Shown: one piece after another, positions 1-64,000 of the stretch
Position numbering within the stretch: position 1 is the stretch's first letter
How the letters are laid out: each line of letters opens with the position of its first letter
NCBI GenBank assembly: GCA_038874595.1
Contig: JAVZCB010000001.1
Coordinates: 96,001-160,000, forward strand
Direction of reading: 5' to 3'
Length of the DNA stretch: 64,000 bases
Source: Candidatus Micrarchaeia archaeon
Lineage (GTDB): Archaea > Micrarchaeota > Micrarchaeia > CAILAH01
Program-made: the position numbers and the translations under genes
Notes under the pieces: model-generated
What the model was told of the DNA's origin: nothing
The model's database searches: none
Seen by the model: the letters and a program-made list of their open reading frames with translations, nothing else

Positions 1-1
1 T

Positions 2-268
2 GATGTTGTCGTTTCACATTCTGATACGTTACAGTTCAAGCCGCACCCGTCTTCGTTCCAGCTTGCTCTGAAAAAGCTTGGCCTGCCTCCAGTGCACGTG
101 CTTTTTGTGGGCGATGACCCGTCACGTGACATAAAAGGTGCAATGTCGCTCGGTATGAAAACTGCACTTGCAAAGTACGGTGAGACGTGGAAACAGCACC
201 AGCGCCAAGATATAATCCCCGATTATACTTTAGACAAGTTCGAAGACCTGCTTGATATTTTACGTTAA
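2..268 (+). CDS. HAD-superfamily hydrolase, 3' part (runs off window start)
   Basis: Hand translation of frame 2: KPHPSSFQLALKKLG...LFVGDDPSRDIKGAMSLGMKT (HAD motifs III/IV); TAA at 266-268. Confidence 0.85.
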   Translation, partial: DVVVSHSDTLQFKPHPSSFQLALKKLGLPPVHVLFVGDDPSRDIKGAMSLGMKTALAKYGETWKQHQRQDIIPDYTLDKFEDLLDILR

Positions 269-359
269 GTAAACTACAATTTCATATTTTAGAGCATTGT
301 GGATATCCTCTTTTGATATTTACGTTAAAGTGTGCTCGTTTAAATCCTAAAGTTTAGAA

Positions 360-2207
360 TTATCTTTTAATAGATATATAGAATACCCATATACCGGTTA
401 TAACAAATATCAGGCCATGCATAAGCAGTACTTGTAAGTAGATTGGAGCAGGTGAGTTATAAATAATTGCAGATTGCATTGCCGTCATGGCCTGCGTTAG
501 CGGTGATGCCAGGCCGATAGCCGCAACCTGTGATGGCATAAACTCAAACGGGAATAGCAAGCCGCTCAGGAATAGCAGAGGGAGACCTACCACAAGTGAT
601 GCGAGGAACGCTGTGGCCTCAGAATCCGAATAAAGCGCAATGATAATCCCGATAGCGTTGAATATGAATACAGTAAGTGCCAGCACCTCCAGCAGGAACA
701 CGCTGACCTGGATATCAGAGAGCGGGAATGCACCGAACACAACGGATGCAAGCAGGAGCAGCACGATTGCACTCGGCAGCATCACGACAGTATAGCTGGC
801 TACCTTGTACAGGATAAACTCAATAGGGTGCACCTGTGCAAGGCGTATTCTTGCAAACGTCCCGTAATATTTCTCTTTTACGAGCGATGTCGATGATAGG
901 AACAGCGCAATGAACATCAGCACCAGCGGCAGCATGCTCGGGAGCAGGAAATCAAAGAAAGGCCTCTCACCCAGAAGATGATGTGATGAAAGCACTATTG
1001 GGGAGATAACCGTGGACGGTTCACGGGATGTTATCTTATATATTTGTATGCGGCTCTTTCCAATAATCTCCTCAAATTCATACGTCTTGTTTATTATCAG
1101 GTCAAGCGAGTAATCAATTTCCTGGATGGTTTCCAGCGCAGATGCGCGGTTTTCCTCAAGCTCCGCCACAAACCGCGACATTGCACCAAGCTTTGCGTAA
1201 GCGTCCGCGGAGCTGTTTTTTGCAGATGCAATATTAGTTTTGAATTCCTGTATTGTGAGGTTTGCGGTGCGGAGGCCTGCACGCGCTTCGCGTATCTTCA
1301 TTAGCCGTGATTCAACCGCCACGTGCGCCGGTGATACGGTCGAATTGAGCGAATCAAGCGTTACACACAACGGTGCTGACATTGGGTTTGAGCAGTCTAT
1401 ACTACCCCTGGCCGCGCTGATTGCATCAGTTATGTTTGACAGTGAGCCGTTTACGGCCACAAGGTCAGATTCGGTCTGGGCTAGTGCCTCTTCGTACGAT
1501 GCAAAATCAGATTCGATTTTTGTGAGGTTTTCTTCCGCATAGCTCAATTTATTATATGTGGTATTCAGAGTAGCATTGGCAAGCAAAAGATTACCCTTTA
1601 CTAAATTAATATCAAGCGAATTCAATGAATCCGCAGTGGATTTGAGTTGTCCTTTCATTTGTATTGCGCGCGTGCGCGTGGTGCGCGTCTCTTCCAGCAG
1701 TTGCACAAGCTTGGCATCAGCATCATTAAGCTGTGACCATACCTCTAATATGAACTGCCTCCCAACCTCCTGGCCGGTCTGCTGCACAGCAGCTGCCATA
1801 AGAGACTGCAATGAGGGTGACACCTGGAACCTTGAATTATCAAGGAATATCTTTACAACCTGTGCCTGCCCGTTCACGATACCGTTCTCAAACCCTTTTG
1901 GGAGCACAAACGCTGCAGCGAGCCTGCCCGCTTTAACCTCATTGTATAGTGTTTCGCTGCACCGCGCACCTTTGTATTCAACGAGCTCAGTCGCATTAGC
2001 CAGCCCGGATACGAACAGCCTCGAAAAATTGCTTCCATCTTCATCACAGTAGCCCATCCGTGTCTTTTTAAGCTCAACAGATGTGCCGCTGAAAACAAAG
2101 CTTAGTATGATGATTACAAGTGCTGGCACTGCAAGCATAAGCAGCAGTGTGCGGCCGTCACGTGTAAACTGCCGCCAGTCCTTTGCAATCTCACTTTGGA
2201 GTTTCAT
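360..2207 (-). CDS. ABC-2 type transporter permease with long extracellular coiled coil (YhgE/Pip-like)
   Basis: N-terminal TM, heptad-rich middle, C-terminal ABC2 membrane region (FLSGLLFPFEFMP...SPLT); ATG at 2207 overlaps the ATPase stop. Confidence 0.85.
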   Translation of the reverse strand: MKLQSEIAKDWRQFTRDGRTLLLMLAVPALVIIILSFVFSGTSVELKKTRMGYCDEDGSNFSRLFVSGLANATELVEYKGARCSETLYNEVKAGRLAAAFVLPKGFENGIVNGQAQVVKIFLDNSRFQVSPSLQSLMAAAVQQTGQEVGRQFILEVWSQLNDADAKLVQLLEETRTTRTRAIQMKGQLKSTADSLNSLDINLVKGNLLLANATLNTTYNKLSYAEENLTKIESDFASYEEALAQTESDLVAVNGSLSNITDAISAARGSIDCSNPMSAPLCVTLDSLNSTVSPAHVAVESRLMKIREARAGLRTANLTIQEFKTNIASAKNSSADAYAKLGAMSRFVAELEENRASALETIQEIDYSLDLIINKTYEFEEIIGKSRIQIYKITSREPSTVISPIVLSSHHLLGERPFFDFLLPSMLPLVLMFIALFLSSTSLVKEKYYGTFARIRLAQVHPIEFILYKVASYTVVMLPSAIVLLLLASVVFGAFPLSDIQVSVFLLEVLALTVFIFNAIGIIIALYSDSEATAFLASLVVGLPLLFLSGLLFPFEFMPSQVAAIGLASPLTQAMTAMQSAIIYNSPAPIYLQVLLMHGLIFVITGIWVFYISIKR

Positions 2208-3147
2208 TAGCTGCACCCTCACGAAGTTTTGCACCCGTCAGTTTCAGGAACACATCCTCAAGCGACGGCCGTGATATTGAAAATTCAACAATCTTCTCTT
2301 CGTGCTTTGCAAATATTTTGGTTATATCCTGCACCAGTGCTGAAATATCATCAGATTCAACAATAACTCCGTGCTCAGTAGGCGTGATTAGCGAGATGCC
2401 TTTAACCTTACGCAGTTTTTCAAGTATTGCATCATACCTCCCAGGGATTGATTTTATCCTTGCGATCTCCCTGCCAGCCATTTTCTTGAGCGTTGCAGGC
2501 GTCCCGTCAGCAACCACCTTCCCGGAATTCATAAGCACAATGCGCGTGCACAACGCCTCCGCTTCCTCAAGGTAATGCGTTGTTAAAAGCACGGTTGCAT
2601 TGGTATCACGCGCCACTTCACGGACGGCTTGCCACATGCTATTCCTGACTGCTGGGTCCAGCCCAGTGGTCGGCTCATCTAAAATGATAATCTTTGGGTT
2701 ATGCATAAGCGCACACGCCAGGTTTAGCCTGCGTTTCATGCCTCCTGAGAGGCTTGCTGCAGGCACATCTTTCTTATCAGCAAGGTTCAGCTTGCGCAAC
2801 AATTTATCCGCGCGCGTATCTGCCTCTCTACCCGAGATGCCATAAAGTGAGCCAAAGTAAAGCAGGTTTTCTTTACACGTGAGTAACGGGTAGATTGCAT
2901 TATCCTGGGGTGCTACACCAATCAGCTTACGGTTTGATTTTGAGATGTTTTCCTCAAATATTGTTAATTCACCGGCGGTTGGCTCCTCAACACCTGCAAT
3001 TATATTGATGAACGTGCTCTTGCCGGCACCGTTCGGCCCTAGCAGGCCTATTATCTCGCCTTCATAAATATCAAGTGAGAACTCCTCAAGCGCAGTTTTA
3101 TCAGGGTATTTCTTAGTGAGATTTTTCGCGCTTATCACGGTCGCCAT
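2191..3147 (-). CDS. ABC transporter ATP-binding protein
   Basis: GPNGAGKST, LSGGMKRR, ILDEPT, TTH motifs. Confidence 0.95.
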   Translation of the reverse strand: MATVISAKNLTKKYPDKTALEEFSLDIYEGEIIGLLGPNGAGKSTFINIIAGVEEPTAGELTIFEENISKSNRKLIGVAPQDNAIYPLLTCKENLLYFGSLYGISGREADTRADKLLRKLNLADKKDVPAASLSGGMKRRLNLACALMHNPKIIILDEPTTGLDPAVRNSMWQAVREVARDTNATVLLTTHYLEEAEALCTRIVLMNSGKVVADGTPATLKKMAGREIARIKSIPGRYDAILEKLRKVKGISLITPTEHGVIVESDDISALVQDITKIFAKHEEKIVEFSISRPSLEDVFLKLTGAKLREGAANETPK

Positions 3148-3211
3148 ACATCTAAACATCCCAACAATCTTTTATAAATTCAACAGTATGGATTACCAAT
3201 TACCCACTGCA

Positions 3212-3703
3212 TTAATTCATAATGAGTATGAAGTAATTCAGGATACCTGCAAAACTCACCCATAAGAGGTATGGCACCTGTAAGAGAGCGGCTATCCTGT
3301 TTATTTGATAGAACCTGAAAATCATATACACTATTGATATCCAGAGCAGCAGTATTACAATTAACCCATATAACGGCGACTGCAACCCAAAGAAAGCAAA
3401 CGACCATAATACGTTAAGTGCAAGCTGGACCGCAAATACTGCCAGTGCAGGAATTCTCTCCTTATGCCCAGAAGTATAAATAAGATATAGCGAGACACCC
3501 ATCAATGCATAAAGTGTTATCCAGACAGGTGAGAACAGCCAGTTGGGTGGCCTGAACTCCGGCTTTTCAAGCTGTTCGTACCAGCTTTCGATGTTAGGTA
3601 TAGTAAACAAGGAACCAATAACACCAGCCAGTTCACAGGTAAGGATGGCAATGATGAGCATTCCTGCTTTTTTAATTATTTGGCTTTCAGGTGTTCTTTT
3701 CAT
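3212..3703 (-). CDS. tspO: TspO/MBR family tryptophan-rich sensory protein
   Basis: WYEQLEKPEFRPPNWLFSPVW, LNVLWSFAFFG, PYLLWVSFA signatures. Confidence 0.93.
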   Translation of the reverse strand: MKRTPESQIIKKAGMLIIAILTCELAGVIGSLFTIPNIESWYEQLEKPEFRPPNWLFSPVWITLYALMGVSLYLIYTSGHKERIPALAVFAVQLALNVLWSFAFFGLQSPLYGLIVILLLWISIVYMIFRFYQINRIAALLQVPYLLWVSFAGILNYFILIMN

Positions 3704-3706
3704 GTG

Positions 3707-3876
3707 TGGAAAACATCAGCACTTAAGCATAAAAATACTACTTCCTAATGTAAATTTGGCATTCTGTAGTATAAATCTAAGTTGTATTAATTTACGATTT
3801 TTTCATAAGAAAACATTACACTGATTTTTTGTGAGATGGAAAACATCAGCACTTAAGCATAAAAATACTACTTCCT
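3707..3876. repeat. Perfect 40-bp direct repeat (3707-3746 and 3837-3876) in the divergent tspO/UPF0147 promoter region
   Basis: tggaaaacatcagcacttaagcataaaaatactacttcct occurs twice with 130-bp period. Confidence 0.95.
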
Positions 3877-3922
3877 TTAATGTAATCTGCCATTAATTTT
3901 AATGATGGTGGGGTGGCCCATT

Positions 3923-4198
3923 ATGGCAAAAAAATCATCAGATGAAAACGAACGCAAAATCTCCCAAATTGTTGAGTTTATGGATATGCTGATGGGTGAT
4001 AATACTATCCCCCGAAACATCAAGAAAGCAATAAGCGATGCAAAGGATAAGCTGCTCGCACCCGGGGACCCGGTTTTTCGTGCAAGCTCTGCAGTGTATA
4101 CGCTTGAGAATGTAAGTGAGGATATAAACCTGCCGATGCACGCACGCACACAAATATGGAACATAGTCAGCACCCTTGAGACGATAAAGGAGAAGTGA
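3923..4198 (+). CDS. UPF0147 family protein
   Basis: DNTIPRNIKK...D.NLPMHARTQIWNIVSTLE is the archaeal UPF0147 pattern. Confidence 0.88.
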   Translation: MAKKSSDENERKISQIVEFMDMLMGDNTIPRNIKKAISDAKDKLLAPGDPVFRASSAVYTLENVSEDINLPMHARTQIWNIVSTLETIKEK

Positions 4199-5724
4199 GT
4201 GTGATGCTCCAGAGGTTTGCCGATGAGGGCTTCCTCGTGGAATCGGGTGTTGACCGCCTGCTTGCAGAATGCGGTCTCCAGGCAGATGCAATAATTGAGT
4301 TTGCAAAACAGCGTGATGAGTTTATAATCTCGCATTCCTTGATTGAGGATTATCTCAGGCAGAAGCATGAGCAGGAGAAAGCCTCTTTGCAAGAGCCTAT
4401 CGAACCTGAAACGCAGGCGTGCATTGAGAAAGTTGTTGAGGTGAAGGTTGAGCGCCCAGTTTTCCGTGCACTGGCATCAGAGTATCCATCACGTATTGAG
4501 CACATTGCCAGGTATGATGTGAGCGGCAAGTCCACTTGTGAGGGCACAGTTGATGATTTTGTATCGCTTTTCAAGGATAGGCACAAGAGGATATCTGCAC
4601 TCTTGCACGCACAGCCGTCACAGTATCCAGTGACCACATTAAACGGTGCAAAGAAGGGTGAGAAGTGCAGGTTTATTGGGATGGTGCGCTCAAAAACGGT
4701 AACAAAGAATGGGCACCTGATAATTGAGATTGAGGATGAGCAGGGTGTGATGAAAGGGTTCATAAACAGCTCAAAGAAGGAGCTGATGGCCCTCTCAGGG
4801 CAGGTGCTTTTGGATGAGGTGCTCGCATTTGACGGTAATTACAAAGACCCTTTCTTCTTTATTGATGCAATTACGTGGCCGGATATCCCGGTAAGCAAAC
4901 CAAAACGCCTGATTGAGGAGGACCTTTCAATAGCTTTCTTATCCGATTTGCACGTTGGCAGCAAACTTTTTCTGGAAGACCAGTTTAAGCATATGCTTAA
5001 CTGGCTGAAGGGCAACTGCGGGGATGCGCGTGAGCGCGAGATTGCTTCCTCTGTAAAATACCTGTTTATAGCAGGTGATATGGTTGACGGTATAGGGATA
5101 TACCCCAACCAGGAGAAGGAGCTTGCAATACAGGACATTTATGAGCAGTACAATACGTTGTTCAATTATCTTGAGCAGGTCCCGGAATACATTGACATCA
5201 TAATGATACCAGGTAATCACGATGCGGTCAGGAGAGGTGACCCGCAACCGCGTATCCCGGATGAGTTCATTAGGAACAAGCGCTCAAACTATCATTTTGG
5301 CTCATCACCATCCTGGTTTAAGGTTGAAGGGCTAAACTGCCTGCTTTATCACGGCAATTCGCTTGATTCAATGATTGCAAACATAGCGGGGCTTTCATAC
5401 AACGAGCCAGAGAAGGCGCAGGTTGAATACTTGAAAAGGAGGCACTTGTCACCGATATATGGCTCTAACCACATAATCCCAGAGAAGGAGGATTATATGG
5501 TGATTGAGGACGTCCCGGATATTGTACATATGGGGCACGTGCATAAGAACGGTTATGTTGAGTACCGCAACGTGCTGTGTATTAACGCAGGCACGTGGCA
5601 GTCGCGTACCGAGTACCAGCGTATGCAGGGGCACATACCTACACCTGCAATTCTTCCGATATATAATATGAAACGCGGCTCGATTCGCCAGGTTGATTTC
5701 AATGGTGGTACCGTTGAGTGCTGA
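4195..5724 (+). CDS. polB: DNA polymerase D small subunit DP1 (proofreading exonuclease)
   Basis: OB fold plus phosphoesterase motifs SDLHVGS, AGDMVDGIGIYP, PGNHD, YHG, GHVH. Confidence 0.96.
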   Translation: MSVMLQRFADEGFLVESGVDRLLAECGLQADAIIEFAKQRDEFIISHSLIEDYLRQKHEQEKASLQEPIEPETQACIEKVVEVKVERPVFRALASEYPSRIEHIARYDVSGKSTCEGTVDDFVSLFKDRHKRISALLHAQPSQYPVTTLNGAKKGEKCRFIGMVRSKTVTKNGHLIIEIEDEQGVMKGFINSSKKELMALSGQVLLDEVLAFDGNYKDPFFFIDAITWPDIPVSKPKRLIEEDLSIAFLSDLHVGSKLFLEDQFKHMLNWLKGNCGDAREREIASSVKYLFIAGDMVDGIGIYPNQEKELAIQDIYEQYNTLFNYLEQVPEYIDIIMIPGNHDAVRRGDPQPRIPDEFIRNKRSNYHFGSSPSWFKVEGLNCLLYHGNSLDSMIANIAGLSYNEPEKAQVEYLKRRHLSPIYGSNHIIPEKEDYMVIEDVPDIVHMGHVHKNGYVEYRNVLCINAGTWQSRTEYQRMQGHIPTPAILPIYNMKRGSIRQVDFNGGTVEC

Positions 5725-8700
5725 TAACTCAAGAACACACACAGATAACAACGCACAGCAGCAGGCAACAGCCATTATTCATAATGATATCAAGGCATAT
5801 TTCAAGCGTATCGAGGAGGGGGCACAGGAAGCGCTCAGGATTGCAAACGAGGCGCGCAGGAAAGGCTACGATTTCGTTGACCATGTTGAGATAACGCTTG
5901 CACCTGATGTTGCAGGCCGTGTTGAGGGTATTGTTGGGCCGAAAGGCATTTCTGAGGTTATCAGGGAGCTGGTCGCACAGAAGAAGACGCGCGATGAGGT
6001 TGCGTTTGAGATTGCGCGCCGTATCACCACCAATGAATTTGCGACCGGCCTCAACACTGAGCAGCGGCTCGGGCAGGCAGTACGTACCGGCCTTGCGGTG
6101 CTTACCGAAGGTGTGCTGGTAGCACCTACTGAAGGTATATCCGCAGTTAAGATTGAGAAGAACCCTGACGGCTCAAACTACTTAGCGATTTATTTCTCCG
6201 GCCCGATTAGGTCGGCAGGAGGTACCGCAGCAGCATTGGCTGTCCTGCTGGGTGATTACGTCCGCCGGTTTGCTGATATTGGCGATTTTATACCTACAGA
6301 AACAGAACTGCTCCGCTATGTTGAGGAAGTGAATTTATATGATGCAAGGTGTGCCAGGCTGCAGTACAAGCCGCCAGATGAGGATATAAAATGGGTATTC
6401 AAGAATTGCAAGGTATGCATTGCAGGTGAGCCTACACACGATATTGAGGTTAGCGTGTACAGGAACCTTGAGCGCATGAAGACCAATAGGGTACGCAGCG
6501 GTGTTGCGCTCGTGAGCTGTGAAGGGATTGCACAGAAAGCGCGTAAAGTCCTCAAATACGCAAAGAAGTACGGGCTTGACTGGGGCTGGCTTGAGAAGCT
6601 TGTCAAGGAGAAAAAGAAAGAGGATAAGGTTGAAATCAAGCCGAACGATACGTTCTTGGAAGGGCTTGTTGCAGGCAGGCCGGTCTTTTCGTACCCATCA
6701 GCAAAAGGCGGGTTTAGGCTAAGGTATGGGCGCACGCGGTTTACAGGTATTGCTGCAAAAGCGATACACCCTGCTACTATGGTGCTGCTTGATTATTTCC
6801 CTGCGTTGGGAACACAGCTTAAGATAGAACGCCCAGGTAAAGGCACGGTAATAACACCGTGCGATACAATAATGGGCCCAATCGTTAGGCTCAAGAATGG
6901 TGATGTTGTATATGTTTCATCCTCAGATGAGGCAAAACTGCTTTATGAAGATGTTGAAAAAATCCTATTTCTAGGCGACATGCTTATATCCTATAATGAT
7001 TTTTCAAAAGCGAACCACGTGCTTTTACCATCACCGTTCGTTGAGGAGATATGGGACATGCTCGCTGCAGAAAAGTCAGCAAGCCAGGGTGAGCAAATCG
7101 TACGGCCCAGGACGGCGCGTGAGGCGTTTGATTTATCACGGAAGACATCGCTCCCATTATACCCGGCATACCTATACTTTTGGAGTGATATCTCAAAAGA
7201 AGAGCTGTTGACACTTGTTAACGCAATCACATCTGCTGGCAAAGTTGAGCTTGATTGGTTTGATGTAAAATCGCTTACAATCAATGATATGAGCGCAAAG
7301 CCCGTGCTTGAATCGCTCGGTGTGCCTCACAAGCTTAGGGATGGCGCAATAATAGTTGAAGGTGATCATGCATATTCACTTCTTGCCACACTCGGTATGC
7401 TTGGAAGCAGTTCAAACGCTAAAATATCCAGGGAAGTTATCGATTCTGCTGTTTCAAACGCCAATACTGATGACGTGTGCTCCATACTCACAATAGCATC
7501 AGGTGTTGAGATACGCAGGAAATCCACATATTATATAGGGTCCAGGATGGGCCGGCCTGAGAAGGCAGATGACCGCTCAATGGCAGGTTCTGTCCACGGC
7601 CTGTTCCCGATAGGAACGCTCGGTGGCAAACTCCGTAGTGTCTCAACAGCGATAAAGAGCAATTATGCATCCTCACTTAATGTTGACCTTGTAGAGCTGC
7701 ACTGCCACAAATGCAACGCAGTATCTTTTTATCCTGTATGCATTTCATGCGGTGCGCGCATCGAGTATGATATCTCAGCAGTTAAGCATAGTGTCAGGCC
7801 GATTGATTTCAAGTCGCTTTACGAGCGTGCAGTAAAACGATGCGATTGTTCACCTGAAGGGTTCCGTCTCATCGTGGGGCTTACAAGCAGCACAAAGTTC
7901 CCTGAAGCGCTCGAGAAAGGGCTTCTCCGTGCAAAACACGGCGTTTACGTGTTCAAGGATGGCACGTGCAGGTTTGATTCAACTGACCTGCCGGCAACGC
8001 ATTTCAGGCCGCGTGAGATAGGTACCTCAATTGAAAAGCTGCGCGAGCTTGGCTATCTATATGATGCTTCCGGCGCCCCGCTCGAATCCGAGGACCAGGT
8101 TGTTGAGCTGTTACCGCAGGATATAATATTATCAGAGAACTCTGCTGACTTTTTTTTGCGGCTCTCTCATTTCATTGATGACCTGCTCATACACCTATAT
8201 GGCATGAAGCCTTTTTACAATGCAGACTCAAAGGAGGACCTTATAGGCCATTTGTTTATCACACTCTCACCGCATACATCTGCAGGTGTGGTAAGCCGCC
8301 TCATCGGTTTTATTAAGGGCCGTGTCGGCATATCACATCCATATGTGATTTGTGCGCGCAGGAGAAATGCGGATGGTGATGAGGATACCGCGATACTTTT
8401 GATGGATGCATTCCTTAATTTCTCAAAGCTATACCTTCCAGAGACACGCGGCTCAACCATGGATGCGCCTATCGTTCTTACAACGGTTGTTGACCCTGCC
8501 GAGGTTGATGATGAAGTGCATGCAATGGAGGTTGTCAAATCTTATGGGCTCGAATTTTACAAGGCCGCTGAAGAGTACAAGCCGCCAAGCGCAATCAAGC
8601 CAGAGCTTGTTGAGGACAGGCTCGGGAAAGAAAGCGCGTTTTACTCTCTGGGGTATACGCACGAAGTCACGGATATAAATGATTCTCCAGTCCGTTCCGA

Positions 8701-9115
8701 GTACGTGCTATTAAAATCAATGAAGGATAAGCTTGATAAGCAGTTCTCACTATACAGCAGGCTGCGCGCAGTTGATGCAGTCGATGCGGCCACGCGGTTG
8801 CTATCATCGCATTTCATCCCAGACATCTATGGGAACCTACGCTCATTTTCCAGGCAGACGTTCCGCTGTGGCGGCTGCAACAACATTTATAGGAGAGTAC
8901 CATTATGCGGTAAATGCGAGAAGTGCGGCGGCAAGCTTCTCCTAACAATCAACAAGGGTGGGATTGAGAAATACATCAAGCTCGCCAAGTATCTCATAAC
9001 CAAGTACGATCTTCCTGAGTATACGATGCAGCGGTTGGAGCGCGTAGAGAAGGAAATCTCATCGATATTTGAGGATGAAAAAAAGAAGCAGTCATCTTTG
9101 GCGCAGTTCTTGTGA
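5702..9115 (+). CDS. polC: DNA polymerase D large subunit DP2, intein-free
   Basis: GPIRSAGGT, GGFRLRYGR, RMGRPEKA, FKDGTCRFD, RRNADGDED, C-terminal Zn finger and PIP box QSSLAQFL; exact start uncertain. Confidence 0.97.
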   Translation: MVVPLSADNSRTHTDNNAQQQATAIIHNDIKAYFKRIEEGAQEALRIANEARRKGYDFVDHVEITLAPDVAGRVEGIVGPKGISEVIRELVAQKKTRDEVAFEIARRITTNEFATGLNTEQRLGQAVRTGLAVLTEGVLVAPTEGISAVKIEKNPDGSNYLAIYFSGPIRSAGGTAAALAVLLGDYVRRFADIGDFIPTETELLRYVEEVNLYDARCARLQYKPPDEDIKWVFKNCKVCIAGEPTHDIEVSVYRNLERMKTNRVRSGVALVSCEGIAQKARKVLKYAKKYGLDWGWLEKLVKEKKKEDKVEIKPNDTFLEGLVAGRPVFSYPSAKGGFRLRYGRTRFTGIAAKAIHPATMVLLDYFPALGTQLKIERPGKGTVITPCDTIMGPIVRLKNGDVVYVSSSDEAKLLYEDVEKILFLGDMLISYNDFSKANHVLLPSPFVEEIWDMLAAEKSASQGEQIVRPRTAREAFDLSRKTSLPLYPAYLYFWSDISKEELLTLVNAITSAGKVELDWFDVKSLTINDMSAKPVLESLGVPHKLRDGAIIVEGDHAYSLLATLGMLGSSSNAKISREVIDSAVSNANTDDVCSILTIASGVEIRRKSTYYIGSRMGRPEKADDRSMAGSVHGLFPIGTLGGKLRSVSTAIKSNYASSLNVDLVELHCHKCNAVSFYPVCISCGARIEYDISAVKHSVRPIDFKSLYERAVKRCDCSPEGFRLIVGLTSSTKFPEALEKGLLRAKHGVYVFKDGTCRFDSTDLPATHFRPREIGTSIEKLRELGYLYDASGAPLESEDQVVELLPQDIILSENSADFFLRLSHFIDDLLIHLYGMKPFYNADSKEDLIGHLFITLSPHTSAGVVSRLIGFIKGRVGISHPYVICARRRNADGDEDTAILLMDAFLNFSKLYLPETRGSTMDAPIVLTTVVDPAEVDDEVHAMEVVKSYGLEFYKAAEEYKPPSAIKPELVEDRLGKESAFYSLGYTHEVTDINDSPVRSEYVLLKSMKDKLDKQFSLYSRLRAVDAVDAATRLLSSHFIPDIYGNLRSFSRQTFRCGGCNNIYRRVPLCGKCEKCGGKLLLTINKGGIEKYIKLAKYLITKYDLPEYTMQRLERVEKEISSIFEDEKKKQSSLAQFL

Positions 9116-9357
9116 ATGAAGATGAGACTATATTTATGTGGTTTTTATATCTGCTCTCAGAATAGTATTTTATCTATGTATATAGTACGCCTTTTCTAAT
9201 AAATAAGGTTGAGAAGGAGATACTTGTTTTCTTAATAACTGCTTTTTATAGTATTTTATTGCAACATTATTGTAACAGTTTATGAAAGTAGAAATTAATT
9301 AAGGCTGTAGATATTTGTATTTAATATATTTTCCAGTGATTTATTCTTGGTGTGATA

Positions 9358-10338
9358 ATGGATTTTTTTGAAGGAGTTCTTGTTATTATAAGTGCATTAA
9401 TATTTGCTGCGTTTTCGGCAGCTGTTGGTTATTATTATGGGGTGCAAACAGAACGCAAACGTAAAGAATATGAGTCAAATTCAGCATTAATTCATATCAA
9501 TCAGCAGTTAGCTGAGATTAAGATTAAGTTTGAAGAGATTGAGAAAGCCCGTAAAGATCGTGAGAAATTAGTGTCTGATATGAATGCAGAACGCATTGAA
9601 TTTATGGATATCCTTAGAAAGGACGCAAGTAAAAAGGAAGAAGATAGACTTAAACAAGTTCAAGAAATTATAGATAATATGGGTAAAATAGAAAGAATTC
9701 TTGTTGGTACTTATTCAAGAGGTAAGTCGGGTGAAGAACTTTTGAAAGAATCACTAAAAGATTTCATAAAAATACGCCTGGTAGAATGTAATGTATCCGT
9801 TGGCAATAATCTTACTGTCGAATATGGCTGGAAACTTAATGATGGTAAGTATATCCCTATAGATTCCAAATATCCAGATATATTTGGTCAAATTAGGAAA
9901 TTAGATGAAACCAACGATGCGAACGCTCGTAAAAAACTTAAGGAAATGATTAAGCGAACTTTAGAAAGAAATATAGATGATATCACAAAATATCAGAATC
10001 AAACAAAAACTACAGATTACTGTATTCTTTCAGTTCCAGATTCAATAATTGAGCTTTTACCAGAAATATGTCATTATGGTTTATCAAAAAGAGTTTTTGT
10101 CGTAGGATACTCAAATACAGCTATAATTGCGTTCCTTATCGCACAACAGTATAATAAAAGTTTGGAAGAACGTGATGTAAAGGAATTAAGCCAGATTATC
10201 GAGAGTCTCTCTATGATATTGGATAAGATTTCTGAGAACGTTAGTACTATCGAACGTGGGATTAAAATGGTCAAAAATGCCAGTGAAGATATTCAAGCTG
10301 AGGTGGTAAAGGGCAAACAAAAGATTAAGTTGTATTAA
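9358..10338 (+). CDS. rmuC: RmuC family protein (TM, coiled coil, PD-(D/E)XK-like domain)
   Basis: RGKSGEELL...IPIDSKYP...TTDYCILSVP matches the RmuC pattern. Confidence 0.8.
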   Translation: MDFFEGVLVIISALIFAAFSAAVGYYYGVQTERKRKEYESNSALIHINQQLAEIKIKFEEIEKARKDREKLVSDMNAERIEFMDILRKDASKKEEDRLKQVQEIIDNMGKIERILVGTYSRGKSGEELLKESLKDFIKIRLVECNVSVGNNLTVEYGWKLNDGKYIPIDSKYPDIFGQIRKLDETNDANARKKLKEMIKRTLERNIDDITKYQNQTKTTDYCILSVPDSIIELLPEICHYGLSKRVFVVGYSNTAIIAFLIAQQYNKSLEERDVKELSQIIESLSMILDKISENVSTIERGIKMVKNASEDIQAEVVKGKQKIKLY

Positions 10339-10444
10339 TGTTTTGGTTATTGAAAACTCTATACTTAAACTGGCTATTTCGGAAACCGAAAACTTATTAT
10401 TTAGTTAATCTCTAAGTAAATTCATCTCTAAATGGGAGGATGAT

Positions 10445-10957
10445 TTGTTGGGTCCTGGTGTGAGGTTAAGTATACTTCAAAAGAAGTCCGGAGAATGGTT
10501 TGATATGGAATCACATAGTGAAATAAGAGGTAATATTGTTGCAGTAAACGTCAGCGATTCCTGTTCAGGTGATTGGACTTTAAACTTAAAAATTTCTGAA
10601 GATTTGAGAAAATGTGAAGTTGCGGCTGTAACTTCTTCAGGAACAACAATTCTTCATGACCAAGTCAAGCATAAAACGATGGTTTTGAAGGCGAAAGATG
10701 AGAATGAATTTTATAGCCTATTGGGATTGGCATACATACAAGAAGATCGCCTTAGGATGAAAAGAGTGAGTTCTAGGACTAAAGTTCCGGTAGAAATATC
10801 TAATCGATTTGAGCTTGTGACAATGAGTAGCCTGGGCAAATTCGGACCAATGCGCGACAAGATTGCAGCAATAGTAAATAAAGAAGATTATGAGAGAATC
10901 GCATTGTTATTTTATTTACAGAAAATTGCCCCAATTTTGGACAAATTTAAAATTTAG
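10445..10957 (+). CDS. Hypothetical protein
   Basis: 170-aa ORF with GGAGG RBS before a TTG start; no motif recognised. Confidence 0.7.
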   Translation: MLGPGVRLSILQKKSGEWFDMESHSEIRGNIVAVNVSDSCSGDWTLNLKISEDLRKCEVAAVTSSGTTILHDQVKHKTMVLKAKDENEFYSLLGLAYIQEDRLRMKRVSSRTKVPVEISNRFELVTMSSLGKFGPMRDKIAAIVNKEDYERIALLFYLQKIAPILDKFKI

Positions 10958-10970
10958 AGGAGGTGAAATA

Positions 10971-11045
10971 ATGGCACGAAGAGTATCTTTCACAAGAAGC
11001 AATGGGAGCAGAGTTTGCTTCTATTCCACACGTAAGAGGCCTTGA
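10971..11045 (+). CDS. 24-aa basic microprotein MARRVSFTRSNGSRVCFYSTRKRP (not in ORF track)
   Basis: Strong GGAGGTGA RBS 5 nt before ATG, directly after the upstream stop. Confidence 0.55.
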   Translation: MARRVSFTRSNGSRVCFYSTRKRP

Positions 11046-11090
11046 ACTGAGAAGAACGTCTTAATAATGGAACCTAGCAATTGTCACATA

Positions 11091-11840
11091 TTATTTCTTT
11101 TGGTTTTGGAAAAACATTTTATTAAGAAAAGGTGATAGTAAGACTGGATCAAAAACTCTTTTCATTATGACTCTTGAATCAAGTTTTGTTTTCTTAGATG
11201 CAATCTCCATTATTGAAAAAATTTTTAAAAGGGTATCCAACCCCTCTTTTTCACAAAGGCTTTTAGCTTTGTTTAAAATTACAATATGTTGTTCTTTTGG
11301 TAAGTCAAACCTTAGTAGGTCAAACATTGAAATCTTAAGTGTTTCAAAATCTTTATTATTGAATTTTTCTCTAAATTTGTAAACTTCGTCATCTTTTAAT
11401 TTATTTACATAAGTATAAATTTTGTTTGAAAGTTGATTTGATTCGATTTTTCTTATCTTCGATTTCTTTGATAAAATTATTTTAGGTATTTGATTGTTAA
11501 GTATAGCGTATTTTAATTGATTTTTTTCATTTGCATTAAGTTTTTTGGAGTTTGGTGCAAGATAAGATAGTACAGGCAGTAATTTTGAAATAGGTAGTCT
11601 AATTTTTGAAATATCCTCTTTTGTGAATGCACTTCTTAACCAATAACCTCTAAGAAGTAGCGCTCTACTCACATAAATTTTTTTATTTTGAATATTCCAA
11701 TACGTTTTTTGTGAAACCATTTTATGCTCAACTAAGAAATCCCCCAGTATCCATAATTTTTGTATTTTTTTATGAGGATCAATCTCTCTTTTGTATTCAC
11801 TAGTCATTTTTTGAAGGGTAATTAAGATATAATCATTCAT
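11091..11840 (-). CDS. Hypothetical Lys-rich protein, weak resemblance to DUF1016 N-terminal domain
   Basis: ATG overlaps the GHKL ATPase stop; LWILGDFL...SRALLLRGYW pattern. Confidence 0.65.
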   Translation of the reverse strand: MNDYILITLQKMTSEYKREIDPHKKIQKLWILGDFLVEHKMVSQKTYWNIQNKKIYVSRALLLRGYWLRSAFTKEDISKIRLPISKLLPVLSYLAPNSKKLNANEKNQLKYAILNNQIPKIILSKKSKIRKIESNQLSNKIYTYVNKLKDDEVYKFREKFNNKDFETLKISMFDLLRFDLPKEQHIVILNKAKSLCEKEGLDTLLKIFSIMEIASKKTKLDSRVIMKRVFDPVLLSPFLNKMFFQNQKK

Positions 11841-13626
11841 CTTCTTCAACCTCTGCAACTTTCTTTTTAATTTCTTCACGTTTGTCCCAGAGCATTTTCT
11901 CAACTTTTGCAATTGTTTCAACTATCTTAACGTTTTTGTCCTTGCTATCTACTTCAATACCTTTCCTCTTGTAATATAGGTCAAGAAACCACGGTGTGGT
12001 AACGAATGCCAAATATGAGATAAATCTTTTTGTTATTTTCTTTTTCTTAGGAGTATTTAATCTCTCTAAATAAAAAGGATGTATTGAATTAATAACAATT
12101 ATTTTATCTCCCCACATATCTGAAGGAGGCATTTTTTCACCAAGTGGGTGAAAATCAAATTGTAAGCCTCGTTGCTTTATTTGTTTGTAATTTATTTTGT
12201 TACCATCATCAGATGAAGGTACTTCCCCCTTACTTTCTCCGATATTTGATCCTATCTGACCAGAGGTAGCATTTTCATTTATTTCACGTGATAAACCAGT
12301 TCTTATTTTACCTGTGCCTTTGTAGTCTTTGTTACCGAGTATAAAACCAGCACCTATGTCAGCGATTCCACTAAGCAAACCTTTGTCTGATTTTATTTCA
12401 CGTGTCCTTGCAAAGATATCGGTATCCATCTCCTTCGAAACATCACTAAAAATATCTGATAGAAGATCCGACAATGATTTTTCGTGTTCTTTTATTTTAT
12501 TTTTGTCAATCTCATCAAATTTTTGTTTTACAACAGCAGTGATTTTTGCAAGTTCTGAATAGATGTAATCACGTTCATCGGAGGGAGTAATATCTGACCT
12601 TGTAATGTCTATTTCAATTTTTTTCGTAATATCAAACCGTCCAATAATTTCTGGTCTTTCCCATACTGTATTGTCAATGTTATTCTCGTTACAATAATCC
12701 TTAAAACTCTCAAGTCTTGGTATCTCCCTTATGGTTGTACCTAATCTGCTGATACGTGGTAAGTATTCTTTAATCACGGGATTTTGATTAAGATATGTCG
12801 GTTCAATAATTTTGAAATAATACGTGGCAATACTTTTGTTGTTTTTGTCTTTAATTTCACCAGAAATGACCTCCCCAGGTATAGTGTTATAATCCAAAGG
12901 AGATATTTTGATTATTTGTGGTTTGCATACACTGCGCTTTTTGGTCCATCTATAAATATATATCTCAACAAGATTGCTACGTATAAACTCTTCGAAATGA
13001 ATTGGGATTGTGGTAATTAATTTTTCAGAGATGTAATCAAAAGAACTCCTTCTCTGTTCCTTTTTTGTAATTCCCTCAACAAATACATCTGTCCCATGAG
13101 TTCTTGTTATCCTATAATATTGGAATGCTCGTAAATCGAAAATGGAACCGAATACAGGCATCTGAACTTTCTCTTTTTCTTCATTTAGGTTCCCATAAAT
13201 TTCATTTCTTTCAAAGGATAGTAAATTTGTCTTTGGAGATTCATCTATACTTGTTGAATAAATTTTGATTGTGTCAAACCACCCTCTGAAAGATTGAATA
13301 CCATATCCAAATTGACCAGGTGTCCAAGCGTAAGCTTTTTTCTTTGAATTGAAAGTTTTTGTAGGTAATTCGCTAAGTTCTTTTCTGGTCATCCCAGCAC
13401 AATTATCTTGTATGATAAATCTCTTCCTTGTGGTATCAATATGAACAAGAATTTTTCTTGGCAATATTTCTTTACCGTATTTTTTTTCCAGCTCAATCGC
13501 ACTATCAATGGAGTTCTGTATATATTCATAAAGAACTGCTTCAGGTTGGTGGTACAGTGCAGCGATTCTTTGAATGATCTCCATTATTTGTTCATCTTTT
13601 GGATTATCTAGAATTCTTAACTTCAT
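11833..13626 (-). CDS. GHKL (HATPase_c_3/MORC-like) ATPase
   Basis: EYIQNSIDS (N box), IQDNCAGM (G1), GQFGYG (G2), GTDV. Confidence 0.85.
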   Translation of the reverse strand: MKLRILDNPKDEQIMEIIQRIAALYHQPEAVLYEYIQNSIDSAIELEKKYGKEILPRKILVHIDTTRKRFIIQDNCAGMTRKELSELPTKTFNSKKKAYAWTPGQFGYGIQSFRGWFDTIKIYSTSIDESPKTNLLSFERNEIYGNLNEEKEKVQMPVFGSIFDLRAFQYYRITRTHGTDVFVEGITKKEQRRSSFDYISEKLITTIPIHFEEFIRSNLVEIYIYRWTKKRSVCKPQIIKISPLDYNTIPGEVISGEIKDKNNKSIATYYFKIIEPTYLNQNPVIKEYLPRISRLGTTIREIPRLESFKDYCNENNIDNTVWERPEIIGRFDITKKIEIDITRSDITPSDERDYIYSELAKITAVVKQKFDEIDKNKIKEHEKSLSDLLSDIFSDVSKEMDTDIFARTREIKSDKGLLSGIADIGAGFILGNKDYKGTGKIRTGLSREINENATSGQIGSNIGESKGEVPSSDDGNKINYKQIKQRGLQFDFHPLGEKMPPSDMWGDKIIVINSIHPFYLERLNTPKKKKITKRFISYLAFVTTPWFLDLYYKRKGIEVDSKDKNVKIVETIAKVEKMLWDKREEIKKKVAEVEEDE

Positions 13627-13636
13627 ATTTTCGGCC

Positions 13637-13870
13637 TCATAAATTAAATTGTTCAAGTGTGGATTTTTTGAAAAGTGATTTTACACGTTTTGTTTCCTTT
13701 TCAATTGCAGTAAATATTACATTCACTTCTTCATCAGAATACTCATAAGTAGAGATATTTGAACAATTTTCTAATAATTTGAGAGTATATAAAGTTTTCC
13801 TAGTTCTAGCCTCAGTGATACGTCTGAATTTCTCATTTTTTGTCTCTCCCGCAACAGATATTTTTACCAT
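13637..13870 (-). CDS. Small conserved helical protein (KFRRITEARTRK...NCSN...YEYSDEEV type)
   Basis: First gene of the three-gene minus-strand operon; pattern recalled from hypotheticals next to DNA-modification loci. Confidence 0.7.
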   Translation of the reverse strand: MVKISVAGETKNEKFRRITEARTRKTLYTLKLLENCSNISTYEYSDEEVNVIFTAIEKETKRVKSLFKKSTLEQFNL

Positions 13871-14197
13871 ATAATCATCTAATACTATTAGTATTGATAA
13901 AAGCAAATATAAAAACTTTTTCATTTTATGTTGTATATATTGCGGCTCTTAAATATCCAAGCGTTCCGTTGTATGAGGCATCTAAATTTTCATACCCGCT
14001 CTTAAGTTATGATTGGAGGTGGTCAAGGTGATGCAAAAATACATATCTATCTTAAATTTTAGGCTCAGATGATTATCTTTAATCTCTGGACATTCTATTG
14101 TAAGTAATAATTTCAATGATAAGATATCTCCGACTATTGAAAAAGAGTGATCTTTACTCAGCTTCATTAAGTTATTTTTATTCTTTATTTATACCTA

Positions 14198-14278
14198 CTA
14201 CTGGAAGAACCACTGCTTTACTGCTTCTGTTGTGATGCAATAGAAAAACAAAATTTCGAATACGATGGCGATGCCAAG
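14198..14278 (-). pseudogene. Diverged copy of the mgtA 3' end
   Basis: 63/78 nt identical to 16757-16834; encodes LGIAIVFEILFFYCITTEAVKQWFFQ* versus LDIAIVFGIVFLYCITTEIVKQWFFQH. Confidence 0.92.
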
Positions 14279-14318
14279 ACATATTTTGGTGTATCTTTTC
14301 CCTTACGGCAAATGTAAG

Positions 14319-14522
14319 AAATGCGAGAAGTGCGGCGGCAAGCTTCTCTTAACAATCAACAAGGGCGGGATTGAGAAATACATCAAGCTGGCCAAATACC
14401 TGATTACAAAATATGGACTTCCAGAATATACGATGCAAAGGTTAGAGAGAGTTGAGAAGGAAATCTCATCGATATTTGAGGATGAAAAAAAGAAGCAGTC
14501 CTCACTGGCACAGTTCCTCTAA
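14319..14522 (+). pseudogene. Diverged copy of the polC 3' end (last 67 codons plus stop)
   Basis: 177/204 nt identical to 8912-9115, with only one amino-acid change (D to G). Confidence 0.97.
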
Positions 14523-14567
14523 TACTATTTTAAGCTTAGAGTACCTAATTATAGATGAGCTGATTTT

Positions 14568-15134
14568 ATGGGAAAAAGGAGTGGAAAGAAGGGTAATGAA
14601 TACTCTGATGCCGTATTCGTGGGTGTCGGAGGCTGCGGGATCAATACGGTCTCAAGGCTGTCAGAGCTGGGAATAACCGGCTCAAAGTTCGTACTTGTGA
14701 ATAAGAAGGGCGATAACCATCCCTCATCAGTGAAGGGCGCGTCCGAATTGATCGTTGACATGCCGTTATCAACGCGCATGCCGCTCCCAGACAAGGAACT
14801 TGGCGCTTTCAAGAGCCAGCTCTCCGAGGAGCTCAAAGGCGCCGGGAAGGCATACATATTCGCAGGGCTTGGCGGCTCAACAGGTACCTCCCTTGCGCCG
14901 ATTGCCGCGCAAACAGCCAGGGAAATGGGCGTGGAGCCGGTCATAATAGTCACTCTTCCGTTTGAGGTTGAGAGGAATAGGTGTGAGATTGCCAGGAATA
15001 CGCTCCCCGCGCTCAGGGATATCCCCGGCCAGCTAATAGTCCGCGACAACAACGATTTGGTGAAGGAGTGTCCTAACCTATCGATGAAAGAGGCATTCAA
15101 GAAATTCGATGAGAAGCTCATAGGACAGCTCTGA
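14568..15134 (+). CDS. Short FtsZ/tubulin-family protein, N-terminal GTPase domain only
   Basis: VGVGGCGIN, AGLGGSTGTSLAP, VTLPFEVE, DNNDL, EAFKKFD; stops before the T7 loop and C-terminal domain. Confidence 0.8.
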   Translation: MGKRSGKKGNEYSDAVFVGVGGCGINTVSRLSELGITGSKFVLVNKKGDNHPSSVKGASELIVDMPLSTRMPLPDKELGAFKSQLSEELKGAGKAYIFAGLGGSTGTSLAPIAAQTAREMGVEPVIIVTLPFEVERNRCEIARNTLPALRDIPGQLIVRDNNDLVKECPNLSMKEAFKKFDEKLIGQL

Positions 15135-15281
15135 TTAATTTCCTTTTATTTTAGGGTTTCTATGATATTTGTTTATGCAGTTATGTGTGGCACAAAAGAC
15201 AGACAATTAAGTAATCTTAAAATCCAAGGTAAGGCGTTTTGTAATATTTTATATATTTATATCTTCACTAATGATAGGATC

Positions 15282-15893
15282 ATGGATAAAAAAACTGTCT
15301 TTGAAATTGTTAAAAAATTACAATTTGACACTAAAAAAATTATTTACAAAAAAGGTAATACCTCTGTATATATTATAAGACCATCTAAATTATCTAAGCG
15401 ATTTAATGAGTATGATGTGCATAAGAATTTCCAGATATTCCTTAGGATTGGTGAACGTGAATTTAGGCCAAATCATCTTAGGGTGATGATTGATCTTAAC
15501 CTAAGGATTCGCAGCCGCCCTGAACTGAAGAAAAAGCTACTCCTAGCGTTTGACAATATATTCTATGGAGCAGATCCAGAAAAGGAACTGAAAGCTCTGT
15601 CCCGACAGAAGTTTGAGCATTTTCTAAATGATTTGATAGTTATTGGTACACTTGCCCAATTATTTGTGATTGAGCAGGAATATTGTTATCACAGAAAAAG
15701 TAATTTTGATCCACCAACTCTCTTTTTTCAGGGCTGGGTTAGGGAATTTCTAGATAATCCTAAGGAAATAGATAATTTGTGCATGAGCGTTTGTAAAGGC
15801 CTACCTCCATTACAAAAATATGTATCTCGTGAAAATAAGAAAAGCAAAAACTATTCAAAGAAACTTAAGCCCCTTTGGTATCTTAAATCTTAA
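15282..15893 (+). CDS. Hypothetical protein, candidate restriction partner of the convergent MTase
   Basis: AT-rich 203-aa basic ORF whose stop overlaps the MTase stop; no catalytic motif recognised. Confidence 0.6.
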   Translation: MDKKTVFEIVKKLQFDTKKIIYKKGNTSVYIIRPSKLSKRFNEYDVHKNFQIFLRIGEREFRPNHLRVMIDLNLRIRSRPELKKKLLLAFDNIFYGADPEKELKALSRQKFEHFLNDLIVIGTLAQLFVIEQEYCYHRKSNFDPPTLFFQGWVREFLDNPKEIDNLCMSVCKGLPPLQKYVSRENKKSKNYSKKLKPLWYLKS

Positions 15894-16663
15894 TTCTCGG
15901 ACCATGCTTCAACAAGTTGCTTCTGAACTGCACCTAGGCGTTTTTTGGCAATTTCAATGTATTTTTCTTCTTTGTCTATACCTATTGAATTCCTATTAAG
16001 CATCTTTGCCGCTACCGATGTTGTTCCTGAGCCAACAAATGGATCTAGGACAGTATCACCTTCATTTGAAGTTGCAAGTATGATCCTCTTCAATAACTCT
16101 AGGGGTTTTTGGGTTGGATGAATACCATATTTTTTTTCACTCTTTGGTGTTAAAGGTATTTCCCACACATTACGCATTTGCTTGCCTTTATTTATAGATT
16201 TCATCAGTTCATAATTAAATACCCATTTCTTGTTGCTATGATTCTTTGTTGCCCAGATAAGATGTTCTGTGGATTCAGTAAACATGCGACACGTTATGTT
16301 TGGCTGGGCATTTGGCTTGAACCATACGATTGAATTGTTAATCTTTGCCTCATATATATGCTGAAGGATAAAACCAATCTGATAAATGTTATGGAACGAG
16401 CCACATACCCAAAAGCTCCCACCATGCTTCAAAACTCTCATACATTCCTTTATCCACTTCTGATTGAACTTAAAGAATTCGTCTTTCTCAAATATGTCCC
16501 ATTCTTCTGTAAGCGTTATGTGTTTGCTATATGCCCATCCCAGACCCTTCTTTTTCGCTAATCCATAAGGCGGGTCAGCAAATATCAGGTCAACTGATTC
16601 ATCAGGCATTTTCTTTAGCTCCTCAATTGCATCACCAATAATCAGCTGGTGAGTGGTCTTCAT
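15890..16663 (-). CDS. Beta-class N6A/N4C DNA methyltransferase, DpnA/M.MboIB-like
   Basis: DPPY before HPTQKP and DPFVGSGTT; PNITCRMFTESTE...FNYELMKSINKGKQM resembles the DpnA group. Confidence 0.92.
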   Translation of the reverse strand: MKTTHQLIIGDAIEELKKMPDESVDLIFADPPYGLAKKKGLGWAYSKHITLTEEWDIFEKDEFFKFNQKWIKECMRVLKHGGSFWVCGSFHNIYQIGFILQHIYEAKINNSIVWFKPNAQPNITCRMFTESTEHLIWATKNHSNKKWVFNYELMKSINKGKQMRNVWEIPLTPKSEKKYGIHPTQKPLELLKRIILATSNEGDTVLDPFVGSGTTSVAAKMLNRNSIGIDKEEKYIEIAKKRLGAVQKQLVEAWSEN

Positions 16664-16726
16664 AAATTCATTTCACGTAGATTGTTTAAAAACATTATTA
16701 CAGAGATATTCCAGTTATTTTAAATA

Positions 16727-19324
16727 CTAATAGCTATTCTCAAACTCCTTATAATGCTGGAAGAACCACTGCTTTACTATTTCTGTTGTGATGCAGTACA
16801 GGAACACGATCCCGAACACGATTGCAATATCAAGCGCGGATGGAACTGCAAAATTGAAATATTGGCCCACCGCGGGAAGTGAGACCACCGCAACCGCAGC
16901 GGCTGTGATAAACAGCGAAGATGTGATTAGCAGCCTGCTTGGTATGCTTGCAAAGAACGGCCCGCGCGTTCTCACTATGAATGTTATGAATATCTCGGAT
17001 AGCAGCGATTCAAGGAACCAGAGCGTTCGCAGCAGTGCCGCCCCTACGCCTAACACGTAATAGAATACTAATATGGTGAGCAGGTCAAACAGTGAGCTTA
17101 ACACACCGAAGAATACCATGAAATGCGAGATCATCTTGACATTCCATTTCTTAGGTGTCTTGATAGATTTCTCATCCACGTTATCTGTTGATATTGCGAG
17201 CATTGGGAAATCGCTGAGGAAGTTGTTCAATAATATCTGTACCGGAAGAAGCGGTATAAATGGAAGAAACAGCGGTGATATAATTACAGTGCCCATATTA
17301 CCGTAATTTGCGCTTATTGTGTTGAGTATATATTTTGTAATATTAGCGAACGTTTTCCTGCCCTCACGCACACCATCTGCGATTACCCTGAGGCTCTTAT
17401 GTGTCAGGACAACATCCGCTGCCTCTTTTGCAACGTCCTGTGCGGTATTTACTGAAATCCCCACATCAGCAAGCCGGAGAGCTGGTGCATCATTAATACC
17501 ATCACCCATAAACCCGACGATGTGGCCGTTTGCACGGACAGCTTCAAGGATTCTTACTTTTTGTGCAGGTGTAACACGCGCAAACACATTGTATTTCTCA
17601 ACAACCTCGTGTAATTTTTTATCATCTATATTATCAATCTCCTTGCCGGTGATTACGCGTTTTCCCTTAATCTCGAGCTTTACATCCTTACATAATCTCT
17701 TTGTAACATCCGGGTCATCACCGGTTAAAAGCATCAGTGATATGTCCAATTCCTTAAACTGCTTGATTGATTCAATAGCAGTTCTCTTAGGCTCGCTCTT
17801 AAAGAGCATAAACCCTTCCAACGTTAGCTCGCGCTCATCTGCAACAGAGTAATCATTCTTTTGTGGGACGGCTCGTGAAGCCACTGCGAGTACAGAGTAT
17901 CCTTCCTTTGCAAACCCCCGCACAATCTCATTTATCTTTTTCCTAACACTATCAATCTCAGTTTTCTTGCCGTTGATGTTGGCATAAGCACATACAGAGA
18001 GCACAGATTCTGCCTCACCTTTTGTTATAAGCACAATCTCCTGTCGTGATTTTCGCTTGCTTGTTTTCTGTGATATTTTAAACACTTCGCTCATCCGTTT
18101 CCTTTCATAATCGAACGCAATATCATCAATGTTTGCATACCCATCCGGCTTTTGGATATGATGAAGGTTCGCATATCTGATTATTGCAGTATCATATACA
18201 TTTCCAGAAATGTGTTTGCCGTGCGTATGCGCATGACTGCACAGCAACCCATATTTCAGGACACCCCAATCATCATTACCTAACGGTGCAACAGTTTTCT
18301 CAAGCATAAGTTCCGGCTCGGTAAGCGTACCGGTCTTATCCATTAGCAGCACGTCCATGAGCCCAACATCTTCGATTGTGGCGAGCTTTTTAACCACGAC
18401 TTTCTTCTCAGCCATCTTAAGTGCACCTGCAGACAACGTGATGGTAGTGATTGCAGGAAGCATCTCAGGTGCAATGCCAACAGCCACTGCAAGTGCAAAC
18501 AATAAAGATTCAAGGATACCCCTGCCAAGATATGAGTTTACAGCAAACACAAATATTGTCATTATTACAATGACCTGGAGTGTGAACGTACTGAACTTCC
18601 TGATATTAACCTGGAAATCAGATTCAGGTATCTTTGCTGAGTATAGTGTAGCGGTCCTGCCAAAATGCGTAGATTGACCCGTGGCAACCACTATACCTTT
18701 TGCAGTACCGTAAGTTACAGTGGTCCCCATAAGTGCATAATTCTTAAGCTCATATGCTGCCGGCCGTGCAAGCTTAATAGGCGCCGTACTTTTCTCAACC
18801 TCGCGCGACTCACCAGTTATTGCAGATTCATTCGTACGGAAATCTTCACATCTGACCAAACGCATATCCGCAGGCACAACGTTCCCGATCTCAAGCAGGA
18901 CCACATCACCGGGTACAAGGTCCTCCGCATTGATTTCTTCCTGCCGTCCATCACGTATTACAACAGCCTTATTTGAAAGATACCTCTTGAGCTGGCGTAG
19001 CGAGTTTTCTGAACGGTACTCTTGATAGAACCCGAGCAGTGCACTTAACAGCAGTATCGCTATAATCGTGAGCCCCTCTGTTGTATCCCCAATGTATAAA
19101 GCTATGACTGAGGCAAAAATTAGTATGAATATGAAAGCGTTATTAAACTGCGAAAGCAGTATCTCAAGCCATGAACGCCTGTCCCTCTCTGGGATTGAGT
19201 TCCTTCCGTAAACCATTCTCCTGCGTGCAACTTCATGTGCGCTTAGCCCTTTCTCAGGATCAACCTTAAGTGCAGCTGCAACTTGATAGCTTTCCAATCG
19301 CCAATATTCACTATTGTTATTCAC
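16727..19324 (-). CDS. mgtA: Magnesium-translocating P-type ATPase (P3B-like)
   Basis: [55 protein letters not shown]; probable GTG start at 19324. Confidence 0.88.
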   Translation of the reverse strand: MNNNSEYWRLESYQVAAALKVDPEKGLSAHEVARRRMVYGRNSIPERDRRSWLEILLSQFNNAFIFILIFASVIALYIGDTTEGLTIIAILLLSALLGFYQEYRSENSLRQLKRYLSNKAVVIRDGRQEEINAEDLVPGDVVLLEIGNVVPADMRLVRCEDFRTNESAITGESREVEKSTAPIKLARPAAYELKNYALMGTTVTYGTAKGIVVATGQSTHFGRTATLYSAKIPESDFQVNIRKFSTFTLQVIVIMTIFVFAVNSYLGRGILESLLFALAVAVGIAPEMLPAITTITLSAGALKMAEKKVVVKKLATIEDVGLMDVLLMDKTGTLTEPELMLEKTVAPLGNDDWGVLKYGLLCSHAHTHGKHISGNVYDTAIIRYANLHHIQKPDGYANIDDIAFDYERKRMSEVFKISQKTSKRKSRQEIVLITKGEAESVLSVCAYANINGKKTEIDSVRKKINEIVRGFAKEGYSVLAVASRAVPQKNDYSVADERELTLEGFMLFKSEPKRTAIESIKQFKELDISLMLLTGDDPDVTKRLCKDVKLEIKGKRVITGKEIDNIDDKKLHEVVEKYNVFARVTPAQKVRILEAVRANGHIVGFMGDGINDAPALRLADVGISVNTAQDVAKEAADVVLTHKSLRVIADGVREGRKTFANITKYILNTISANYGNMGTVIISPLFLPFIPLLPVQILLNNFLSDFPMLAISTDNVDEKSIKTPKKWNVKMISHFMVFFGVLSSLFDLLTILVFYYVLGVGAALLRTLWFLESLLSEIFITFIVRTRGPFFASIPSRLLITSSLFITAAAVAVVSLPAVGQYFNFAVPSALDIAIVFGIVFLYCITTEIVKQWFFQHYKEFENSY

Positions 19325-19497
19325 AGGACCACATAAATACTTCTGCCAAATACTTAAAAAGGCATTATGTTGTACATGCACGCGCAGGATGAGGGTGCCT
19401 GGTAGCACGGTGGTAGCAGAATTTTAAATCCGGCAAGTGCGCAACTGGAAACCTTCATACAGAGCGCTTTTATAACTCAGGTTGTAGAATATCTACC

Positions 19498-20481
19498 ATG
19501 GATCAACTTGTTCCCATAAAGATATCCTCGCTCAGGCACGGCCAGCAGGTTTCAGGCATATTTGCAGTAAAGATACGCAAAGCGCTCGGTACGTATACGA
19601 AAGGCCACCGGCTTGACCTGATACTTACGGATTCAAGTGGAGGAAGTATCCAATTTACGCTATGGGGCGGCTCTGGCGAAGATGCGCGTGCGCAGCTGCA
19701 GGCGCTGCTTGACTCGATACCTGAGGATGCAGTACTGCACATAACCGGCAAGGTTGACGATTATAACGGTGAATTGTACATAGCTGCAAATTCTATTGAT
19801 TCAGTGCGCGTGCTTAATGAAGGTGAGTTTCCGGCCGATGCGTTCATCCCGCCAGCACGGCGTGACATAAATGAGATGCGCACCGAGCTTGAAACCGCAA
19901 TAAAATCAATCCGAAACACGCACATCACATCAGTGCTCTTGCACATATTCACTAATGAATTTAAGGAGAAATTCTTGGTGCATCCCGCTGCGGTACAACA
20001 TCATCATAACCGTACAGGCGGGCTTGCAGAGCATACCCTTGAGGTTGTGCATATATGTGAGGAGCTGTGTAGGATTTATCCATCTCTTGACCGTGATCTT
20101 CTCATTGCGGGTGCATTGCTCCATGATATAGGCAAGACTAAGGAGATCACTGTAAGCCGCCGGATAAAGGCAGATTCGCAGAGCCAGCTGGTTGGGCATC
20201 TCATGTATACGGCACTTATGCTTTCGCAGGCGTTTGATGCATGTAATACACCAGAGCCGTTACGCTCCAAGCTGCTGCACCTCTCATTAAGCCACCACGG
20301 GAAAAATGATTACGGCTCACCTAAAGAGCCGATGTTTCCTGAAGCGGCAGCATTGCATTACGCTGATGAGACCAGCGCAATCGTGGCGGAAATGCTTGAT
20401 TTTGTCAGTGAGTACCGGGATATCACACTTGATGACACAATGTACTCCCGCACGCTGAGGAGAAACATCTATCTCAGGTAG
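19498..20481 (+). CDS. YhaM/Cbf1-like 3'-5' exonuclease (OB plus HD domains)
   Basis: HPAAVQHHH...GGLAEHT, LLHDIGK, SHHG, LHYAD. Confidence 0.9.
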   Translation: MDQLVPIKISSLRHGQQVSGIFAVKIRKALGTYTKGHRLDLILTDSSGGSIQFTLWGGSGEDARAQLQALLDSIPEDAVLHITGKVDDYNGELYIAANSIDSVRVLNEGEFPADAFIPPARRDINEMRTELETAIKSIRNTHITSVLLHIFTNEFKEKFLVHPAAVQHHHNRTGGLAEHTLEVVHICEELCRIYPSLDRDLLIAGALLHDIGKTKEITVSRRIKADSQSQLVGHLMYTALMLSQAFDACNTPEPLRSKLLHLSLSHHGKNDYGSPKEPMFPEAAALHYADETSAIVAEMLDFVSEYRDITLDDTMYSRTLRRNIYLR

Positions 20482-20535
20482 CCTCAGAGAAGCGTACATA
20501 TTATGCTTTTATATGTTGGCTGCCTACTATAAAAT

Positions 20536-20591
20536 GGCGATGAAGCTCGCCGGCACAAAAGCGAACCGCCAAAGTTGGCTGATAGCTTCTG
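20536..20591 (+). promoter_or_regulatory. Fluoride (crcB) riboswitch
   Basis: GGCGAUGAAGCUCGCC...AACCGCC-aaaguu-GGCUGAUAGCUUCU: stem GGCGA/UCGCC, pseudoknot GAAGCU/AGCUUC, conserved GAUG and CUGAU; TATA-like ttttatat at 20507-20514. Confidence 0.87.
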
Positions 20592-20612
20592 GTTTTACAC
20601 GAAGGTGGTTTT

Positions 20613-20765
20613 ATGGTGTACTTTTGCCCATATTGTAACATGAGTAACGGGCTAACCTCGGTTCTCACTGAGGATGCACAGTCAGGTGAGCTGGTATGCA
20701 AGTACGATTCACAGCACAGGTTCACAGTCGGGCGTGACGGGTTCCTAAAAGTGGTTAACAAGTAG
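20613..20765 (+). CDS. 50-aa putative Zn-binding microprotein (CPYC...C-x5-H), not in ORF track
   Basis: MVYFCPYCNMSNGLTSVLTEDAQSGELVCKYDSQHRFTVGRDGFLKVVNK*, RBS AAGGTGG. Confidence 0.8.
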   Translation: MVYFCPYCNMSNGLTSVLTEDAQSGELVCKYDSQHRFTVGRDGFLKVVNK

Positions 20766-20818
20766 TTTGTGTATCCTGTCCAGCACAGTAAAATCAATAT
20801 ACAGTCTGGTGGTGCAGT

Positions 20819-22570
20819 TTGGTGATGGACGCTGGAAGATTTGAATCACTTGGTAGTGAGATTCTCAGCGTTATCGATACGCTTAAGCAGTATAGCGGGG
20901 CACCTGAGAAACGGCTTGGCCAGATTGCCGAAAACATCAGGTGTGGCTCGTTTACACTTGCAGTTGCTGGGCAATTCAAGCGTGGCAAGACGACACTCAT
21001 AAACGCGCTTTTAGGTATGGGCTTGTTGCCTACGGGAGTGGTGCCGCTTACATCGATAGTGACCTATGTCCGGTATTCCCCGGAAATTAAGGCGCGTGTG
21101 AAGTTGGCTGGTGGTGAGGAGAAAGCAATTGCTATCGATGAGATAAGCCAATATGTAACAGAGAAGCATAATCCCAAGAATATCAAAGGCGTTCAGGAAG
21201 TTGATGTTTGGGTGCCCTCAGCATTCCTTAGGAATGGTGTGGTGATTGTAGACACACCGGGTATTGGGTCAACGCACGCGCATAACACAGAGGTGACGCG
21301 CCGGTTTCTTCCTGAAGCAGATGCGGTTATATTTGTGCTTTCAGGAGACCCGCCAATAACCGAATCCGAGTGCAGGTTTCTTGAGGAGAGTGCAAAGTAT
21401 GCATCAAAATTCTTTTTTGTGCTGAACAAAATTGATTATTACGAGGAGCACGAGGTTGCAGAACTTGCAGAGTTTAATCGTGGCGTGCTTGCATCCAGGC
21501 TTGGTGTGAGGCAGGATGATGTGCGCTTGTACCCACTGTCAGCAAAACGCTCACTTGGCAGGAAGCTAGCTGGTTTAACTCATGAAAATGACGGACTTAC
21601 AGAGTTTGAGAATGCACTTGCGGAATATATTTCTTCAAACAAGGGCGTGCTCATACTGCAGTCTGCCATGTCAAAGTTGAGATATTTTACGGATGAGCTT
21701 ATAAACCAGCGCCAGATAGAAAGAAGCAGTCTTTCAGCATCAGCGGCACAGTTAGAGGAGCGTGTTAAAAAATTTGATGCTGAGCTGAAACGTATCCTGT
21801 CCAAGAAGGAATACATGGGTGATTTTGTCGCAGTTGAGCAAAAGAAGATAATGTCTATTATTGATGATGATATTAATGAACTGAAACGCGCTGTAACAGC
21901 ATCACTTGAGCAGCAGATAGTTGAGTTTGCTCAATCCCTCAAGACCACTGACAATTATAAGTATGCAGTTGAAGTTGAGGAATATTCCAACGACCATATC
22001 TTGGATGTGCTGGAGCCGTGGCGCACAAAAGAGGAGGAGAAGGTTGCCGGGATTTATGCTGAGAAGATGAATAAATATTCTGGAGAGATAAACGCAATAA
22101 TTGAGGAAGTTGAGAAGACTGCATCTGGCCTGTTTGATGTTAAGATAGAAAGCAGGAAAACAGAGGAGAAGTTTACGCTCGAAAGTGCGTTTTATTTCAA
22201 GCTTGGGAGGATTGAGGAGGGTACCGGGCTGTCAATGCTTGAGATGGTGCTTCCGCACCCATTATTCAGGAAAAAGCTTCTTGCCAACCTGCCTGATTAT
22301 ATACGTGAAGACCTTGACAGAAACTGTGGCAGGGTACGGTATGACTTTTATGAGCGCATACAAAAGAGCTCGCTTGTGTTTATTGAGATGCTTGATGATA
22401 AAGTGGATGCGGCAATTAATGGTATACGCAGTGCTAGTGAGAATGCACTCAAGCTGCGCGCGCAGGGAAACGAGAAGGTACGCGAGCGCATAGCCCAGCT
22501 TGATACAGAGTTAAGCCACCTGCGCAGGTTGCAGGACCGTCTTGCATCAATCAATCCGCACGTAGTGTGA
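20819..22570 (+). CDS. Dynamin-like GTPase (bacterial DLP type)
   Basis: G1 GQFKRGKT, G2 LPTGVVPLT, G3 DTPG, G4 NKID, long helical stalk. Confidence 0.92.
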   Translation: MVMDAGRFESLGSEILSVIDTLKQYSGAPEKRLGQIAENIRCGSFTLAVAGQFKRGKTTLINALLGMGLLPTGVVPLTSIVTYVRYSPEIKARVKLAGGEEKAIAIDEISQYVTEKHNPKNIKGVQEVDVWVPSAFLRNGVVIVDTPGIGSTHAHNTEVTRRFLPEADAVIFVLSGDPPITESECRFLEESAKYASKFFFVLNKIDYYEEHEVAELAEFNRGVLASRLGVRQDDVRLYPLSAKRSLGRKLAGLTHENDGLTEFENALAEYISSNKGVLILQSAMSKLRYFTDELINQRQIERSSLSASAAQLEERVKKFDAELKRILSKKEYMGDFVAVEQKKIMSIIDDDINELKRAVTASLEQQIVEFAQSLKTTDNYKYAVEVEEYSNDHILDVLEPWRTKEEEKVAGIYAEKMNKYSGEINAIIEEVEKTASGLFDVKIESRKTEEKFTLESAFYFKLGRIEEGTGLSMLEMVLPHPLFRKKLLANLPDYIREDLDRNCGRVRYDFYERIQKSSLVFIEMLDDKVDAAINGIRSASENALKLRAQGNEKVRERIAQLDTELSHLRRLQDRLASINPHVV

Positions 22571-22575
22571 TATGA

Positions 22576-22785
22576 ATGGGTGATGCTTTATTGCCATTAT
22601 TTCCAATCGCAATAATTTTTCTTGTCCTGCTTGGTGTAATGGTATTTTTGCGCACATATATCCATTTTCCAAGGATGGCGTGGCCAGAAAGAGTTATGCT
22701 CGCGTTCAGGAACGCTTTCTATATGGTACTCTTGATAATCATCCTGTGTATCATTTTTCTTATTTTGGTCCCTTACCTGGTTTAG
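22576..22785 (+). CDS. Small two-TM membrane protein
   Basis: Two hydrophobic helices; starts 5 nt after the dynamin stop. Confidence 0.65.
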   Translation: MGDALLPLFPIAIIFLVLLGVMVFLRTYIHFPRMAWPERVMLAFRNAFYMVLLIIILCIIFLILVPYLV

Positions 22786-23059
22786 GGCATTTCTTATTAT
22801 AACCTAGCGCTTCAAGTATAGCATATACGCGCTTGTTCCTTATTTCATAAAATACTCGCCGCCCCATTCTTTTAGATGATATAACACCAAGCCTCTCAAG
22901 CTTTTTGAGCTGTAATGAAACAGTAGGTTGGGCCTTTTTAACCTGTGGGAATATCTTACATACGCATAGTTTTCCGTTGAGTAGCAGCTCTACTATTCTG
23001 AACCGCGTATCATCGGCAAGTGCCTTAACGAGCTTGATAGCATCTTCTCTTGTGCGCAT
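22760..23059 (-). CDS. arsR: ArsR/SmtB family regulator
   Basis: KALADDTRFRIVELL...LCVC...QPTVSLQLKKL. Confidence 0.9.
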   Translation of the reverse strand: MRTREDAIKLVKALADDTRFRIVELLLNGKLCVCKIFPQVKKAQPTVSLQLKKLERLGVISSKRMGRRVFYEIRNKRVYAILEALGYNKKCPKPGKGPK

Positions 23060-23119
23060 ATGACATATTTATGTTTGTAAATATATAAATGTTTGTGTGC
23101 AAATATATACTGTGATATT

Positions 23120-23362
23120 ATGAAAATTCAAGTGCTTGGTGGCGGATGCCCAAAGTGTAAGATGGTTGAGGAAAATGTGCACAAGGCACTCAGCCAGCTA
23201 GGTATCGAGGCTGACATAGTTAAGGTTAAGGATATAAACGAGATTGTTGGGTTTGGGGTGATGTCCACACCAGCTCTTGCGATCAACGGGAAGGTTAAGG
23301 TGGCAGGCAGGATACCTGATGTTAATGAGATTATGAAATGGATTAAAGAGGCAAACGAATAG
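23120..23362 (+). CDS. MTH895/ArsE-type small thioredoxin-like protein
   Basis: IQVLGGGCPKC...GVMSTPALAING. Confidence 0.92.
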   Translation: MKIQVLGGGCPKCKMVEENVHKALSQLGIEADIVKVKDINEIVGFGVMSTPALAINGKVKVAGRIPDVNEIMKWIKEANE

Positions 23363-23410
23363 CCTACCGGTTTCTGGTGGCCAACCTGGTTTGAGTATAA
23401 AGTGGTATTT

Positions 23411-24529
23411 ATGGAGAAAGAAGATTATGTACAGCTTGCAGTAATCGTTGGCGTGTTCCTTCTGTTTTACCTGCTTCCGCCAGATGCGGATTGGCTCAAC
23501 AAATCAGTTCAGAGCGGTTTGGTGTTGCTTAGTGAATACGCAAAACAGCACGTCCTTACCTGCCTTGTCCCAGCACTTTTTATTGCTGGTGCGATTTCCG
23601 TGTTCATAAAAAAAGATAAAATCCTGAAATATCTTGGTGCGGAAGCAAACCTGGCTTTCTCATATCTGATTGCATCTGTTACAGGCGCAATACTTGCAGT
23701 ATGCTCGTGCACAATATTACCATTGTTTGCCGGGATACGGAAGAGAGGCGCCGGGCTGGGCCCCGCAGTTACGTTCTTGTTTGCTGGTCCGGCAATCAAT
23801 ATTGCAGCCATCTTTCTCACATTTTCAGTGCTCGGGGTATGGATTGGCCTTGGGCGTGCGGTCGCATCAATAGTGCTTTCCATAATCATAGGGCTAACGA
23901 TGGCGGTTCTGTTTAAAGAGGAAACAGAGAAGGGGAAACTCTTTATTGAGGAGAACGAGGAGGCAAGGGTTTCTGATAAAGTGCTTTTGCTATTCTTTGG
24001 TTTTTTGGTAGGTATACTGGTTGTGAACGGATTACAAATGGAGCAACTCACAAAATATCTGATTATTGGCCTGTTCACGCTTGCAGTTGTAGTGCTGGTC
24101 TTACTTAAATTCAGGGATAATACTCGTGCCAAATGGCTTAGCGAAACATGGTCATTCTCAAAATCAATACTCCCGATGCTTTTTATAGGGGTATTTATTG
24201 CAGGGTTTATAATGCCTTTAATCCCAGAACAGCTGGTAGTGCAGCTTGTTGGCAAGAACTCCATTGAAGGCAACCTGGTCGCATCTGTGTTTGGTGCAGT
24301 GATGTATTTCTCAACACTTACAGAAATACCTATATTACAGGTGCTTATTGCAAAAGGTATGAATACCGGGCCGGCACTTGCACTACTGCTTGCAGGCCCT
24401 TCTTTGAGCTTGCCAAATATGTTAGTTATAAGGGGAATTCTTGGGACAAGAAAGGCCCTCGCATATATCGTGCTTGTTGTGGTATACTCTACAATTGCAG
24501 GGTATATGTTTGGTGCACTGATGGCTTAA
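23411..24529 (+). CDS. ArsP/DUF318 family permease
   Basis: HVLTCLVPA, LAVCSCTILPLF, MYFSTLTE, GPSLSLP. Confidence 0.88.
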   Translation: MEKEDYVQLAVIVGVFLLFYLLPPDADWLNKSVQSGLVLLSEYAKQHVLTCLVPALFIAGAISVFIKKDKILKYLGAEANLAFSYLIASVTGAILAVCSCTILPLFAGIRKRGAGLGPAVTFLFAGPAINIAAIFLTFSVLGVWIGLGRAVASIVLSIIIGLTMAVLFKEETEKGKLFIEENEEARVSDKVLLLFFGFLVGILVVNGLQMEQLTKYLIIGLFTLAVVVLVLLKFRDNTRAKWLSETWSFSKSILPMLFIGVFIAGFIMPLIPEQLVVQLVGKNSIEGNLVASVFGAVMYFSTLTEIPILQVLIAKGMNTGPALALLLAGPSLSLPNMLVIRGILGTRKALAYIVLVVVYSTIAGYMFGALMA

Positions 24530-24595
24530 TCGTAAAGCAGTTGGTATTTTTGTACCAACAGTGGGTATATACAAAAAATGAATCGCTTTTGTATT

Positions 24596-25438
24596 TTATA
24601 TGCCGCCAAGGATGTATGCAACTATGCCTAGCATCAGTGAATATAATGAAATCTTCCTACCAATCTCCTGTTTTTCCCTGCTACCGTAAGATAGATATGC
24701 TGCATAAAAAAGCCCAATAACAGAGCCGAGTGCCGGGATTACGTATGCATAGTTATTTTTTAATGGTGGAACTGCAAAGAAGAGGTAAAGCGCAATCGCA
24801 GATGCTATTATTATAAGAAATACCGATAGGTGCAATGACGCCTGCGTGCCGATGAGCACCGGCAATGTTTTTGAGTGCCTGGCTTTTATGTCACCTTCAA
24901 TATCCTGCACAGTTTTTTGTAGTTCTCTCCCGAGCCCAGATAGGAATGAAGTTGCACATATCATTAATGTGAGCTGTGAAACAGTACCCGCAAGTGCAAC
25001 CTCGGTGAAAATGAACACTATTGCCATTGATGATGCGATGATTACGTTTCCCACGAGTGCAGTATCCTTGAGCTTCCAGTCATATAACACCGAAAGTGCC
25101 GCAAAGGCCACGGCTATAGCAAACGCAGGGATGCCAAGGGGATAAGCGCACGCAATACCCACCAGCAAAAGCAGTATGGCTATCCTTAACGCATCCCCTT
25201 TGCTAATCTCATCCCTTACAATCGGCCTATCTTTCTTGTTTATTTTATCGCTTTCAGCATCAAAGTAATCATTGAGTGCAAACGCACCTGCTGAAATAAG
25301 AAACGGGCACAGGAAAAGCAATGCTAACTGGGCGGGTGTGGCGTTAAGATCCAGAAGAAGGATTGCTACAACCACACCGAGCATGAGCATTATTGAGTGC
25401 TCAATCCTTACCAGTTCAGTAATTGCTTTCAATCGCAT
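24596..25438 (-). CDS. UbiA prenyltransferase, probable digeranylgeranylglyceryl phosphate synthase
   Basis: NDYFDAESDKINKKDRPI, RELQKTVQDIEGD. Confidence 0.85.
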   Translation of the reverse strand: MRLKAITELVRIEHSIMLMLGVVVAILLLDLNATPAQLALLFLCPFLISAGAFALNDYFDAESDKINKKDRPIVRDEISKGDALRIAILLLLVGIACAYPLGIPAFAIAVAFAALSVLYDWKLKDTALVGNVIIASSMAIVFIFTEVALAGTVSQLTLMICATSFLSGLGRELQKTVQDIEGDIKARHSKTLPVLIGTQASLHLSVFLIIIASAIALYLFFAVPPLKNNYAYVIPALGSVIGLFYAAYLSYGSREKQEIGRKISLYSLMLGIVAYILGGI

Positions 25439-25516
25439 ATATAGTAATACCTCATAACAAATAAGTGTATTAACATTTATATGCAGTTTATGATACTTTA
25501 CAGCTAAAGAGGCGTT

Positions 25517-25966
25517 ATGAAAGCAAATCTTTTTTGTTTATCCTACTCGTTAGTGGTTTGGTATGGAAGTGATTGCAAATCATGTAATATTGCGTGCTGC
25601 AGGAGTGCCGGCTGGGAAGTATCATATGAGAATGGATACTCAAAATGCTCCGGATATGGCACTGAGAGCCAGGATAAGTATTATTCCCGTGTAAGCTCAG
25701 ACTGTTATTACAAGGCATTAAATTGCATTTGGGCCTACACGTGTGCAACAAAGCATATACAATGCATAAGCAAGTGCGATGGGGAGATTGGCAGTGGAGT
25801 TGCAAGCTGTTATGATGCATTCGATAGTGATACCGACCAGTGTGTAGCATCATCAAGGTCCAATAGCAACACGCCTTCCGGCAGTGGCGGCTGCTGTGCT
25901 GGTTTTATAGGGCTGGTGATGATCCCATTGCGGTTCCTTACCGGAATGAAGCTTTCAAGAAGATAA
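25517..25966 (+). CDS. Cys-rich putative surface protein with C-terminal Cys-Cys plus hydrophobic and basic tail
   Basis: Many Cys, Ser/Gly linker, GGCCAGFIGLVMIPLRF...KLSRR; start uncertain. Confidence 0.65.
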   Translation: MKANLFCLSYSLVVWYGSDCKSCNIACCRSAGWEVSYENGYSKCSGYGTESQDKYYSRVSSDCYYKALNCIWAYTCATKHIQCISKCDGEIGSGVASCYDAFDSDTDQCVASSRSNSNTPSGSGGCCAGFIGLVMIPLRFLTGMKLSRR

Positions 25967-26042
25967 CAAATGCCTTTTCCCTTTTTAATTATATTTATAA
26001 AATATCTCCAGTTCAAAATAATCCATTATCAGGTGATGTTTA

Positions 26043-26210
26043 ATGGCAAAGTTTCCGGAAGCTGAAGCTGCACTCTCAAGTGTAAAAGTATGCAAAAAAT
26101 GTAAAGCGCGCAACCCCAAGTCTGCAATCAAGTGCAGGAAATGCGGGTATAAGGCGCTCAGGCCAAAGAAGAAAGGTAAGGCCGCAAAAGGCGGTGGTGC
26201 AGCAAAGTAA
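26043..26210 (+). CDS. rpl40e: 50S ribosomal protein L40e (not in ORF track)
   Basis: [44 protein letters not shown]. Confidence 0.96.
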
Positions 26211-26395
26211 AGCACCTGCCAATCTTTTTAATTTATTCATTTTTATCATATGGGTTTTGCGATAGCAAAACTGCCTGGGTTTGTAAAGAGGCGGATGCGC
26301 CCTTACACAGGGTGGTGGTCAGATCACGGGGGCACCTGTGTTGTGATAACACACAAAGTTGTAAAGCAATTCAAGCCCCCGCTCGTGTTCCACTC

Positions 26396-26596
26396 GCAGG
26401 GGTGGCGGAGCCCGGCCAAACGCGCAGGACTTAAGGCACTGATGGGGAACCAGCGGTTCCCCTCGTGTGGTCTACACCCCTCCTTTACGGAGGGCGTGTG
26501 GCACATAACGTCTTAAGTTATGACCTCTGAAAAGAGGGATGATATAAGAAATCCTGTGGCCTAGCGCCTACGTGAGTTCAAATCTCACCCCCTGCA
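26396..26596 (+). tRNA. tRNA-Leu(TAA) with 115-nt intron at 37/38 (26436-26550)
   Basis: Acceptor GCAGGGG/CCCCTGC, anticodon arm CAGGA-CTTAAG^A-TCCTG, long variable arm, GTTCAAATC; intron 3' TAAG pairs with CTTA (32-35). Confidence 0.93.
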
Positions 26597-26689
26597 CTAA
26601 AACCACATCTCTAAGCACAAGCCTATTCCGCATTATCACGCCGAATTTGGCGCGAACCACAATAAGTAGTTCACAGCATTTTGATTTAT

Positions 26690-27195
26690 GCATCTCTAGT
26701 ACTATGATTATGGTAGAGTGCGCAAGGAAGCTGAATATCAGGACCCTGTTTCTAGAAAAACCGCCTCTTACCAGCACACCGAAAATGCCGACTGCTGCGG
26801 TAATTCATGGGCGATTATTGCGACTATTGTGGCAATGCCCAATGCTGTACTTACAAAAAAGTTGCTGCAAGCACAAGGCCTCTAAGAAAATTATGCAATC
26901 CCCACTTACCAGGATCGCGAAGGAGAATGAACATCGCATTTAAATCTATGTCAATGGAAGTAAGATTCAAGAAGATGAAAAGTATGAAATCCGCAAGCGT
27001 CAGTGTAAATGCCTGCCCAGCATTGATTTTTTCAAGCGATTCGGGTAACAGATGAAAGAATTCGGCTCCAAGCAGGCTGCCGGCAGCGAACGCCATCAGT
27101 ACATTTGCGATTTTGTTGAGGTCATGCCGGCTGAGCTACAGCGAGAATATGCCAACGAGGCCGAGCAGGGAATCAGCAATGGCCGAGACGGTTAT
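26690..27195 (-). pseudogene. ZIP family metal transporter pseudogene
   Basis: Fragments FAAGSLLGAEFFHLLPES, GLHNF, AIIAHELPQ, GVLVRGGFSR in different frames plus an internal stop; ends approximate. Confidence 0.85.
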
Positions 27196-27289
27196 CTATA
27201 AAAATGCATCTGCTGTGCCATCTAATAAAACCAAGTATGTTTAAATCATTTGCCCATGAGCTTTCTCGCATTTTTGTTAAACATTTTCC

Positions 27290-27634
27290 CGGTTTTTCTT
27301 ACCATTTCCAGCAATCCGCTATCGCTCGCTCTTTCTCTGCTCTCATACAGCTTGTTCTTTTCCGCATGGACGTATATCATTGTTGTCTGCAGGGTGGTAT
27401 GGCGTGCAAATTGGGAGCCAGTATGACATTCCAGTCATTTCTGCGGCAGAAGTTGGTAATGGCGTAATGCCTTAGGGAATGCGGCGAAAGCCGGTACAGC
27501 GGCTTTGGTTTTCTATCTGCGCCATAGCCGTAAACCTCATTCAGCTTCGCTTTCTTGATATATCCGTGGAAAGGAGAGCTTGCTGTTTCGCTTGTGATAT
27601 GCGGCTCGGTATCATAACTGAAAACGCAAAGCAA
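27290..27634 (-). pseudogene. Tyrosine recombinase/integrase C-terminal remnant
   Basis: SPHSLRHYAIT, then after a frameshift QFARHTTLQTTMIYVH (catalytic H-R-H-Y); N-terminal part missing; ends approximate. Confidence 0.85.
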
Positions 27635-28816
27635 TCATCTCAAAAGCTGCGGGGCGAACAGCAGCATCAGGCCAAGCACGACCATAATTATCCCTCCGAT
27701 AAGCTTGCAGTATTTCGCGTATTTTTCCCCGACACTGCTGCTTATGGCAAGGCCGGCCAAGCCGAATATTATAAGGTCGTCCATCATAAAGAAAATATCA
27801 TAGAGAAGTATGTATGCGTATCTTTCTACGACGCCGATGGCCTTCAATGCCAAGACCTGCGTAAAGACGGCGGGAATTGCGGACGAGCATACAAATTCGA
27901 CCGAATTGACGACGAATGCAAGCGCCACTATGGATATGAGTATCCCGATGGACAGCGGCTGTGATATGATATGCTGGATTTTGCTCTCGGTTTTACTGTG
28001 GTTTTCCTCGCCCCCGACTTTGCACGCGAGTGCGCCCTTGGTAGTGAGGTACTCCTTCAGGCTCAGCACACCGCCTCCAAGCGCGACAATACCTATCAGG
28101 ATAGTGACCGGTCGCAGATAGCCGATTATGAGAAATGCGTTAAGCCACGCGGTCATAAAGAGGAAGTAGAGCACCCCTGAAGCAAAGAGAAAGCTCCCGA
28201 TTATCAGCCAGAACCTCCTCTTGTCGTCCACGTTCAAAAGTAAGCCTATCAGGTAAACGAGAACCCACATAGCGCAGGGATTGAAGCCATCCACAAGGCC
28301 GAGCGTGATCGCCAGCACTGGAAGAGAGACGGACATCAGGTCGGTGCGGCCTAAAAACGGCAGGTCAAATTCGGTGACTACAGCGGCACTTTCCCCTGCA
28401 GCACAGTTTGGCTGGCAGTACTGAATGGCTGCAATCAGCTCTTCTTTCGAGTGCACCCCGACCAGTGCTTTTTTCCCAACGAATGTTGTCGGAACCCAAA
28501 GGCTGGAGGTGTCCAGCCCGGATTCTGCGGCAAGCCGGTAAAACAGCTCGATTCCCTCCGGTGTCGATGCATCATGGAACAGGAATGAAACATTTTCCAT
28601 TTCTTGCGCAAGCTCGTTTATTATCAGCTTTTGCTCCGCGCAGTGCGGGCAGGTCGGCAGGTAGAATACATGAACCGTGAATTTTTCTTCCTGTAGCGGC
28701 TGTTCCCCAGCTCCGCTGAAGAAAACTGCTAGCCCCAGCACGAGCAGCACTGCCACCAAGTATAAGTTGAATTTTTCTTTCAAAAATTCCTGCATTGACT
28801 CTATAATATTTACCAT
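27635..28816 (-). CDS. Glutaredoxin-like domain (CPHC) fused to a multi-TM redox membrane domain
   Basis: TCPHC; GLVDGFNPCAMWVL; VEFVCSSAIP. Confidence 0.85.
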   Translation of the reverse strand: MVNIIESMQEFLKEKFNLYLVAVLLVLGLAVFFSGAGEQPLQEEKFTVHVFYLPTCPHCAEQKLIINELAQEMENVSFLFHDASTPEGIELFYRLAAESGLDTSSLWVPTTFVGKKALVGVHSKEELIAAIQYCQPNCAAGESAAVVTEFDLPFLGRTDLMSVSLPVLAITLGLVDGFNPCAMWVLVYLIGLLLNVDDKRRFWLIIGSFLFASGVLYFLFMTAWLNAFLIIGYLRPVTILIGIVALGGGVLSLKEYLTTKGALACKVGGEENHSKTESKIQHIISQPLSIGILISIVALAFVVNSVEFVCSSAIPAVFTQVLALKAIGVVERYAYILLYDIFFMMDDLIIFGLAGLAISSSVGEKYAKYCKLIGGIIMVVLGLMLLFAPQLLR

Positions 28817-29047
28817 TTACATCCCCAGTAATTCCTTTATCTTTTTGATATCGTAGCCTATAACAAAGTTTCCGTTTATTTCCGTCACCGGCACGCTTCT
28901 GACTCCTGTTTTTTCAGATACGCGCTTTGCCGCATCAGGATTTTTTGAAATGTCCACTTCTTCGAATTTTATATTGTTCTGCTTAAGGAAATTCTTGACC
29001 AGCACGCAATATGGGCAACCGGGTGCAGTGTATAGAATCACTTCCAT
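28817..29047 (-). CDS. Glutaredoxin-like protein (NrdH/YruB type)
   Basis: LYTAPGCPYC...TGVRSVPV. Confidence 0.93.
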   Translation of the reverse strand: MEVILYTAPGCPYCVLVKNFLKQNNIKFEEVDISKNPDAAKRVSEKTGVRSVPVTEINGNFVIGYDIKKIKELLGM

Positions 29048-29409
29048 TCAATAACCCCCTTTCAATCATTCATGAAAATTCACAGCCTCGTCAGGTCATG
29101 GCTGGCGTATGCCGGGCACAGTTTCTGAGTTTTCTCCATATCTTCTGGCAAGAAATGATACCCGCACTTCCAGCATTCGTATCCTCCCGACAGCCATTTG
29201 GCTACCAGGTGGATAAGATGCGACAGCAAGTACTTTATTAGTGCAAGTTTTCGAACAGAAGTGGGCTGATTTTTTCTTTATTCTGATGTATACGAATTCA
29301 GCCCCGAGCCAGTTCCACACTGGCTGCATTTTTTTCTCTTTTTTGTATTTCTTAAAGCAGTTGGTGCATTTTCCCATATTTGGTACGCCCCCAAAAACTA
29401 TGGATGTGA

Positions 29410-29772
29410 CTATTTCCCTCCGCAACAGCCTGCCGGCTTTTCTGCGGCCCCTTTCAATTTCTTTTCCAGCTCCTCTTTTGCCTGTGCAATAACTTTGTTC
29501 TCAACGATTATCTTCTGTAGCTCTGCCTTGTCAGGAAAACTTATCGCGTTGAAAAGACAGGTGTTCGAGCAGGTCACGCAGCCCACAAGGCAGTTGTTCG
29601 GTCTTGCAACAACAGGTTTGTTGCTTTTCAGGTCCCAGTCGTACACATTCCTGCCGCATCCTGTTATGCACATCCCGCAGCCAACGCATTTGCTTTTGTC
29701 AACCGTGGGATTCCATTTTATCCTATCCCTTGGAATCCCATGCCATTCTGAAAACTTTTTGTCATCTGCCAT
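29410..29772 (-). CDS. 2x[4Fe-4S] ferredoxin family protein
   Basis: CVGCGMCITGC and CLVGCVTCSNTC. Confidence 0.9.
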   Translation of the reverse strand: MADDKKFSEWHGIPRDRIKWNPTVDKSKCVGCGMCITGCGRNVYDWDLKSNKPVVARPNNCLVGCVTCSNTCLFNAISFPDKAELQKIIVENKVIAQAKEELEKKLKGAAEKPAGCCGGK

Positions 29773-29782
29773 ATTATTACCT

Positions 29783-30085
29783 CTATTCTGCCATGCAGCA
29801 TTTACTTTTCAAGCAAGTACCCTTTTTGTGTCCCAATGCCTTGAACACATCGCACACGCGATAGTCTTTTATCTGATAAAATACTTTTTGCCCTTCACGA
29901 TGCGACTCTAGAATACCGGCAAGCTCTAGTTTGGAGAGCTGGAACGAAACTGAGGATTGAGTTCGTTTTACTTTAGGAAAAATCTCGCATACACATTTTT
30001 TTCCATCTAGAAGCAGGGCCAATATGTTAAATCTTGTTTCGTCGGCCATTGCTTTCAGAAATCTTACATCATCCTTATGTTTCAT
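29783..30085 (-). CDS. arsR: ArsR/SmtB family regulator (paralog of 22760-23059)
   Basis: KAMADETRF...KCVCEIFPKVKRTQSSVS; C-terminal CC. Confidence 0.9.
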   Translation of the reverse strand: MKHKDDVRFLKAMADETRFNILALLLDGKKCVCEIFPKVKRTQSSVSFQLSKLELAGILESHREGQKVFYQIKDYRVCDVFKALGHKKGTCLKSKCCMAE

Positions 30086-30105
30086 ATTAATCTAGATATT
30101 AATAT
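30084..30105. promoter_or_regulatory. Palindromic putative ArsR operator
   Basis: atattaat-ctagat-attaatat inverted repeat at the arsR start. Confidence 0.5.
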
Positions 30106-30185
30106 ATACCAATATTTAAAAACCTAGCAAACCTAGCTGTACTAATTACTACGAGTATTTGTTTGTAATCTTGACTGGTAGTGAT

Positions 30186-30439
30186 ATGAAAATAGAGATT
30201 CTTGATTCAGCTGCCAACTGTAAAAAACTCAAGGAGAACGCAAGAAGAGCAACTTCTGAGCTTGGCATAAGTGTAGAATTCGAGAAATGACGGATTTCAC
30301 AAAAAAATTGCTTCTTATTCTTATAGTATTATGTCTACTCCAGCGCTCGTAATTGATGGGGAAGTTAAAAGCATACGGACGGATTCCCTCTGTTGAAGAA
30401 GTAAAAATTATGTTAAAGGGATTGGATGGATTCAATTGA
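30186..30439 (+). pseudogene. MTH895-type thioredoxin pseudogene
   Basis: MKIEIL..ANCKKL...EK* then MSTPALVIDGEVK and GRIPSVEEVK in shifted frames. Confidence 0.85.
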
Positions 30440-30530
30440 GGGTTTGGTGCAGTGGTTTGTTTTCAGTGTCCTTGGGTTAACGCCGGCAGCCAGCTCGGTG
30501 AAGCATCTGCATTCTTTTTATTTGACGTTT
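30426..30530 (+). pseudogene. Truncated N-terminus of a permease (ArsP-like)
   Basis: MDSIEGLVQWFVFSVLGL...LHSF in the same position as the permease of the intact cassette. Confidence 0.45.
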
Positions 30531-30667
30531 GTAAGTATCGGCAAATTTATTTATGTTGATATAGATGTCTTTACGTTGATGGAGACCCGAGACCAGGCAG
30601 GCGGATATTTCCCCTGCACTCGGGTTTTTAGCAAGGTATTTAAATTTTAAATCATCTATGGTAAAAA

Positions 30668-31360
30668 ATGCGCTTACAACAATATCAAAATCAGAATGAT
30701 TATAGAAGTCTTAATGGGTTCATAGGAAAAAATATGTTTAACAAGGATTTTGTAATGAGTTTGTCGCATTATATTGCATCAAAATATTTCCCAAAAGATG
30801 GTGACTTGTTGTTTTATGATAAGGAAGAGGCATACTCGCTTGCAAAGCGCGTATGCATAAATGCATTACAGCGTGGGATTAGCGTTAATACTCTAAAAGA
30901 GTTTGCGGAGAAAGCAACAACCGCAGAAGCATTTAATATGCAAGTGTCCCGATATTTTGGCCTTGCGGTTGAAGAGAACACGCGCAAGCGCGCATACATA
31001 AACTTATACAGGAAAGAGAAGGAGGTACTTTTAAAGGTATTTGGTCTCACAGAGAAGGACGTAGAGGACCTCGCGTGGGGTGTGCTATCATTTTCTAAAA
31101 CAGAACAGCTTTATTCCCAAATAGAAGCGTATGCGCGTTTGCTTGACAGGAGATTAAGCATATATCAAAACTCGCGTGATATTGCGGTTAAATTCTTATC
31201 TATCAGGTGGGGCCTTGATGAGGGGTTCCCCAAGCCGATAAAGCAGGTTAGTTGTGAGATGGGGCTTTCAGATACTACCAACCACAAGATAAGGAAACTT
31301 ATGGATGAGATTTTAGAGGGTTTGATTGAGGCTGCACGAAAAAGAAGAAAAACCCTTTAA
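30668..31360 (+). CDS. Hypothetical protein with C-terminal sigma70 region 4-like HTH
   Basis: FLSIRWGLDEGFPKPIKQVSCEMGLS. Confidence 0.6.
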   Translation: MRLQQYQNQNDYRSLNGFIGKNMFNKDFVMSLSHYIASKYFPKDGDLLFYDKEEAYSLAKRVCINALQRGISVNTLKEFAEKATTAEAFNMQVSRYFGLAVEENTRKRAYINLYRKEKEVLLKVFGLTEKDVEDLAWGVLSFSKTEQLYSQIEAYARLLDRRLSIYQNSRDIAVKFLSIRWGLDEGFPKPIKQVSCEMGLSDTTNHKIRKLMDEILEGLIEAARKRRKTL

Positions 31361-31442
31361 TCTTTGGTAAGGGTCTCATTTAGTTGTTAGCCATTTGGTA
31401 AGGTTTTTTAACCGGAAGTTGCCCAAAATAGGTGAGTGCCTC

Positions 31443-32105
31443 ATGAACAAAACTTATAACAAGCTGGTAAAAAAGACAGAGGGCAAGATTCTTGAAGAAG
31501 ATATGCGTAGGGATCATTTCAGGCAGGTTGCCAAGAGGTATTTTTCGCTCTGTTATGATGTAGAAGTTAAGAGGAGGATTATTGATGACCTGTCAGAAAA
31601 AATTGCTGTTAAATCCAGTTATGGGATTAGTGATGCCGGGCTGGTTTCAGCAAGGAATAATACATATGCGCAGCTTAGGGAATCTTCAAAGAAGAAAAGG
31701 CTAACCGAGGTAGTTGTCCAGAACACAGTAAAAACGCCTGAGGATGTTTGCCTGTTTATGGATAAGGCGCGTGAAGTGCATTTTGAAAAAGATAAGAATA
31801 ATTTCTTTTATGAGCTTAACAACGTATTCTGGCACGGTGCTTTGTTTGGGATTGCGCTGTGGTGTGTTGATGCCTTTATTACGGTGTTTTCAACAGAATT
31901 CCGCAATTCGCTCAATATTGGCGCGTTCCTGAAAGATGTTTTTAGCTCGCTGCCTTTTGCAGTATTGATATCAACTGGCATCTCATTCATATATCATATA
32001 AACAGGTACTCAAAAGTTGCAAACCTGATGGAGAAGATACATGATGATATATGCGCTTTTGCCAATCTTGTACAGCGCAGGGATTCGCACAAAGATAATG
32101 AGTAA
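31443..32105 (+). CDS. Hypothetical membrane protein (2 C-terminal TM)
   Basis: ORF with GGTGA RBS; similar layout to 61111-61695. Confidence 0.7.
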   Translation: MNKTYNKLVKKTEGKILEEDMRRDHFRQVAKRYFSLCYDVEVKRRIIDDLSEKIAVKSSYGISDAGLVSARNNTYAQLRESSKKKRLTEVVVQNTVKTPEDVCLFMDKAREVHFEKDKNNFFYELNNVFWHGALFGIALWCVDAFITVFSTEFRNSLNIGAFLKDVFSSLPFAVLISTGISFIYHINRYSKVANLMEKIHDDICAFANLVQRRDSHKDNE

Positions 32106-32142
32106 TTTTTAGTATTTATTTCTTCTTGCTTCAATTTCTACC

Positions 32143-32616
32143 ATGAGAATACTACCTATTGTATTTTTGCTTTTGGTAATGGGTCTTGCAGCAGCAAGCT
32201 CTGTGAGCTGCGCAGCGGATGCCTACAGAAAAGCGTGTGCTTCCTGTCCATTTGATAAGAATGGCAAGATAGACCAGTCTTGTATGGGAGGGTATAAAAC
32301 CGCCGGAATAAGCTGTGTAAGCACCTCTTATCCCATAATGAGCGCGAAGTACTCTGCTGGCAAATGCCCGGAAGTTGATGCGTGTGCAGCTGAATTGCAG
32401 TCATGCGTCTCGCAGTATTCCACCGGTAATGACAGGGCAGACTGCCAGGAGGGCTCCGTCTCTGTGTGTTATTCCGCATCAGACCAGTGCATCAGGAGAG
32501 CGGCAATCAAGTGCGGTGAGATAGAAAATGAGTGTCCGGGCTCAAGTTCAGGCATTATTATTGCAGTGCTTGGCATACTCGGTATGGCAGCTGTAAAAAG
32601 GGATTTAATTAAATAG
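32143..32616 (+). CDS. Cys-rich secreted/surface protein
   Basis: Signal peptide, regularly spaced Cys, C-terminal CPG plus TM plus KR. Confidence 0.8.
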   Translation: MRILPIVFLLLVMGLAAASSVSCAADAYRKACASCPFDKNGKIDQSCMGGYKTAGISCVSTSYPIMSAKYSAGKCPEVDACAAELQSCVSQYSTGNDRADCQEGSVSVCYSASDQCIRRAAIKCGEIENECPGSSSGIIIAVLGILGMAAVKRDLIK

Positions 32617-32663
32617 CTGTCCTTTTTTACCTTTTTAAAAAAAACTATCAATATTAATTTCAT

Positions 32664-33494
32664 ATGCCAGAAGCGGTGGCGCAGAAGCGCTTGGAAGAGG
32701 AAGAGACTGAAGAGAAACGTGAAAAGAAGAGGCGTGCCCGTGAGAAGGCCTTTGACCAGAAGAGGGACCTGCCTGTACCAGAGCTTAAGATTGAAACACC
32801 TAAAGTTGAGCAGTCAAAACCGCAGGAGGAAAAGAAATCCCAGCCGGTTGAGGCCTCCCTGAAGACGACTGTTCAGGAGCGTGATATTGTAATTGATGAC
32901 AAGGGTACTCTTTCCAAAGATTACGTTGGCAAGGAAACGCTGAATTTCAAAAGAACAGAATCTTATCTTGAAGAGCAAAAACGGGAGGACCGGGAGAAAA
33001 AAGCAGCTGCCGTGTCACAGGCGATTAGGGCTAAAGAGGATGAAAATCTTAAAAGAGAAGAGTTGCGGGAGAGATTGCGCAGGGAGGAGCGTTCAGCTGA
33101 GGAAATCCGCCAGGCGAAAGAGAAGGAGCGTGTGGAGCAGGACCTAAAAAATATAGAGAAGGCACATAAAGAGAGGCGTGTAGCTGAGAAGGAAGCATTG
33201 GGCAGGGAGGAGAGGGAGGCTGTTACACGCAGGGAAAAAGTCGAGGTACAGAGGCGTGAGGTTAATGAGCATATGGAGCGCAGTAGGCGCGAGGCGGAAG
33301 AGAGGAAAAAGGATGTTGAGAGACTGAAGGAGAACCTGAACAGGCGCAAAAGAAACATAAGCAGGGAAATCGAAGCTTTGCAGAAGATTCTTTTAGGCGG
33401 TCCGTTCAGGAAAAGCCGTAAAGGGATTGCATTGAAATTTGTACGCTCACTGGATGATTTTATAAAATCGCTTTCCTCAAAGAAACGCAAATAA
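32664..33494 (+). CDS. Highly charged coiled-coil hypothetical protein
   Basis: E/K/R-rich 276-aa ORF. Confidence 0.75.
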   Translation: MPEAVAQKRLEEEETEEKREKKRRAREKAFDQKRDLPVPELKIETPKVEQSKPQEEKKSQPVEASLKTTVQERDIVIDDKGTLSKDYVGKETLNFKRTESYLEEQKREDREKKAAAVSQAIRAKEDENLKREELRERLRREERSAEEIRQAKEKERVEQDLKNIEKAHKERRVAEKEALGREEREAVTRREKVEVQRREVNEHMERSRREAEERKKDVERLKENLNRRKRNISREIEALQKILLGGPFRKSRKGIALKFVRSLDDFIKSLSSKKRK

Positions 33495-33535
33495 TTATTT
33501 AATAAATTTTGGCATAATATATTCATGTGAGGAAT

Positions 33536-34081
33536 ATGCAAATCCCAACCATGCTTGAAATGCGTAAATGGAGAGAACGCCTTGGAAAAACACAGGTAGA
33601 GGTTGCGAAGGCACTTGGAATAACCCAGTCTTATCTTGCGAGGATTGAATCTGGTACGGCGAACCCCGGGTATAATCTTGTGCTAAAGATTGCTAATTTA
33701 TATTCTCAATGGGAATTTGGACCAGGTGAAACTATTACAAACAAGTATCATAAAGGTGTTGAGTATGTTGGGCCTATGGAAACAGTTGCAAAGGCGGCCT
33801 CACATATGAAGTGGAAAGGATACTCGCAGATGCCTGTAATTGAGCAGGGGAAGTGTATCGGGAGTATTAGTGAGAGTCTCATAAATAAGAAAATGCGTGA
33901 AATGAATAAAGATGAATTATATAGAATTCCTATTAAGAATATAATGGAAGCACCTTTTATGGAAGTAAACGAAGACTGCCCTCTTGCATTGGCATCAGAT
34001 ATGCTGCGCCACGTTCCACTGCTACTTGTTAAGAATGGTAATAGGTATGTAGGTGTTATTACAAAAAGCGACCTTCTTTAA
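33536..34081 (+). CDS. XRE-HTH plus CBS domain regulator (COG3620-like)
   Basis: LGKTQVEVAKALGITQSYLARIESG...P; YSQMPV; GVITKSDLL. Confidence 0.92.
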   Translation: MQIPTMLEMRKWRERLGKTQVEVAKALGITQSYLARIESGTANPGYNLVLKIANLYSQWEFGPGETITNKYHKGVEYVGPMETVAKAASHMKWKGYSQMPVIEQGKCIGSISESLINKKMREMNKDELYRIPIKNIMEAPFMEVNEDCPLALASDMLRHVPLLLVKNGNRYVGVITKSDLL

Positions 34082-35778
34082 TCTGTCCTTATAAAAATCA
34101 TTTTTTCCTTGTTATCGAGAATGAAATATCCCATCCTTTCAAGCTGGACAACCTCGCCTTCTGCAATATTTTTTGCAGCCGCAGCTTCACAAACTCCCTC
34201 CACTTTCACAAGGCTTTTTTCATTCTTCTCCTCACCGTTGAATGGCTTTTCCAGATACCAGAACGTGCACGGCACAGCTGTGCGCGCATCCACCCATTGC
34301 AATTTCTTTGAATCCCTAACAATCTCTTGGCTTATTGAGACGATACACTGTGCTTCTTTTCCTTTTTGTATTTTCGTTACGTTTATGTTTTTTAGGTCTT
34401 TAAGGCGGACCAGCTCTAACTCGTGCAACTCATTAAAATCTTCCGCACTTATCAGAACCTCTTCAGAGAAAGGCACTGGGCGCGTGCCCATGTTTGCTGT
34501 TGGATGCAATCTCACTGCAAGAACACCGCTGCCTAACCCCTCTATCCTGAGCTTTCTTGGCTCTTTAACAGCATAATAATGCTTTACTATGGGCTCATAG
34601 TATTTTCGTGTTTCTGCAAAAAGTTTCTTGAGATCTGTCTCAACCTCAACCTTGCTCAGACCGAATGATGTAACATACTCCTCAATGGCTTTTGGAGGTA
34701 TTCCTCTTCTCCTGAGCCCTGCAAGCGTAACGAGGCGCGGGTCATCATAACCAGAGAAAAACCCGCTCTCTACATAAGGCTTGATATATCTCTTACTAAC
34801 AGGATACCCATCTATAGCCAGCCGTGCAAATTCATAATACTGTGGGGACCTCAGCCCGGCAAGCCTTAGTATGGTTGACTGTAGCTCGGCACGCAGTTCA
34901 AATTCTTTCGAGCGGAGCACGTGCGTTACACCAAGCAACGCATCACTTACAGATGTTTCGAAATCATATGTTGGATAAACACGATACTTTTTTCCTTGCC
35001 TGTAATGGGGCGTTTCAAGAACTCTGAACAGTGCTGGGTCACGCATTGTTGTGTTTAGTGATTTCATATCACCTTTAAGCCGCACAACCGCCTCCCCTTC
35101 TTTCATGGTGGTTTTCATCTGTTCCCATAGCGCGAGGTTTTCCTCAATACTTCTTTGCCTGCATTCACACTCCTCCCCTCTCGCGCGCTTTTCTTTTGTT
35201 GCCTCTTGGGAGCACATGCAAACATATGCATTGCCTTCGCGTAGGAGCTTTTCCATGGTTTTAATCATATCTTCAAGCATATCAGAGACAAAAAATACAC
35301 CATCTGGTTTTATTCCAAACCAAGCAATATCATTTAGTATTGAATCCACAAACTCCTGCCTGCATTTTTCAGGGTTTGTATCATCAAACTTGACATAAAA
35401 TTTCCCCTTATATGCATCACAAATTTTCTTGTTGATTATCATCGCCTTTGTATGGCCGATGTGAAGGAACCCGTTCGGCTCAGGCGCAAACCGCGTGATA
35501 ACCTGCCCTTCTGATGCCCCTTCAATCTTCCATTCGCGCTTTTCCTCACGTTTTTCTTCTACAATGCCGTAGCTGTTATACTCTTTGTCAATTTGCTCTT
35601 CGCTGAGTGTATTCACCTCATTGCAACTTTCATTTATCAATGCCATAAGCAATTTCATGTCTGATTTAGCAGATGGCATTTCTGCAATCACTTTACCAGC
35701 AACCGCTTTCGGGTCGGCCTTGCCGTAATCGTGGGCATTTTTAATTGCCAGCTTGCGTATTAACTCTTTAAGTTCCAT
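34078..35778 (-). CDS. gltX: Glutamate--tRNA ligase (archaeal type)
   Basis: TRFAPEPNGFLHIGH, FDDTNP, YPTYDF, VSKR, QLERMGYF. Confidence 0.96.
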   Translation of the reverse strand: MELKELIRKLAIKNAHDYGKADPKAVAGKVIAEMPSAKSDMKLLMALINESCNEVNTLSEEQIDKEYNSYGIVEEKREEKREWKIEGASEGQVITRFAPEPNGFLHIGHTKAMIINKKICDAYKGKFYVKFDDTNPEKCRQEFVDSILNDIAWFGIKPDGVFFVSDMLEDMIKTMEKLLREGNAYVCMCSQEATKEKRARGEECECRQRSIEENLALWEQMKTTMKEGEAVVRLKGDMKSLNTTMRDPALFRVLETPHYRQGKKYRVYPTYDFETSVSDALLGVTHVLRSKEFELRAELQSTILRLAGLRSPQYYEFARLAIDGYPVSKRYIKPYVESGFFSGYDDPRLVTLAGLRRRGIPPKAIEEYVTSFGLSKVEVETDLKKLFAETRKYYEPIVKHYYAVKEPRKLRIEGLGSGVLAVRLHPTANMGTRPVPFSEEVLISAEDFNELHELELVRLKDLKNINVTKIQKGKEAQCIVSISQEIVRDSKKLQWVDARTAVPCTFWYLEKPFNGEEKNEKSLVKVEGVCEAAAAKNIAEGEVVQLERMGYFILDNKEKMIFIRTD

Positions 35779-35800
35779 AAGCATACCTTCCATAATTTTT

Positions 35801-37141
35801 TTATCTGGCAAGGATGGATTCAAGCACACGCTCAACTGCATTATTTTTCCTAAGCTTATATGTGACCCTCACCAGTGGTGCTTTTATATCCAGAAAATCA
35901 CTTAAATTTGTGGGTGTTGCAGAAACAACTGCTGACGGCCGCGCTTTCCCAATCAGTACCTTTAGCTCTTCAATCTGCTCTCTCGAATAGCCGACCGCAG
36001 GCACGACCTTCTCAATATGCTTGTGCTGTGCGTAAATTTTTTTATACACCCCAACCGCAAACTTTGAGCCGTCAATGATACTGCAACCTTCTTTTTTTGC
36101 AACGATATACCCTATCCCGTATGGCATCTCACCATGTGTTATGGTCGGGCCGTCTTCGATCACAAGCACTCTCTTCTTCTCCGCGGCAGAAAGCTTCCGG
36201 TCCATCACAGCATCCATAGAAACACGTATTATTTTCGCGTGGGGATTCATCTCCTTTGCACGCCATTCAATCTCACGTGCGCCTTTCTTTGCATTCTCCC
36301 ACTTATTAATTGCAATCACATCCGCCATCCTGAAATTTACTTCCCCAGGATGATATGCAATCTCATGACCGGCGCGCATCGCATCAGCCACAGTTATCAT
36401 AATATCAGGCCTGAAGAAAGGATAATCATTATTGCCACCATCCCAGATAATAACATCCGCTTCCTTTTCTGCGTTGCGCAATACCCTCTCATAATCAATG
36501 CCTGCATACACTATGAAACCGTTGCGTATGTGCCTTTCATAATCCTCCCTTTCCTCAATAGTACAGCCGTGCGCATCAAGGTCGTTAAGCGATGAGTACC
36601 TTTGCACAGCTTTCTTCTCAAGTTCACCATACGGCATAGGATGCCTTACAATTACTGTCCTGAATCCTTTTTTCCTGAGCCATTGGCTTACATATTCGGT
36701 CATCGGGCTTTTGCCGGCACCAGTCCGAGTCGCACACACTGCAATAACTTTCTTTTGGCTTTTTAGCATTGTCGCGTTTGGGCCCAATAGTATGAAAGAT
36801 GCACCAGCTGCAAGCACACGCGATGCAATGTGCATCACAGCGTTATGGCTCAGGTCTGAATAAGAGAGGCACGCAAGGTCAACACTCTTCTCTCTTATTA
36901 TTTTTTCTAGGTCACTCTCTTTGTATATTGGTATCCCGTGCGGGTACAATTTCCCTGCAAGTGACGAAGGATACATGTCAAGCTGGACTGGGAGCTGATC
37001 GGCTAATGTGAACCCAACAACCTCATATCCTATCTTATCCCTGAAATACACATTGAAATTGTGGAAGTCCCTCCCGGCGGCACCTAATATGAGAACACGC
37101 CTTCTTTTCAGCACGCGGTTAATGATTTGCATATGTGTCAT
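35801..37141 (-). CDS. COG2403 P-loop protein (cyclic 2,3-DPG synthetase-like / arginine synthetase ArcE-like)
   Basis: GAAGRDFHNFN, RTGAGKS, RHPMPYG, IEEREDYE, WDGGNND, EDGPTITHG. Confidence 0.85.
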   Translation of the reverse strand: MTHMQIINRVLKRRRVLILGAAGRDFHNFNVYFRDKIGYEVVGFTLADQLPVQLDMYPSSLAGKLYPHGIPIYKESDLEKIIREKSVDLACLSYSDLSHNAVMHIASRVLAAGASFILLGPNATMLKSQKKVIAVCATRTGAGKSPMTEYVSQWLRKKGFRTVIVRHPMPYGELEKKAVQRYSSLNDLDAHGCTIEEREDYERHIRNGFIVYAGIDYERVLRNAEKEADVIIWDGGNNDYPFFRPDIMITVADAMRAGHEIAYHPGEVNFRMADVIAINKWENAKKGAREIEWRAKEMNPHAKIIRVSMDAVMDRKLSAAEKKRVLVIEDGPTITHGEMPYGIGYIVAKKEGCSIIDGSKFAVGVYKKIYAQHKHIEKVVPAVGYSREQIEELKVLIGKARPSAVVSATPTNLSDFLDIKAPLVRVTYKLRKNNAVERVLESILAR

Positions 37142-37171
37142 GCTTTTTAATTTTCCCCTAAAACTTATATT

Positions 37172-38428
37172 ATGTATGACTTAATGCGGCCGATACAGGA
37201 TAACTTTTACATGTCTGAAGGCATAATCAGGTACTCGCTTATCAGGGGCCACGCAGTCCCTTCAATATCACCTTCAGTACACTATGCAAGTGGGCTTTTT
37301 GAGGGGATGAGCATCATCGCACTGCGCAACGGCCCTCGGCTTAAATTAGGCTTATTCCATCCAGCACTTAACTTTGAGCGGCTTAGGCATAACTTGAAAG
37401 GGCTTGGTTATGATTGGGAGCTTTACAGTGATGAGCAGATAATAGAGAGCATATTTACAATATGTGCACTGAACAGCTGGAACAATGTGATTGAGCTTGA
37501 AGGTGCCAACACTGTTATAAGCAGTGGGGACAAAGAATACCAGCGGATTTATGTACGCCCTCTTGTATACTCAAACTACAATGGGATAGGGATCGTTGAG
37601 CCCAGAAATATTGAATTGATGCTTAACCTTGCACCTATGGGTGAGTATATACCTTGCTCAGACCCGGCGGGCACAACTGCCCTGCTATACCCGCAGCCGC
37701 GTTATTTGGCATTCCCGCAGTTCAAAGTATCAAGCAACTACCAGCTGTCAATTCATGCAAAAACGATGCTCACTGCATATAATAAAACAAATGACCTCAA
37801 ATGCGAGGAGGTAGTGTTCCAGAATACAAAAGGCAATCTTACCGAGGGTACAGGTGAAAACTTAGTGCTTCTCAAAGATAATGAGCTCATTACTCCGCCT
37901 CCAAGTGAAGGTGCACTACCAGGTATAACTTATCGCATAGTATTCCTAATAGCAAACGAGTTAGGAACAAAGGCGCGGTTTGGAACTTTTAAGTACAGTG
38001 ATATAGAGTCTGCGGATGCGCTGTTTTTCACAGGCAATGCGGCCGGCATTGTCCCTATAAAGAGGATTGTGCGTGTTGATAGCAAGTACTCAACACTTGA
38101 TTATATGGATTGCAAGGAGGGCGGGAAAAATAATCTGATGTCCAAGCTTAAATCAGAGTACAACCGCGTTCTTCTTGGTGATACTGCCTATGGGAGCTTT
38201 TTCACTTATCTTGATGAGTGGCTTGATGAGAACAGGTTGGCAGAATTAAACGATCTAGGGTTAGAATTCAAGAGGCGGCTCACTGAAGAGAACCGTAGGT
38301 ATGATGGCACAAACAGCAGCGTGCTTTCTTTTATGGAAATCACACCAAGAATTGCAGTTGAACGGAAATATTTTGATGACAAGAAATGGATGATTGAACG
38401 CCTTGGAATACGTAATTTTCTCAAATGA
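37172..38428 (+). CDS. Class IV PLP aminotransferase (IlvE-like)
   Basis: HYASGLFEG, YVRP, FKVSSNY (PLP Lys), EGTGEN, LPGIT. Confidence 0.88.
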   Translation: MYDLMRPIQDNFYMSEGIIRYSLIRGHAVPSISPSVHYASGLFEGMSIIALRNGPRLKLGLFHPALNFERLRHNLKGLGYDWELYSDEQIIESIFTICALNSWNNVIELEGANTVISSGDKEYQRIYVRPLVYSNYNGIGIVEPRNIELMLNLAPMGEYIPCSDPAGTTALLYPQPRYLAFPQFKVSSNYQLSIHAKTMLTAYNKTNDLKCEEVVFQNTKGNLTEGTGENLVLLKDNELITPPPSEGALPGITYRIVFLIANELGTKARFGTFKYSDIESADALFFTGNAAGIVPIKRIVRVDSKYSTLDYMDCKEGGKNNLMSKLKSEYNRVLLGDTAYGSFFTYLDEWLDENRLAELNDLGLEFKRRLTEENRRYDGTNSSVLSFMEITPRIAVERKYFDDKKWMIERLGIRNFLK

Positions 38429-38474
38429 TGATTCTTCTTTTTATAGGTAATTATAGAGAAAATTATAGAAAAAA

Positions 38475-38689
38475 TGCGGCCGCCGGGATTTTCACACAGC
38501 TTTCTTTGGAATGCCTAAGAAAGCTGGCAAAGAAGACTCAATTGTTTCTTTTTGCCAACTTTAATCATCCAAGGAAATGGCTGCTTTGAACCCGGATCAT
38601 AAGCTTTCTTTTTTCTGGCGCCGCTCTTTAGGCACCCCGAAAGAGCGGCTTGGAAGGCTCATGTCCTAACCAGGTTAGACTACGGCCGC
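38475..38689 (-). tRNA. tRNA-Gly(TCC) with two introns: 37/38 (38606-38650, 45 nt) and 59/60 (38489-38584, 96 nt)
   Basis: Spliced: GCGGCCGTAGTCTAACCTGGTTAGGACATGAGCCTTCCA^AGCTTATGATCCGGGTTCAAA^TCCCGGCGGCCGCA; T-loop BHB helix TTCA/TGAA. Confidence 0.92.
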
Positions 38690-38803
38690 ACGAGGAGTAT
38701 TTAATTTCCAAAGTATTAAAAAACCAAACTTTATTCGCATGAATTCTGGAAATGAAGAGATTAGAAGGAGAGAGGTGGGCGAAGCCCCCTTCCTCTCCTC
38801 TTA

Positions 38804-39074
38804 TGGGGCTGCCCAGATTTCCACGCCTCTTCTCGTGCAGATTTTTTTATCCTGCAAAGAGAGGGCTTTGAACTGGGGTCTCCAACTTATCCGAAGAGAT
38901 AAATCTCTTCAACCCATCCCAGAGGTTGAGAAGGGAGGGGCTCTGCCTCACCCATGAAGATCCACTTTGTTGTGGATACATCTCAACACCCCGAAGGGGT
39001 TGGGTTGAGAAGGGAGGGGCTCTGCCCCACCCTTCTCCCGAAGCTGGAAGCATACCAGGCTAGCCCACAGCCCC
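38804..39074 (-). tRNA. tRNA-Pro(CGG) with two introns: 37/38 (38888-39036, 149 nt) and 59/60 (38818-38866, 49 nt)
   Basis: Spliced: GGGGCTGTGGGCTAGCCTGGTATGCTTCCAGCTTCGGG^AGTTGGAGACCCCAGTTCAAA^TCTGGGCAGCCCCA; BHB helices TTCG/CGGA and TTCA/TGGA. Confidence 0.92.
38924..39032. repeat. 30-bp direct repeat inside the tRNA-Pro anticodon intron (38924-38953, 39003-39032)
   Basis: ggttgagaagggaggggctctgcc(t/c)caccc, 1 mismatch, 79-bp period. Confidence 0.92.
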
Positions 39075-39111
39075 ATGCTTATTACTAGCTCACCAATTTC
39101 CTCGCAACGTT

Positions 39112-40482
39112 TTAGAGGGATTGATGCGCACCATACATCTCAATATCCTTTTTTATATCCTTAGATTTAGCGATTATACTTTTTAAATAGTTTGACCTTT
39201 TTGCAATCTCATCATAGATTTTATTTTCTCCTACACCATTTGCAAACGCAATCTCCTCGATTATGCGCGACTTTGCAGGTGTACGCACAACAGTATCCTT
39301 TTTTGGGTCGTACAAGTACAAATGCCGTATCATTATGGAGCCACGGCTCTCAGCCAGCTCGCACACTTCAACGACTTTCCTAACCTCACGCACCTTCCCA
39401 TCACCATTAAATTTAAGGAACCTTCTTTGAACAATCACTAAGTCAATCGCATTAAAATCAGAGGGCATAACTTCATTGTAACGCAAACGGGATACAAGCT
39501 CTTTTGCACTATGCGCGTGCATAGTTGCATAACAGCCGCGGGCCTGGCCAGCATTCATGCTTTCAATCATTGCAAGTATCTCTTCTTTAGAGCGCACTTC
39601 ACCTATGATCACTCTATCTGGCCGCATACGGAGACTATCCTCTATCAGGTCTTTCATCTCAATCCCGAGCTGTGGGTTGGTCTTCATTTTGACCTGATGT
39701 TTATGCGGTATTACTATCTCAGGTGTTTCTTCAAGGAGTATTATACGCTCACTTGGCGGTACAAAGGAGAACAGCGCATTCAACGTGGTAGTTTTACCCG
39801 CAGCTGTATTGCCGCAAATTATTACATTTTTATCATTCTGGAAAACTGTCCATAAGAATGCGAGCAGGTCATAATTGTATCCAGTTTTAATCAGCTCACG
39901 TATAGTCAGGGGCGTTTTCTTGAACTTCCTGATTGTAAGCTCAAGGTCAGACACAGGCTCTATGGTTGCGTGCAATCTTGAGCCATCCGGCAGCACAGCA
40001 TTAAGCCGTGGATTCTGCAATGTTATTCGCCTACCAATTGTCCTGGACATTTTATTGATTATATCGATAATTGCTTCCCGCTCGATGAACATTACATTAG
40101 TATCAAGCCATCCCTTTTCACGGTGGAATACAAATATTGGATTATCAAGACCTACAACCGCGATCTCCTCAAGCTCTTCATCTTCAAGCAAGTATGTAAT
40201 CGGTCCGAACGCATACGTTGCAAGGTACGCCGCATCGGTAAGGTATGTTATCTGGTCTTCATCAGCACGAATATTATTTCTCTGCAGGTTTTGAATCAGA
40301 AGCTTGTTAACAATCTTTTTAGCTGCGGCACCATTCTCAATAACTTCATCTTTAACGGTATCGCTGAATTCCTTGCATACATTGTTTATTACATCTATCT
40401 CTTCAAGGCTTAGCTTCTGGACCGGAATTTTATACTGCCCACCGTCAATTACTTTCCATCCAATCCAAGACATTACGTACAC
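39112..40482 (-). CDS. Type II/IV secretion or pilus assembly ATPase (VirB11/CpaF family)
   Basis: LPDGSR, TIRKF, GNTAAGKTT, EETPE, LRMRPDRVIIGEVR, TMHA. Confidence 0.92.
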   Translation of the reverse strand: MYVMSWIGWKVIDGGQYKIPVQKLSLEEIDVINNVCKEFSDTVKDEVIENGAAAKKIVNKLLIQNLQRNNIRADEDQITYLTDAAYLATYAFGPITYLLEDEELEEIAVVGLDNPIFVFHREKGWLDTNVMFIEREAIIDIINKMSRTIGRRITLQNPRLNAVLPDGSRLHATIEPVSDLELTIRKFKKTPLTIRELIKTGYNYDLLAFLWTVFQNDKNVIICGNTAAGKTTTLNALFSFVPPSERIILLEETPEIVIPHKHQVKMKTNPQLGIEMKDLIEDSLRMRPDRVIIGEVRSKEEILAMIESMNAGQARGCYATMHAHSAKELVSRLRYNEVMPSDFNAIDLVIVQRRFLKFNGDGKVREVRKVVEVCELAESRGSIMIRHLYLYDPKKDTVVRTPAKSRIIEEIAFANGVGENKIYDEIAKRSNYLKSIIAKSKDIKKDIEMYGAHQSL

Positions 40483-40487
40483 CTATG

Positions 40488-41267
40488 CTATTTTCCAAAT
40501 CTTCGTTCCCTTTTTGAATATTCTTTAAGTATCTTCTCAAAATCTTCCTTTGAGAAATCTGGCCAATACTTATCAACAAAGAACAGCTCACTGTAAGCAC
40601 TCTGTAGAGGAAGCAATCCTGAGAGCCGGTATTCACCGGAAGTACGGATAATCAGGTCAGGAGGCTGCAAATCGCCGGTCCACAGGCGTTTCATAATCTC
40701 TTCCTCATTTATCTCAGTGATTATACCTTTTTTGTAGTCCTCTGCAACTTTATGTATACAATCAATAATCTCAGGCTTACCCCCATAATTCAGCAGGAAA
40801 TTGACACGATACTCCCCATTTTTTGAGGATTCCTTCTCGGCCCTTTTTATATACTCTTGCAGACGCTGTGGCAAATCATCAATCATCCCATAGAACTTTA
40901 TACTCACTTTTGGGTACTTACTTTCGTTTCCAGCCTCTTTTTCTTTCTGTGCGCGCTGTAGTATCTCCATAAGCTTTGTTTCAAACAGGCGCATCAGGCC
41001 CTCGACCTCTTCATTTGTCCTGTTTTTATTTTCAGTTGAGAACCCCCAAAAAGTTGCTGTATGTATGTTATGCTCTTTGCACCATTTAAGCACTTCACCA
41101 ATTAATTCAATACCTGCCTCATGCCCTTTAATTACATCTAACCCACGTTGTTTAGCCCACCTGCGGTTGCCATCTGGGATGAAAGCAATATGATCCGGTG
41201 TTTTTACTTCAGTATTCCCAGTTTTGCCAACTGGTTGTGAGTGTGCAGTGGACGTAATATATATCAC
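40488..41267 (-). CDS. uppS: cis-prenyltransferase (polyprenyl diphosphate synthase)
   Basis: HIAFIPDGNRRWA, FSTEN, PDLIIRTSGEYRLS, RERRFG. Confidence 0.95.
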   Translation of the reverse strand: MIYITSTAHSQPVGKTGNTEVKTPDHIAFIPDGNRRWAKQRGLDVIKGHEAGIELIGEVLKWCKEHNIHTATFWGFSTENKNRTNEEVEGLMRLFETKLMEILQRAQKEKEAGNESKYPKVSIKFYGMIDDLPQRLQEYIKRAEKESSKNGEYRVNFLLNYGGKPEIIDCIHKVAEDYKKGIITEINEEEIMKRLWTGDLQPPDLIIRTSGEYRLSGLLPLQSAYSELFFVDKYWPDFSKEDFEKILKEYSKRERRFGK

Positions 41268-41435
41268 CCTCTCTTCTTAAACCAACATTCCAATTATTAC
41301 CAGCTGTTACTGGAAGATATATGTACTTTATACAGGTGTGCTTTTTTAACTCTTTGATTGCCCGAGATGCGGTATGATTTAAACGCTTGTTGCAATAATA
41401 TTACCATTTATGAACTGCAACCCTTGTATACCTAC

Positions 41436-42377
41436 CTATTTTTGTGAGATTGGTTCTCCTAATAATATTTCGCATCCTGCAGGCAGTGAGAGCTGTCCTG
41501 CACCAACCAGCTTTACATATCCTATAAGCGGTAACGTAAGCCATGAGCGCCCGAGCACCTGCGATGCGCTGGCGATCGAATTTGTCCGCCTTAAGTTCTT
41601 ATCATAGGCTTGCACATCAAACATCGGGTTATTATCCCCTTTTATTAGATAATAGCTTTCCCCATCTACATTTATTTTTACGATTGCCCTGTGTATTATA
41701 TCACCAATCTCTGAAAACAGGTCCTCTTTTTTAGGCCTGTATACGATTATATCCCCTGTACGGTCGACTGCACTGAAATAATGCCCTGCAATTGTGACCC
41801 CTTCGGTACACACAATCTCCCCTGGTTTCCCACTTACCTTTATGCTGCACAATGAGCATTTATATTGCAATACCTCCCCCTTTGCTTCCAGTCCTGTTTG
41901 TGGGTTTATTGTGCACGGCCTTACAGTTATGCCGTCATCTGAGCACTTGCCACATACATAATGCTCCTCACCGTTTTGTAGTATTTTATTGAACTGCTCT
42001 TTTGTTAATGATACTTCGTATGCTTTGATGGGTGCGTTCTGGAGCAGCACAACATCACCGCGCTGCAAAGTATTAAGCATACTGCAGGAGACAACGGCGT
42101 TAAAAGGTGAGGATGTCCCAAGCAGTATGGATGCTGCAAACAGGACAGAGAGTGCAACCGCGATTGCAATTACAATTTCCCTCAATTCGTGCATTATTCC
42201 TTTTTCTCTTGCGCTCTCGATGCTTTCTGCAACTACCCCCAGTATGAAAAATATCGCAGCGGTTATTGCAAAAATATCAATACGCACAATTACAAATATT
42301 ACTACAAAAGCTATCGCGAGAATATAGAACCATTTGTTCTTATTTATTTTTTTTATGGGTGCTAAGTCTTCTTCCAT
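41436..42377 (-). CDS. Signal peptidase I (S26/Sec11 type) with Cys-rich insertion
   Basis: VVSCSM...LQRGD, GDIIVY, IIHR, KGDNN. Confidence 0.85.
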   Translation of the reverse strand: MEEDLAPIKKINKNKWFYILAIAFVVIFVIVRIDIFAITAAIFFILGVVAESIESAREKGIMHELREIVIAIAVALSVLFAASILLGTSSPFNAVVSCSMLNTLQRGDVVLLQNAPIKAYEVSLTKEQFNKILQNGEEHYVCGKCSDDGITVRPCTINPQTGLEAKGEVLQYKCSLCSIKVSGKPGEIVCTEGVTIAGHYFSAVDRTGDIIVYRPKKEDLFSEIGDIIHRAIVKINVDGESYYLIKGDNNPMFDVQAYDKNLRRTNSIASASQVLGRSWLTLPLIGYVKLVGAGQLSLPAGCEILLGEPISQK

Positions 42378-42395
42378 TAAATAAACACCTATCAC

Positions 42396-42920
42396 CTATT
42401 CATATTTGATATTTGTTGCATTTTTGATGCATCTTGCAAATATGTCCGCAACGCGCACCGGCTCATAGCCTATCTTACGCACAAGCCCGACCGCCTCACT
42501 ATAAGTTATGCCCGAGTAAGAAATATAATACCTACCAATCTTGAAAATCTCCTTAAGAAGAGATAATTTGTGTGGAAATTTCCTGGCAAGCGTACTTTTC
42601 AGCGCAGTGCCACGAACTTTCCTGTCTGTGATGCATACAACACCGCAATTCAGCTCTTTACTAATTTTATCAATATCAACTACGTTAAGGCCGGCTAGCG
42701 TGATGCTATGCACAAAAACAACTTTGCCCTGGTTTCCATATTTCTTTTTGAGCAGCTTTATAATTTGGTCTGTGGAGTCATCCCCATCAACCGTGACGCG
42801 TGTAACCAGTGCATCTTCAACCTTTCCATATCGCATCACAATAGCAACAAGCACAGTTTCTCTGTCACCGCGTCTGAACGGTGCATCATCAATCCCAATT
42901 ATACGGATTCCCGTTTTCAT
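42396..42920 (-). CDS. DUF99 family (endonuclease V-like) protein
   Basis: IIGIDDAPF, VTVDGDDST, AGLNVVD, EPVRVA; conserved position after rpoL. Confidence 0.9.
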   Translation of the reverse strand: MKTGIRIIGIDDAPFRRGDRETVLVAIVMRYGKVEDALVTRVTVDGDDSTDQIIKLLKKKYGNQGKVVFVHSITLAGLNVVDIDKISKELNCGVVCITDRKVRGTALKSTLARKFPHKLSLLKEIFKIGRYYISYSGITYSEAVGLVRKIGYEPVRVADIFARCIKNATNIKYE

Positions 42921-43183
42921 TTTGAGAATGCACTTTTAATATCCTCCAATGTGCCGATAGCCTCTTTTAATGCTTCCTTTAATAATTTCCGCGCTTCACC
43001 CTTTTTGGTTTTTAGCACAAGCAATGGCGGGTCCCTGCTTGGATGGCCTATCACATAAGTCACAAATTCCACATCCTTATTCTCGCTTAGTATATCTTTA
43101 AGAATAGCAGGTATGCTATATTCCTCCCCAATGAATTGTACTTCTATATGGTTTTTTTCATCAACAATAAAATTTACTTTCAC
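42917..43183 (-). CDS. rpoL: RNA polymerase subunit Rpo11 (L)
   Basis: GEEYSIPAILKDIL...VEFVTYVIGHP; csl4-rpoL-DUF99 synteny. Confidence 0.9.
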   Translation of the reverse strand: MKVNFIVDEKNHIEVQFIGEEYSIPAILKDILSENKDVEFVTYVIGHPSRDPPLLVLKTKKGEARKLLKEALKEAIGTLEDIKSAFSK

Positions 43184-43749
43184 ACCATCACCTCAATATA
43201 CGAGGACGAAATTTTTCGTGTCTCCGTCCTGTTGCAGTTTGAGCAGAACAATTTATTATCCTTATTAAGCACCAGCGGCCTCCTGCAGTTTGAGCAGAAC
43301 GCTTTCATCACGCCAAGGTCCTTGCCTTTCATTATAACATCTATACCTCCGCGCTCAACCTTTGATACCTCAACTTTGACAATATCACCTACACGGACGG
43401 CCTCAGACATATTTTTTAAGAAGACACCAAAAGACTTGACACCTTCTATACGCATCATTGCAGAATCATTTGCCAGGTTTACCCTCTTGTCGTTACCATC
43501 CTTTTCATAGTCAAACAACGTCATCATCGCATGGGTTTCTCCAACACTATCAATTATTGCGTAAATTTTCTGCCCAACCTTGACGTTGACCGCGGTGGCA
43601 AAGCTGGGTTTTATACTTATTGTTCTTGTTTTTTCGTCAACCAGTTTATCCCCGCATAGAGATGCGCGCACCAGCTCATTCTCTATATAAGTGCCATCCC
43701 CAGCTGCAAACTCAATTTCTTCTCCAAGCACTTTGCCCGGTGTTTCCAT
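43180..43749 (-). CDS. csl4: Exosome RNA-binding protein Csl4
   Basis: PG...E...GDGTY, S1 domain, DLGVMKAFCSNC...CSNC..E.RKIS. Confidence 0.93.
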   Translation of the reverse strand: METPGKVLGEEIEFAAGDGTYIENELVRASLCGDKLVDEKTRTISIKPSFATAVNVKVGQKIYAIIDSVGETHAMMTLFDYEKDGNDKRVNLANDSAMMRIEGVKSFGVFLKNMSEAVRVGDIVKVEVSKVERGGIDVIMKGKDLGVMKAFCSNCRRPLVLNKDNKLFCSNCNRTETRKISSSYIEVMV

Positions 43750-43801
43750 AGCTAGTTTAAACGTTATTAGGTTTAAATACTTTCTAAAACAATTTTAGCT
43801 G

Positions 43802-45019
43802 ATGCCTCGCAAAACCCTTATATTATGTATTGACAGGGATGCTGACCTTAAAGAGAAAATAGGCGTTGTTGGCCCAGTTGTCGGGCGGGCGCGCAATATT
43901 GATGTGGCCAACCGCCTCCTCCTGGCTGACCCCGAGGAAGTTGACGGTAATACAATATTTGAAGCAGTAAAGCTGTTTGATTCAATGAAAGCAAACGGTG
44001 AGGATGTAGAAGTGGCAACACTTACAGGTGACCCATCACGGGGTTATGTGGCAGACAGGGAGATTGCAGAACAACTTGATAAGGTGTTAACTGAGTTTCC
44101 TGCGGAGGCTTGTATTTTTGTCAGTGATGGCGCAGATGATGAGCAGATACTTCCAATCATAAATTCCAGGATGAAAGTTGACAGTTTACGGCAGGTTTCT
44201 ATGAAGCAGTCAAAAGAACTTGAGAGGACATATTTTCTTATCTTAGACAAGTTGAAAGAGCCGTACTTTGCAAGAATGTTTATCGGCTTGCCAGCACTTA
44301 TACTTCTAGCACTTGTTGCAAGCTATTCACTCGGGTTTGAATGGAAGCCTGTTGCCGCACTTGTTGGTATTTACCTGCTTGCGAAGGGGTTTGGCATAGA
44401 AGATAGGATAATCTACATGCTTTCCCATTTCAAGGTTAGTGCTGAGGAGGTCAGTACTATTGCCTATGTAATAGCAATGCCTTTGTTTGTGCTTGCACTA
44501 TGGCTATCCGCGGATGATTACATAAAGACGGCTGCATCTATGGATAATCTCAAGGCGATAGGTCACAGTGTGCGCTCACTTGTCATTTTTATTGTGCCAC
44601 CAATGGTACTCATATATCTTGGAAAGCTTTATGATAATATCAGGGATGGTAACAGTCTTGGAACTTTACGTATGATGTTTTATGTTATTATGACAGGCAT
44701 TACGTTGTATCTGGTATGGGTCTTTGCAGGATGGGTGATTGCCGAAGTGTATTTCAGTGAATTTGTTAATGCGCTCATTGCAAGCATCATACTTGGAGCT
44801 ATTACGATGGAAACAGTACAATATCTAAAGAGAGACACTATAAAGGGTGTTGACCTGCTCGGCAAGGAGGTCTATTCATCATCCGGCAATTATCTTGGCA
44901 GGGTTGTATCTGTAAGTGATGAGGATAAGGATTTTGTATATATTAATCCCTGGAAGAAAAAGCAGGTATGTGATTATGATAAGATAAAGGATATTGATAC
45001 TAGGATTAATCTTATTTGA
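43802..45019 (+). CDS. DUF373 family membrane protein with C-terminal PRC-barrel-like segment
   Basis: LCIDRDADL, DPEEVDGN, VSDGADDE, KQSKELERTY. Confidence 0.9.
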   Translation: MPRKTLILCIDRDADLKEKIGVVGPVVGRARNIDVANRLLLADPEEVDGNTIFEAVKLFDSMKANGEDVEVATLTGDPSRGYVADREIAEQLDKVLTEFPAEACIFVSDGADDEQILPIINSRMKVDSLRQVSMKQSKELERTYFLILDKLKEPYFARMFIGLPALILLALVASYSLGFEWKPVAALVGIYLLAKGFGIEDRIIYMLSHFKVSAEEVSTIAYVIAMPLFVLALWLSADDYIKTAASMDNLKAIGHSVRSLVIFIVPPMVLIYLGKLYDNIRDGNSLGTLRMMFYVIMTGITLYLVWVFAGWVIAEVYFSEFVNALIASIILGAITMETVQYLKRDTIKGVDLLGKEVYSSSGNYLGRVVSVSDEDKDFVYINPWKKKQVCDYDKIKDIDTRINLI

Positions 45020-45031
45020 AAATAGAAGAAG

Positions 45032-45496
45032 GTGGATATATCAATGATACCTGAATCGCAATATATTGAATCGACGATTGTGGTCCGTGATATGCGTATG
45101 CCGCAAGAGGTAACGCTGACCAAAGCGTCTTTGATAAGATGGTTAGCCCTTGCGCTGGGCTTGATTAATCCCAACGAGTCACGCAAATCCTTAATAGATC
45201 TTGTTGAGGTTCTTCTCAATCACCAGCTTAGAACAAGGCAAGGTATGTCTGTTGATGATATTATGTCTGCGCTCAAATCTGCAGGGAAGGTGTGCAGTGA
45301 GAAAACTGTTAGGTATCACCTGCTGAGGATGGAGAGACGCGGTGTGGTGCGCAGGAAGAATAAGGAATATTCATTTATCATATCAGACCTGGATGATGCA
45401 GGCATTGAGTCAATAGCAGATTCTTATGATTTGAGATATAAAAGTGCAATGGATAAGATAAGGATTGCACTTTCCAAGCTTAAAGGGATGTACTGA
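45032..45496 (+). CDS. Conserved hypothetical winged-helix protein
   Basis: RWLALALGL...SEKTVRYHLLRM. Confidence 0.75.
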   Translation: MDISMIPESQYIESTIVVRDMRMPQEVTLTKASLIRWLALALGLINPNESRKSLIDLVEVLLNHQLRTRQGMSVDDIMSALKSAGKVCSEKTVRYHLLRMERRGVVRRKNKEYSFIISDLDDAGIESIADSYDLRYKSAMDKIRIALSKLKGMY

Positions 45497-46428
45497 TGAC
45501 CCGTGTTTTTGTAACTGGTGGTACCGGAAGGCTTGGTGCATATACTGTTCAGCTACTTCTCAGGAATGGGTATGAAGTTGTTGCATTGAGCCGGGATAAG
45601 GAAGTTCCAGGATGCATTACAGTGAAAGGAAGCATGTTTGATTTTGATTATTCAAAGATTAAAGGGTGCACTCATGCAATCCATCTTGCAGGCACAACCG
45701 ATATGTCTTTGCCTCCTCAAACAATCTATTCGCTTAATGTTGAAGGGACAAAAAGCATTGTTGAGCGCTGCTCGCAAGCAGGCATTCCACATTTCATATT
45801 TATAAGCTCAATCTCGGTTTATGGAAAGCTGGACAATAAGAATATAACCGAGCGCACGCCACTGCACCCTGATACGCCATATGCAAAGAGCAAGTTCCAA
45901 GGTGAGATGGTCGTTCATGGATATTCTGGTGATGTATGCATCTTGCGCCCTTCTATAATATACGGCCGCGGGTTTGATACCGGGTTTAGGACAGCTTATG
46001 ATATGATAACTTCTGGCAGAATGCTTCTGGTTGGGGATGGTAACAACCACGTTCCTCTGGTTCATGCGAGGGATGTGGCAAATGCAATCCTGCTAGCAGT
46101 TGCAAGTGATGCACGTGGGATATACAATGTAAATGATGAGCGTGAGCTGACACAGAAACAGCTTGTTGATTATGTTGCTAAGCTTACTAACTCTTCAAGC
46201 GTGCGTACCAGTGTACCTAGGTTTGCGGTGGGACCGCTTCTTGCAATTTATAATGTCTTGCGCTCGCTAAAAGCCAAACCACCAATTCCTTCTGAATTTA
46301 TTGATATGCTTGCTACGGACAGGGTCATAAAAACAGGGAAAATACAGGAAGAGCTTGGGTTTAATAATTCGTGCACAGTTGAGGAGGGTGTAAGAGAGTT
46401 TGTTGAATACCTCTCAACTAAACAATAA
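45496..46428 (+). CDS. NAD-dependent epimerase/dehydratase
   Basis: TGGTGRLG, YAKSK, LRPSIIYG. Confidence 0.93.
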   Translation: MTRVFVTGGTGRLGAYTVQLLLRNGYEVVALSRDKEVPGCITVKGSMFDFDYSKIKGCTHAIHLAGTTDMSLPPQTIYSLNVEGTKSIVERCSQAGIPHFIFISSISVYGKLDNKNITERTPLHPDTPYAKSKFQGEMVVHGYSGDVCILRPSIIYGRGFDTGFRTAYDMITSGRMLLVGDGNNHVPLVHARDVANAILLAVASDARGIYNVNDERELTQKQLVDYVAKLTNSSSVRTSVPRFAVGPLLAIYNVLRSLKAKPPIPSEFIDMLATDRVIKTGKIQEELGFNNSCTVEEGVREFVEYLSTKQ

Positions 46429-46430
46429 AA

Positions 46431-47381
46431 TCATAAGTCCCTAGCTGCTTTTTTGAGTGTTGACCAAAACTCTTTTTCTGCCTCTTTCCATTCATTTTCA
46501 ATATCTGGGCGGAGTTTTGTGCGTGACAGTATTGTGTTGTGGAACAGTTCAAGCCCGCCAATTCTTCTTTCTAGGCCGAACGTTCCTGAAACCGAAGTTG
46601 CACGCGGAATTATATGTATTTTAAACATGTCCTTATCATATTCCGAAATCATCCAGTTTACCCCAATCCCTGAGGTTACCCGGGTATTAAGAAGGAACTC
46701 TATGTTGTTTAGATTGTCTGTAGAAATACCATATAACCAGGCAACCCTTTCAAGATTATGATAGCCATACCCATACTGCACAACTTGCTCGTACATTCTG
46801 CTTTGCACTAAACGGAAGAAGCCATCAAACAGCTGTGGGATAATGCTTCTAATATAATCGTACAAATCATTCCTGTGAATCTTACGCGTAACCGCAGTAT
46901 CATACCCGTTGCAGAGTGTCAAATGCCCGCTTTCAACAAGAATAGGCACCGATAACGGGTCAGCTATCAGGTTTTCAGCAGATTTAAGCTCAAGATATTT
47001 TGACTCTTCCACCTTTGAACAAAGAAGATGGATGTGTAAGTGCCGTATCGTTTGCCCGGCAACAATCCCAAAATTGCCAAGTGCGGTTGCACCGGGGAAG
47101 TGTTGTAGTATTTTGCCGATAGCTGTGAACATACTATCAAACTGGTTCTTTGATATATTATGGAGTGTAAGCAGATGCTCTTTTGGTGTGATAATACAAT
47201 GTTGTGGTATATAGGGATACTTTGCCTTAAGTATCCTCCAGTTTGAGCTGCTTTCAACCAAAGGTTCCTCAGCAAGCGTACAAAATCTGCAATTTGATAT
47301 ACCCTTGGTCTTCATCTCTCTTGATGTGAATGAAGGTGTTTTTTCGTCCCATCTAGGTGCCTTGATTTCATAGACGACCAT
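46431..47381 (-). CDS. HIT family hydrolase with C-terminal extension
   Basis: CRFC, KYPY...H, AGQTIRHLHIHL. Confidence 0.82.
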   Translation of the reverse strand: MVVYEIKAPRWDEKTPSFTSREMKTKGISNCRFCTLAEEPLVESSSNWRILKAKYPYIPQHCIITPKEHLLTLHNISKNQFDSMFTAIGKILQHFPGATALGNFGIVAGQTIRHLHIHLLCSKVEESKYLELKSAENLIADPLSVPILVESGHLTLCNGYDTAVTRKIHRNDLYDYIRSIIPQLFDGFFRLVQSRMYEQVVQYGYGYHNLERVAWLYGISTDNLNNIEFLLNTRVTSGIGVNWMISEYDKDMFKIHIIPRATSVSGTFGLERRIGGLELFHNTILSRTKLRPDIENEWKEAEKEFWSTLKKAARDL

Positions 47382-47491
47382 ACAGCGATATTATGAAAAA
47401 TTATGGATTAAAAACATTTTGGTTTTTTGTGAAGCAAAAATGCGGGCGGCTGCGCCAAATAAAGCAGAATGGCCAAAAATAAAATGGGTAA

Positions 47492-47950
47492 TGGACCTGC
47501 GCGGAATTGAACCGCGGATCTCTCGCGAAAGGGGGCATGTTTTCTTCAGCATTTTTGGCTGAAGATAAATTACCTTTCCCCACCAATCCCATATTTTAAT
47601 GGAGTTGGGTCTTATGGGGCGTCTTTGGGCTTGCCAATGACGCGTCATTTTCCCGAAGGGAAAATGCACGGAGGGGGACACCTCCCCCTCACATTCCCAA
47701 TACCTCAAAACCTCCTTAGAGGGGGAGTTGGGTCTTATGGGAGAGGGGGACACCTCCCCCTCACATTCCCAATACCTCAAAACCTCCTTAGAAGGGGAGT
47801 TGGGTCTTATGGGAGAGGGGGACACCTCCCCCTCACATTCCCAATACCTCAAAACCTCCTTAGAAGGGGAGTTGGGTCTTATGGGAGAGGGGGACACCTC
47901 CCCCTCACCCATATGTGAGGCGAGCGTCTTAACCACTCGACTACAGGTCC
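47492..47950 (-). tRNA. tRNA-Val(CAC) with 386-nt insertion/intron at 37/38 (47528-47913)
   Basis: 5' exon GGACCTGTAGTCGAGTGGTTAAGACGCTCGCCTCACA; 3' exon CGCGAGAGATCCGCGGTTCAATTCCGCGCAGGTCCA; all stems pair. Confidence 0.9.
47671..47908. repeat. 72-bp tandem repeat, 3.3 copies, inside the tRNA-Val intron
   Basis: Units start at 47671, 47743, 47815 and 47887; one substitution in copy 1; 18-nt sub-motif ggagttgggtcttatggg recurs at 47601-47618. Confidence 0.97.
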
Positions 47951-47956
47951 ATTTGT

Positions 47957-48787
47957 ATGGTTTTAAGGCGGCTTAATATTAAAATAATTCGCCGTTTCAG
48001 CATACCTGTGGCCACCTCAATAAGGATTAACAGCCTTCGCATAAGCAGAGATGAATTTGAAGGTATAATGTCAAAGTATGGGATAACTCCAGTTTCATGG
48101 TATAGTGGGGCGTACACTTCAGATTACGAAAATTTGAGTAAGACACTTGAGTACCAGCTTGGTTATTTTTATATCCAGTCACTTTCTTCAATGGTCCCAC
48201 CACTCGTGCTTGACCCAAAACCTGGTGATGTCGTTCTTGACGTTGCAGCTGCCCCGGGCAGCAAATCAACGCAGTGCGCAATGCAAATGAACGATAAGGG
48301 AGTGGTTATTGCAAATGACGTGTCATATATGCGTTTGAAAAGCCTTGCAAGTCATATAAACCGGTTAGGGATAACTTGCATTGCAATGACCAATTTTGAT
48401 GGCCGGAGGTTTCCTAAATTAGCATCGTTCAACAAAGTGCTATTAGATGCGCCGTGCAGTTCGATGGGCTCGCGCAGGTGCACAATCCAGCATTCAGATG
48501 GCAGGATAAAAAGCCTTGCGCATTTGCAGAAATCTCTGCTTTTGCGGGCATTTGACTTGCTTTCGCCTGAGGGCACACTTGTCTATTCAACATGCACAAC
48601 TACCATTGAAGAGAATGAGGGGGTTATTAATGCTCTCCTCGAAAAGAGGGATGATGTAGTTCTTGAAACACCCGTGCTGCCTTTCAGGCACGAAAAAGGC
48701 ATTTCAGGCAATTCCGTAATAGATGAGAAGGTATGCAGGTTTACGCTTGATGAATCCTTTTTCATTGCAAAGCTGCGGAAGAGATGA
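47957..48787 (+). CDS. RsmB/NOP2 family RNA m5C methyltransferase
   Basis: VLDVAAAPGSKS, LLDAPCS, VYSTCT; start probably downstream (GTG 48008). Confidence 0.93.
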   Translation: MVLRRLNIKIIRRFSIPVATSIRINSLRISRDEFEGIMSKYGITPVSWYSGAYTSDYENLSKTLEYQLGYFYIQSLSSMVPPLVLDPKPGDVVLDVAAAPGSKSTQCAMQMNDKGVVIANDVSYMRLKSLASHINRLGITCIAMTNFDGRRFPKLASFNKVLLDAPCSSMGSRRCTIQHSDGRIKSLAHLQKSLLLRAFDLLSPEGTLVYSTCTTTIEENEGVINALLEKRDDVVLETPVLPFRHEKGISGNSVIDEKVCRFTLDESFFIAKLRKR

Positions 48788-49212
48788 TTATGGGCTCAAA
48801 ATTCTCTGAATACATTAAATCGAGGTTCGGCATCATACTTAGCGATGAATTTGTAATAGAGGAGAGGACGAGCAAGGTTTACGTATATTCAAAATCTCTT
48901 GATCAATTAAGGTTAAGAAACATACACAGAAAAGGCATTCTTGCTGGCAAGCTCGATTCAATATACGGTGTCAAGCCATCACTGGATTTCGTGCTTGTGT
49001 TTGGGCATCTTGCACAGAAGAACAATATTACAATATCCGATGATGATGTGGTAAGGTTGTTTTCAGGTGAGAATATCGTGCTCAACTGCCAGCCACAAAA
49101 CTGCACAGATGGCCTTGTAATTCTCACATGCAGGAGAGGTATGGGTGTTGGTATTGCTTATAACAGGGGCGGTGTGCTGCAATCCCTTATCCCGAAAGAC
49201 CGCCGGATATGA
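48784..49212 (+). CDS. NIP7/PUA-like partner of the m5C methyltransferase
   Basis: Overlaps the MTase stop; PUA-like C-terminus (LFSGENI...GLVIL...VGIA). Confidence 0.6.
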   Translation: MIMGSKFSEYIKSRFGIILSDEFVIEERTSKVYVYSKSLDQLRLRNIHRKGILAGKLDSIYGVKPSLDFVLVFGHLAQKNNITISDDDVVRLFSGENIVLNCQPQNCTDGLVILTCRRGMGVGIAYNRGGVLQSLIPKDRRI

Positions 49213-49274
49213 CATAGGAGCATTTTTAATATTGCCTTATCATAGAATTAACAGTTGCAATTAAAGGTGTAACT

Positions 49275-50051
49275 ATGCGCATTGGAAAAGTTGAGCAATA
49301 CCTGCTGGACAAGATAGAGGCAAAGAAGGCTATACTGTCAATTGTGATAGACCCTGTTGATTACCCATCACCTGATGCTGCAATAAAAACAGGCATATCC
49401 GCAGCTGAGGCTGGTGCCGACATAATTGCAATTGGCGGCTCGATAGGTGCACAGGGCGAGCTGTTAGATAACGTTACAAAAGAGATAAAGAGCCACATTT
49501 CAGTTCCAGTAATCTTGTTCCCGGGCAATGTTGGGACAATAACAAGGTATGCAGATGCAATCTATTTCCTTACACTTATTAACTCACGCAACCCGTATTG
49601 GCTCGGCCAGGCGCAGATGTTAGGTGCACCGTTGCTCAGGCAGTTTAACATAGAATCTATCCCGACAGCATATATTGTGGTTGAGCCGGGCGGCACGGTC
49701 GGTTGGGTAGGCGATGCAAAGCTTATCCCGAGAAACAAGCCTAAGATTGCAGCTGCACTTGCAATGACAGGTGAGCTTGCCGGTAATCATATGGTATTTA
49801 CCGATGCAGGGTCGGCAAGCGAGATGGGCCCGATACCGATAGAGATGGTTAGGTATGTGCGCAAAGCAACCACACTGCCGTATATGGTCGCTGGTGGGAT
49901 AAGAAAGTTTGAGGAAGCGCGTGAAATAATCAGGGCAGGTGCAGATATGGTACAGATAGGGACCGCAGTTGAGAATGCAAGCGATATTAAGTACAGGGTT
50001 GAGACGTTCAAGAAGGCGGTAGATGATGCAATCAAGAGCAGGGTTGTGTAG
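49275..50051 (+). CDS. Geranylgeranylglyceryl phosphate synthase (group II-like)
   Basis: IDP, IGGS, PVILFPGN, NSRNPYW, AYIVVEPGGTVGWVG, AGS, GGIR. Confidence 0.92.
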   Translation: MRIGKVEQYLLDKIEAKKAILSIVIDPVDYPSPDAAIKTGISAAEAGADIIAIGGSIGAQGELLDNVTKEIKSHISVPVILFPGNVGTITRYADAIYFLTLINSRNPYWLGQAQMLGAPLLRQFNIESIPTAYIVVEPGGTVGWVGDAKLIPRNKPKIAAALAMTGELAGNHMVFTDAGSASEMGPIPIEMVRYVRKATTLPYMVAGGIRKFEEAREIIRAGADMVQIGTAVENASDIKYRVETFKKAVDDAIKSRVV

Positions 50052-50053
50052 GC

Positions 50054-50455
50054 ATGTATGAATTTTCAATTACAACCTCCAGTAAGATAGGAATAGTGGA
50101 CATAACAGAAGAGGTTATGCGCGCCGTTACAGGGGCAAAAGTTGATGAAGGTATATGTGTGGTTTACGTACCGCATGCAACCGCTGGTGTAATCATTAAT
50201 GAGTACGAGCCTAATCTTAAGCAGGATCTTCTGGATATGCTTCAAAGCATTATCCGGGAAGACTCGAAATACAAGCACAACACGATTGATGATAATGCAT
50301 CCGCACACCTGCGAAGCGCGCTTACTGGTTCATCCGTTGTTTTGCCAATTTCAGGGCATAAGCTTATGCTCGGTACTTGGCAGAGGATACTACTTTGCGA
50401 ATTTGACGGTCCGCGACGAAGAACAGTTTATGTCAGTGTAATTAAGTCAAGTTAA
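50054..50455 (+). CDS. yjbQ: YjbQ/UPF0047 family protein
   Basis: PHATAG..INE, NASAHLRS, LGTWQRI..EFDGPR. Confidence 0.93.
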   Translation: MYEFSITTSSKIGIVDITEEVMRAVTGAKVDEGICVVYVPHATAGVIINEYEPNLKQDLLDMLQSIIREDSKYKHNTIDDNASAHLRSALTGSSVVLPISGHKLMLGTWQRILLCEFDGPRRRTVYVSVIKSS

Positions 50456-50486
50456 CATTATACAATACATAATTCTTGTTTTAGTA

Positions 50487-52091
50487 ATGTTTAAAATAAA
50501 ATCAAGGCCAAACTTTGATGTTATGGCTGATGATGCTTACACAAGAGCGCTCGATGAGATTCTTGATGTGCTTTCTTCAGGTACGAGCACAGATATTGAG
50601 AGGCTAAAGCGTACTGTGTGCGATAAGAACAGGTTTTCAGCGTTCATACGGAATTCGGCACTTGTCAAGCGGGCAAAGGAGCGCGGCCTTTATCATTTGA
50701 TATCGCAGCTGCGCAAGAGGCCTATGCGAAGCATAAGTGGCATTGTTAACATTGCAATAATGACGATAAGCAACTGCCCGCATGGCAGGTGTACTTATTG
50801 CCCAAAAGGTGAAGGTGCCCCAAATTCTTATACGGGTTTTGAGCCAGCTACAATGCGCGGTATCCAGAATAAGTTTGATGCATACGAGCAGGTAAAATCC
50901 CGCATAACACAACTAAGTGAGATTGGCCATCCGACTGATAAATGCGAGGTTATCATACAGGGGGGGACATTTCTGGCGCAGCCCAGGGAGTACCAGGAAA
51001 GTTTTATGCTTGGCATGTACAATGCGCTGAACGGGTACAAATCAGATACTCTTGCGCAGGCGATAACGCTAAACGAGAAAGCGCCGCACAGGTGCATAGG
51101 ATTAACAATTGAGACGCGCCCCGATTGGTGTTTCCAGCAGCATGTTGATGCAATGTTATCTTTCGGTGCAACGCGTGTGGAGATAGGTGTGCAGACGCTT
51201 AAGCGCGATGTACTTGAAAAAACTAACCGCGGGCATACGCTTGAGGATGTATGGAAAGCCACACAAGTTGCAAAGGATTCTTTTTTCAAGGTATGCTATC
51301 ATATGATGCCTGGGCTGTATGCTACACCCGACGAGGATGTTGGGATGTTCAGGGAGCTTTTTGATAACCCGTACTACCGGCCAGATATGCTTAAGATATA
51401 CCCATTTTTGGTTATGCGTGGCACAGAGATTTATGAAGAGTGGCTGCAGGGCAAGATAACTCCGTATACAACTGAAGAGGCTGCAGATGTAATTGTTAGG
51501 GCATATGCTCACATACCCTATTATGTAAGGGTGATGCGTGTACAGCGCGATATACCTGCTTACTTGATTGAGAGCGGTGTAAAAAAAAGCAACCTGCGCC
51601 AGCTTGTTGAGAATAAGCTGGCTGAAAAAAGAATAACAACAGGTGAGATAAGGTACCGGGAGATAGGTCACAATCTGCTTAAGGGCAATGTCAATTATGA
51701 AATGCTCGAGCCGGAACTCATTGTAAGGAAGTATGATGCGTCAGATGGCGAGGAGTATTTCATTAGCTTTGAAGACAAGAGGACATCAATCCTGTTTGGT
51801 TTTGTTAGGTTAAGAGTGCCATCATCACCGCACAGGAAAGAGATAACACAGCGCTCTGCCGGCATACGTGAGCTTCACGTATACGGTGAACAGCTACCAT
51901 TAAGGCACAGGAGTGATGCGTCACCACAGCATAGGGGGTTTGGTAAAAGCCTGATGGCGGAAGCTGAGCGCATTTCTAAAGAAGAGCTTGATATGAACAA
52001 GCTGCTTGTTATAAGTGGTGTTGGTGTAAGAGATTACTATAGGAAACTTGGCTACACACTTGATGGGCCATACATGTCAAAAATGCTTTAG
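50487..52091 (+). CDS. elp3: tRNA U34 acetyltransferase Elp3 (radical SAM plus GNAT)
   Basis: CPHGRCTYCP, QGGTF, ETRPD, RVQRDIP, RELHVYG, QHRGFG, ISGVGVRDYY. Confidence 0.96.
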   Translation: MFKIKSRPNFDVMADDAYTRALDEILDVLSSGTSTDIERLKRTVCDKNRFSAFIRNSALVKRAKERGLYHLISQLRKRPMRSISGIVNIAIMTISNCPHGRCTYCPKGEGAPNSYTGFEPATMRGIQNKFDAYEQVKSRITQLSEIGHPTDKCEVIIQGGTFLAQPREYQESFMLGMYNALNGYKSDTLAQAITLNEKAPHRCIGLTIETRPDWCFQQHVDAMLSFGATRVEIGVQTLKRDVLEKTNRGHTLEDVWKATQVAKDSFFKVCYHMMPGLYATPDEDVGMFRELFDNPYYRPDMLKIYPFLVMRGTEIYEEWLQGKITPYTTEEAADVIVRAYAHIPYYVRVMRVQRDIPAYLIESGVKKSNLRQLVENKLAEKRITTGEIRYREIGHNLLKGNVNYEMLEPELIVRKYDASDGEEYFISFEDKRTSILFGFVRLRVPSSPHRKEITQRSAGIRELHVYGEQLPLRHRSDASPQHRGFGKSLMAEAERISKEELDMNKLLVISGVGVRDYYRKLGYTLDGPYMSKML

Positions 52092-52111
52092 AGCGGCATG
52101 TTATCATGCGT

Positions 52112-52777
52112 TTAGTTTTGGGCTGAAAAGACAGTTGATACATTTTTTGCGATTGCGTTGATGCTTTCGATTTTCAGTATTTTTCCTTGTGCATGATGTA
52201 TAACTATTCCTGTGAGATATCCAGGCCTACCACCAATGCCTTCCAGGCAAAACCCAAGTTTATTGCTCAGTGCGACCCACAGTGGTGCTATTGTAAAATC
52301 ATGAGTAACAGCAATTATGCTTTTTTCAACCAGGTATTTTTGCAGGACTTCATCGGCATAATCTGATGGAGAGTTGTATTTGAAAAGGTTGAATTTGCTA
52401 TATCTCTTGAACAGAGTTTCTGTTTGCATAAAGAACATCGAGAAGAAGTCACTATTCATACATAGATGGTTCCATTCATCAACGTTCTTAACAAAACCAG
52501 CACAGAGCGTATCCGGCTCCTTAAGCTCACTTATCAGCGGCACCCTTTTTATAGGTGAATACCCTAATGAGATTAGCATAGCTGTTTCGCGACACCTCTT
52601 TCTCCTGCTTGTGTGTATCTCTTGTATATCCTCTGAGAATCTCCCTTTAAGGAATCTGCCAGCCTTGAATGCATTTATCTTTCCTTCGATTGTAAGGCCG
52701 CCTTCAGAAAAATCACTTGGTACGGATATATGCCGCCTGTTTGCATGTCTAATAAATATTGTCTTGTGTATTTGCAT
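52112..52777 (-). CDS. Histidine phosphatase superfamily protein
   Basis: FIRHA, LTIEG, TSRRKRCRETA, VTHD. Confidence 0.85.
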   Translation of the reverse strand: MQIHKTIFIRHANRRHISVPSDFSEGGLTIEGKINAFKAGRFLKGRFSEDIQEIHTSRRKRCRETAMLISLGYSPIKRVPLISELKEPDTLCAGFVKNVDEWNHLCMNSDFFSMFFMQTETLFKRYSKFNLFKYNSPSDYADEVLQKYLVEKSIIAVTHDFTIAPLWVALSNKLGFCLEGIGGRPGYLTGIVIHHAQGKILKIESINAIAKNVSTVFSAQN

Positions 52778-52857
52778 AGGGGAAATTTTGGAGTTGATGA
52801 GTTAATAAACATTTAGGTTTTAGGTATGCTTTTATTATTCCATTGCATTATATTCTT

Positions 52858-54549
52858 ATGCGCATATTCAACAATCTTGTCTTTGCAAGCGTGTTCACGC
52901 TTGTACTGTTATTCTCAATGGTTGGGTTTTTTGTTATTCTGGCCTTTTTTCTTACGGGGGCATTGAGCCTAATATTTGCAATAGCATTTATCATCCTGTT
53001 CAACTTCATCCTGTTTTTCATCTCACCGATATTAATGGACTTAATGCTGAGATTTCTCTATAAATCCGAAGAAGTCAAGCTTGATGCTTTTATTAGCAGG
53101 ATTGGTAGGCCAGCAGAAGTTATACATAGGGTGATGGCCGAGAAAAAGTACATTAACATACGCAACGTTTACATAATTAACGATAATACACCAACCGCAT
53201 TCACTTACGGTTCTCTCCCATCGGAAGCACGCCTTGCAGTATCGCGTGGGCTTCTTGAAATGCTAAATGAAGACGAGATTGAGATTGTGCTCGCGCACGA
53301 GCTGGGCCACATCGCGAACCTTGATTTTATAATAATGACGATTGCGCAAACTATTGTAGAAATATTCTATGTAATATATACTTCATTGCTTAAAAGCGCA
53401 AAGTCAGGCGCACAGAGCAGTAGAGGTAGTAAGAAGGGAGGAGGTATATTATTCATACTTCTGTTTGCAATACTTGCGTACTCTTTTTATGTTATATCCC
53501 GTTACGTAGTTCTTTACCTGAGCAGGGTACGCGAGTATTATGCCGACGAATTTGCAGTAAAGCACACAAGAAAGCCAAAATCGCTTGCAATGGCACTCAT
53601 TAAGATTGCATACGGCCTTGGCATTGCACCGCCAGAGCAATGGAACAAGTTTAAGGGTCTGGAGGCACTTTGCATCTCATCACCAACAAGCTTTGTAATA
53701 AAACCTTCCAACAACCCGGATGATTTCATTAAATATACGGATTTTGATTTCAAATCCCCATGGGCTTCCCTTGTAGAGCTCGATGCAACGCATCCGCTAA
53801 TTGGGAAACGCGTTAAAAGGATATATGAGGTTGGGATAGAGATGGGGCTTATTGACAGGTTGCCTAAGGATATTGCAAATGTAAAAGAGCACGTTGTAAA
53901 AGCAAACCCCGCTGTAATAGGGTTGTATATTCTTGCAATGCCGTTGTTTATAGTGTGTGCATATATTCTATCATTTATAATCGGGCTGGTAGGCGTTTTT
54001 GCAGCTGGTGCTGTCGGGGCTGGCATTGCACTGATGATCTTGGCGGGAGCGGTAGGAATTTCAATTATTGCAAAGGGCATCCTGCAATTTTTGCGTTATG
54101 CAGATAGGAATGAGCATCAGCTCGAAGAGCTTCTAATGGATGAGACGGCATCACCTGTGCAGGGCAAGGCACTTAGCATAGAAGGCACAGCACTTGGTAG
54201 GGGCGAGGCAGGGTTCCTGCTTTCAACAGACCTATATGTCCGCACGAAGGAAAACGTGTTTTTGCTTGTAAAGACGGGATTCGCAATCCCAATTCTTAAT
54301 TTTGTGATTGGCATACTCCGTATATTCAGGATGGAAAAACTTCTTGGGCAGGATGTCCGTATTAAGGGATGGTTTTTCAGGGGTAACGGCTACTGGATAG
54401 ACGGAGATAAGATAGAATTCAAAATAGGCGACAAGTGGGAAAACCTAATGGGGATAGGGGCAATAATTAATGGTCTTCTATACTTAGTCACCGGTGGGTT
54501 TGTTATGGTTCTTGCACTATTTGCACCACTTTTGCTGCTTGTGCTTTAA
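52858..54549 (+). CDS. Long HtpX-like M48 zinc metalloprotease
   Basis: PTAFTYG, AHELGH, LSRVREYYAD, THP. Confidence 0.9.
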   Translation: MRIFNNLVFASVFTLVLLFSMVGFFVILAFFLTGALSLIFAIAFIILFNFILFFISPILMDLMLRFLYKSEEVKLDAFISRIGRPAEVIHRVMAEKKYINIRNVYIINDNTPTAFTYGSLPSEARLAVSRGLLEMLNEDEIEIVLAHELGHIANLDFIIMTIAQTIVEIFYVIYTSLLKSAKSGAQSSRGSKKGGGILFILLFAILAYSFYVISRYVVLYLSRVREYYADEFAVKHTRKPKSLAMALIKIAYGLGIAPPEQWNKFKGLEALCISSPTSFVIKPSNNPDDFIKYTDFDFKSPWASLVELDATHPLIGKRVKRIYEVGIEMGLIDRLPKDIANVKEHVVKANPAVIGLYILAMPLFIVCAYILSFIIGLVGVFAAGAVGAGIALMILAGAVGISIIAKGILQFLRYADRNEHQLEELLMDETASPVQGKALSIEGTALGRGEAGFLLSTDLYVRTKENVFLLVKTGFAIPILNFVIGILRIFRMEKLLGQDVRIKGWFFRGNGYWIDGDKIEFKIGDKWENLMGIGAIINGLLYLVTGGFVMVLALFAPLLLLVL

Positions 54550-54614
54550 TTATTTTTTTGTATTCTTTTTGGATTTGTGTGATAGCTTATTAATCCTGTT
54601 GTAGAATGATATTT

Positions 54615-55283
54615 ATGGCCTATAAGTTATCTGCATCCTCTTTGTATCTATTCGAGGAATGTCCTCGTTGCTTCTGGCTTAAGCTTAACAAGAAAATATC
54701 GCGGCCTGAGGTTGCATTCCCATCACTTCCCGCAGGTATGGACCACATATTAAAGGAGCATTTTGACAGCTATACGCTGCTCGGTGAGCTGCCCCCAGAG
54801 CTAAATGGTAAGGTTGCAGATTGTAAGCTGTTTGATGATGTTAAGGCGCTCAGGTCTATGAGGGCACCTAATGGGTCGCTGAAATGGGAGGATGAAGACG
54901 GTAATGTTTTATGTGGTGCGATTGATTGCCTTCTCGTAAAGGGGGATAGGGTTATCATTCTTGATTACAAGACGCGCGGGTATGCTATCAAGGAAGACAC
55001 GCATAAACATTACAATAACCAGATGGACATTTATGCGTTCCTTCTCCAGCAAGCTGGTTATAATATTGAAGATTATGCTTTCCTTTTGTTCTATTTCCCA
55101 AAACAAGTTAATCGTAACGGAGACTTTGTGTTTGATTCAAGACTTGTTAGGATAAATGTAAGCCCTGAGCGTGCAAGGAAATTATTCAGGAGAGGAGTAG
55201 AAGTTCTTAAGGGCCCAATGCCGGCACCATCACCAGATTGTGGGTTTTGCAGGTGGGCTGAAAAATTGAGCGTTCTCTATTGA
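54615..55283 (+). CDS. PD-(D/E)XK nuclease (RecB/AddB/Cas4-like)
   Basis: LSASS...CPRCFW, GAID, LDYKT, QMDIY, CGFC. Confidence 0.88.
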   Translation: MAYKLSASSLYLFEECPRCFWLKLNKKISRPEVAFPSLPAGMDHILKEHFDSYTLLGELPPELNGKVADCKLFDDVKALRSMRAPNGSLKWEDEDGNVLCGAIDCLLVKGDRVIILDYKTRGYAIKEDTHKHYNNQMDIYAFLLQQAGYNIEDYAFLLFYFPKQVNRNGDFVFDSRLVRINVSPERARKLFRRGVEVLKGPMPAPSPDCGFCRWAEKLSVLY

Positions 55284-55330
55284 AAAATCCCAGGTAGCGT
55301 TTTATTTAAGATATTTCTGTGTAAATATAC

Positions 55331-55897
55331 ATGAGGGAAAAGGAGCTGATTATGATGGATATGTTCAAACCAAAACCAATGCCACGTGTGCAGGATGCGA
55401 AATCACAGGCTGAGGAAAAGATATACACCAAAATCATAGGTGATGATGACGATGATGGCGGTGCGGCTGTTGCAGCTGCAGAAGACGTGCAGAAGCTGCC
55501 ACAAAAGCCATCCTCAGGGGTTGTCAAGATTGAGCTTGCAAAAGTATTTTTCAAGTGTGGCCAGGAAGTTTCAGGAAGGGTCTCTGTAAAGATGAACAAA
55601 CCACTCAACGCAGAATCGCTGGTTGTTGCAGTGTGGGGGCAGAAAGCAGTTAATGTCCCTCCTTCACTGAGGAACCAAGGTGAGACAGGTGCAAGACAGA
55701 TTTTTGTGAGCCAGCGCTCGCGAGAGTTATCAGGCCCAAAGGTATTTGATGGTGAGCACGTGTTTGAATTTAAATTACCGATTGTTGCACCCATGCCCGA
55801 CATTGCAGCAAACTATAGGTGGTATGTGGGCGCATCGCTTCTTGCACCACAGGAAGAAATCACCGATATGATTGAGATCAAAGTTGCAGATTACTAA
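55331..55897 (+). CDS. Hypothetical protein with arrestin-N/SpoOM-like beta-sandwich
   Basis: IELAKVFFKCGQEVSGRVSV...VAVWG...GEHVFEFKLP...WYVGASL. Confidence 0.55.
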   Translation: MREKELIMMDMFKPKPMPRVQDAKSQAEEKIYTKIIGDDDDDGGAAVAAAEDVQKLPQKPSSGVVKIELAKVFFKCGQEVSGRVSVKMNKPLNAESLVVAVWGQKAVNVPPSLRNQGETGARQIFVSQRSRELSGPKVFDGEHVFEFKLPIVAPMPDIAANYRWYVGASLLAPQEEITDMIEIKVADY

Positions 55898-55977
55898 CTT
55901 ATTTTGCCTTTTGTTCTTAATTTGTGGCCATACTCAGAAATATAAATATAATTCCTAATTATTTTAGCAGTGATAGT

Positions 55978-56190
55978 ATGTTTGGTTTGGAAGTAAATGA
56001 AGGCACTATTGACCGAGCAGTACGTATCATTGTAGGGGTACTGGCTGCGGCGGTAGCATTTTTTAGGATGGTAATGCCTCCTCTTGACTTGCTATTGTAT
56101 GTTATTGCAGTGGTATTGATTATAACAGGGATTACAGGCTTCTGCGGCCTTTACAGGCTATTGGGAATAAACACTCTAAGCAAGAAGTAA
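55978..56190 (+). CDS. DUF2892 (YgaP-like) membrane protein
   Basis: NEGTIDRAVRIIVG...TGITGFCGLYRLLGINT. Confidence 0.92.
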   Translation: MFGLEVNEGTIDRAVRIIVGVLAAAVAFFRMVMPPLDLLLYVIAVVLIITGITGFCGLYRLLGINTLSKK

Positions 56191-56318
56191 CAATTCTTAT
56201 AATGTTACAGTTTGTATTGGATGAACACAGAGACTAATCGAATTTTGTATTCTTCAATAAAACTGCAGTAATACATCCAATCAAAAATTTTTTATTTGTA
56301 ATCTACCAGAATTGCGTC

Positions 56319-57029
56319 GTGCGCGTTACTGGCATAATTCCAATAGAAACCACAAGGCACATGCATAAGAGTAATCTGGCAAGGTTGCTTCCGCTAACTG
56401 ATATAATAGAAGCGCAGCACGCTGCCTGCGATTTTGTATCCGGATGGCAGATGCCTGCACACTTAAAGATATATTATAGGTGCTCACACGAGCTTGCAAT
56501 GGGCAAGAAAAGTGTTGCATACTATAACTATATTGGCAACAAGCCGAGCAGGCGTAGGATAGTGGTGTTTATTGACAAGATGGTGCGGCGCCTTTACAGG
56601 ACGAAATCAAAAGAGCCGTATAAAGTCTACCTTGGCGGAGTGCTTGTGCATGAGTTTTGCCATGTAAGGGATTACAGTAACAGGTTCCCAATAGTATTTA
56701 AGCAATACCAGCCTTTACAAAATGAAGAAGACAAAATGCTTACTTACATATATGACTTTATATGTGAAGCACATGCGGAAGAGCAGTGCACCTCTTTCAT
56801 TCAAAAATATTCCCCAACATACAAGCCGTTGAGCATATTTAAGCTGTACCGTGAGCTGCTCACAGAGTTTAAGTCACCTATGTATATATACCGCAAGATT
56901 ACTCGGTTGATTAATGTTTGTCGTTTAATACTCGGTGATGGATGGTTTTACAAGGTGGCTTTAAATCCACCTGATTTTGATGATTTGTCACATCCTGAGG
57001 AATATGCAGAATGGCTTGGTGGGATTTAA
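56319..57029 (+). CDS. Hypothetical protein with HExxH zincin motif
   Basis: VLVHEFCH and downstream EAHAE. Confidence 0.6.
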   Translation: MRVTGIIPIETTRHMHKSNLARLLPLTDIIEAQHAACDFVSGWQMPAHLKIYYRCSHELAMGKKSVAYYNYIGNKPSRRRIVVFIDKMVRRLYRTKSKEPYKVYLGGVLVHEFCHVRDYSNRFPIVFKQYQPLQNEEDKMLTYIYDFICEAHAEEQCTSFIQKYSPTYKPLSIFKLYRELLTEFKSPMYIYRKITRLINVCRLILGDGWFYKVALNPPDFDDLSHPEEYAEWLGGI

Positions 57030-57054
57030 AATAATTTATGTATATATACCGTAA

Positions 57055-58653
57055 ATGGATTTTCTTGACGGGATACCAATAGATATGCTGCTTTCGATAC
57101 TGCCAGCTGTTGTGCTTTTCCTTTATGGTATAGAGCATTTCAGCAAAGAGATTCTAAAAGCATCAGGTGATTTCTTTCGATCAACAGTTCATAAGCTCAC
57201 AAAAACTCCTGTTAGAGGCCTGGTTTCAGGAATGATTGTCTGCTCAATCATACAATCAAGTACAGCTACCACACTCATTGCAGTAGGCCTTGTAAATGCA
57301 GGGCTCATCTCATTTTCACAGAGCTTGGGTGTGATATTTGGCGCAAACATAGGAACTGCGGTAACGGCACAGCTCATTGCACTTAAGCTTACTGCTTTTG
57401 CTCCTGTGTTCATTGTTATTGGCTTCATAGTGGATATTATAGGAGGAAAATACAAGTTTATCGGCAAGCCGCTGTTTTATTTCGGCCTTGTATTCTTCTC
57501 TCTCACTCTTTTATCCGGCTCGGTAGAGGTGCTTAAGGATAATCCACAGGTACTTAGTTTGTTTTCGCACTTCACAAACCCATTATGGGGAGTTTTTGTT
57601 GGCTTTATTGTAACAAACCTGTTCCAGTCAAGCTCGGTAACTACTGGCATTGTGGTCATTTTTGCACAGGGCGGCCTGATTGGATTTAGTGATGCGCTCC
57701 TGCTCATACTTGGCGCTAACATTGGCACAACTGTGACAACACTACTAGCGTCAACAAGGATGGACCTTGCAGCGAGGAGGGCAGCGGCAGCACATTTCCT
57801 GTTTAATGTGCTAGGTGTAATACTGATACTCCCATTCCTTCCACAATTCAGTGCGTTTGTAGAGTCGCTGGGTGGTGATGAAGGCCAAATGGTTGCAAAT
57901 GCACATATGCTGTTCAACGTATCTGCAGCGCTTTTGTTCTTGCTTGCACTCGGCCCATTCGAGATACTTGTGAAACGGCTCGTGCCGGGAGAGCAAAAAG
58001 AGATCGTGCTCGCTCCAAAATACCTAAATGGCGAAGTACCAAAGGATAATACCGAAGCGTTTAAGCTGGTTGAAAAAGAGATACATCATATGATGGACGT
58101 GTCGCGTGATATGTACGATGAGGTTATACATTCCATACAGGCAAGAAAGGATTGCCGCAGCCGTGTTGATAAGCTTTAGGCATATACCGATTTGCTTGAT
58201 GACCAAATTAGCATGGCACTGCTTAAAATCTCACAGCGTGAACTTACTAAAAAGGAGGTGGAGCATATAGTGCTACTCACGCGCATATCCAACCAAGTTG
58301 AGCAGTTTGCGGATTCGATAAAAATAATCAGCAATCTTTATTCAAACCTTCGCGACCGGGGTGTTTATCTTTCAGATGAATCAATGGCGGCATTTCTTAG
58401 CTGTTCAGTTATGGTACGGGAGAACCTTGAGCTGCTGCTTGAGAGCGAACTCAATAAGATGGATGATAAAACGGTTTCAAGGATGCGACAGAACGATGAT
58501 AAGCTGCGCGCAGAGATTAACAGTGCATACAAAGAGCATCTCAAACGTATTCAAATGAAATCCTCAAACTATGGGAGCCTATTTATTGAGATGCTTTCCA
58601 CGCTTGACAATGCCAACGATCGCCTGAGAACTATACGTAAGATGTTGCAGTAA
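57055..58653 (+). pseudogene. Na/Pi cotransporter (NptA/YjbB, with PhoU domains) interrupted by in-frame TAG at 58177-58179
   Basis: Two QSSS/GANIGT repeats; the reading frame continues past TAG through the PhoU-like domain to 58653. Confidence 0.8.
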
Positions 58654-58750
58654 TCAGGTATCTATAAATCAAAGGATGTTACGCATATGCCAATATAAGT
58701 ATGCTTATTATTTTTTATATTCCATATTTGGTTCTGGCAAGGTGCTGCTT

Positions 58751-59719
58751 ATGATACAGGAGCGTGGTTTATTTGGCCTTAATATGACCATATTGGTTAC
58801 GTCAGTGTTGGTGTTTGGTGTAATCGCAGGTATACTTGGCGTGATATTGCTTTATGCTGGTGTTACAGGGGAAGGTGCAATACTGCTTTGGCTTATTATA
58901 TCGTTCCTTATGATATTCTTGCAGTGGTATTTTGGACCCGCGCTTATACGCTTTGTGACCGGTGCCCGAGAGGTTAAGCCTGAGGAGGCACCTAAGCTGC
59001 ACGCTATGCTTGACCGGCTGAGTAGTGAAGCCGGCATCCCAAAGCCGAAACTCTATGTAGTTAACAACCGCACACCCAATGCATTTGCATTCGGTAGGAC
59101 ACAGGGCAGCTCAGGCATTGCCGTGCACACTGGTCTTCTTGAAGTGCTTAATGAGGATGAAGTGGAAGCTGTGCTGGCACACGAGGTTGGCCATATCAAG
59201 CACCGTGACGTGCTGGTGATGACAGTTGCAAGCTCGCTTCCTGTGATGTTATATTACGCAGTGCTCATATTTGGAGGTGGTAATGACCGCGAGCGCGGGC
59301 TCGGTAGCATAATGCTTACGTTTATAGGAGCAATAATTGCACAGCTCATAGGTCAGCTGATGGTGATGTGGCTGTCAAGAAGGCGTGAGTATTATGCAGA
59401 TGCATTTGCAGCGTATGCCACCCGTAAGCCGGAACTGCTTATGAGCGCACTTGCGAAAATCACTTACAAGGCAGGCCCGGAGCCTGCAGCGTCTGGCTTA
59501 TCTTCACTTTATATTGCAGACCCGTCACCCCCAGAGAAGGAAAAAGTGGCTGAAATTGCCCGTGCGCTGGGTACAGGCAATCCTGCGCTTATTGAAAGTG
59601 CAATACAGAATGAGGTGCAAAAAGCTGGTGTTTTTGAGATATTCATGACACATCCGCTTACTGCAAAGAGACTCGCTGCACTCTGGGAGATTAAAAAAGA
59701 GAATGAATTTGCAGCATAA
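58751..59719 (+). CDS. htpX: Zinc metalloprotease HtpX
   Basis: PNAFAFG, AHEVGH, SRRREYYAD, THP. Confidence 0.92.
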   Translation: MIQERGLFGLNMTILVTSVLVFGVIAGILGVILLYAGVTGEGAILLWLIISFLMIFLQWYFGPALIRFVTGAREVKPEEAPKLHAMLDRLSSEAGIPKPKLYVVNNRTPNAFAFGRTQGSSGIAVHTGLLEVLNEDEVEAVLAHEVGHIKHRDVLVMTVASSLPVMLYYAVLIFGGGNDRERGLGSIMLTFIGAIIAQLIGQLMVMWLSRRREYYADAFAAYATRKPELLMSALAKITYKAGPEPAASGLSSLYIADPSPPEKEKVAEIARALGTGNPALIESAIQNEVQKAGVFEIFMTHPLTAKRLAALWEIKKENEFAA

Positions 59720-59782
59720 GAGCTTATGTATGATATGAAAGCTGTAATAAATATAGGTACCTGGCTAGTATGAGTGGTGTAT

Positions 59783-61087
59783 ATGGTTAAAAAGCAGGAA
59801 CTTAAGCGTGAACTGGGCCTGTTCCAAGTTACAATGGCAGGTGTTGGATATATTTTAGGTGCAGGTATTTACGTGCTAATTGGTTTAGCTGCGGGCTATG
59901 CAGGTAATGCAACGTGGATTTCTTTCTTGTTAGGTTCTTTTGCAGCAATATTTACAGGACTTTCATATGCGGAATTGAGCTCTATGATGCCACGCAACGC
60001 CAGTGAGTTCCTTTATGGAAAGCGCTCACTGGGTGAACTGTTCGGGTTTTTTGGGGCGTTTATGATGATGTTTTCAGCCATACTTGCATCAACGTCAGTG
60101 GCGCTTGGGTTTGCAAAGTATTTTTCATCGATGTTTGGTACGGACTCTATCGTACTGATTGCAGCAGGCATTATCATTTTGCTTACATACATTAACTGGA
60201 AGAGCATAAAGGGCAGCTCAAACCTTAACATATTGTGTACTTTTGCAGAACTCGGAGGTCTGCTCATAATAATTGCGCTTGCATTGTTATATGGCAGTTC
60301 AGTTGACTTATTTGAGATGCCGAACGGCTTTGGTGGTGTGTTTAAGGGTGCTGCATTGGTGTTCTTTGCATACCTCGGGTTTGAAGGGCTGGTTAAGTTG
60401 GCAGAAGAGACAAAAGAGCCACATAAAACAATTCCACAGGCGCTTGTTCTCTCAATAATAATAACTTCGCTGGTATATATTGCAGTGGCAATTTCAGCAG
60501 TAAGTGTACTTGATTGGCATGAGCTTGCCGCATCAAAAGCACCATTGGCGGATGTTGCCTCAAAAGTTATGGGAAGTAATGCGTTTATACTTCTAAGCAT
60601 AATTGCACTGTTTTCAACAGCCAACACTGTATTGATGGGGCTCGTGACATCTTCTCGCGGGCTTTACGGCCTTGCAACAGAATTCAAAAAGATAGGTGTT
60701 TTTGCAAGAGTGGGCAATACGGGCACACCAACCAACGCAGTTGTTATTACTGCCATCGTTGCAATATTGTTTTTGCTTATAGGGAGCATTTCTATTGTAG
60801 CGGAGCTTACAAACTTTACAATATTCATGACTTTTATTATAGTAAACCTATCTGTAATATTCCTCCGGTTAAAGGAACCACGAGCCAAGAGGCCGTTTAA
60901 AGTGCCGCTTAGCATTGGGCGTGTGCCTATACTGCCCGTGCTTGGGATTCTTACAGTTATATTCCTAACACTTAATCTTGAACCGTATGTTATCATAGGT
61001 GGGATAATTTTTAGCCTGCTTGTAGTGCCTCTTTATTATTTTATTAGGAATCACGGTGGCAGAACAAAAAATAGGAAAACTATTTAA
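59783..61087 (+). CDS. APC family amino acid permease
   Basis: LKRELGL, ILGAGIY, SYAELSS, FFAYLGFE, RPFKVP. Confidence 0.93.
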   Translation: MVKKQELKRELGLFQVTMAGVGYILGAGIYVLIGLAAGYAGNATWISFLLGSFAAIFTGLSYAELSSMMPRNASEFLYGKRSLGELFGFFGAFMMMFSAILASTSVALGFAKYFSSMFGTDSIVLIAAGIIILLTYINWKSIKGSSNLNILCTFAELGGLLIIIALALLYGSSVDLFEMPNGFGGVFKGAALVFFAYLGFEGLVKLAEETKEPHKTIPQALVLSIIITSLVYIAVAISAVSVLDWHELAASKAPLADVASKVMGSNAFILLSIIALFSTANTVLMGLVTSSRGLYGLATEFKKIGVFARVGNTGTPTNAVVITAIVAILFLLIGSISIVAELTNFTIFMTFIIVNLSVIFLRLKEPRAKRPFKVPLSIGRVPILPVLGILTVIFLTLNLEPYVIIGGIIFSLLVVPLYYFIRNHGGRTKNRKTI

Positions 61088-61110
61088 GATATACTTTTTC
61101 CAAAAAATCT

Positions 61111-61695
61111 ATGAAGTTAAGGTATAGATATCCATCGGATTTAACAGCAAAGAACTGTAATGAGTTAGCTACTAACAGAAAAGAGTACGTAAAAGCACTG
61201 GCTTCAAGGTATTTCAGGCTCCAGCATGGGAAAAGCATACTTTTAAAAAAACAAAAAGAATACAATAACGATCAGCAGAATCAGGATATATTGACATTGC
61301 AATTGTGGAAAAATCACAATAAGATCCGTAAGCAGGAAGCGATGTTGCTCGCTACAATTAAAAATAAATCAGACTTCTATTCTGCTTTGCAAGGTGTTTA
61401 TGACGATTACAAAAATCACGAGGTAAAACTCAAGGAATCCCTATTGAAAAATCATATTATGTATGCGATCATAATGTTCCAGATATTTCTTAATGGTATA
61501 ATTGTTTATTGTAAAGAGCTTTCAGCAAAAGTGGCAATTTTTATTGGGGGTGCGGGAGTTTTTACAATATTTGCAGGAATGAGCAGTTTTTTGGATTCTC
61601 TGCATAAAAATAAGGATTATAAATTACTTGAAACAACCTATAACCGAACAATTGAAAAGTTTACAGAGATTTTTAAAGATAGAGGGTTTATATAG
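61111..61695 (+). CDS. Hypothetical membrane protein (2 TM), possible distant paralog of 31443-32105
   Basis: Shared A.RYF.L and T(I/V)K...D segments and topology. Confidence 0.6.
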   Translation: MKLRYRYPSDLTAKNCNELATNRKEYVKALASRYFRLQHGKSILLKKQKEYNNDQQNQDILTLQLWKNHNKIRKQEAMLLATIKNKSDFYSALQGVYDDYKNHEVKLKESLLKNHIMYAIIMFQIFLNGIIVYCKELSAKVAIFIGGAGVFTIFAGMSSFLDSLHKNKDYKLLETTYNRTIEKFTEIFKDRGFI

Positions 61696-62275
61696 AGAAA
61701 TAAATTAAGAAATTCTAATATTTTATTAGAATTGATAGAATCAAGCAATTTTTTAGATTTTCTAAAAAGATATGGGTTTTATGTTTTAAAACTGTTTTAA
61801 TCTATACCAACTGTTGATTTTTTTGGTAAACACAATGGGATAAAATACTTTATTGATAAACCGATTTGGAAGCTATAAACTCCTTTTTAAAAAGTTGATT
61901 TACCATTATGATGTTTAATGAAAATTTTTGATAGTACAACCTTGCTTGCAGCCCAAACTGGACCAGAAACAATGAAAACAGCTGGTGAGAAGGGTTTTTG
62001 TTTACTGCATCAGTAACTGTGCCAGCATTGCTGAAAATGCTGTTTACTTAAGCAGTTTACGATTTTTTACTTACTAAAATTTACGACGGAGAAAAGAGTT
62101 TGCATCTTTGGTCCAGTTTTGGCCTGTGTACTAGGGGTAAATGCAAAAATAGTTATAAAAAATATTTTTGAATATTATATTAGATTTTCTAATAGTTTTT
62201 TAGAAAACAATATTCAAAAATAATATTCAAAATAATTAAAAGATAGAAAACCCAAAGGGTGCTAAAACTTTTTCT

Positions 62276-62830
62276 CTATCTCTTTAAAGAGCCAAGTGCA
62301 AATTTAATAAACTCGCTTAATGTGCCACCACCATTATGGTTCCACACTTTTGCAAGCTCCTTGTACTCATCCACTTCTTTTTTGTATTCTGAAAGGTGCT
62401 TTTCATATTGCGCTCTCTCATGTACTCCGGGGACCCAATGATAAGGGCATGCGCGGGAGTTTAAGCTTTGAAACCCTTCCTTTGTGGGCGAGAATGGATA
62501 GGTGCGGCAGAGCATAGGCCTGCTCTGATAGATTGAACAGCCCTCTGAAAAATAAAACAGGCATATGCGGTTATTATGAAGCTCTTTTTCCATATAAGCG
62601 GGATAGGCAGGGCCAATCCGCTTGTTATAAAGCTCTTTCCACTTAAGCACGATTAAAGAGCTCCCCTTCAATAAGGACAGCTGGCTCTGGGCGTTCCCGG
62701 CCTTCCTGCTCTGGGATCACGTGCAAAAAGTCTTCAGGTTCTAATCCAGTGGCTTTCTTTATTCTAAGAATATCATATGGATTAACACAAACCTTTAATT
62801 GTGTGTAATACCTTCCACAATGAAATCATC
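62276..62830 (-). pseudogene. YkgJ family cysteine-cluster protein, frameshifted
   Basis: CLFY...CSIYQSRPMLCRTYPF; upstream VNPYDILRIKKATG in another frame; N-terminal Cys motif degraded. Confidence 0.8.
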
Positions 62831-62921
62831 AGGTCGTTTTAATTATATTGACGATTTCCATGGGGTTATATAATATATTCTAACATAATGTTAGAATTTC
62901 TAAATCTTTTTGAATAGATGC

Positions 62922-64000
62922 TTATTCAATTCGCATCAATAATGAATTTGAAACAACAGATATTGAGCTAAAAACCATTGCTATTCCAGCAATTACTGGA
63001 TTAAGAAGAAATCCATTAATTGGGTAAAGAACACCCATGGCAACCGGAATACTTACTATATTGTAGAAAAATGCCCAGAACAGATTTTGTTTTATCTTCT
63101 CATAGACGTACTTGCTGAGCTGTACCGCCGTAACAAGATCTGTCAAATTGTTCTTTACAAGAACAACGTTACCACTTTCTATGGCAACATCTGTTCCAGC
63201 ACCTATTGCAACCCCTATGTTCGCCTGAGCAAGTGCAGGCGCATCGTTTATGCCATCTCCAACAAATGCAACCTTTTTCCCTGAAGACTGTAATTCCCTT
63301 ACCCTAGCAGCCTTCTCATGTGGGAGTACGTTTGAAAGCACCTCATCTATTCCAGCCTCTTTTGCAATTGCCTGTGCAACCTGCTTATTATCTCCTGTTA
63401 TCATCATGGTTTTATATCCAAGAGAGTGAAGTTTTGCTATTGTCACACGTGAATCTTCCTTTATTGTATCTGCTATCGCAAGCAACCCTATAATCCTATT
63501 GTTGACTGCAACAAAAACAACCGTTTTACCTTGTAATTCAAGCTTACGATATATTGATTCATAAACAATTCCCTTAATCTTGTGCATGCTCATTAAAGCA
63601 ATGTTCCCAATTAGTACCTTCTTTCCTGAAACAACTGCTGCAATCCCATACCCTTCAATAGCATTAAAGTGAGAGGACTTAAGGATACGAACTTTTGCGT
63701 CCTTTGCTTTATTAACAATTGCCTGAGCAAGAGGATGCTCTGAGTTTTTTTCTGCTGATGCTGCGATTATAAGCAGTTCTTTCTGAGAACCTATAACTGG
63801 GATGATATCCGTAACAACTGCCTTCCCTTTAGTTATCGTACCTGTCTTATCCAGAATAATCGTGTCAACCTTGTGAAGGTTTTCAAGACTCTCAGCATCT
63901 TTGAAAAGAATACCTTTATCAGCACCCTTACCAGTACCGAGTACAATGGCAGTTGGAGTGGCAAGACCCATAGCACACGGACACGCGATTATGATGGTTG
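62922..64000 (-). CDS. copA: Cu(I)-type P1B ATPase, 3' part (runs off window end)
   Basis: [33 protein letters not shown]...P, MVFSS. Confidence 0.93.

Follow-up and report, generated by a model that had tools for sequence, protein, structure and literature searches.

How a block of genes came to be added between two core genes, polC and mgtA, with no recognizable integrase is the question raised by this locus in a Candidatus Micrarchaeota MAG, the genome of a tiny archaeon from a hot spring. The host genome is 918 kb long, 93.5% complete, and has a GC content of 44%. All coordinates refer to the window, the whole 64,000-nucleotide stretch of this genome that was analyzed. As the initial annotation described, the gene order is polC > A < mgtA' followed by polC' > B < mgtA, where A and B are two sets of cargo genes and mgtA' and polC' are spare fragments of gene ends. 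The features are as follows, with the strand given after the coordinates.

5702..9115 (+): polC, PolD large subunit DP2 (1137 aa, intact; Pfam PF03833/PF24844/PF24846); resident-type to 9109, with the last two codons (TTG TGA) from the insert
8912..9115 (+): left repeat, the tail of the working polC (195/198 identity with the empty-site allele over the first 198 nt)
9104..9109 (+): left switch point, CAGTTC; the informative sites flanking it are repeat positions 192 and 199
9110..14516: inserted unit, 5,407 bp (cargo A, mgtA', joint, and foreign/resident polC fragment)
9358..10338 (+): RmuC-family protein (326 aa; PF02646, E 6.6e-17)
10445..10957 (+): orphan ORF (170 aa; no Pfam or PADLOC match)
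11091..11840 (-): third gene of the GHKL operon, uncharacterized protein (249 aa; no family match)
11833..13626 (-): GHKL (MORC/paraMORC-like) ATPase (597 aa; PF13589, E 3.7e-7)
13637..13924 (-): small first gene of the GHKL operon (77-95 aa)
14201..14278 (-): mgtA' fragment, 26 codons from near the mgtA end; the final nine codons are missing and TAG TAG follows
14279..14318 (+): joint, 40 nt, unique in the host genome, no Ns
14319..14522 (+): polC' spare tail; resident-like at 1-71 and 136-182, foreign at 72-135 and 183-192, resident from 199
14511..14516 (+): right switch point, CAGTTC
14568..15134 (+): stand-alone FtsZ-like GTPase domain, resident (188 aa; PF00091)
15282..15893 (+): putative restriction endonuclease (203 aa; alternative longer start at 15162; convergent with the methyltransferase; no family match in Pfam or PADLOC)
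15890..16663 (-): N6/N4 DNA methyltransferase, type II-like (PF01555, E 4e-60; PADLOC MTase_II, E 6e-89)
16727..19297 (-): mgtA, intact Mg-translocating P-type ATPase (TIGR01524, above cut-off)

The divergence first reported for the spare ends was reproduced: polC' differs from the end of polC (8912-9115) at 27/204 nt and 1/67 aa (BLAST E 4e-66), and mgtA' is identical to mgtA (16757-16834) at 63/78 positions (BLAST E 7e-13; 5/26 aa differ). These are the sole spare gene-end fragments of such a kind in the genome. Of the polC and mgtA 3' ends that were proposed to frame each cargo, mgtA' is not a full one; it stops 30 nt before the mgtA stop.

Cargo genes and the polC-mgtA interval in relatives

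The GC content over 9110-14200 is 31.6%, compared with 44% for the genome. The RmuC-family gene is patchily distributed, occurring in five other genomes of 400 in the class, and the orphan ORF has no homologue beyond its own cluster. The GHKL ATPase is 50% identical to a protein of genome G362 and has 91 relatives at E<=1e-10; the 249-aa protein shares 43% identity with the same-position gene in G362, and the small first gene shares 53% with the gene upstream of the ATPase in G362 and 60% with its counterpart in G372. For the 249-aa protein and the C-terminal half of the ATPase, the ESM Atlas yielded no named family. In G362 the same operon sits in an integrase island. The neighbors of these homologues suggest that cargo A is DNA of the defence-island type. 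Neither cargo A nor the polC tail occurs on the viral contigs searched.

Cargo B had been viewed as an alternative cargo, yet it is mostly the resident state. The ftsZ-like gene (GC 53%) is the natural downstream neighbor of polC, both in a sister MAG of the host and in the distinct species L067, and B is therefore the older state. Only the pair formed by the endonuclease-like gene and the methyltransferase gene looks acquired. The former encodes a protein 67% identical to that of a G372 gene adjoining a D12 methyltransferase gene and a decayed GHKL operon, a context from which its putative endonuclease function is predicted. The methyltransferase gene is the same in both strains of the species.

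polC and mgtA are convergent in G002, G007, G008, L052, L053, L067, and L068. They are directly adjacent in G002, which, like G001, is a congener of the host; the interval holds an EndoV-like gene in G007, 4.7 kb in G008, a HAD gene in L052, L053, and L068, and ftsZ-like, HAD, MBL, and UbiA genes in L067. Thus the expected variation of cargo between the two genes was seen across species, from none to several genes. The interval in relatives contains mainly housekeeping-type genes. A general cassette "accordion" is unproven since the same layout occurs in none of 385 other Micrarchaeia genomes, leaving a single case; three other genomes with two polC-tail matches proved to have contig-edge splits or a second full gene.

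The suggestion that no integrase is involved was borne out for the unit, the genome, and the family. A search for integrases, resolvases, large serine recombinases, and DDE_Tnp_1 transposases gave none in the 93.5%-complete host genome, and tyrosine recombinases were found in 0/9 genomes of the family (MAGs 61-93% complete) versus 43/79 in the class. The unpublished genomes G085 and G297 are counted like any others in this tally and in the 385-genome layout search; none of the conclusions rests on them. RadA is present in the host; NucS was looked for and not found.

The empty site and the spare gene ends

Our within-species comparison consists of two strains, the host MAG, which is filled, and the sister MAG GCA_038891275.1, which is 99.87% (about 99.9%) identical to it and empty. 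In the sister strain polC is followed directly by the ftsZ-like gene and there is one repeat copy. Because of this empty site, 9110-14516 is one insertion into the resident B locus, in agreement with the earlier view that DNA was added rather than replaced. Of the A-only and B-only alleles that had been predicted, the sister MAG provides the latter; no A-only allele was found in the two strains, which show only B-only and A+B. Judged from cluster membership, cargo A does not occur elsewhere in GCA_038891275.1.

The filled and empty alleles can be joined solely within the 6-bp CAGTTC, two codons ahead of the polC stop: the empty tail is resident-type to position 192 and polC'-type from 199. An inverted pair (5/6) surrounds this switch in the empty site only. 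The working polC differs from the sister-strain gene at 12 positions, three of them in the last two codons, and the congener G001 has a polC that ends TTC TTG TGA, as does the filled allele. Between the two strains, private changes of the working copy number three in the last 198 nt (one non-synonymous) and six in the first 3,210 nt. The sole amino acid difference between polC and polC' (D versus G, nt 9009) is private to the working copy; the G is common to the sister strain and polC'. A 17-nt match of 9206-9222 to the polC tails of G003 and G008 was treated as chance (E 0.04).

Against the empty allele polC' differs at 23/198 nt, all synonymous. These differences alter 21 codons with no non-synonymous change, although 157/198 sites are non-synonymous, which upholds the inference that the tail was functional in a separate lineage, under purifying selection elsewhere. 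The same numbers rule out simple tandem duplication followed by neutral decay. The differences are not evenly spread and form foreign and resident patches (clustering p<=1e-5). In the foreign patches (80 nt) there are 22 differences from the resident, comparable to the number that separates other species from it (15-21/80), and there are 15 from G001 and 13 from L067; comparison by distance with these three identified no donor, the patches being saturated. Logan contig L051 matches 14471 onward at 100%. The right junction (foreign 183-192, resident stop, and ftsZ-like gene) recurs with 100% identity in an independent Logan assembly, whose branch point coincides exactly with the 47-nt shared stretch. 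An 83-aa ORF (14271-14522) would carry at its end the PIP-like motif of DP2, which binds PCNA and primase in P. abyssi (PMC7101311). No sign of expression supports a decoy role for this ORF, and we regard such a role as highly improbable; a scan for promoters and terminators gave results at chance level.

mgtA' is also a mosaic, with 13 differences from mgtA in its 5' half and two in its 3' half, and has a G-to-E change in a conserved helix. The 3' half of the joint, which carries indels, resembles a decayed polC of another species slipped by 9 nt at AAATGC. In shuffle tests of local alignments the joint gave p values of 0.0005 to G001 and L067, 0.003 to G002, and 0.078 to the resident allele; both this alignment and the 13 versus 2 split are post hoc. 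These values are suggestive of a joint derived from decayed foreign polC. The joint is nearer to the polC of other species than to that of the resident, so the spare fragment would have been foreign first. The joint pattern had no match among the genome contigs searched. Tandem duplication with later replacement of one copy was rejected because polC' should then be resident and the 3' half of mgtA' donor-type, the reverse of what is seen.

Possible routes of entry for cargo A

Two routes had been proposed: single-crossover insertion of a circle, and a crossover in polC plus an illegitimate joint. The circle fits better, given that the resident tail is on the working polC and the foreign patches are on the spare copy. 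On balance we favor, somewhat above even chances, a circle from the polC-A-mgtA interval of a related species that entered by a single homologous crossover and persists as an unresolved "pop-in", later patch-converted. The resident locus is polC > ftsZ-like > endonuclease-like >< methyltransferase < mgtA, and the donor would have been a related species without the B genes whose polC-mgtA interval housed cargo A. Since polC and mgtA are convergent across the family and adjacent in G002, one donor interval explains both fragments. A donor piece running from the interior of the polC tail through A to the mgtA tail may have circularized as 5.4 kb with one non-homologous joint. Host RadA would then have recombined the polC handle of the circle with the resident polC tail, and branch migration to the end of the homology would have put the exchange at CAGTTC, the observed position two codons before the stop. 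In this way the polymerase would have retained its own tail, with only the final codon and the stop coming from the donor, whose tail was parked downstream. Gene conversion probably pasted resident sequence into both spare fragments later, giving the observed mosaic. The product would be an unresolved intermediate of an allele swap: recombination of polC with polC' would give the B-only allele, which is seen, and of mgtA' with mgtA the A-only allele, which is not. Filled and empty alleles coexist in the species, and either could spread through ordinary flanking recombination. Several points weigh against the circle: neither a circle nor a donor was seen, crossing over is inefficient when the shared DNA spans only some 200 bp at about 80% identity, three subsequent conversion patches have to be postulated, and the empty allele could be a secondary deletion.

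If the empty allele were such a deletion, the filled allele would be older within the species, with a tandem origin as above, and the sister strain would have lost A through repeat recombination. The indels of the joint and the G-to-E change in mgtA' would place the structure before the 0.1% divergence of the strains. However, a crossover leading to deletion should have fallen in one of the matching patches of 47 or 71 nt and left foreign sequence at 183-192, where the empty allele is resident, and we consider this order of events improbable. Unlikely, though less so, is homology-facilitated illegitimate recombination with a linear polC-A-mgtA' donor, in which a crossover in polC was paired with an illegitimate joint 204 nt before the resident polC stop. 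By this route the spare tail would have been resident first and received donor patches from a then donor-type working copy; a sweep of conspecific DNA would later have restored the working copy to resident type. This accords with polC' beginning resident-type right at the joint, with a 3.4-kb anchor that is a better substrate than 200 bp, with the three private changes in 198 nt versus six in 3,210 nt, as expected at the border of a recombining island, and with the precedent of the V. cholerae T6SS arrays (PMC5361080). Against it, the route requires the extra step of a complete sweep to position 192, a sliding comparison with three relatives revealed no donor tract in the working copy, and the polC-like part of the joint is foreign-type rather than resident-type.

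Alternatively, CAGTTC could have been the 6-bp overlap of a tyrosine recombinase supplied in trans by a virus or integrative element in transit, with the scraps being relics of earlier imprecise excision. The size of the switch, the inverted pair flanking it in the empty site, and the integrase island of G362 all fit. Yet no integrase was found in unit, genome, or family, the inverted arms are not preserved when the circle junction is reconstructed, the 6 bp simply mark where the 198-nt homology stops, the site is not reused in 385 other genomes, and cargo and tail are on no viral contig searched. This makes site-specific integration quite improbable. Least probable is an assembly chimera of A-only and B-only strains. 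The MAG is a short-read assembly, the host genome has many short perfect tandem duplications, and Logan contigs do not span the joint, there being no independent assembly over 14050-14470 or the left junction. Against this, the joint is unique with no Ns and collapsed repeats cannot produce it, the empty allele is distinct from both copies in the window, and run SRR30574052 contains, at 100% and alongside flank contigs of this strain, both the recombinant junction on the right and 3,960 nt of cargo A.

Relation to known systems

The proposed entry of a circle through a single crossover resembles the circle-mediated displacement of rhs C-terminal tips (Jackson et al. 2009, PMC2935791). Both use a conserved gene end as a homology handle with no integrase, both add DNA by a single crossover with a circle and keep the old DNA (here as proposed), and both have a spare 3' fragment downstream of an intact anchor gene, as found here. 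Unlike rhs, the anchor is PolD DP2, an essential replicative polymerase whose protein is unchanged, rather than a polymorphic toxin. The incoming rhs tip is functional and the old tip is shunted, whereas the working tail here is resident-type save for the last two codons. Arrays of variable toxin tips with immunity genes are absent here; there is instead a second handle (mgtA'), one unit, and an archaeal host.

Insertion with long target duplication is known for restriction-modification genes (Furuta et al. 2010, PMC2853133), in a survey that retained no archaeal case. As in that type, the insert is 5,407 bp (<20 kb), the repeats are 198-204 bp (>30 bp), no mobility gene is present, and an empty site has a single repeat copy. 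By contrast, the insert contains no restriction-modification pair, the similar pair lying outside; cargo A, with its RmuC-family protein and GHKL operon, has no methyltransferase or PADLOC match. The downstream repeat is partly foreign and not a copy of the target (195/198 for the left repeat versus 175/198, both to the empty site); its differences are all synonymous and therefore of foreign origin. Our locus thus works like rhs tip displacement and long-target-duplication insertion, yet lacks membership features of both.

In the T6SS effector-immunity arrays of Vibrio cholerae, homology-facilitated illegitimate recombination (Kirchberger et al. 2017, PMC5361080) likewise adds a module through a homologous and a non-homologous joint and shifts older DNA downstream, but there the incoming end is functional and here the resident-type end is. 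Replacement flexible genomic islands and integrase-free transfer hotspots (Lopez-Perez et al. 2014, PMC4033161; Oliveira et al. 2017, PMC5635113) share with this locus variable content enclosed by the same two core genes and, as proposed here, flank-mediated exchange. Synonymous changes at the border also mark such islands; between the two strains here, one of the three changes in the last 198 nt of polC is non-synonymous. These islands are double-crossover swaps without duplicated core ends, and the present locus looks like a half-way stage of such a swap. The "additive" islands of that scheme have integrases or transposases, whereas this case is additive and integrase-free.

We also considered a more doubtful extension of the circle, in which the 5.4-kb unit would be a persistent, integrase-free, two-handle circle that RadA alone moves into and out of chromosomes in several Micrarchaeota species. 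Its handles would be the polC and mgtA tails, each with its own stop, and it would gain a patch of host sequence per cycle. If true, this would be a regular route for defence cassettes in a family without a detectable tyrosine recombinase.

Integrase-free transfer hotspots are common, and the way genes are added to them usually has to be deduced with no intermediate to hand. The present case brings together a filled and a near-identical empty allele, a 6-bp switch point, and donor remnants on either side, and its host is a DPANN archaeon of a family in which no tyrosine recombinase was detected. It presents replacement and additive islands as alternative results of a single pop-in/pop-out process. 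Being a single event in a single strain, the locus is a good illustration and not a new system, and the filled and empty polC-mgtA pair is a natural snapshot of gene gain by ordinary recombination.

Empty allele and limits of the insertion

The window (C1:96001-160000) belongs to a 918-kb MAG in 7 contigs (93.5% complete). Its polC encodes the large subunit of archaeal PolD (DP2), whose closest matches are proteins named Ca. Micrarchaeota/Micrarchaeia, and mgtA encodes a Mg-translocating P-type ATPase. The interval between them contains the following:

9110-14200, segment A (GC 31.6%): an RmuC-family protein, an orphan and a three-gene operon with a GHKL ATPase
11091-13924, the three-gene GHKL ATPase operon of segment A, without nuclease or MTase; also at L076:9642-12399 and L079:2270-3586 in distant Micrarchaeia
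14201-14278, mgtA', a spare fragment of the mgtA 3' end differing from mgtA at 15/78 nt
14319-14522, polC', a spare polC 3' end differing from the working tail at 27/204 nt and 1/67 aa
Segment B, following polC': an ftsZ-like gene (GC 53%) and a REase-like/MTase pair (GC 34.5%)

We recovered both repeats at the coordinates given in the initial annotation. A genome-wide search for spare gene ends yielded nothing else of this kind except one local tandem repeat and two paired tRNAs.

The DP2 cluster has one further member, from MAG GCA_038891275.1, which is 99.87% identical to the window across 9.1 kb upstream and 99.86% across 11.3 kb downstream. In this sister strain the ftsZ-like gene directly follows polC; the polC contig stops 106 nt past the polC stop and a second contig restarts within the REase-like gene. 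Up to repeat position 192 the polC tail of this empty allele equals the working copy (195/198); from 199 it equals the spare copy. One block, 9110-14516, separates the filled from the empty allele, with the switch within CAGTTC (9104-9109/14511-14516). The switch is no assembler jump, since just 6 nt are common there and position 189 of the empty allele carries a private base. The SNPs of the sister strain recur in a third assembly (SRR27730023), whose MTase adjoins mgtA. An ftsZ-like gene likewise follows polC in a different species (L067; 87% aa identity in the DP2 C-part). These two arrangements indicate that the resident locus carried B and that A was added to it. The ftsZ-like gene is a stand-alone FtsZ N-domain gene (14568-15134; L067:8424-8780, internally deleted to 118 aa), and eight other family genomes yielded no orthologue (best matches 32-37%).

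Composition of the spare gene ends

polC' departs from the empty allele at 23 sites in 21 codons; every change is synonymous, although 157/198 sites are non-synonymous. This indicates that polC' diverged within a working gene, as proposed in the initial annotation, which held both polC ends to have functioned in separate lineages. The differences are confined to positions 72-135 and 183-192, positions 1-71 and 136-182 being resident-like; this clustering is significant (p<=1e-5, weights from eight relatives), and the relatives' own differences are evenly spread. The foreign patches are about as distant from the resident sequence as other species are. In mgtA', which is missing the final nine codons and has TAG TAG after it, 13 differences lie in the 5' half and 2 in the 3' half (relatives, 11-17 and 8-14), a weaker mosaic pattern than that of polC'. 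Judged by sequence, these patterns show that the spare fragments are mosaic and of foreign origin. The 40-nt joint between them is unique in the genome. Its 3' half, which contains a 9-nt slip at AAATGC, gives a better alignment with the polC genes of two congeners (G001, G002) and L067 than with the resident allele; this is no more than suggestive of an older, decayed piece of foreign polC.

The gene calls of the MAG include an 83-aa ORF (14271-14522, +) that joins the spare tail in frame to an ATG lying within mgtA' (antisense) and ends in the DP2 PIP-like motif. Near-perfect local duplications of 40-130 nt are numerous across the whole genome; one in the window (3707-3746/3837-3876) is also present in the sister MAG, so at least some are real. 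With intron search off, ARAGORN reported just 5 tRNA genes, which suggests that many are intron-containing or unusual. DP2 of G001 (L032) and G006 (L038) carries an intein-sized insertion at the site of window 8367-8372 that is absent from the window gene. Another MAG, G214, has two divergent full-length DP2 genes (C21 and C79), probably through contamination.

The polC-mgtA slot and its cargo in relatives

The two genes are convergent in G002 (315 bp apart), G007, G008, L052, L053, L067 and L068. A single donor interval could thus supply both fragments. The intervening genes differ and are mostly housekeeping-type, so the slot varies across species, as the initial annotation expected. Of the alleles predicted for relatives, B-only (GCA_038891275.1) and other contents (across species) were found and A-only was not. 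None of 385 other Micrarchaeia genomes having a polC-tail match contains a comparable spare tail. Directly after the polC stop of G006 is an apparent RelE-type toxin and antitoxin pair, judged by eye (L038:6170-6720), that looks like another cargo of the slot. In a related lineage the final 51 nt of mgtA occur in tandem in 8.8 copies, next to a 62-nt unit present three times (L052:6591-7220), and the 51-nt repeat has fewer copies at L053:7400-7500 and L068:6520-6860; duplications recur at the mgtA end.

Defence islands of distant Micrarchaeia retain the GHKL operon. In G362 it is kept in an island with a tyrosine integrase, McrB-like AAA, DndB-like, D12 MTase and EVE-NucS proteins, and in G372 it is decayed, next to a D12 MTase and a gene 67% identical to the REase-like gene of B. 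GHKL proteins of the same radiation act mainly in restriction-modification contexts (PMC2292703). This genomic context of homologues points to a predicted defence role for cargo A and makes the operon a candidate undescribed defence module. Directly after the 170-aa orphan is a basic ORF of 24 codons (10971-11045, +) with a strong Shine-Dalgarno sequence (GGAGGTGA). In segment B, the MTase (15890-16663) is 88.5% identical to that of GCA_037447235.1 (L104:10001-10780), whose convergent partner is merely 27% identical to the window REase-like gene, reflecting either partner swap or fast divergence.

Origin of the insertion

The locus is a single insertion with fixed limits and no detectable recombinases. 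In line with the initial annotation, no integrase was found: searches of the whole MAG (93.5% complete) for tyrosine recombinases, resolvases, large serine recombinases and DDE_Tnp_1 transposases came back empty. PF00589 had no match, and no XerA-like recombinase was detected, in 9/9 genomes of the host's family (61-93% complete); it occurs in 43/79 well-assembled genomes of the class. RadA is present and a search for NucS found none. Site-specific integration by a recombinase acting in trans is, in our view, highly improbable. We lean modestly towards a circular donor: the polC-A-mgtA interval of a related species would have been closed by one non-homologous joint, integrated by a single RadA crossover with branch migration as far as the homology end, and later patched by conversion in the spare fragments. 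A linear homology-facilitated route could give the same sequence but needs one more step, and we consider it unlikely.

Logan contigs of SRR30574052, which may be the MAG's source and so give an independent assembly though not necessarily a separate sample, are 100% identical to 10090-14049, 14471-17220 and 17197-25514; the joint and left junction fall outside their coverage and are known from the MAG assembly alone. The second contig starts precisely 30 nt ahead of where a 47-nt stretch common to both tails ends; no other of these contig ends has a 30-mer present twice. Such a start is expected if both polC tails are in the assembly graph. A chimera is scarcely credible. Geometrically, the tandem could resolve to B-only or A-only; secondary loss of A in the sister strain is improbable. 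Losing an RM-like pair may be penalised by post-segregational killing, and B loss, which removes such a pair, may be penalised likewise.

Displacement of rhs tips via circles works in a similar way (PMC2935791) and insertion with long target duplication has the same geometry (PMC2853133), but the locus lacks some features that define each of them. It forms an additive counterpart to replacement islands (PMC4033161, PMC5635113). A literature search turned up no paper describing such a case for Micrarchaeota. The locus is real and well-bounded, with an empty allele, and is one case only. Homology-driven gene addition is known in kind; here it concerns an archaeal host and the gene of an essential polymerase.

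Follow-up and report, generated by a model that had tools for sequence, protein, structure and literature searches.

The fluoride riboswitch and its surroundings

The window analyzed here, a 64,000 nucleotide stretch of contig JAVZCB010000001.1 of a Candidatus Micrarchaeia archaeon to which coordinates refer unless another locus is named, contains a fluoride riboswitch aptamer followed on the forward strand by three genes, coding for a 50 amino acid (aa) zinc-ribbon-like microprotein (20613..20765), a dynamin-like GTPase (20825..22570) and a 69 aa two-helix membrane (2-TM) protein (22576..22785). The aptamer was identified by Rfam cmscan as a match to RF01734 at positions 20527-20598 (+) (core: 20536-20590; Bitscore: 41.2; gathering cut-off: 34; E-value: 5.5e-8) which covers the full model (positions 1-64), and it is the single copy over the cut-off in the 918 kb genome (93.5% complete). 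Read from the sequence, helix P1 is formed by 20536-39 with 20548-51, helix P2 by 20568-70 with 20577-79, and the pseudoknot by five pairs between GAAGC (20542-46) and GCTTC (20585-89). The window aptamer makes each of these 12 pairs and also contains the conserved GAUG and AU-R-C core. P1, P2 and the pseudoknot likewise form in eight archaeal relatives, and across the nine archaeal copies 99% of the cells are paired, mostly through invariance, with covariation not above that of shuffles (59/500). The aptamer sits in a 5′ leader, with a TATA-like box (TTTATA; 20508..20513, +), the putative promoter, 28 nt upstream and an ATG 22 nt downstream. A TATA-like box 26-33 nt upstream of the aptamer also occurs in most of the archaeal relatives. 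The original prediction of a complete crcB-motif aptamer behind a TATA-like box is thus borne out by the three intact helices and by the Rfam covariance model that it had proposed as a check.

A second RF01734 match in the genome (G000:C3:149254-149302, locus L002, and L005:1509-1567; Bitscore at C3: 21.3) lies downstream of a Na+/Ca2+ exchanger gene; its 3′ pseudoknot strand is absent, and it was treated as degenerate. An intact riboswitch is present at the matching site of the same-genus genome G001, with no obvious gene behind it. On the same strand upstream of the locus, a gene for a YhaM-like OB-fold/HD nuclease (19498-20481) ends 27 nt before the TATA-like box.

The dynamin-like GTPase

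The translated product of the second gene contains a Dynamin_N domain (PF00350; Bitscore: 106; E-value: 2.5e-30), and its G1-G4 motifs (G49-K55, T76, D143-G146 and K202/D204) are invariant in an alignment of 97 rows. The ATG at 20825 is the more likely start codon, with an alternative at 20819; it gives a protein of 581 aa, which is also the length of the database protein (P0002), and places the gene 59 nt rather than 53 nt behind the microprotein. The predicted open reading frame is as such real, but its supposed length of 583 aa and distance of 53 nt probably need correction. In the predicted structure (pLDDT: 84) the G domain is followed by a helical neck and trunk, and the best Foldseek matches are IniA (6j72; E-value: 1e-20) and BDLP (2j69), with Cj-DLP1/2 and SynDLP also among the top matches, in agreement with the proposed membrane-remodelling type of dynamin. 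At the putative tip, a flexible loop (residues 447-466) precedes a hydrophobic stretch that extends up to a conserved L476-P477, and no transmembrane helix was found in the protein. The window GTPase has the G domain and helical neck/trunk, and possibly a membrane-facing tip, in common with Mycobacterium IniA (6j72/6j73) and Nostoc BDLP (2j68/2j69), but amino acid identity is only 16-20%, with a TM-score of about 0.4-0.46, and it is encoded by a single gene rather than as a pair of dynamin-like proteins (DLPs). To our knowledge, neither IniA nor BDLP is regulated by fluoride.

No other clear DLP copy was found in the genome, and the nearest relatives of the GTPase are found in the Bilamarchaeaceae and other Micrarchaeota. 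Orthology to DynA, LeoA or CrfC was rejected, as the NCBIfam scores fall below the curated cut-offs (68.8/1600, 29.5/325 and 26/1146 bits, respectively). DynA is reported to cluster on membranes under pore-forming stress (PMC12998192).

The microprotein and 2-TM protein families

The microprotein belongs to a Micrarchaeia-wide family with members in 61 of 401 genomes of this class. Among 57 aligned rows the only invariant columns are C5, C8, C29 and H35, putative metal ligands of a Cys3His site. No Pfam family scored over its cut-off for any of the 57 members, and assignment to the TFIIB/Elf1 zinc ribbons was rejected for the window protein (20.7 versus a cut-off of 29 bits). TFIIB (PF08271) and Elf1 (PF05129) have a CxxC knuckle and a second ligand pair in common with the microproteins and match 11/57 and 8/57 of them weakly, but all of these matches are below the cut-off, and the microprotein ligands are spaced C-x2-C-x17-20-C-x5-H, the first pair being followed by a short helix. 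A fold search gave no clear match (best Z: 4.1), a word-indexed search returned the protein itself only, and the ESM Atlas search produced weak leads only (DUF4059 and DUF7836). In many genomes of family f15 (loci L115, L119, L123, L126 and L128), two divergent copies of the microprotein gene lie ~1-2 kb apart and flank genes for Cys-rich lipoproteins, with no riboswitch.

Among the 29 best non-self loci of microprotein homologs, the riboswitch is present over the cut-off at five and weakly at one more; the positives of the custom RNA model used in this search agree with Rfam wherever both were run. These riboswitch-bearing loci have no dynamin gene nearby, and they precede an antiporter gene or stand alone. 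On the family tree, built from few columns, the riboswitch label changes at least three times, suggesting that the microprotein was repeatedly recruited or repeatedly lost as a riboswitch target. Most of the homologs are riboswitch-free, an outcome which had been named as evidence against the original prediction and which counts against it in part, although pairs of riboswitch and microprotein also exist without dynamin.

The 2-TM protein consists of two hydrophobic helices around a conserved T-Y-x-H-x-P-x-M loop, of which the polar T, Y and H residues, at the helix end, are invariant in the family; it belongs to no Pfam family. Its identity as a Fluc/CrcB protein was rejected, since it has 69 aa and two helices (Fluc: about 125 aa, four transmembrane helices) and PF02537 is matched by 0/14 members. 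The gene adjoins that of the GTPase even where it is flipped or moved; it also occurs with neither riboswitch nor dynamin in two genomes (G035 and G050) and is absent from the bacterial dynamin loci.

A fuller form of the module in other Micrarchaeota

Riboswitch, microprotein, dynamin and 2-TM genes are kept together in other Micrarchaeota, in line with the proposed synteny, and the three same-strand genes of the window are real and conserved. A search with the single sequence of the locus had given no match. The fuller module comprises the riboswitch followed by genes for the microprotein, a ~295 aa prenyltransferase-repeat protein (PF00432), the dynamin and the 2-TM protein. The prenyltransferase-repeat gene is accompanied by a riboswitch at 15/16 metagenome loci, several of them near-duplicates, and the microprotein is an optional component, being absent from L010, L011, L138 and L139. 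At locus L153 (626-1565) a riboswitch lies directly before a prenyltransferase-repeat gene with no dynamin, suggesting that genes of this family are riboswitch targets by themselves. In the window's genome no prenyltransferase-repeat gene was found with tblastn and a custom HMM. A weak match to its 3′ end at 20761..20853 (+), overlapping the gap and the start of the dynamin gene (best-of-gap p of about 0.015 against random genome pieces), may represent a decayed remnant, and the gene may have been deleted here with this piece left in the gap.

The distribution of the dynamin gene is patchy, with copies in 4/401 genomes of the class and in 0/8 genomes of the same family (61-93% complete). Where the latter have riboswitches, these precede a Na+/H+ antiporter gene in two genomes. 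Both the window dynamin and microprotein have a long end branch.

A cassette encoding an ArsR regulator, a small thioredoxin-like protein and an ArsP permease (22760-24529) abuts the operon, and cassettes of similar make-up lie beside the riboswitch module at L013, L135, L153 and L154, which suggests a toxic-ion resistance island. On the opposite strand, an 893 aa P-type cation ATPase (16727-19408, -) appears MgtA-like by its sequence pattern; a P-type ATPase with 38% identity adjoins the dynamin gene in L017, and a link between Mg2+ and fluoride is conceivable. Further upstream, an unassigned 243 aa ORF and a convergent DNA methyltransferase-like ORF with a DPPY motif (15162-16663) probably constitute a restriction-modification system, and a 188 aa FtsZ/tubulin-like ORF (14568-15134) contains a GGSTGT motif and apparently no C-terminal domain.

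Association of riboswitch and dynamin across bacteria and archaea

The best-scoring 80 of more than 500 bacterial and archaeal dynamin loci, among which kin are not independent, were surveyed; they derive from Desulfobacterota, Nitrospirota, Planctomycetota, Bacteroidota, Actinomycetota, Aquificota, Methanosarcinales, Woesearchaeota and other groups. A same-strand fluoride riboswitch is located within 2.5 kb upstream of the dynamin gene in 64/80 of these loci, and within about 300 nt in 54/80; in 3/80 it is found elsewhere or is divergent, and 13/80 have none. These counts combine a custom RNA model with Rfam, with one counted locus (L089) called by the custom model only. Rfam confirmed the riboswitch in 20/20 loci chosen for size and prior signal and recovered it in 5/14 loci missed by the first custom model. 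For scale, RF01734 is present over the cut-off, in any copy, in 8/150 Micrarchaeia genomes. Within the Micrarchaeota clade of the window dynamin (10 rows; SH-aLRT: 100) the riboswitch accompanies 10/10 members.

Recurrent neighbors of the dynamin homologs encode Na+/H+ antiporters (23 loci), MFS transporters (18), USP proteins (13), enolase (9) and CrcB (7), as well as DUF190 and DUF6062 proteins. The antiporters, USP, enolase and CrcB are known members of the fluoride regulon (PMC11139923; PMC5533749), as exemplified by the ppaC-uspA-eno-gpmA-crcB operon of Enterobacter cloacae FRM (PMC5533749). The window has the aptamer class and its 5′ position in common with this regulon (RF01734; Weinberg 2010, PMC2864571; reviewed in PMC11139923), but its switch heads the genes for a dynamin-like GTPase and for two small proteins of unnamed families, with no exporter found in the genome.

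In Methanosarcinales, Woesearchaeota and most bacterial homologs the dynamin gene lies directly behind the riboswitch, with no prenyltransferase-repeat gene, and the cultured carriers Methanocella conradii and Hippea alviniae have the riboswitch directly upstream of the dynamin homolog. Within 10 kb, a Methanocella locus (L172) has four riboswitch copies distributed around genes for MFS, dynamin, enolase and prenyltransferase-repeat proteins, and it would be a good experimental model. In bacteria and archaea alike the riboswitch goes with the dynamin subfamily, in most cases with no microprotein present, and its presence in 64/80 loci indicates that the GTPase, rather than the microprotein, is the conserved target. 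The original prediction had built the module around the microprotein as the direct target, a view from which these data depart, and the module is not specific to DPANN archaea.

Search for known fluoride exporters

A search of the whole genome, which is 93.5% complete, gave neither Fluc (PF02537) nor CLC (PF00654) and so extends an absence first noted for the window. The other module-carrying genomes G154 and G264 likewise yielded no Fluc, and in the CLC search, which covered 11 genomes, none of 10 riboswitch-carrying genomes had a CLC over the cut-off. Fluc is, however, present in only 5/401 Micrarchaeia, two of the copies being directly behind a riboswitch, and crcB occurs near the same GTPase in seven of the bacterial loci. 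Since most of the class lacks Fluc, its absence here is not enough to show that the module substitutes for an exporter, and the suggestion that these genes stand in place of one is weak.

Proposed regulation of the putative operon

A Shine-Dalgarno (SD)-like sequence of the microprotein gene (AGGTGG; 20603..20608, +) is located 13 nt after the aptamer. In the centroid structure of the free fold, aptamer positions 20563-20570 can pair with 20604-11 over this site. Across 28 archaeal copies SD masking is 0.59 against 0.43 in shuffled sequences, and is higher in 16/28, representing at most a modest excess. No intrinsic terminator was found behind the aptamer; a short U-tract is present there, at which transcription may terminate. 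The riboswitch of Thermococcus kodakarensis, the one tested archaeal case, is presumed to control translation and, like that of the window, has an SD-like site close behind the aptamer, but it controls a fluoride export pathway, unlike the window switch (Speed 2018, as cited in PMC8241225). Several other aptamers (L113, L117, L131-L133, L135 and L136) have a C-A mismatch in P1, and their 3′ strand, CTCACC, resembles the 16S anti-SD and can pair with a downstream GGTGAG; this pairing is a possible signature of translation control.

No TATA-like box was found ahead of the dynamin or 2-TM genes, which counts against the caveat that the gap might hold a promoter for dynamin. The dynamin gene has its own SD-like site, 59 nt beyond the microprotein stop, so that control by the riboswitch must pass to it by polarity. 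The termination factor FttA/aCPSF1 is encoded in the genome and, with no internal TATA-like box, polarity could carry control downstream.

We consider it probable that the locus is a fluoride-inducible operon. Judging from the conserved TATA spacing, transcription would start just 5′ of the aptamer. In the absence of fluoride the 3′ half of the aptamer would pair with the ribosome-binding site of the microprotein gene, and binding of F-/Mg2+ would lock the pseudoknot and free this site. Translation of the first gene would then allow transcription to continue into the dynamin and 2-TM genes, by escape either from FttA/aCPSF1 polarity or from a stop at the U-tract. On the basis of fold and co-occurrence, the GTPase may bind the membrane via a putative amphipathic tip and remodel or reseal it when HF/fluoride stress occurs; the 2-TM protein and microprotein would then be accessory components. 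The chance that this full chain holds, from fluoride induction to a GTPase that remodels or protects the membrane, appears evenly balanced. On this reading the three-gene operon is a reduced Micrarchaeota form of a cross-domain module, the core of which is a single IniA/BDLP-type GTPase behind a fluoride riboswitch.

Alternative explanations

The absence of the prenyltransferase-repeat partner from the genome, with its possible remnant in the gap, could also mark a decaying relic, in which the riboswitch controls translation of the microprotein only and the dynamin and 2-TM proteins are constitutive or hardly made. Control of the translation type affects no gene but the first, a riboswitch and microprotein occur as a unit with no dynamin at L100, L102, L106, L113 and L117, and the lack of dynamin from all eight same-family genomes and the long end branches of the window proteins point the same way. 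Decay is nevertheless unlikely, given that the three ORFs are intact, the dynamin G motifs are conserved and no internal TATA-like box is available, and that the Methanosarcinales, Woesearchaeota and most bacterial homologs are likewise partner-less directly behind the switch. Dynamin-family G domains are known to be trapped by metal fluorides, and a general membrane GTPase trapped by GDP-MgFx/AlFx mimics might be over-supplied in compensation, as are enolase and pyrophosphatase. Over-supply of inhibited enzymes is documented regulon logic (PMC11139923; PMC5533749), and enolase genes adjoin dynamin homologs in nine loci. With dynamin in only 4/401 Micrarchaeia, it is not a housekeeping gene, and it is the only clear DLP of its genome. 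That a dispensable gene is kept, in most cases, behind an ON-switch for fluoride suggests a role specific to fluoride. Extra supply of an inhibited GTPase is therefore a rather improbable account and the weaker of the two mechanisms originally put forward, fitting poorly with a rare, dispensable gene.

Removal of fluoride itself, whether through a 2-TM oligomer acting as a new conduit or through a GTPase that sheds fluoride-loaded vesicles, would agree with the missing Fluc and CLC genes here and in the genomes described above, with the invariant polar residues at the 2-TM helix end, and with vesicle release mediated by M. tuberculosis DLPs (PMC10240201). The 2-TM protein bears no likeness to Fluc, however, its gene occurs without riboswitch or dynamin and is missing from bacterial loci, CrcB can accompany the GTPase in bacteria, and the absence of Fluc is the norm for the class, making this explanation very doubtful. 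DynA is known to limit phage spread (PMC8844932), and the variable region around the locus contains genes for restriction-modification and metal resistance, as might be expected if a DynA-like anti-virus or general envelope-stress gene had come to lie behind the riboswitch by accident. The recurrence of the link across many phyla and many changes of gene order argues that it is not due to chance, and the 64/80 linkage largely refutes this scarcely credible alternative.

Implications for the fluoride response

Fluoride riboswitches flag genes needed under fluoride stress, and Fluc and CLC-F were assigned in that way. The gene list of Baker 2012 reportedly includes 'COG1689' and possibly a GTPase class, and the riboswitch-dynamin association may have been recorded earlier as an unexplained associate, though unstudied. 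No paper joining the fluoride riboswitch and dynamin was found in the searchable literature, and the 2024 review of the fluoride regulon lists no GTPase. No paper naming COG1689 was found in the searchable literature, nor does COG1689 occur in the first 200 supplementary items of Weinberg 2010. New here are the Micrarchaeota form with its families of zinc microproteins and 2-TM proteins, the disappearance of the prenyltransferase-repeat gene and the finding that Fluc is scarce throughout the class.

The riboswitch-dynamin module points towards a component of the fluoride response other than export. A bolder reading, that in both domains the dynamin subfamily is a machine dedicated to fluoride defence, which protects membranes, reseals them or expels fluoride in vesicles, and which with the 2-TM protein and microprotein provides exporter-independent tolerance in Micrarchaeota without recognizable Fluc or CLC, is tentative and on present evidence somewhat unlikely. 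If the fluoride-induced, membrane-directed role of the GTPase is correct, membrane remodelling would be added to a response that is chiefly known to involve export, the balance of pH and extra supply of enzymes, and a prokaryotic dynamin subfamily would gain a defined inducer and so become testable with NaF. Archaeal riboswitches are very few, and the locus and its relatives also add examples from DPANN to them.

Follow-up and report, generated by a model that had tools for sequence, protein, structure and literature searches.

Two tRNA genes of different isotypes in a hot-spring archaeon carry anticodon introns that open with similar G/C-rich hairpins, which raises the question of whether a small mobile unit has spread among these genes and, if so, what kind of unit it is. 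The source genome is a small Micrarchaeota metagenome-assembled genome (MAG), and the interval that we studied, part of a 64,000-nt stretch of one contig (the window), holds three tRNA genes on the minus strand, as are all features placed below: Gly(TCC) (38475 to 38689), Pro(CGG) (38804 to 39074), and Val(CAC) (47492 to 47950). Because ARAGORN and Rfam, run on the window with default settings, detected none of the three, we called tRNA genes and introns with a custom parser, which identified 43 tRNA genes plus Tyr and one permuted Ala genome-wide, with 54 introns. The exons of the Pro, Val, and Gly genes parse with full stems into a cloverleaf, and the practical effect of the module inserts described here is that they conceal tRNA genes from standard tools. 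The Gly gene, with a 45-nt intron at position 37/38 (38606 to 38650) and a 96-nt intron at 59/60 (38489 to 38584), contains a hairpin family other than the module's and is given for context only.

The Pro gene (exons 39037 to 39074, 38867 to 38887, and 38804 to 38817) has a 149-nt intron at 37/38 (38888 to 39036) and a 49-nt T-loop intron at 59/60 without a module (38818 to 38866), and the Val gene (exons 47914 to 47950 and 47492 to 47527) has a compound 37/38 intron of 386 nt (47528 to 47913). As the first-pass annotation of this DNA had proposed, the two anticodon introns share their opening: both start, at the first base, with a related module in which a U.U mismatch separates an outer stem from a G/C inner hairpin and a C-rich linker comes next. 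At the Pro 5' splice site, hairpin P1 of a subfamily A module (39008 to 39036) is followed by a mirror tail, a putative third strand (38995 to 39007); at the Val 5' splice site, P1 of a subfamily V module (47880 to 47913) is followed by its own mirror tail (47864 to 47879). The similarity of the two modules exceeded that of dinucleotide shuffles (P = 0.0015) and of structure-preserving shuffles (P = 0.0005), and so is greater than that of shuffled hairpins, the trivial explanation that the same annotation had named. The opening hairpin had also been described as duplicated; the periods, 79 and 72 nt, were as stated, but the extent was not, since the Pro repeat covers no more than a 30-nt piece (97% identity, spacing 79), giving a second, partial copy with a decayed tail (38924 to 38953), and in Val the entire 72-nt unit is repeated 3.3 times (99% identity) in a tandem array (47671 to 47908). 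A sequencing run of a second study shows both the Pro duplication and the 72-nt cycle of Val (the Val array itself was excluded from the read comparison), and given this match the repeats look real. One RNA run compared in this manner gave no matching reads, a result that carries no information on expression. Two finer features of the proposed module were not upheld: the CCA bulge lacks a partner bulge and is not conserved across copies, and the second hairpin has a different 3' strand in every copy. Pairing in the second hairpin is largely accounted for by G-richness (mean z, -0.7), and its initial appearance as an intron-specific feature proved to be mostly an effect of composition.

A third hairpin, just past the 3' end of tRNA-Pro, had been read as an inverted relative of the intron modules. 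It begins 2 nt past the discriminator and belongs to a subfamily C copy in the trailer (38753 to 38801, with the hairpin at 38763 to 38801 and a shortened tail) that has the same sense as the tRNA, its transcribed strand beginning with the purine arm as the intron copies do. Its similarity to the Pro and Val modules was not significant against dinucleotide shuffles (P = 0.19 and 0.15). Its close relatives are found within the T-loop intron of Trp and upstream of the Ser(GCT) gene, with scores of 72 and 82 (P = 0.002, the lowest value that the test can give).

In a BHB test, the 4-bp central helix between two 3-nt bulges is complete at both Pro introns (4/4 pairs each at 37/38 and 59/60), and the Val intron is the sole one of the genome's 54 introns with 0/4 pairs in the one-step splice motif. 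Splicing of the Val intron in two steps folds plausibly: a candidate inner intron would lie at the 3' splice site (47528 to 47575), and its excision first would restore the splice helix for the rest of the intron. Genes for both EndA and RtcB are encoded in the genome; the EndA match spans an assembly gap, and we rejected the interpretation of this split match as an intron-interrupted gene on that ground.

The Pro and Val modules belong to a repeat family of approximately 55 nt, with 32 matches in the genome that all lie within 300 nt of a tRNA gene, as found with search models seeded from tRNA loci. One of these models, R1, has only 3 pairs because MAFFT misaligned the G-runs, and it therefore acts as a sequence profile, with covariation counted separately by script. 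Family copies are present in all 8 other genomes of the same archaeal family, in 2 of 3 genomes of one other family, and sporadically elsewhere in Micrarchaeota. Among five species, the module at the Val(CAC) site is V in two, A in one, C in one, and absent in one, and the Pro(CGG) site holds A, V, V, or B across species; since orthologous sites change subfamily between species, the unit moves. Recent gains are also seen at sites that are intron free in sister species. In addition, 13 of the 54 introns (24%) have sequence in common with an intron from a different isotype, compared to 0.1% after shuffling, and an Arg anticodon intron and an Ile T-loop intron have 120 nt that are identical. The matches, the subfamily swaps, and this cross-isotype sharing bear out the earlier proposal of a mobile mini-element that amplifies in tRNA introns as a safe harbor.

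The copies occupy positions 37/38 and 59/60, the D-loop, leaders, trailers, and tRNA +1, and they are also found at the 3' ends of SRP RNA and RNase P RNA, at an interruption of a 23S rRNA gene, and directly after stop codons. Sense copies lie at 5' splice sites and RNA 3' ends, and antisense copies, at about one-quarter of the sites, lie at 3' splice sites and tRNA +1; one Ser intron has a sense copy at one end and an antisense copy at the other. Many sites are outside introns, where no circle forms. In either orientation, one end of the module, the start of the purine arm, is constant at the joint with the target, and the junction bases are varied, with no fixed short target motif. Some copies are accompanied by target duplications (11, 21, 10, 11, and 46 nt), which extend into the flank beyond the tRNA sequence or take in the stop-codon region. 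One copy closes a 1,520-bp insertion in which a foreign AT-rich gene lies between 11-bp repeats; its product is no recombinase but a metallophosphoesterase that has an RNase H-like domain.

In the module, a variable loop separates a purine arm from the pyrimidine arm that follows it, and the tail that comes next is a mirror of the pyrimidine arm; the three tracts covary (P < 1e-4) as a purine-motif triplex on the G-rich strand would require. In fixed register across 30 copies of subfamily B, an arm C faces a tail C at 223 of 243 positions, and an arm T faces a tail T or A at 80 of 85 (38 T and 42 A, with 18 of the A's from one conserved position). A or T opposite A-T pairs is compatible with an antiparallel purine motif on the G-rich strand. 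In subfamily B, tails match the arms of their own copy better than they do after permutation (P < 1e-4, and likewise inside each sublineage), and mirror covariation was found in subfamilies A and V (P = 0.01 and 0.006). Because the copies are related, these permutation P values overstate independence; the signal comes from roughly a dozen distinct arm patterns. A direct-repeat control under strict scoring was not significant. The mirror pattern recurs in metagenome copies, six of them new, so that both further copies and covariation, on which the first-pass annotation had made its proposal depend, were found. Also conserved across copies are the P1 pairing and its pyrimidine mismatch, while the loops are free to vary. 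From this pattern we infer that the G-rich strand of the module, as single-stranded DNA, would fold into an intrastrand purine-motif triplex, a type of structure that can form in DNA and not in RNA (PMC4666352). Three-tract covariation over many natural variants would be unusually direct evolutionary evidence of a selected intrastrand DNA triplex in cells, in contrast to the bacterial triplex motif, for which in vivo evidence is negative and formation in vivo is not supported (PMC4666352).

We favor, at a probability of roughly 0.55, the reading that the module is a nonautonomous mobile DNA repeat of about 55 nt, with a triplex fold selected for spread, that is joined to its targets by one end and becomes introns. 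The fold of the single G-rich DNA strand would be the selected property. Template switching or break repair by the host would probably join the module to RNA genes with a high degree of structure, sometimes duplicating 10 to 46 nt of the target and in one case bringing 1.5 kb of foreign DNA. An insertion within a tRNA would survive only if the broad-specificity splicing endonuclease removes the whole insert, which would make it a new intron, and insertions in leaders or trailers would be trimmed off by normal RNA processing. Slippage and conversion between copies could then generate arrays and stacked introns such as that of Val, and these two processes probably do account for the secondary arrays. 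The junctions at tRNA +1 and 0 to 2 nt past RNA 3' ends are not forced by selection, which points to RNA-defined ends that a DNA-only route explains poorly. A wider claim, that the module represents an enzyme-less class of mobile DNA identified by a fold-back triple helix instead of by sequence, actively joined at RNA-processing boundaries, occasionally carrying genes, and the principal origin of new introns in the tRNA and rRNA genes of these archaea, is tentative, and we regard it as possible but somewhat doubtful. Two narrower proposals were rejected: fold-back copying from the tRNA's own trailer as the origin of the +1 copies, since the junction bases mostly mismatch the discriminator, and rolling-circle production of the arrays, since their junctions are inexact.

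Searches for mobilizing enzymes, in MAGs that are 61 to 95% complete, revealed no cognate enzyme gene: a Y1 (HUH) transposase was found in 0 of 10 genomes (64 to 95% complete), a tyrosine integrase in 0 of 5, Cas1 in 1 of 9 (not the source genome), and a reverse transcriptase in 1 of 10, the sole one being a DGR reverse transcriptase in a relative. This last result bears on an RNA route, in which excised introns are religated to cut pre-tRNA ends by EndA and RtcB, reverse transcribed, and recombined back; the module would then be a successful intron family, with antisense copies arising by cDNA template jumps at RNA 5' ends. Most copies do begin exactly at a 5' splice site or RNA 3' end, the antisense copies directly adjoin RNA 5' ends (+1 and position 38), and, as in whole introns, a complete splice-site tail closes both the first Val unit and the Ile T-loop units. 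The cross-isotype sharing of 24% is also near the 28.3% obtained by a different method for Thermoproteales (10.64898/2026.10.13.758758). However, with 9 of the 10 genomes lacking a reverse transcriptase, array junctions that are not exact circle junctions, and no CCA added at the 3'-end insertions, we consider this route unlikely; it also does not predict the target duplications or the 1.5-kb cargo and leaves the purine-motif mirror pattern unexplained. Quite unlikely, too, is an account with no dedicated element, in which ordinary hairpin introns spread by slippage and by gene conversion among tRNA genes that resemble one another and selection for splicing sets their positions. It fits the near-identical T-loop introns of the two Gly genes, the identical leaders of tRNAs with similar 5' ends, the T-loop-type tails within the Leu anticodon intron, and contig depths that hint at copy-number change between populations, but it cannot put one fixed-end unit at 37/38, 59/60, the D-loop, +1, SRP, RNase P, rRNA, and stop codons, nor can it yield a mirror tail, which no polymerase copies, and insertions without donor-locus homology were observed after stop codons and in an operon spacer.

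The closed 1,520-bp insertion would be expected if the module marked the end or the origin of a still undiscovered extrachromosomal replicon, with the chromosomal copies as one-ended integration scars that sample its variants, as would the many variants in a single genome that differ in all three tracts together, which is much for local mutation. We judge this to be very improbable, because the cargo protein is not a recombinase and IMG/VR, queried with three subfamily patterns, contained no true copy (no B match, and short-pattern A and V matches that all lacked the hairpin arm). The first-pass annotation had instead preferred a structured RNA family, possibly a functional circular RNA, and a ribozyme residing in tRNA introns can be considered with it. 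Archaeal introns are circularized after excision, and the conserved P1 pairing and pyrimidine mismatch are in keeping with such a role. On the intron strand, an RNA triplex of the pyrimidine motif is formally possible (PMC4666352), but the tail has A at about half of the A-T positions, which breaks that motif, and for 38 of 41 intron copies it is predicted to be taken up in other pairing. Rfam contained no family that matches the module, which has no invariant catalytic core; its loops and second hairpin vary freely, and no site is conserved between species. Together with the mirror pattern, which fits a type of triplex that RNA does not form, the many antisense and extraintronic copies favor a DNA-level parasite tolerated in discarded RNA, and the circular RNA or ribozyme reading can hardly be correct.

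Our literature search found no publication describing the element, and we therefore compared it to known systems. REP, REPIN, and BIME sequences with RAYT and the miniature elements of IS200/IS605 are also tiny noncoding hairpin units that form tandem and inverted composites. The module differs from them in having no detected Y1 transposase, no fixed target tetranucleotide, target duplications at some sites, and a third, mirror tract. GC-rich palindromes flank tRNA genes in Neurospora mitochondria and double-hairpin elements occur in fungal mitochondria, and like these the module is an enzyme-less repeat that gathers beside tRNA genes and in introns; the fungal repeats are organellar, and we know of no case in which they create protein-spliced tRNA introns or have a triplex pattern. 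Casposon-type insertions involve a Cas1-type integrase and terminal inverted repeats, whereas the module has one fixed end. Direct repeats of tRNA 3' ends also surround DNA inserted by SSV- and pNOB8-type integrative elements (PMC3293823), but the module's repeats are 10 to 46 nt long and run into the flank, and no integrase was found.

The bacterial intrastrand triplex repeats BoxC, PIT, and TMECO (Holder et al. 2015, PMC4666352) resemble the module as multicopy G/C-rich hairpins with a mirror tract, conserved stems, variable loops, and a link to local instability. By the definitions in that work (PMC4666352), TMECO is class II, always intergenic, and of fixed consensus, whereas the module is class I on the G-rich strand and class III on the other, varies in all three tracts together, and targets boundaries of tRNAs and other stable RNAs; the TMECO consensus had no match in the source genome. 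Transposed tRNA intron families in Thermoproteales (Fujishima et al. 2010, as cited in PMC4033280 and 10.64898/2026.10.13.758758) likewise place related sequences in different tRNA types and positions, with removal by a broad-specificity EndA. As those citing accounts present them, these families differ from the module, which is a sub-intron unit with one fixed end, occurs in both orientations and also outside introns, and has target duplications, arrays, and a triplex signature. In ARMAN-2, another member of the Micrarchaeota, BHB introns and the epsilon2 endonuclease provide a parallel in that the tRNA genes carry many interruptions, introns lie at 37/38 and 59/60, and relaxed splice motifs are tolerated (PMC3239211), but the introns described here reach 386 nt, are stacked, and are made of mobile units. 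How archaeal tRNA introns arrive was left open by a 2026 preprint, with no general route in Asgard archaea (10.64898/2026.10.13.758758), and a module family with a donor unit of defined end, recent gains, and junction scars gives a testable handle on their origin.

During this analysis, we also noted by eye that the last V copy of the Val intron contains, in its 3' arm, an insert of two hairpins (47620 to 47670). We rejected the interpretation of this insert as a nested BHB intron, again by eye, as its ends make no splice motif. Inserts like it were also seen by eye in the Arg, Ile, Cys, His, Tyr, and Trp copies.

The anticodon introns of tRNA-Pro(CGG) and tRNA-Val(CAC) open alike, as the first-pass annotation had proposed, with an outer stem that begins at the first base, a pyrimidine mismatch, a G/C hairpin and a C-rich linker, and this likeness exceeds that of dinucleotide shuffles (p=0.0015) and of structure-preserving shuffles (p=0.0005). 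Both introns carry a repeat of about 55 nt, made of a purine arm, a variable loop, a pyrimidine arm and a tail that mirrors the pyrimidine arm, and we named its subfamilies A, V, B, C and G in this family of genomes and K in another family. The duplication ascribed to the opening hairpin of both introns held for Val, where a 72-nt unit is repeated 3.3 times, but in Pro just 30 nt recur, with a period of 79 nt. The hairpin beyond the 3' end of tRNA-Pro, described earlier as inverted, is actually oriented like the transcript and falls in a different subfamily from the two intron modules, one common to the tRNA-Trp T-loop intron and the tRNA-Ser(GCT) leader. The Pro and Val repeats are also present in a sequencing run of a second study, where the contig depth is 25 for the Pro unit versus about 10 and 7 for the Val unit versus 10 (18 versus about 9 in the likely source run), values that offer only a hint that the Pro unit is more numerous and the Val unit less so in that second population.

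Subfamily profiles seeded from tRNA loci gave 32 genomic matches. Each lies no more than 300 nt from a tRNA gene, and the regions so defined make up 4.3% of the genome. Further copies were also found in relatives. A mixed model matched every one of the 8 other family members, 2 of the 3 genomes in another family and, among 140 genomes of the class, 5 more, of which two look spurious when inspected. Orthologous sites turn over. Across five species the anticodon-loop site (37/38) of Val(CAC) is occupied by V, V, A, C and a plain 16-nt intron, and that of Pro(CGG) varies between species among A, V, V and B; the Pro trailer, C in this genome, is B in a sister species. In relatives, Lys(CTT), Thr(TGT), Glu(TTC), Ser(TGA) and Pro(TGG) carry a module at the anticodon-intron site, where this genome has no intron in any of the five genes. 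The anticodon intron of an Arg gene and the T-loop intron of an Ile gene have 120 identical bases in common. The earlier suggestion of a mobile element at tRNA introns is supported by copies at tRNA genes throughout the genome and by site turnover between species.

We tallied about 85 junction sites by hand: about 45 are sense at 37/38, 11 are sense in T- or D-loops, 7 are sense and adjoin the 3' end of an RNA or a stop codon, and about 22 are antisense, located at 3' splice sites, at the first tRNA base (+1) or next to a tRNA 3' end that is duplicated. The exon-facing end is always the start of the purine arm and nearly always lies 0 to 3 nt away. Contact of a new intron with the splice site is forced by survival; junctions at +1 and at RNA 3' ends are not, and they are therefore the best argument for RNA-defined ends. 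Sites at SRP RNA, RNase P RNA and 23S rRNA were confirmed by Rfam. Antisense copies at tRNA 3' ends are flanked by target duplications of 11, 21, 10 and 11 nt, and a 46-nt duplication surrounds a copy after a stop codon. In a sister species, a 1,520-bp insertion behind tRNA-Ser(GCT) contains an AT-rich gene for a 472-aa metallophosphoesterase with an RNase H-like domain (L114:888-2306), and the element together with an 11-bp repeat closes the insertion; the window's genome lacks the gene at the same place. A relative carries an array of 137-bp units (L109 and L094), each the 3' part of an initiator tRNA plus an antisense module, and downstream of the RNase P RNA gene of a sister species (L066:1380-1500) the tail of the module has grown into a tandem array of short units.

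The loop of the module varies freely and the 3' strand of its second hairpin is unconserved; the conserved part is the tail, a mirror image of the pyrimidine arm. Among 30 copies of subfamily B aligned in a fixed register, arm C faces tail C at 223 of 243 positions and arm T faces T or A at 80 of 85. Own tails beat permuted tails in these copies (p<1e-4 overall and within both sub-lineages). The A and V subfamilies have the same trend (p=0.01 and 0.006); all of these p-values overstate independence because the copies are related. The pattern recurs in metagenome copies, six of which are new, the Pro and Val modules of the window obey it, and a direct-repeat control showed no such trend under strict scoring. 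An antiparallel purine motif on the G-rich strand permits A or T opposite A-T pairs, whereas only T would suit a pyrimidine motif on the C-rich strand. Since a mirror copy is not writable by a polymerase, we infer from these sequences that the module has probably been selected for three-stranded pairing. RNA cannot adopt purine-motif triplexes, and polymerases are halted by some of them (PMC4666352).

The repeat is real and mobile, and for its mechanism we offer a proposal, to which we give a probability of roughly 0.55: a non-autonomous DNA repeat whose G-rich strand would fold into a triplex, which would be attached at structured-RNA genes by one of its ends, by way of template switching or repair in the host, and which would persist at sites where RNA processing throws it away, with slippage and conversion afterwards building arrays. 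No Y1 transposase, integrase, Cas1 or free reverse transcriptase tracks with the repeat in the 5 to 10 genomes searched, and no tyrosine recombinase domain, Xer homologues included, was found in the window's genome (G000) or in G001, G002, G006 and G007. A sister species does have a diversity-generating retroelement, with reverse transcriptase and template and variable repeats (L042:1255-2820).

Entry by RNA reverse splicing is possible but doubtful as the source of these copies, and plain gene conversion among tRNA loci is unlikely. That the copies are scars of an unseen replicon is more improbable still, and three subfamily patterns searched against IMG/VR gave no true viral copy; a functional circular RNA, the role suggested at first, is very improbable. 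Intron transposition in Thermoproteales resembles the module in outcome and the bacterial PIT/TMECO repeats resemble it in build, but the module lacks defining features of both, and of the REP, integrative and casposon families as well. The element is undescribed in the literature we searched, and a 2026 preprint (10.64898/2026.10.13.758758) leaves open how tRNA introns arrive.

Both Pro introns pair at all four positions of the central splice helix, whereas the Val intron pairs at none, the sole such case among 54 introns. Together with the end of the unit before them, the last 48 nt of the Val intron fold into a bulge-helix motif, and the Val introns of three relatives have the same C-rich ending, from which the Val intron is predicted to consist of stacked introns removed in order. 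Genes for EndA and RtcB are present, and Micrarchaeota EndA cuts relaxed motifs (PMC3239211). Every Val unit junction (window 47671-47908) also holds an 8-nt complement of the anticodon loop, which may be a chance product of the junction and does not account for the 3' splice site.

The window lies in a 918-kb MAG whose nearest relatives are labeled Candidatus Micrarchaeota, and the runs containing its DNA are hot-spring metagenomes. Standard scans found no tRNAs in the window, though a stem-pairing parser placed Gly(TCC), Pro(CGG) and Val(CAC) on its minus strand and identified 43 tRNA genes across the genome, which contain 54 introns, 12 being at least 100 nt long; no Arg(CCT) gene was found in this survey. 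Near-identical T-loop introns of 96 and 98 nt in Gly(TCC) and Gly(CCC) (window 38489-38584; contig C6 35067-35300) suggest recent conversion. A circularly permuted tRNA-Ala(TGC) occupies the 16S-23S spacer (L062; C3, about 80780-80960, minus strand), with a 3' half that contains a T-loop intron preceding the 5' half and the break between the halves at 37/38; in a relative, the Ala(TGC) gene is an ordinary one with an intron. The intron of tRNA-Lys(TTT) (C3 94738-94848) lies early in the T-loop, not at 59/60, and the D-loop is interrupted by an intron in Leu(TAG) and Ser(CGA).

A second hairpin family occurs in Gly, Asp and Ala introns (window 38606-38650; C2 26557-26593), with one copy away from tRNAs, directly after a stop codon, and in one relative a large number of copies near contig ends. 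Tandem tRNA 3'-end repeats with hairpin spacers follow an Ala, two Ser and an Asn gene (C2 682-808, C3 54792-54974, C4 79070-79181 and C6 28458-28680), with periods of 63, 91, 111 and 55 nt. We also found a fluoride riboswitch on the plus strand at window 20527-20598 (Rfam score 41.2, cut-off 34).

What the first reader, a model, noticed from the sequence alone, without database searches (positions are those of the whole stretch)
47492..47950. tRNA-Val(CAC) split by a 386-nt non-coding intron built from 72-nt tandem hairpin units
Seen: both exons are intact and pair fully, yet are separated by 386 nt made of 3.3 near-identical 72-nt units and further stacked hairpins. Each unit has a GAGGGGGA/UCCCCCUC hairpin, a bulged stem, and AUGUGAGG, which is complementary to CCUCACAU across the anticodon loop. 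The 3' end lacks the canonical BHB. The strand that can pair with positions 32-35 (UGGG) is separated from position 38 by an extra AAAGG...CCUUU hairpin domain. Established: archaeal BHB tRNA introns are usually much shorter and are released as circles. Inference: this is an expanding or nested intron, arising from repeated re-insertion or concatemer copying of a circular intron and possibly spliced recursively. tRNA scanners would probably miss this gene.
Basis: partly seen in the sequence, partly recalled or inferred. Interest (0 to 1): 0.8.

Follow-up and report, generated by a model that had tools for sequence, protein, structure and literature searches.

The report
Giant two-step modular valine tRNA intron
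The only GUG-reading valine tRNA gene found in this tiny archaeon (Micrarchaeota) carries a 386-base intron, three times the longest in a 2014 review, made of four copies of a hairpin module shared with other tRNA genes plus a second small intron on its exit junction, so it probably has to be cut out in two ordered steps.

Summary
Confirmed: an intact tRNA-Val(CAC) on the minus strand (47950-47492) with a 386-nt insert at 37/38, in a Micrarchaeota MAG that encodes an epsilon2-type EndA and RtcB. It is the only Val(CAC) gene found. Exons differ at 0-4 of 73 positions from three relatives whose introns are 176-200 nt and largely replaced, so it looks functional. The insert has two parts. A (338 nt) is four copies of a hairpin module found at 37/38 of at least six tRNA types in this family. 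B (48 nt) sits on A's 3' splice junction and has its own BHB; removing B restores the normal BHB for A. Of 120 introns surveyed in the family, the 12 lacking a normal end all have this B layout. Folding favours two cuts in order (costs 1.3 and 4.7 kcal/mol; normal median 4.4) over unit-by-unit splicing (9-26). Junctions fit DNA duplication better than circular-intron concatemers. No reads or RNA could be checked, so splicing and exact copy number are inferred. Nested BHB introns and intron transposition are known, and this scan already reported repeat-built and stacked introns in other archaea. New variant of a known kind.

The parts
47973..47984 (-). AT-rich TATA-like box 23-34 nt upstream of tRNA position 1; the spacer is shared with the divergent RsmB/F-family methyltransferase gene
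   Evidence: Sequence; same AT-rich motif upstream in G001, G002 and L378. Promoter function is inferred.
47914..47950 (-). Exon 1, tRNA positions 1-37, anticodon CAC
   Evidence: identical in G002 and G006
47838..47913 (-). Intron A, unit 1 (76 nt): complete module of two hairpins ending UGGG-AA; would be a normal stand-alone BHB intron if joined to exon 2 (cost 2.1 kcal/mol)
   Evidence: module aligned across 12 loci
47766..47837 (-). Intron A, unit 2 (72 nt): copy lacking 4 nt of the module start; its first 6 nt resemble exon positions 38-43
47694..47765 (-). Intron A, unit 3 (72 nt): copy with one substitution at 47721
47576..47693 (-). Intron A, unit 4 (118 nt): module with a 52-nt two-hairpin insert (47619-47670) and its own second hairpin; ends GGGG-AA, the strand used first by B and then by exon positions 32-35
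   Evidence: related insert in Pro introns and intergenic elements of G001 and G002
47528..47575 (-). Intron B (48 nt), nested at A's 3' splice junction: central helix 47581-47578 with 47533-47530, bulges AA^A and UU^C38, 4-bp inner helix
47492..47527 (-). Exon 2, positions 38-73, discriminator A73, no encoded CCA

Best explanation
A working tRNA-Val(CAC) gene whose 37/38 intron is a composite of two protein-spliced BHB introns. Step 1 (inferred): the epsilon2 EndA cuts out the 48-nt B intron, whose helix uses the GGGG strand at the end of A; RtcB joins the ends. Step 2 (inferred): that freed strand pairs with C32-U33-C34 (A35 faces G), giving the ordinary 37/38 motif, and all 338 nt of A leave in one piece. 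A reached its size at the DNA level. A roughly 70-nt hairpin module that moves between tRNA genes of this family was duplicated, one copy took a further hairpin insert, and the first copy was amplified twice more by slippage or unequal recombination between the 22-nt direct repeats. Growth is tolerated because EndA reads only the ends. Shown: anatomy, orthologue series, shared module, BHB geometry, enzyme genes. Inferred: expression, cleavage, order, mode of duplication.
For: Only Val(CAC) gene found in a 93.5% complete genome. Exon differences of 73: G002 0, G006 1, G001 4 (acceptor and T-stem pairing kept), while introns are largely replaced. Of 120 introns at 37/38 in 8 family genomes, 108 pair base 32 with intron -3. 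The 12 that do not (Val x4, Asn x4, Thr x3, Ile x1) all end CC(C/U)(U/C)NN and have an internal NNGG AA^N site with at least 3 of 4 central pairs for both steps; 7 of the 12 were found after the pattern was written down. Shuffle p per intron 0-0.17. Folding cost: B 1.3, then A 4.7 kcal/mol, against median 4.4 (quartiles 3.2-6.3) for 79 normal introns; B step 1.1-7.6 and A step 1.0-9.0 across the 12. Orthologues without B end in a perfect BHB strand (G005, L378, probably G003). EndA best matches ARMAN-2 epsilon2, PDB 4FZ2, which cuts strict and relaxed motifs in vitro (PMC3239211). RtcB present. Eight other perfect tandem arrays lie in family tRNA introns.
Against: B's outer helix is poor (2 contiguous pairs), so its 3' cut lies in a multibranch junction. 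A's central helix has an A.G mismatch. For this intron alone the B site is borderline against shuffles (p = 0.05), and G006 Val has a weak inner helix. The predicted minimum-energy fold of the whole precursor does not keep the cloverleaf (4.2 kcal/mol to force it). Val(UAC) is present and could read GUG, so the gene may be dispensable. The 12 cases come from related genomes and four tRNA types, so they are not independent.
Confidence: 0.68

Rival explanations
1. Recursive splicing: units 1-3 are also removed one by one, each next unit's first 6 nt standing in for exon 2, releasing 76-, 72- and 72-nt circles.
For: Strict hBHBh' (5+4+3 pairs) at all three junctions; about 2% chance per shuffled unit; cost only 3.5 kcal/mol for the isolated arm with 6 nt of unit 2.
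Against: Cost 8.6-16.8 kcal/mol in nascent transcripts with the whole exon 1 and about 26 in the full precursor, because the module hairpins and the 8-nt complement compete. Such sites are not enriched in the family. The three junctions are copies of one event. The route is not needed.
Confidence: 0.1
2. One-step removal: the broad-specificity EndA cuts after 37 and before 38 on a distorted motif with B looped out.
For: UGGG can give 4 pairs with 32-35; epsilon2 accepts relaxed motifs (PMC3239211).
Against: No 3-nt bulge at the 3' site in that fold. The AA bulge and complementary ends in 12 of 12 cases would be unexplained.
Confidence: 0.09
3. The gene is no longer spliced (recent pseudogene) and Val(UAC) reads GUG.
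For: No terminal BHB; strong competing folds; Val(UAC) present; G001 has a chimeric Thr gene, so such inserts can damage genes.
Against: Exons identical to G002 and nearly so to G006 of another genus; upstream AT-rich box kept; B geometry kept in four orthologues with different B sequences.
Confidence: 0.07
4. Origin rival: the array is a reverse-transcribed concatemer of an excised circular intron that re-inserted at its own site.
For: The unit runs from near the module start to a splice-competent end; 8 of 9 intron arrays begin within 7 nt of the 5' splice site.
Against: The junction is 4 nt short of a true circle junction; a G003 array includes exon-2 bases; other arrays have filler at the junction; arrays also flank tRNA genes and lie elsewhere in the genome; no RT in this genome.
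Confidence: 0.1
5. The copy number is an assembly error (loop unrolled or collapsed); the true intron is 314 nt or longer than 386 nt.
For: Short-read scaffolded assembly with N gaps. Units 1 and 2 are identical over 115 nt, so 150-nt reads cannot span from the unique flank to the variant in unit 3. G003 and G006 assemblies break inside similar introns.
Against: Unit 3 differs by one base, so at least two copies exist unless that is strain variation; the same module is duplicated with divergence in G002 Glu. The two-step model does not depend on copy number.
Confidence: 0.2

Closest known systems
Archaeal BHB tRNA introns at 37/38, cut by EndA and joined by RtcB; in Micrarchaeota (ARMAN-2) by the epsilon2 enzyme (PMC3239211)
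   Same: Position, non-coding, BHB-type ends after step 1, same enzyme type in the genome, high share of interrupted tRNA genes
   Different: 386 nt against 11-129 nt in a review (PMC4090602) and medians of 22-23 nt in Asgard (bioRxiv 10.64898/2026.10.13.758758); built of tandem modules; no BHB for the insert as a whole
Nested multiple introns of archaeal pre-tRNAs with obligatory order (Sugahara 2007; Tocchini-Valentini 2009, as summarised in PMC3978253; originals not held)
   Same: The last intron can form its BHB only after another is removed
   Different: Here both lie at one junction (37/38) and share one 4-nt strand in turn; the inner intron forms a recurring class across four tRNA types. 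Whether the originals describe this same-junction case could not be checked.
tRNA intron transposition in Thermoproteales (Fujishima 2010, as summarised in PMC4090602 and PMC4033280)
   Same: Similar intron sequences in different tRNA types; here 41 of 191 introns have a local match to another type in the same genome (method differs from the published one, and at least one intron was mis-called)
   Different: Modules also lie before and after tRNA genes, after RNase P RNA and between genes; they nest in each other and amplify in tandem
REP/BIME palindromes and tRNA-linked repeats of bacteria (from memory, a lead only)
   Same: Short G/C hairpins in mosaics and tandem arrays next to stable-RNA genes
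   Different: Inside introns; no Y1/RAYT transposase found in 9 family genomes

Membership tests
Archaeal BHB tRNA intron (37/38) | Exons rebuild a full cloverleaf, insert between 37 and 38 | tested here: met
Archaeal BHB tRNA intron (37/38) | BHB formed by the two ends of the whole insert | tested here: not met
   0 of 4 central pairs; so it is not a single simple BHB intron
Archaeal BHB tRNA intron (37/38) | EndA and RtcB encoded | tested here: met
   EndA 5' end is cut by the contig start and the frame break is an N gap
Archaeal BHB tRNA intron (37/38) | Cleavage and ligation shown | not testable with these tools
Nested, ordered BHB introns | Inner intron has its own BHB in the precursor | tested here: met
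   hBH with 4+4 pairs, cost 1.3 kcal/mol; outer helix weak
Nested, ordered BHB introns | Outer BHB forms only after the inner intron is removed | tested here: met
   0 of 4 before; 3 of 4 plus 5-bp outer helix after; same in 12 of 12 family cases; predicted only
Nested, ordered BHB introns | Order shown by intermediates | not testable with these tools
   needs in vitro splicing or RNA-seq
Transposed tRNA introns (Thermoproteales type) | Same intron sequence in different tRNA types | tested here: met
   module at 37/38 of Val, Glu, Ser, Pro, Lys and Thr genes; in this genome only in Val(CAC)
Group I/II or ORF-containing introns; C/D guide intron of tRNA-Trp | Match to Rfam intron or C/D models, or an encoded protein | tested here: not met
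   no Rfam hit near cut-off; the 181-aa frame through the repeat has no domain stretch passing
Circular-intron concatemer / retro-insertion | Exact circle junctions and a reverse transcriptase | tested here: not met
   junction 4 nt short; RT not found in G000
REP/RAYT elements | Cognate Y1 transposase | tested here: not met
   0 of 9 genomes; genomes are incomplete

The most novel reading that the evidence does not exclude
This Micrarchaeota family hosts an undescribed class of tiny non-coding mobile hairpin elements that land next to RNA-processing sites: the EndA 3' cut, tRNA 5' ends (14 of 160 genes) and the RNase P RNA 3' end. Those landing before position 38 survive as self-contained B introns that leave a GG-AA strand able to pair with the universal 32-33 bases of any tRNA. 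This would be a live, general route of archaeal intron gain, and the Val intron might in addition be spliced recursively in up to five steps.
Probability: 0.25. Interest if true: 0.8.

Novelty: new variant of a known kind. Interest (0 to 1): 0.5.

Why it matters
How archaeal tRNA introns arrive and grow is still open; a 2026 Asgard census found no general route (bioRxiv 10.64898/2026.10.13.758758). This locus and its relatives give a graded series at one site (0, 16, 176-226, 386 nt), a traceable module shared between tRNA types, and a rule that held in 12 of 12 cases: an intron with no normal end carries a second intron on its exit junction. That predicts exact intermediates that can be tested with a known enzyme type. 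It also explains low tRNA counts in these genomes: 5 genes by default ARAGORN, 20 with introns allowed, about 40 by hand.

Tried and rejected
Rfam at gathering and E-value thresholds: only weak miRNA/sRNA matches, taken as chance. The 181-aa and 97-aa frames through the repeat are rejected as genes: 72 nt is 24 codons, they start inside the tRNA, and Pfam hits have no passing stretch. The apparent EndA frameshift is a 10-N scaffold gap; relatives have intact 385-446-aa frames. A module scan in viral contigs gave only chance 16-mer hits without the hairpin. A class-wide pattern for B introns was mis-specified (it missed the known cases) and is uninformative. RT, Y1 transposase and Cas1 searches found no shared mobiliser (1, 0 and 1 of 9 genomes). 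The sigma-70 promoter scan does not fit archaea. Sugahara 2007 and Tocchini-Valentini 2009 are not held. A 390-nt T-loop intron in G008 was a mis-call. Nine mis-parsed genes were left out of the 120-intron survey.

Full report
Observation. The gene lies on the minus strand: exon 1 at 47950-47914, a 386-nt insert at 47913-47528 and exon 2 at 47527-47492. The exons give a complete cloverleaf with anticodon CAC and A73. ARAGORN finds nothing by default but calls it correctly when introns are allowed. The Rfam model scores 17.7 bits against a cut-off of 29. TRF gives 3.3 copies of 72 nt at 99%, with one substitution at 47721. The insert as a whole has no BHB: none of positions 32-35 pairs with intron -6..-3.

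Host. The genome is 918 kb in 7 contigs, 93.5% complete. Its closest Elp3 relatives are mostly labelled Micrarchaeota. It encodes RtcB and an EndA whose two visible pieces both match ARMAN-2 epsilon2 EndA best (4FZ2, E 2e-43 and 3e-41). The frame break is a scaffold gap. That enzyme cuts strict and relaxed BHB motifs in vitro (PMC3239211). One gene each was found for Val GAC, TAC and CAC. GUG is about 28% of Val codons in long frames (rough). Most tRNA genes of the genome carry structured introns at 37/38 or 59/60, several sharing modules or holding perfect tandem repeats.

Orthologues. At the same site relatives carry 0 nt (G004), 16 nt with a perfect BHB (G005), 176 (G002), 185 (G006), 200 (G001) and about 226 nt (metagenome locus L378, perfect BHB end); the G003 assembly breaks inside the intron. 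Exons differ from ours at 0 (G002), 1 (G006) and 4 (G001) of 73 positions while the introns are largely replaced. This is what selection on a spliced product would give. Among about 190 introns parsed in the family, 386 nt is the longest; the next at 37/38 is 287. A review gives 11-129 nt for archaeal tRNA introns (PMC4090602).

Anatomy. The insert divides into five pieces of 76, 72, 72, 118 and 48 nt. The first four (part A) are versions of one module: a hairpin closed by UAUGGG/CCCAUA, a 3-nt linker, a second hairpin, and an end in GGG-AA. The same module begins directly after position 37 in Val, Glu, Ser, Pro, Lys and Thr genes of G001, G002, G007, G008 and L378, and follows the RNase P RNA in G001. 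In this genome it occurs only here. G001's Val intron is one module plus B; ours is four plus B. Unit 4 holds a 52-nt two-hairpin insert related to inserts in Pro introns and intergenic elements. The last piece, B, has its own motif: GGGG/CCCU central helix, bulge AA^A, inner helix of 4 pairs, 3' site UU^C38. Removing B leaves GGGG-AA next to C38, which pairs with C32, U33 and C34 under the full anticodon stem.

Family-wide test. I built a model of tRNA 5' halves, fetched the genes of six relatives and parsed 120 introns at 37/38. In 108, base 32 pairs with intron -3, as a BHB needs. The 12 exceptions (Val x4, Asn x4, Thr x3, Ile x1) all end in CC(C/U)(U/C)NN. All have an internal NNGG AA^N site that pairs with that end in at least 3 of 4 positions and, once B is removed, with 32-35 in at least 3 of 4. 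Inner helices differ in sequence yet mostly pair (8 or more base pairs in G002 Val and in G007 and G008 Asn); G006 Val is weak. Seven of the 12 were found after the pattern was noted. Per-intron shuffle p runs from 0 to 0.17 (0.05 for this one). The cases are kin and cover four tRNA types, so I give no joint p.

Mechanism. Forcing B's motif in the anticodon arm costs 1.3 kcal/mol, and A's motif after B costs 4.7, against a median of 4.4 (quartiles 3.2-6.3) for 79 normal introns. The two steps use the same four bases in turn, so the order is fixed. Each unit ends UGGG-AA and the next begins with six bases that resemble positions 38-43, giving a strict hBHBh' on paper, and unit 1 joined to the true exon 2 would be a normal intron (2.1 kcal/mol). 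Such sites are no commoner in the family than in shuffles. A simple reading (inference) is that unit 1 was once the whole intron and that slippage between the similar GCGAG of exon 2 and GTGAG of the module made the first duplicate. The 22-nt direct repeats then allowed further copies. A circle concatemer should give the exact end-to-start junction, which is 4 nt longer than seen; a G003 array includes exon-2 bases; and no RT was found here. How the modules move between genes is unexplained: no RT, Y1 transposase or Cas1 is shared by the family. Hairpins like B's 3' end also sit directly before position 1 in 14 of 160 tRNA genes, so B may be such an element that survived before position 38 because it forms a cleavable motif. 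Whether GG-AA came with A or with B cannot be told.

Limits. No reads or RNA could be examined. The longest exact repeat is 115 nt in a short-read assembly, so three copies of the 72-nt unit could be two or more than three. All splicing statements are predictions from pairing and folding energy.

Comparison and verdict. It works like the nested, ordered BHB introns known from Crenarchaeota (PMC3978253) and spreads like the transposed introns of Thermoproteales. It fails the test for a single simple BHB intron. My paper searches found no description of tandem-repeat or same-junction introns in Micrarchaeota, but the library is partial and the two key originals were not held. Earlier notes of this scan report repeat-built and stacked tRNA introns in other Micrarchaeota and Asgard genomes; these are unchecked leads, not support. 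What this locus adds is the extreme length, the orthologue series and the 12-of-12 rule. New variant of a known kind; interest 0.5.

Noticed in passing
G000 C1:24517-24732, C1:202272-202425, C2:669-815, C2:11957-12099, C2:44228-44348, C3:54785-54987, C3:55244-55342, C3:148962-149150, C6:28402-28533: Near-perfect tandem arrays of 41-91 nt inside or next to other tRNA genes (Leu, Ile, Ala, His, Cys, Ser, Asn); some include the tRNA 3' end.
   Followed up: partly
L210 (G001:C57, tRNA starting at 7934): Chimeric tRNA-Thr(TGT): Thr 5' half, a B-type intron end, then an exon-2 head matching tRNA-Asn, then the Thr 3' end. This suggests DNA-level transfer of an intron with flanking exon, or a misassembly.
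   Followed up: no
L023:380-531 (minus strand): The same module sits right after the 3' end of the RNase P RNA in G001, followed by about seven copies of an 18-nt repeat.
   Followed up: partly
G000 C1:134474-135075 and C6:35065-35301: Gly(TCC) and Gly(CCC) carry almost identical long T-loop introns; Arg(GCG) 37/38 (C3:128967) and Ile(TAT) T-loop (C1:42071) share long blocks.
   Followed up: no
G000 C3:80817-80962: tRNA-Ala(TGC) with the 3' half before the 5' half, next to rRNA-like sequence; fits the permuted gene noted earlier by the scan.
   Followed up: no
G000 C1:42071: tRNA-Ile with anticodon TAT, as reported for ARMAN (PMC3239211).
   Followed up: no
window 20527-20598 (+): Fluoride riboswitch, 41.2 bits against a cut-off of 34.
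   Followed up: no
window 48011-48787 (+) and 46431-47381 (-): Neighbours: RsmB/F-family RNA methyltransferase, divergent from the tRNA (likely start at the GTG near 48011, not 47957), and a HIT-domain protein downstream. In G004 the tRNA is co-oriented with the methyltransferase.
   Followed up: partly
G000 C6:77134-77817: CRISPR-like array at the contig end, although no Cas1 was found in the assembly.
   Followed up: no
L021 (G002 tRNA-Glu TTC): The first 22 nt of the tRNA are duplicated upstream around a hairpin insert, like a target-site duplication.
   Followed up: no
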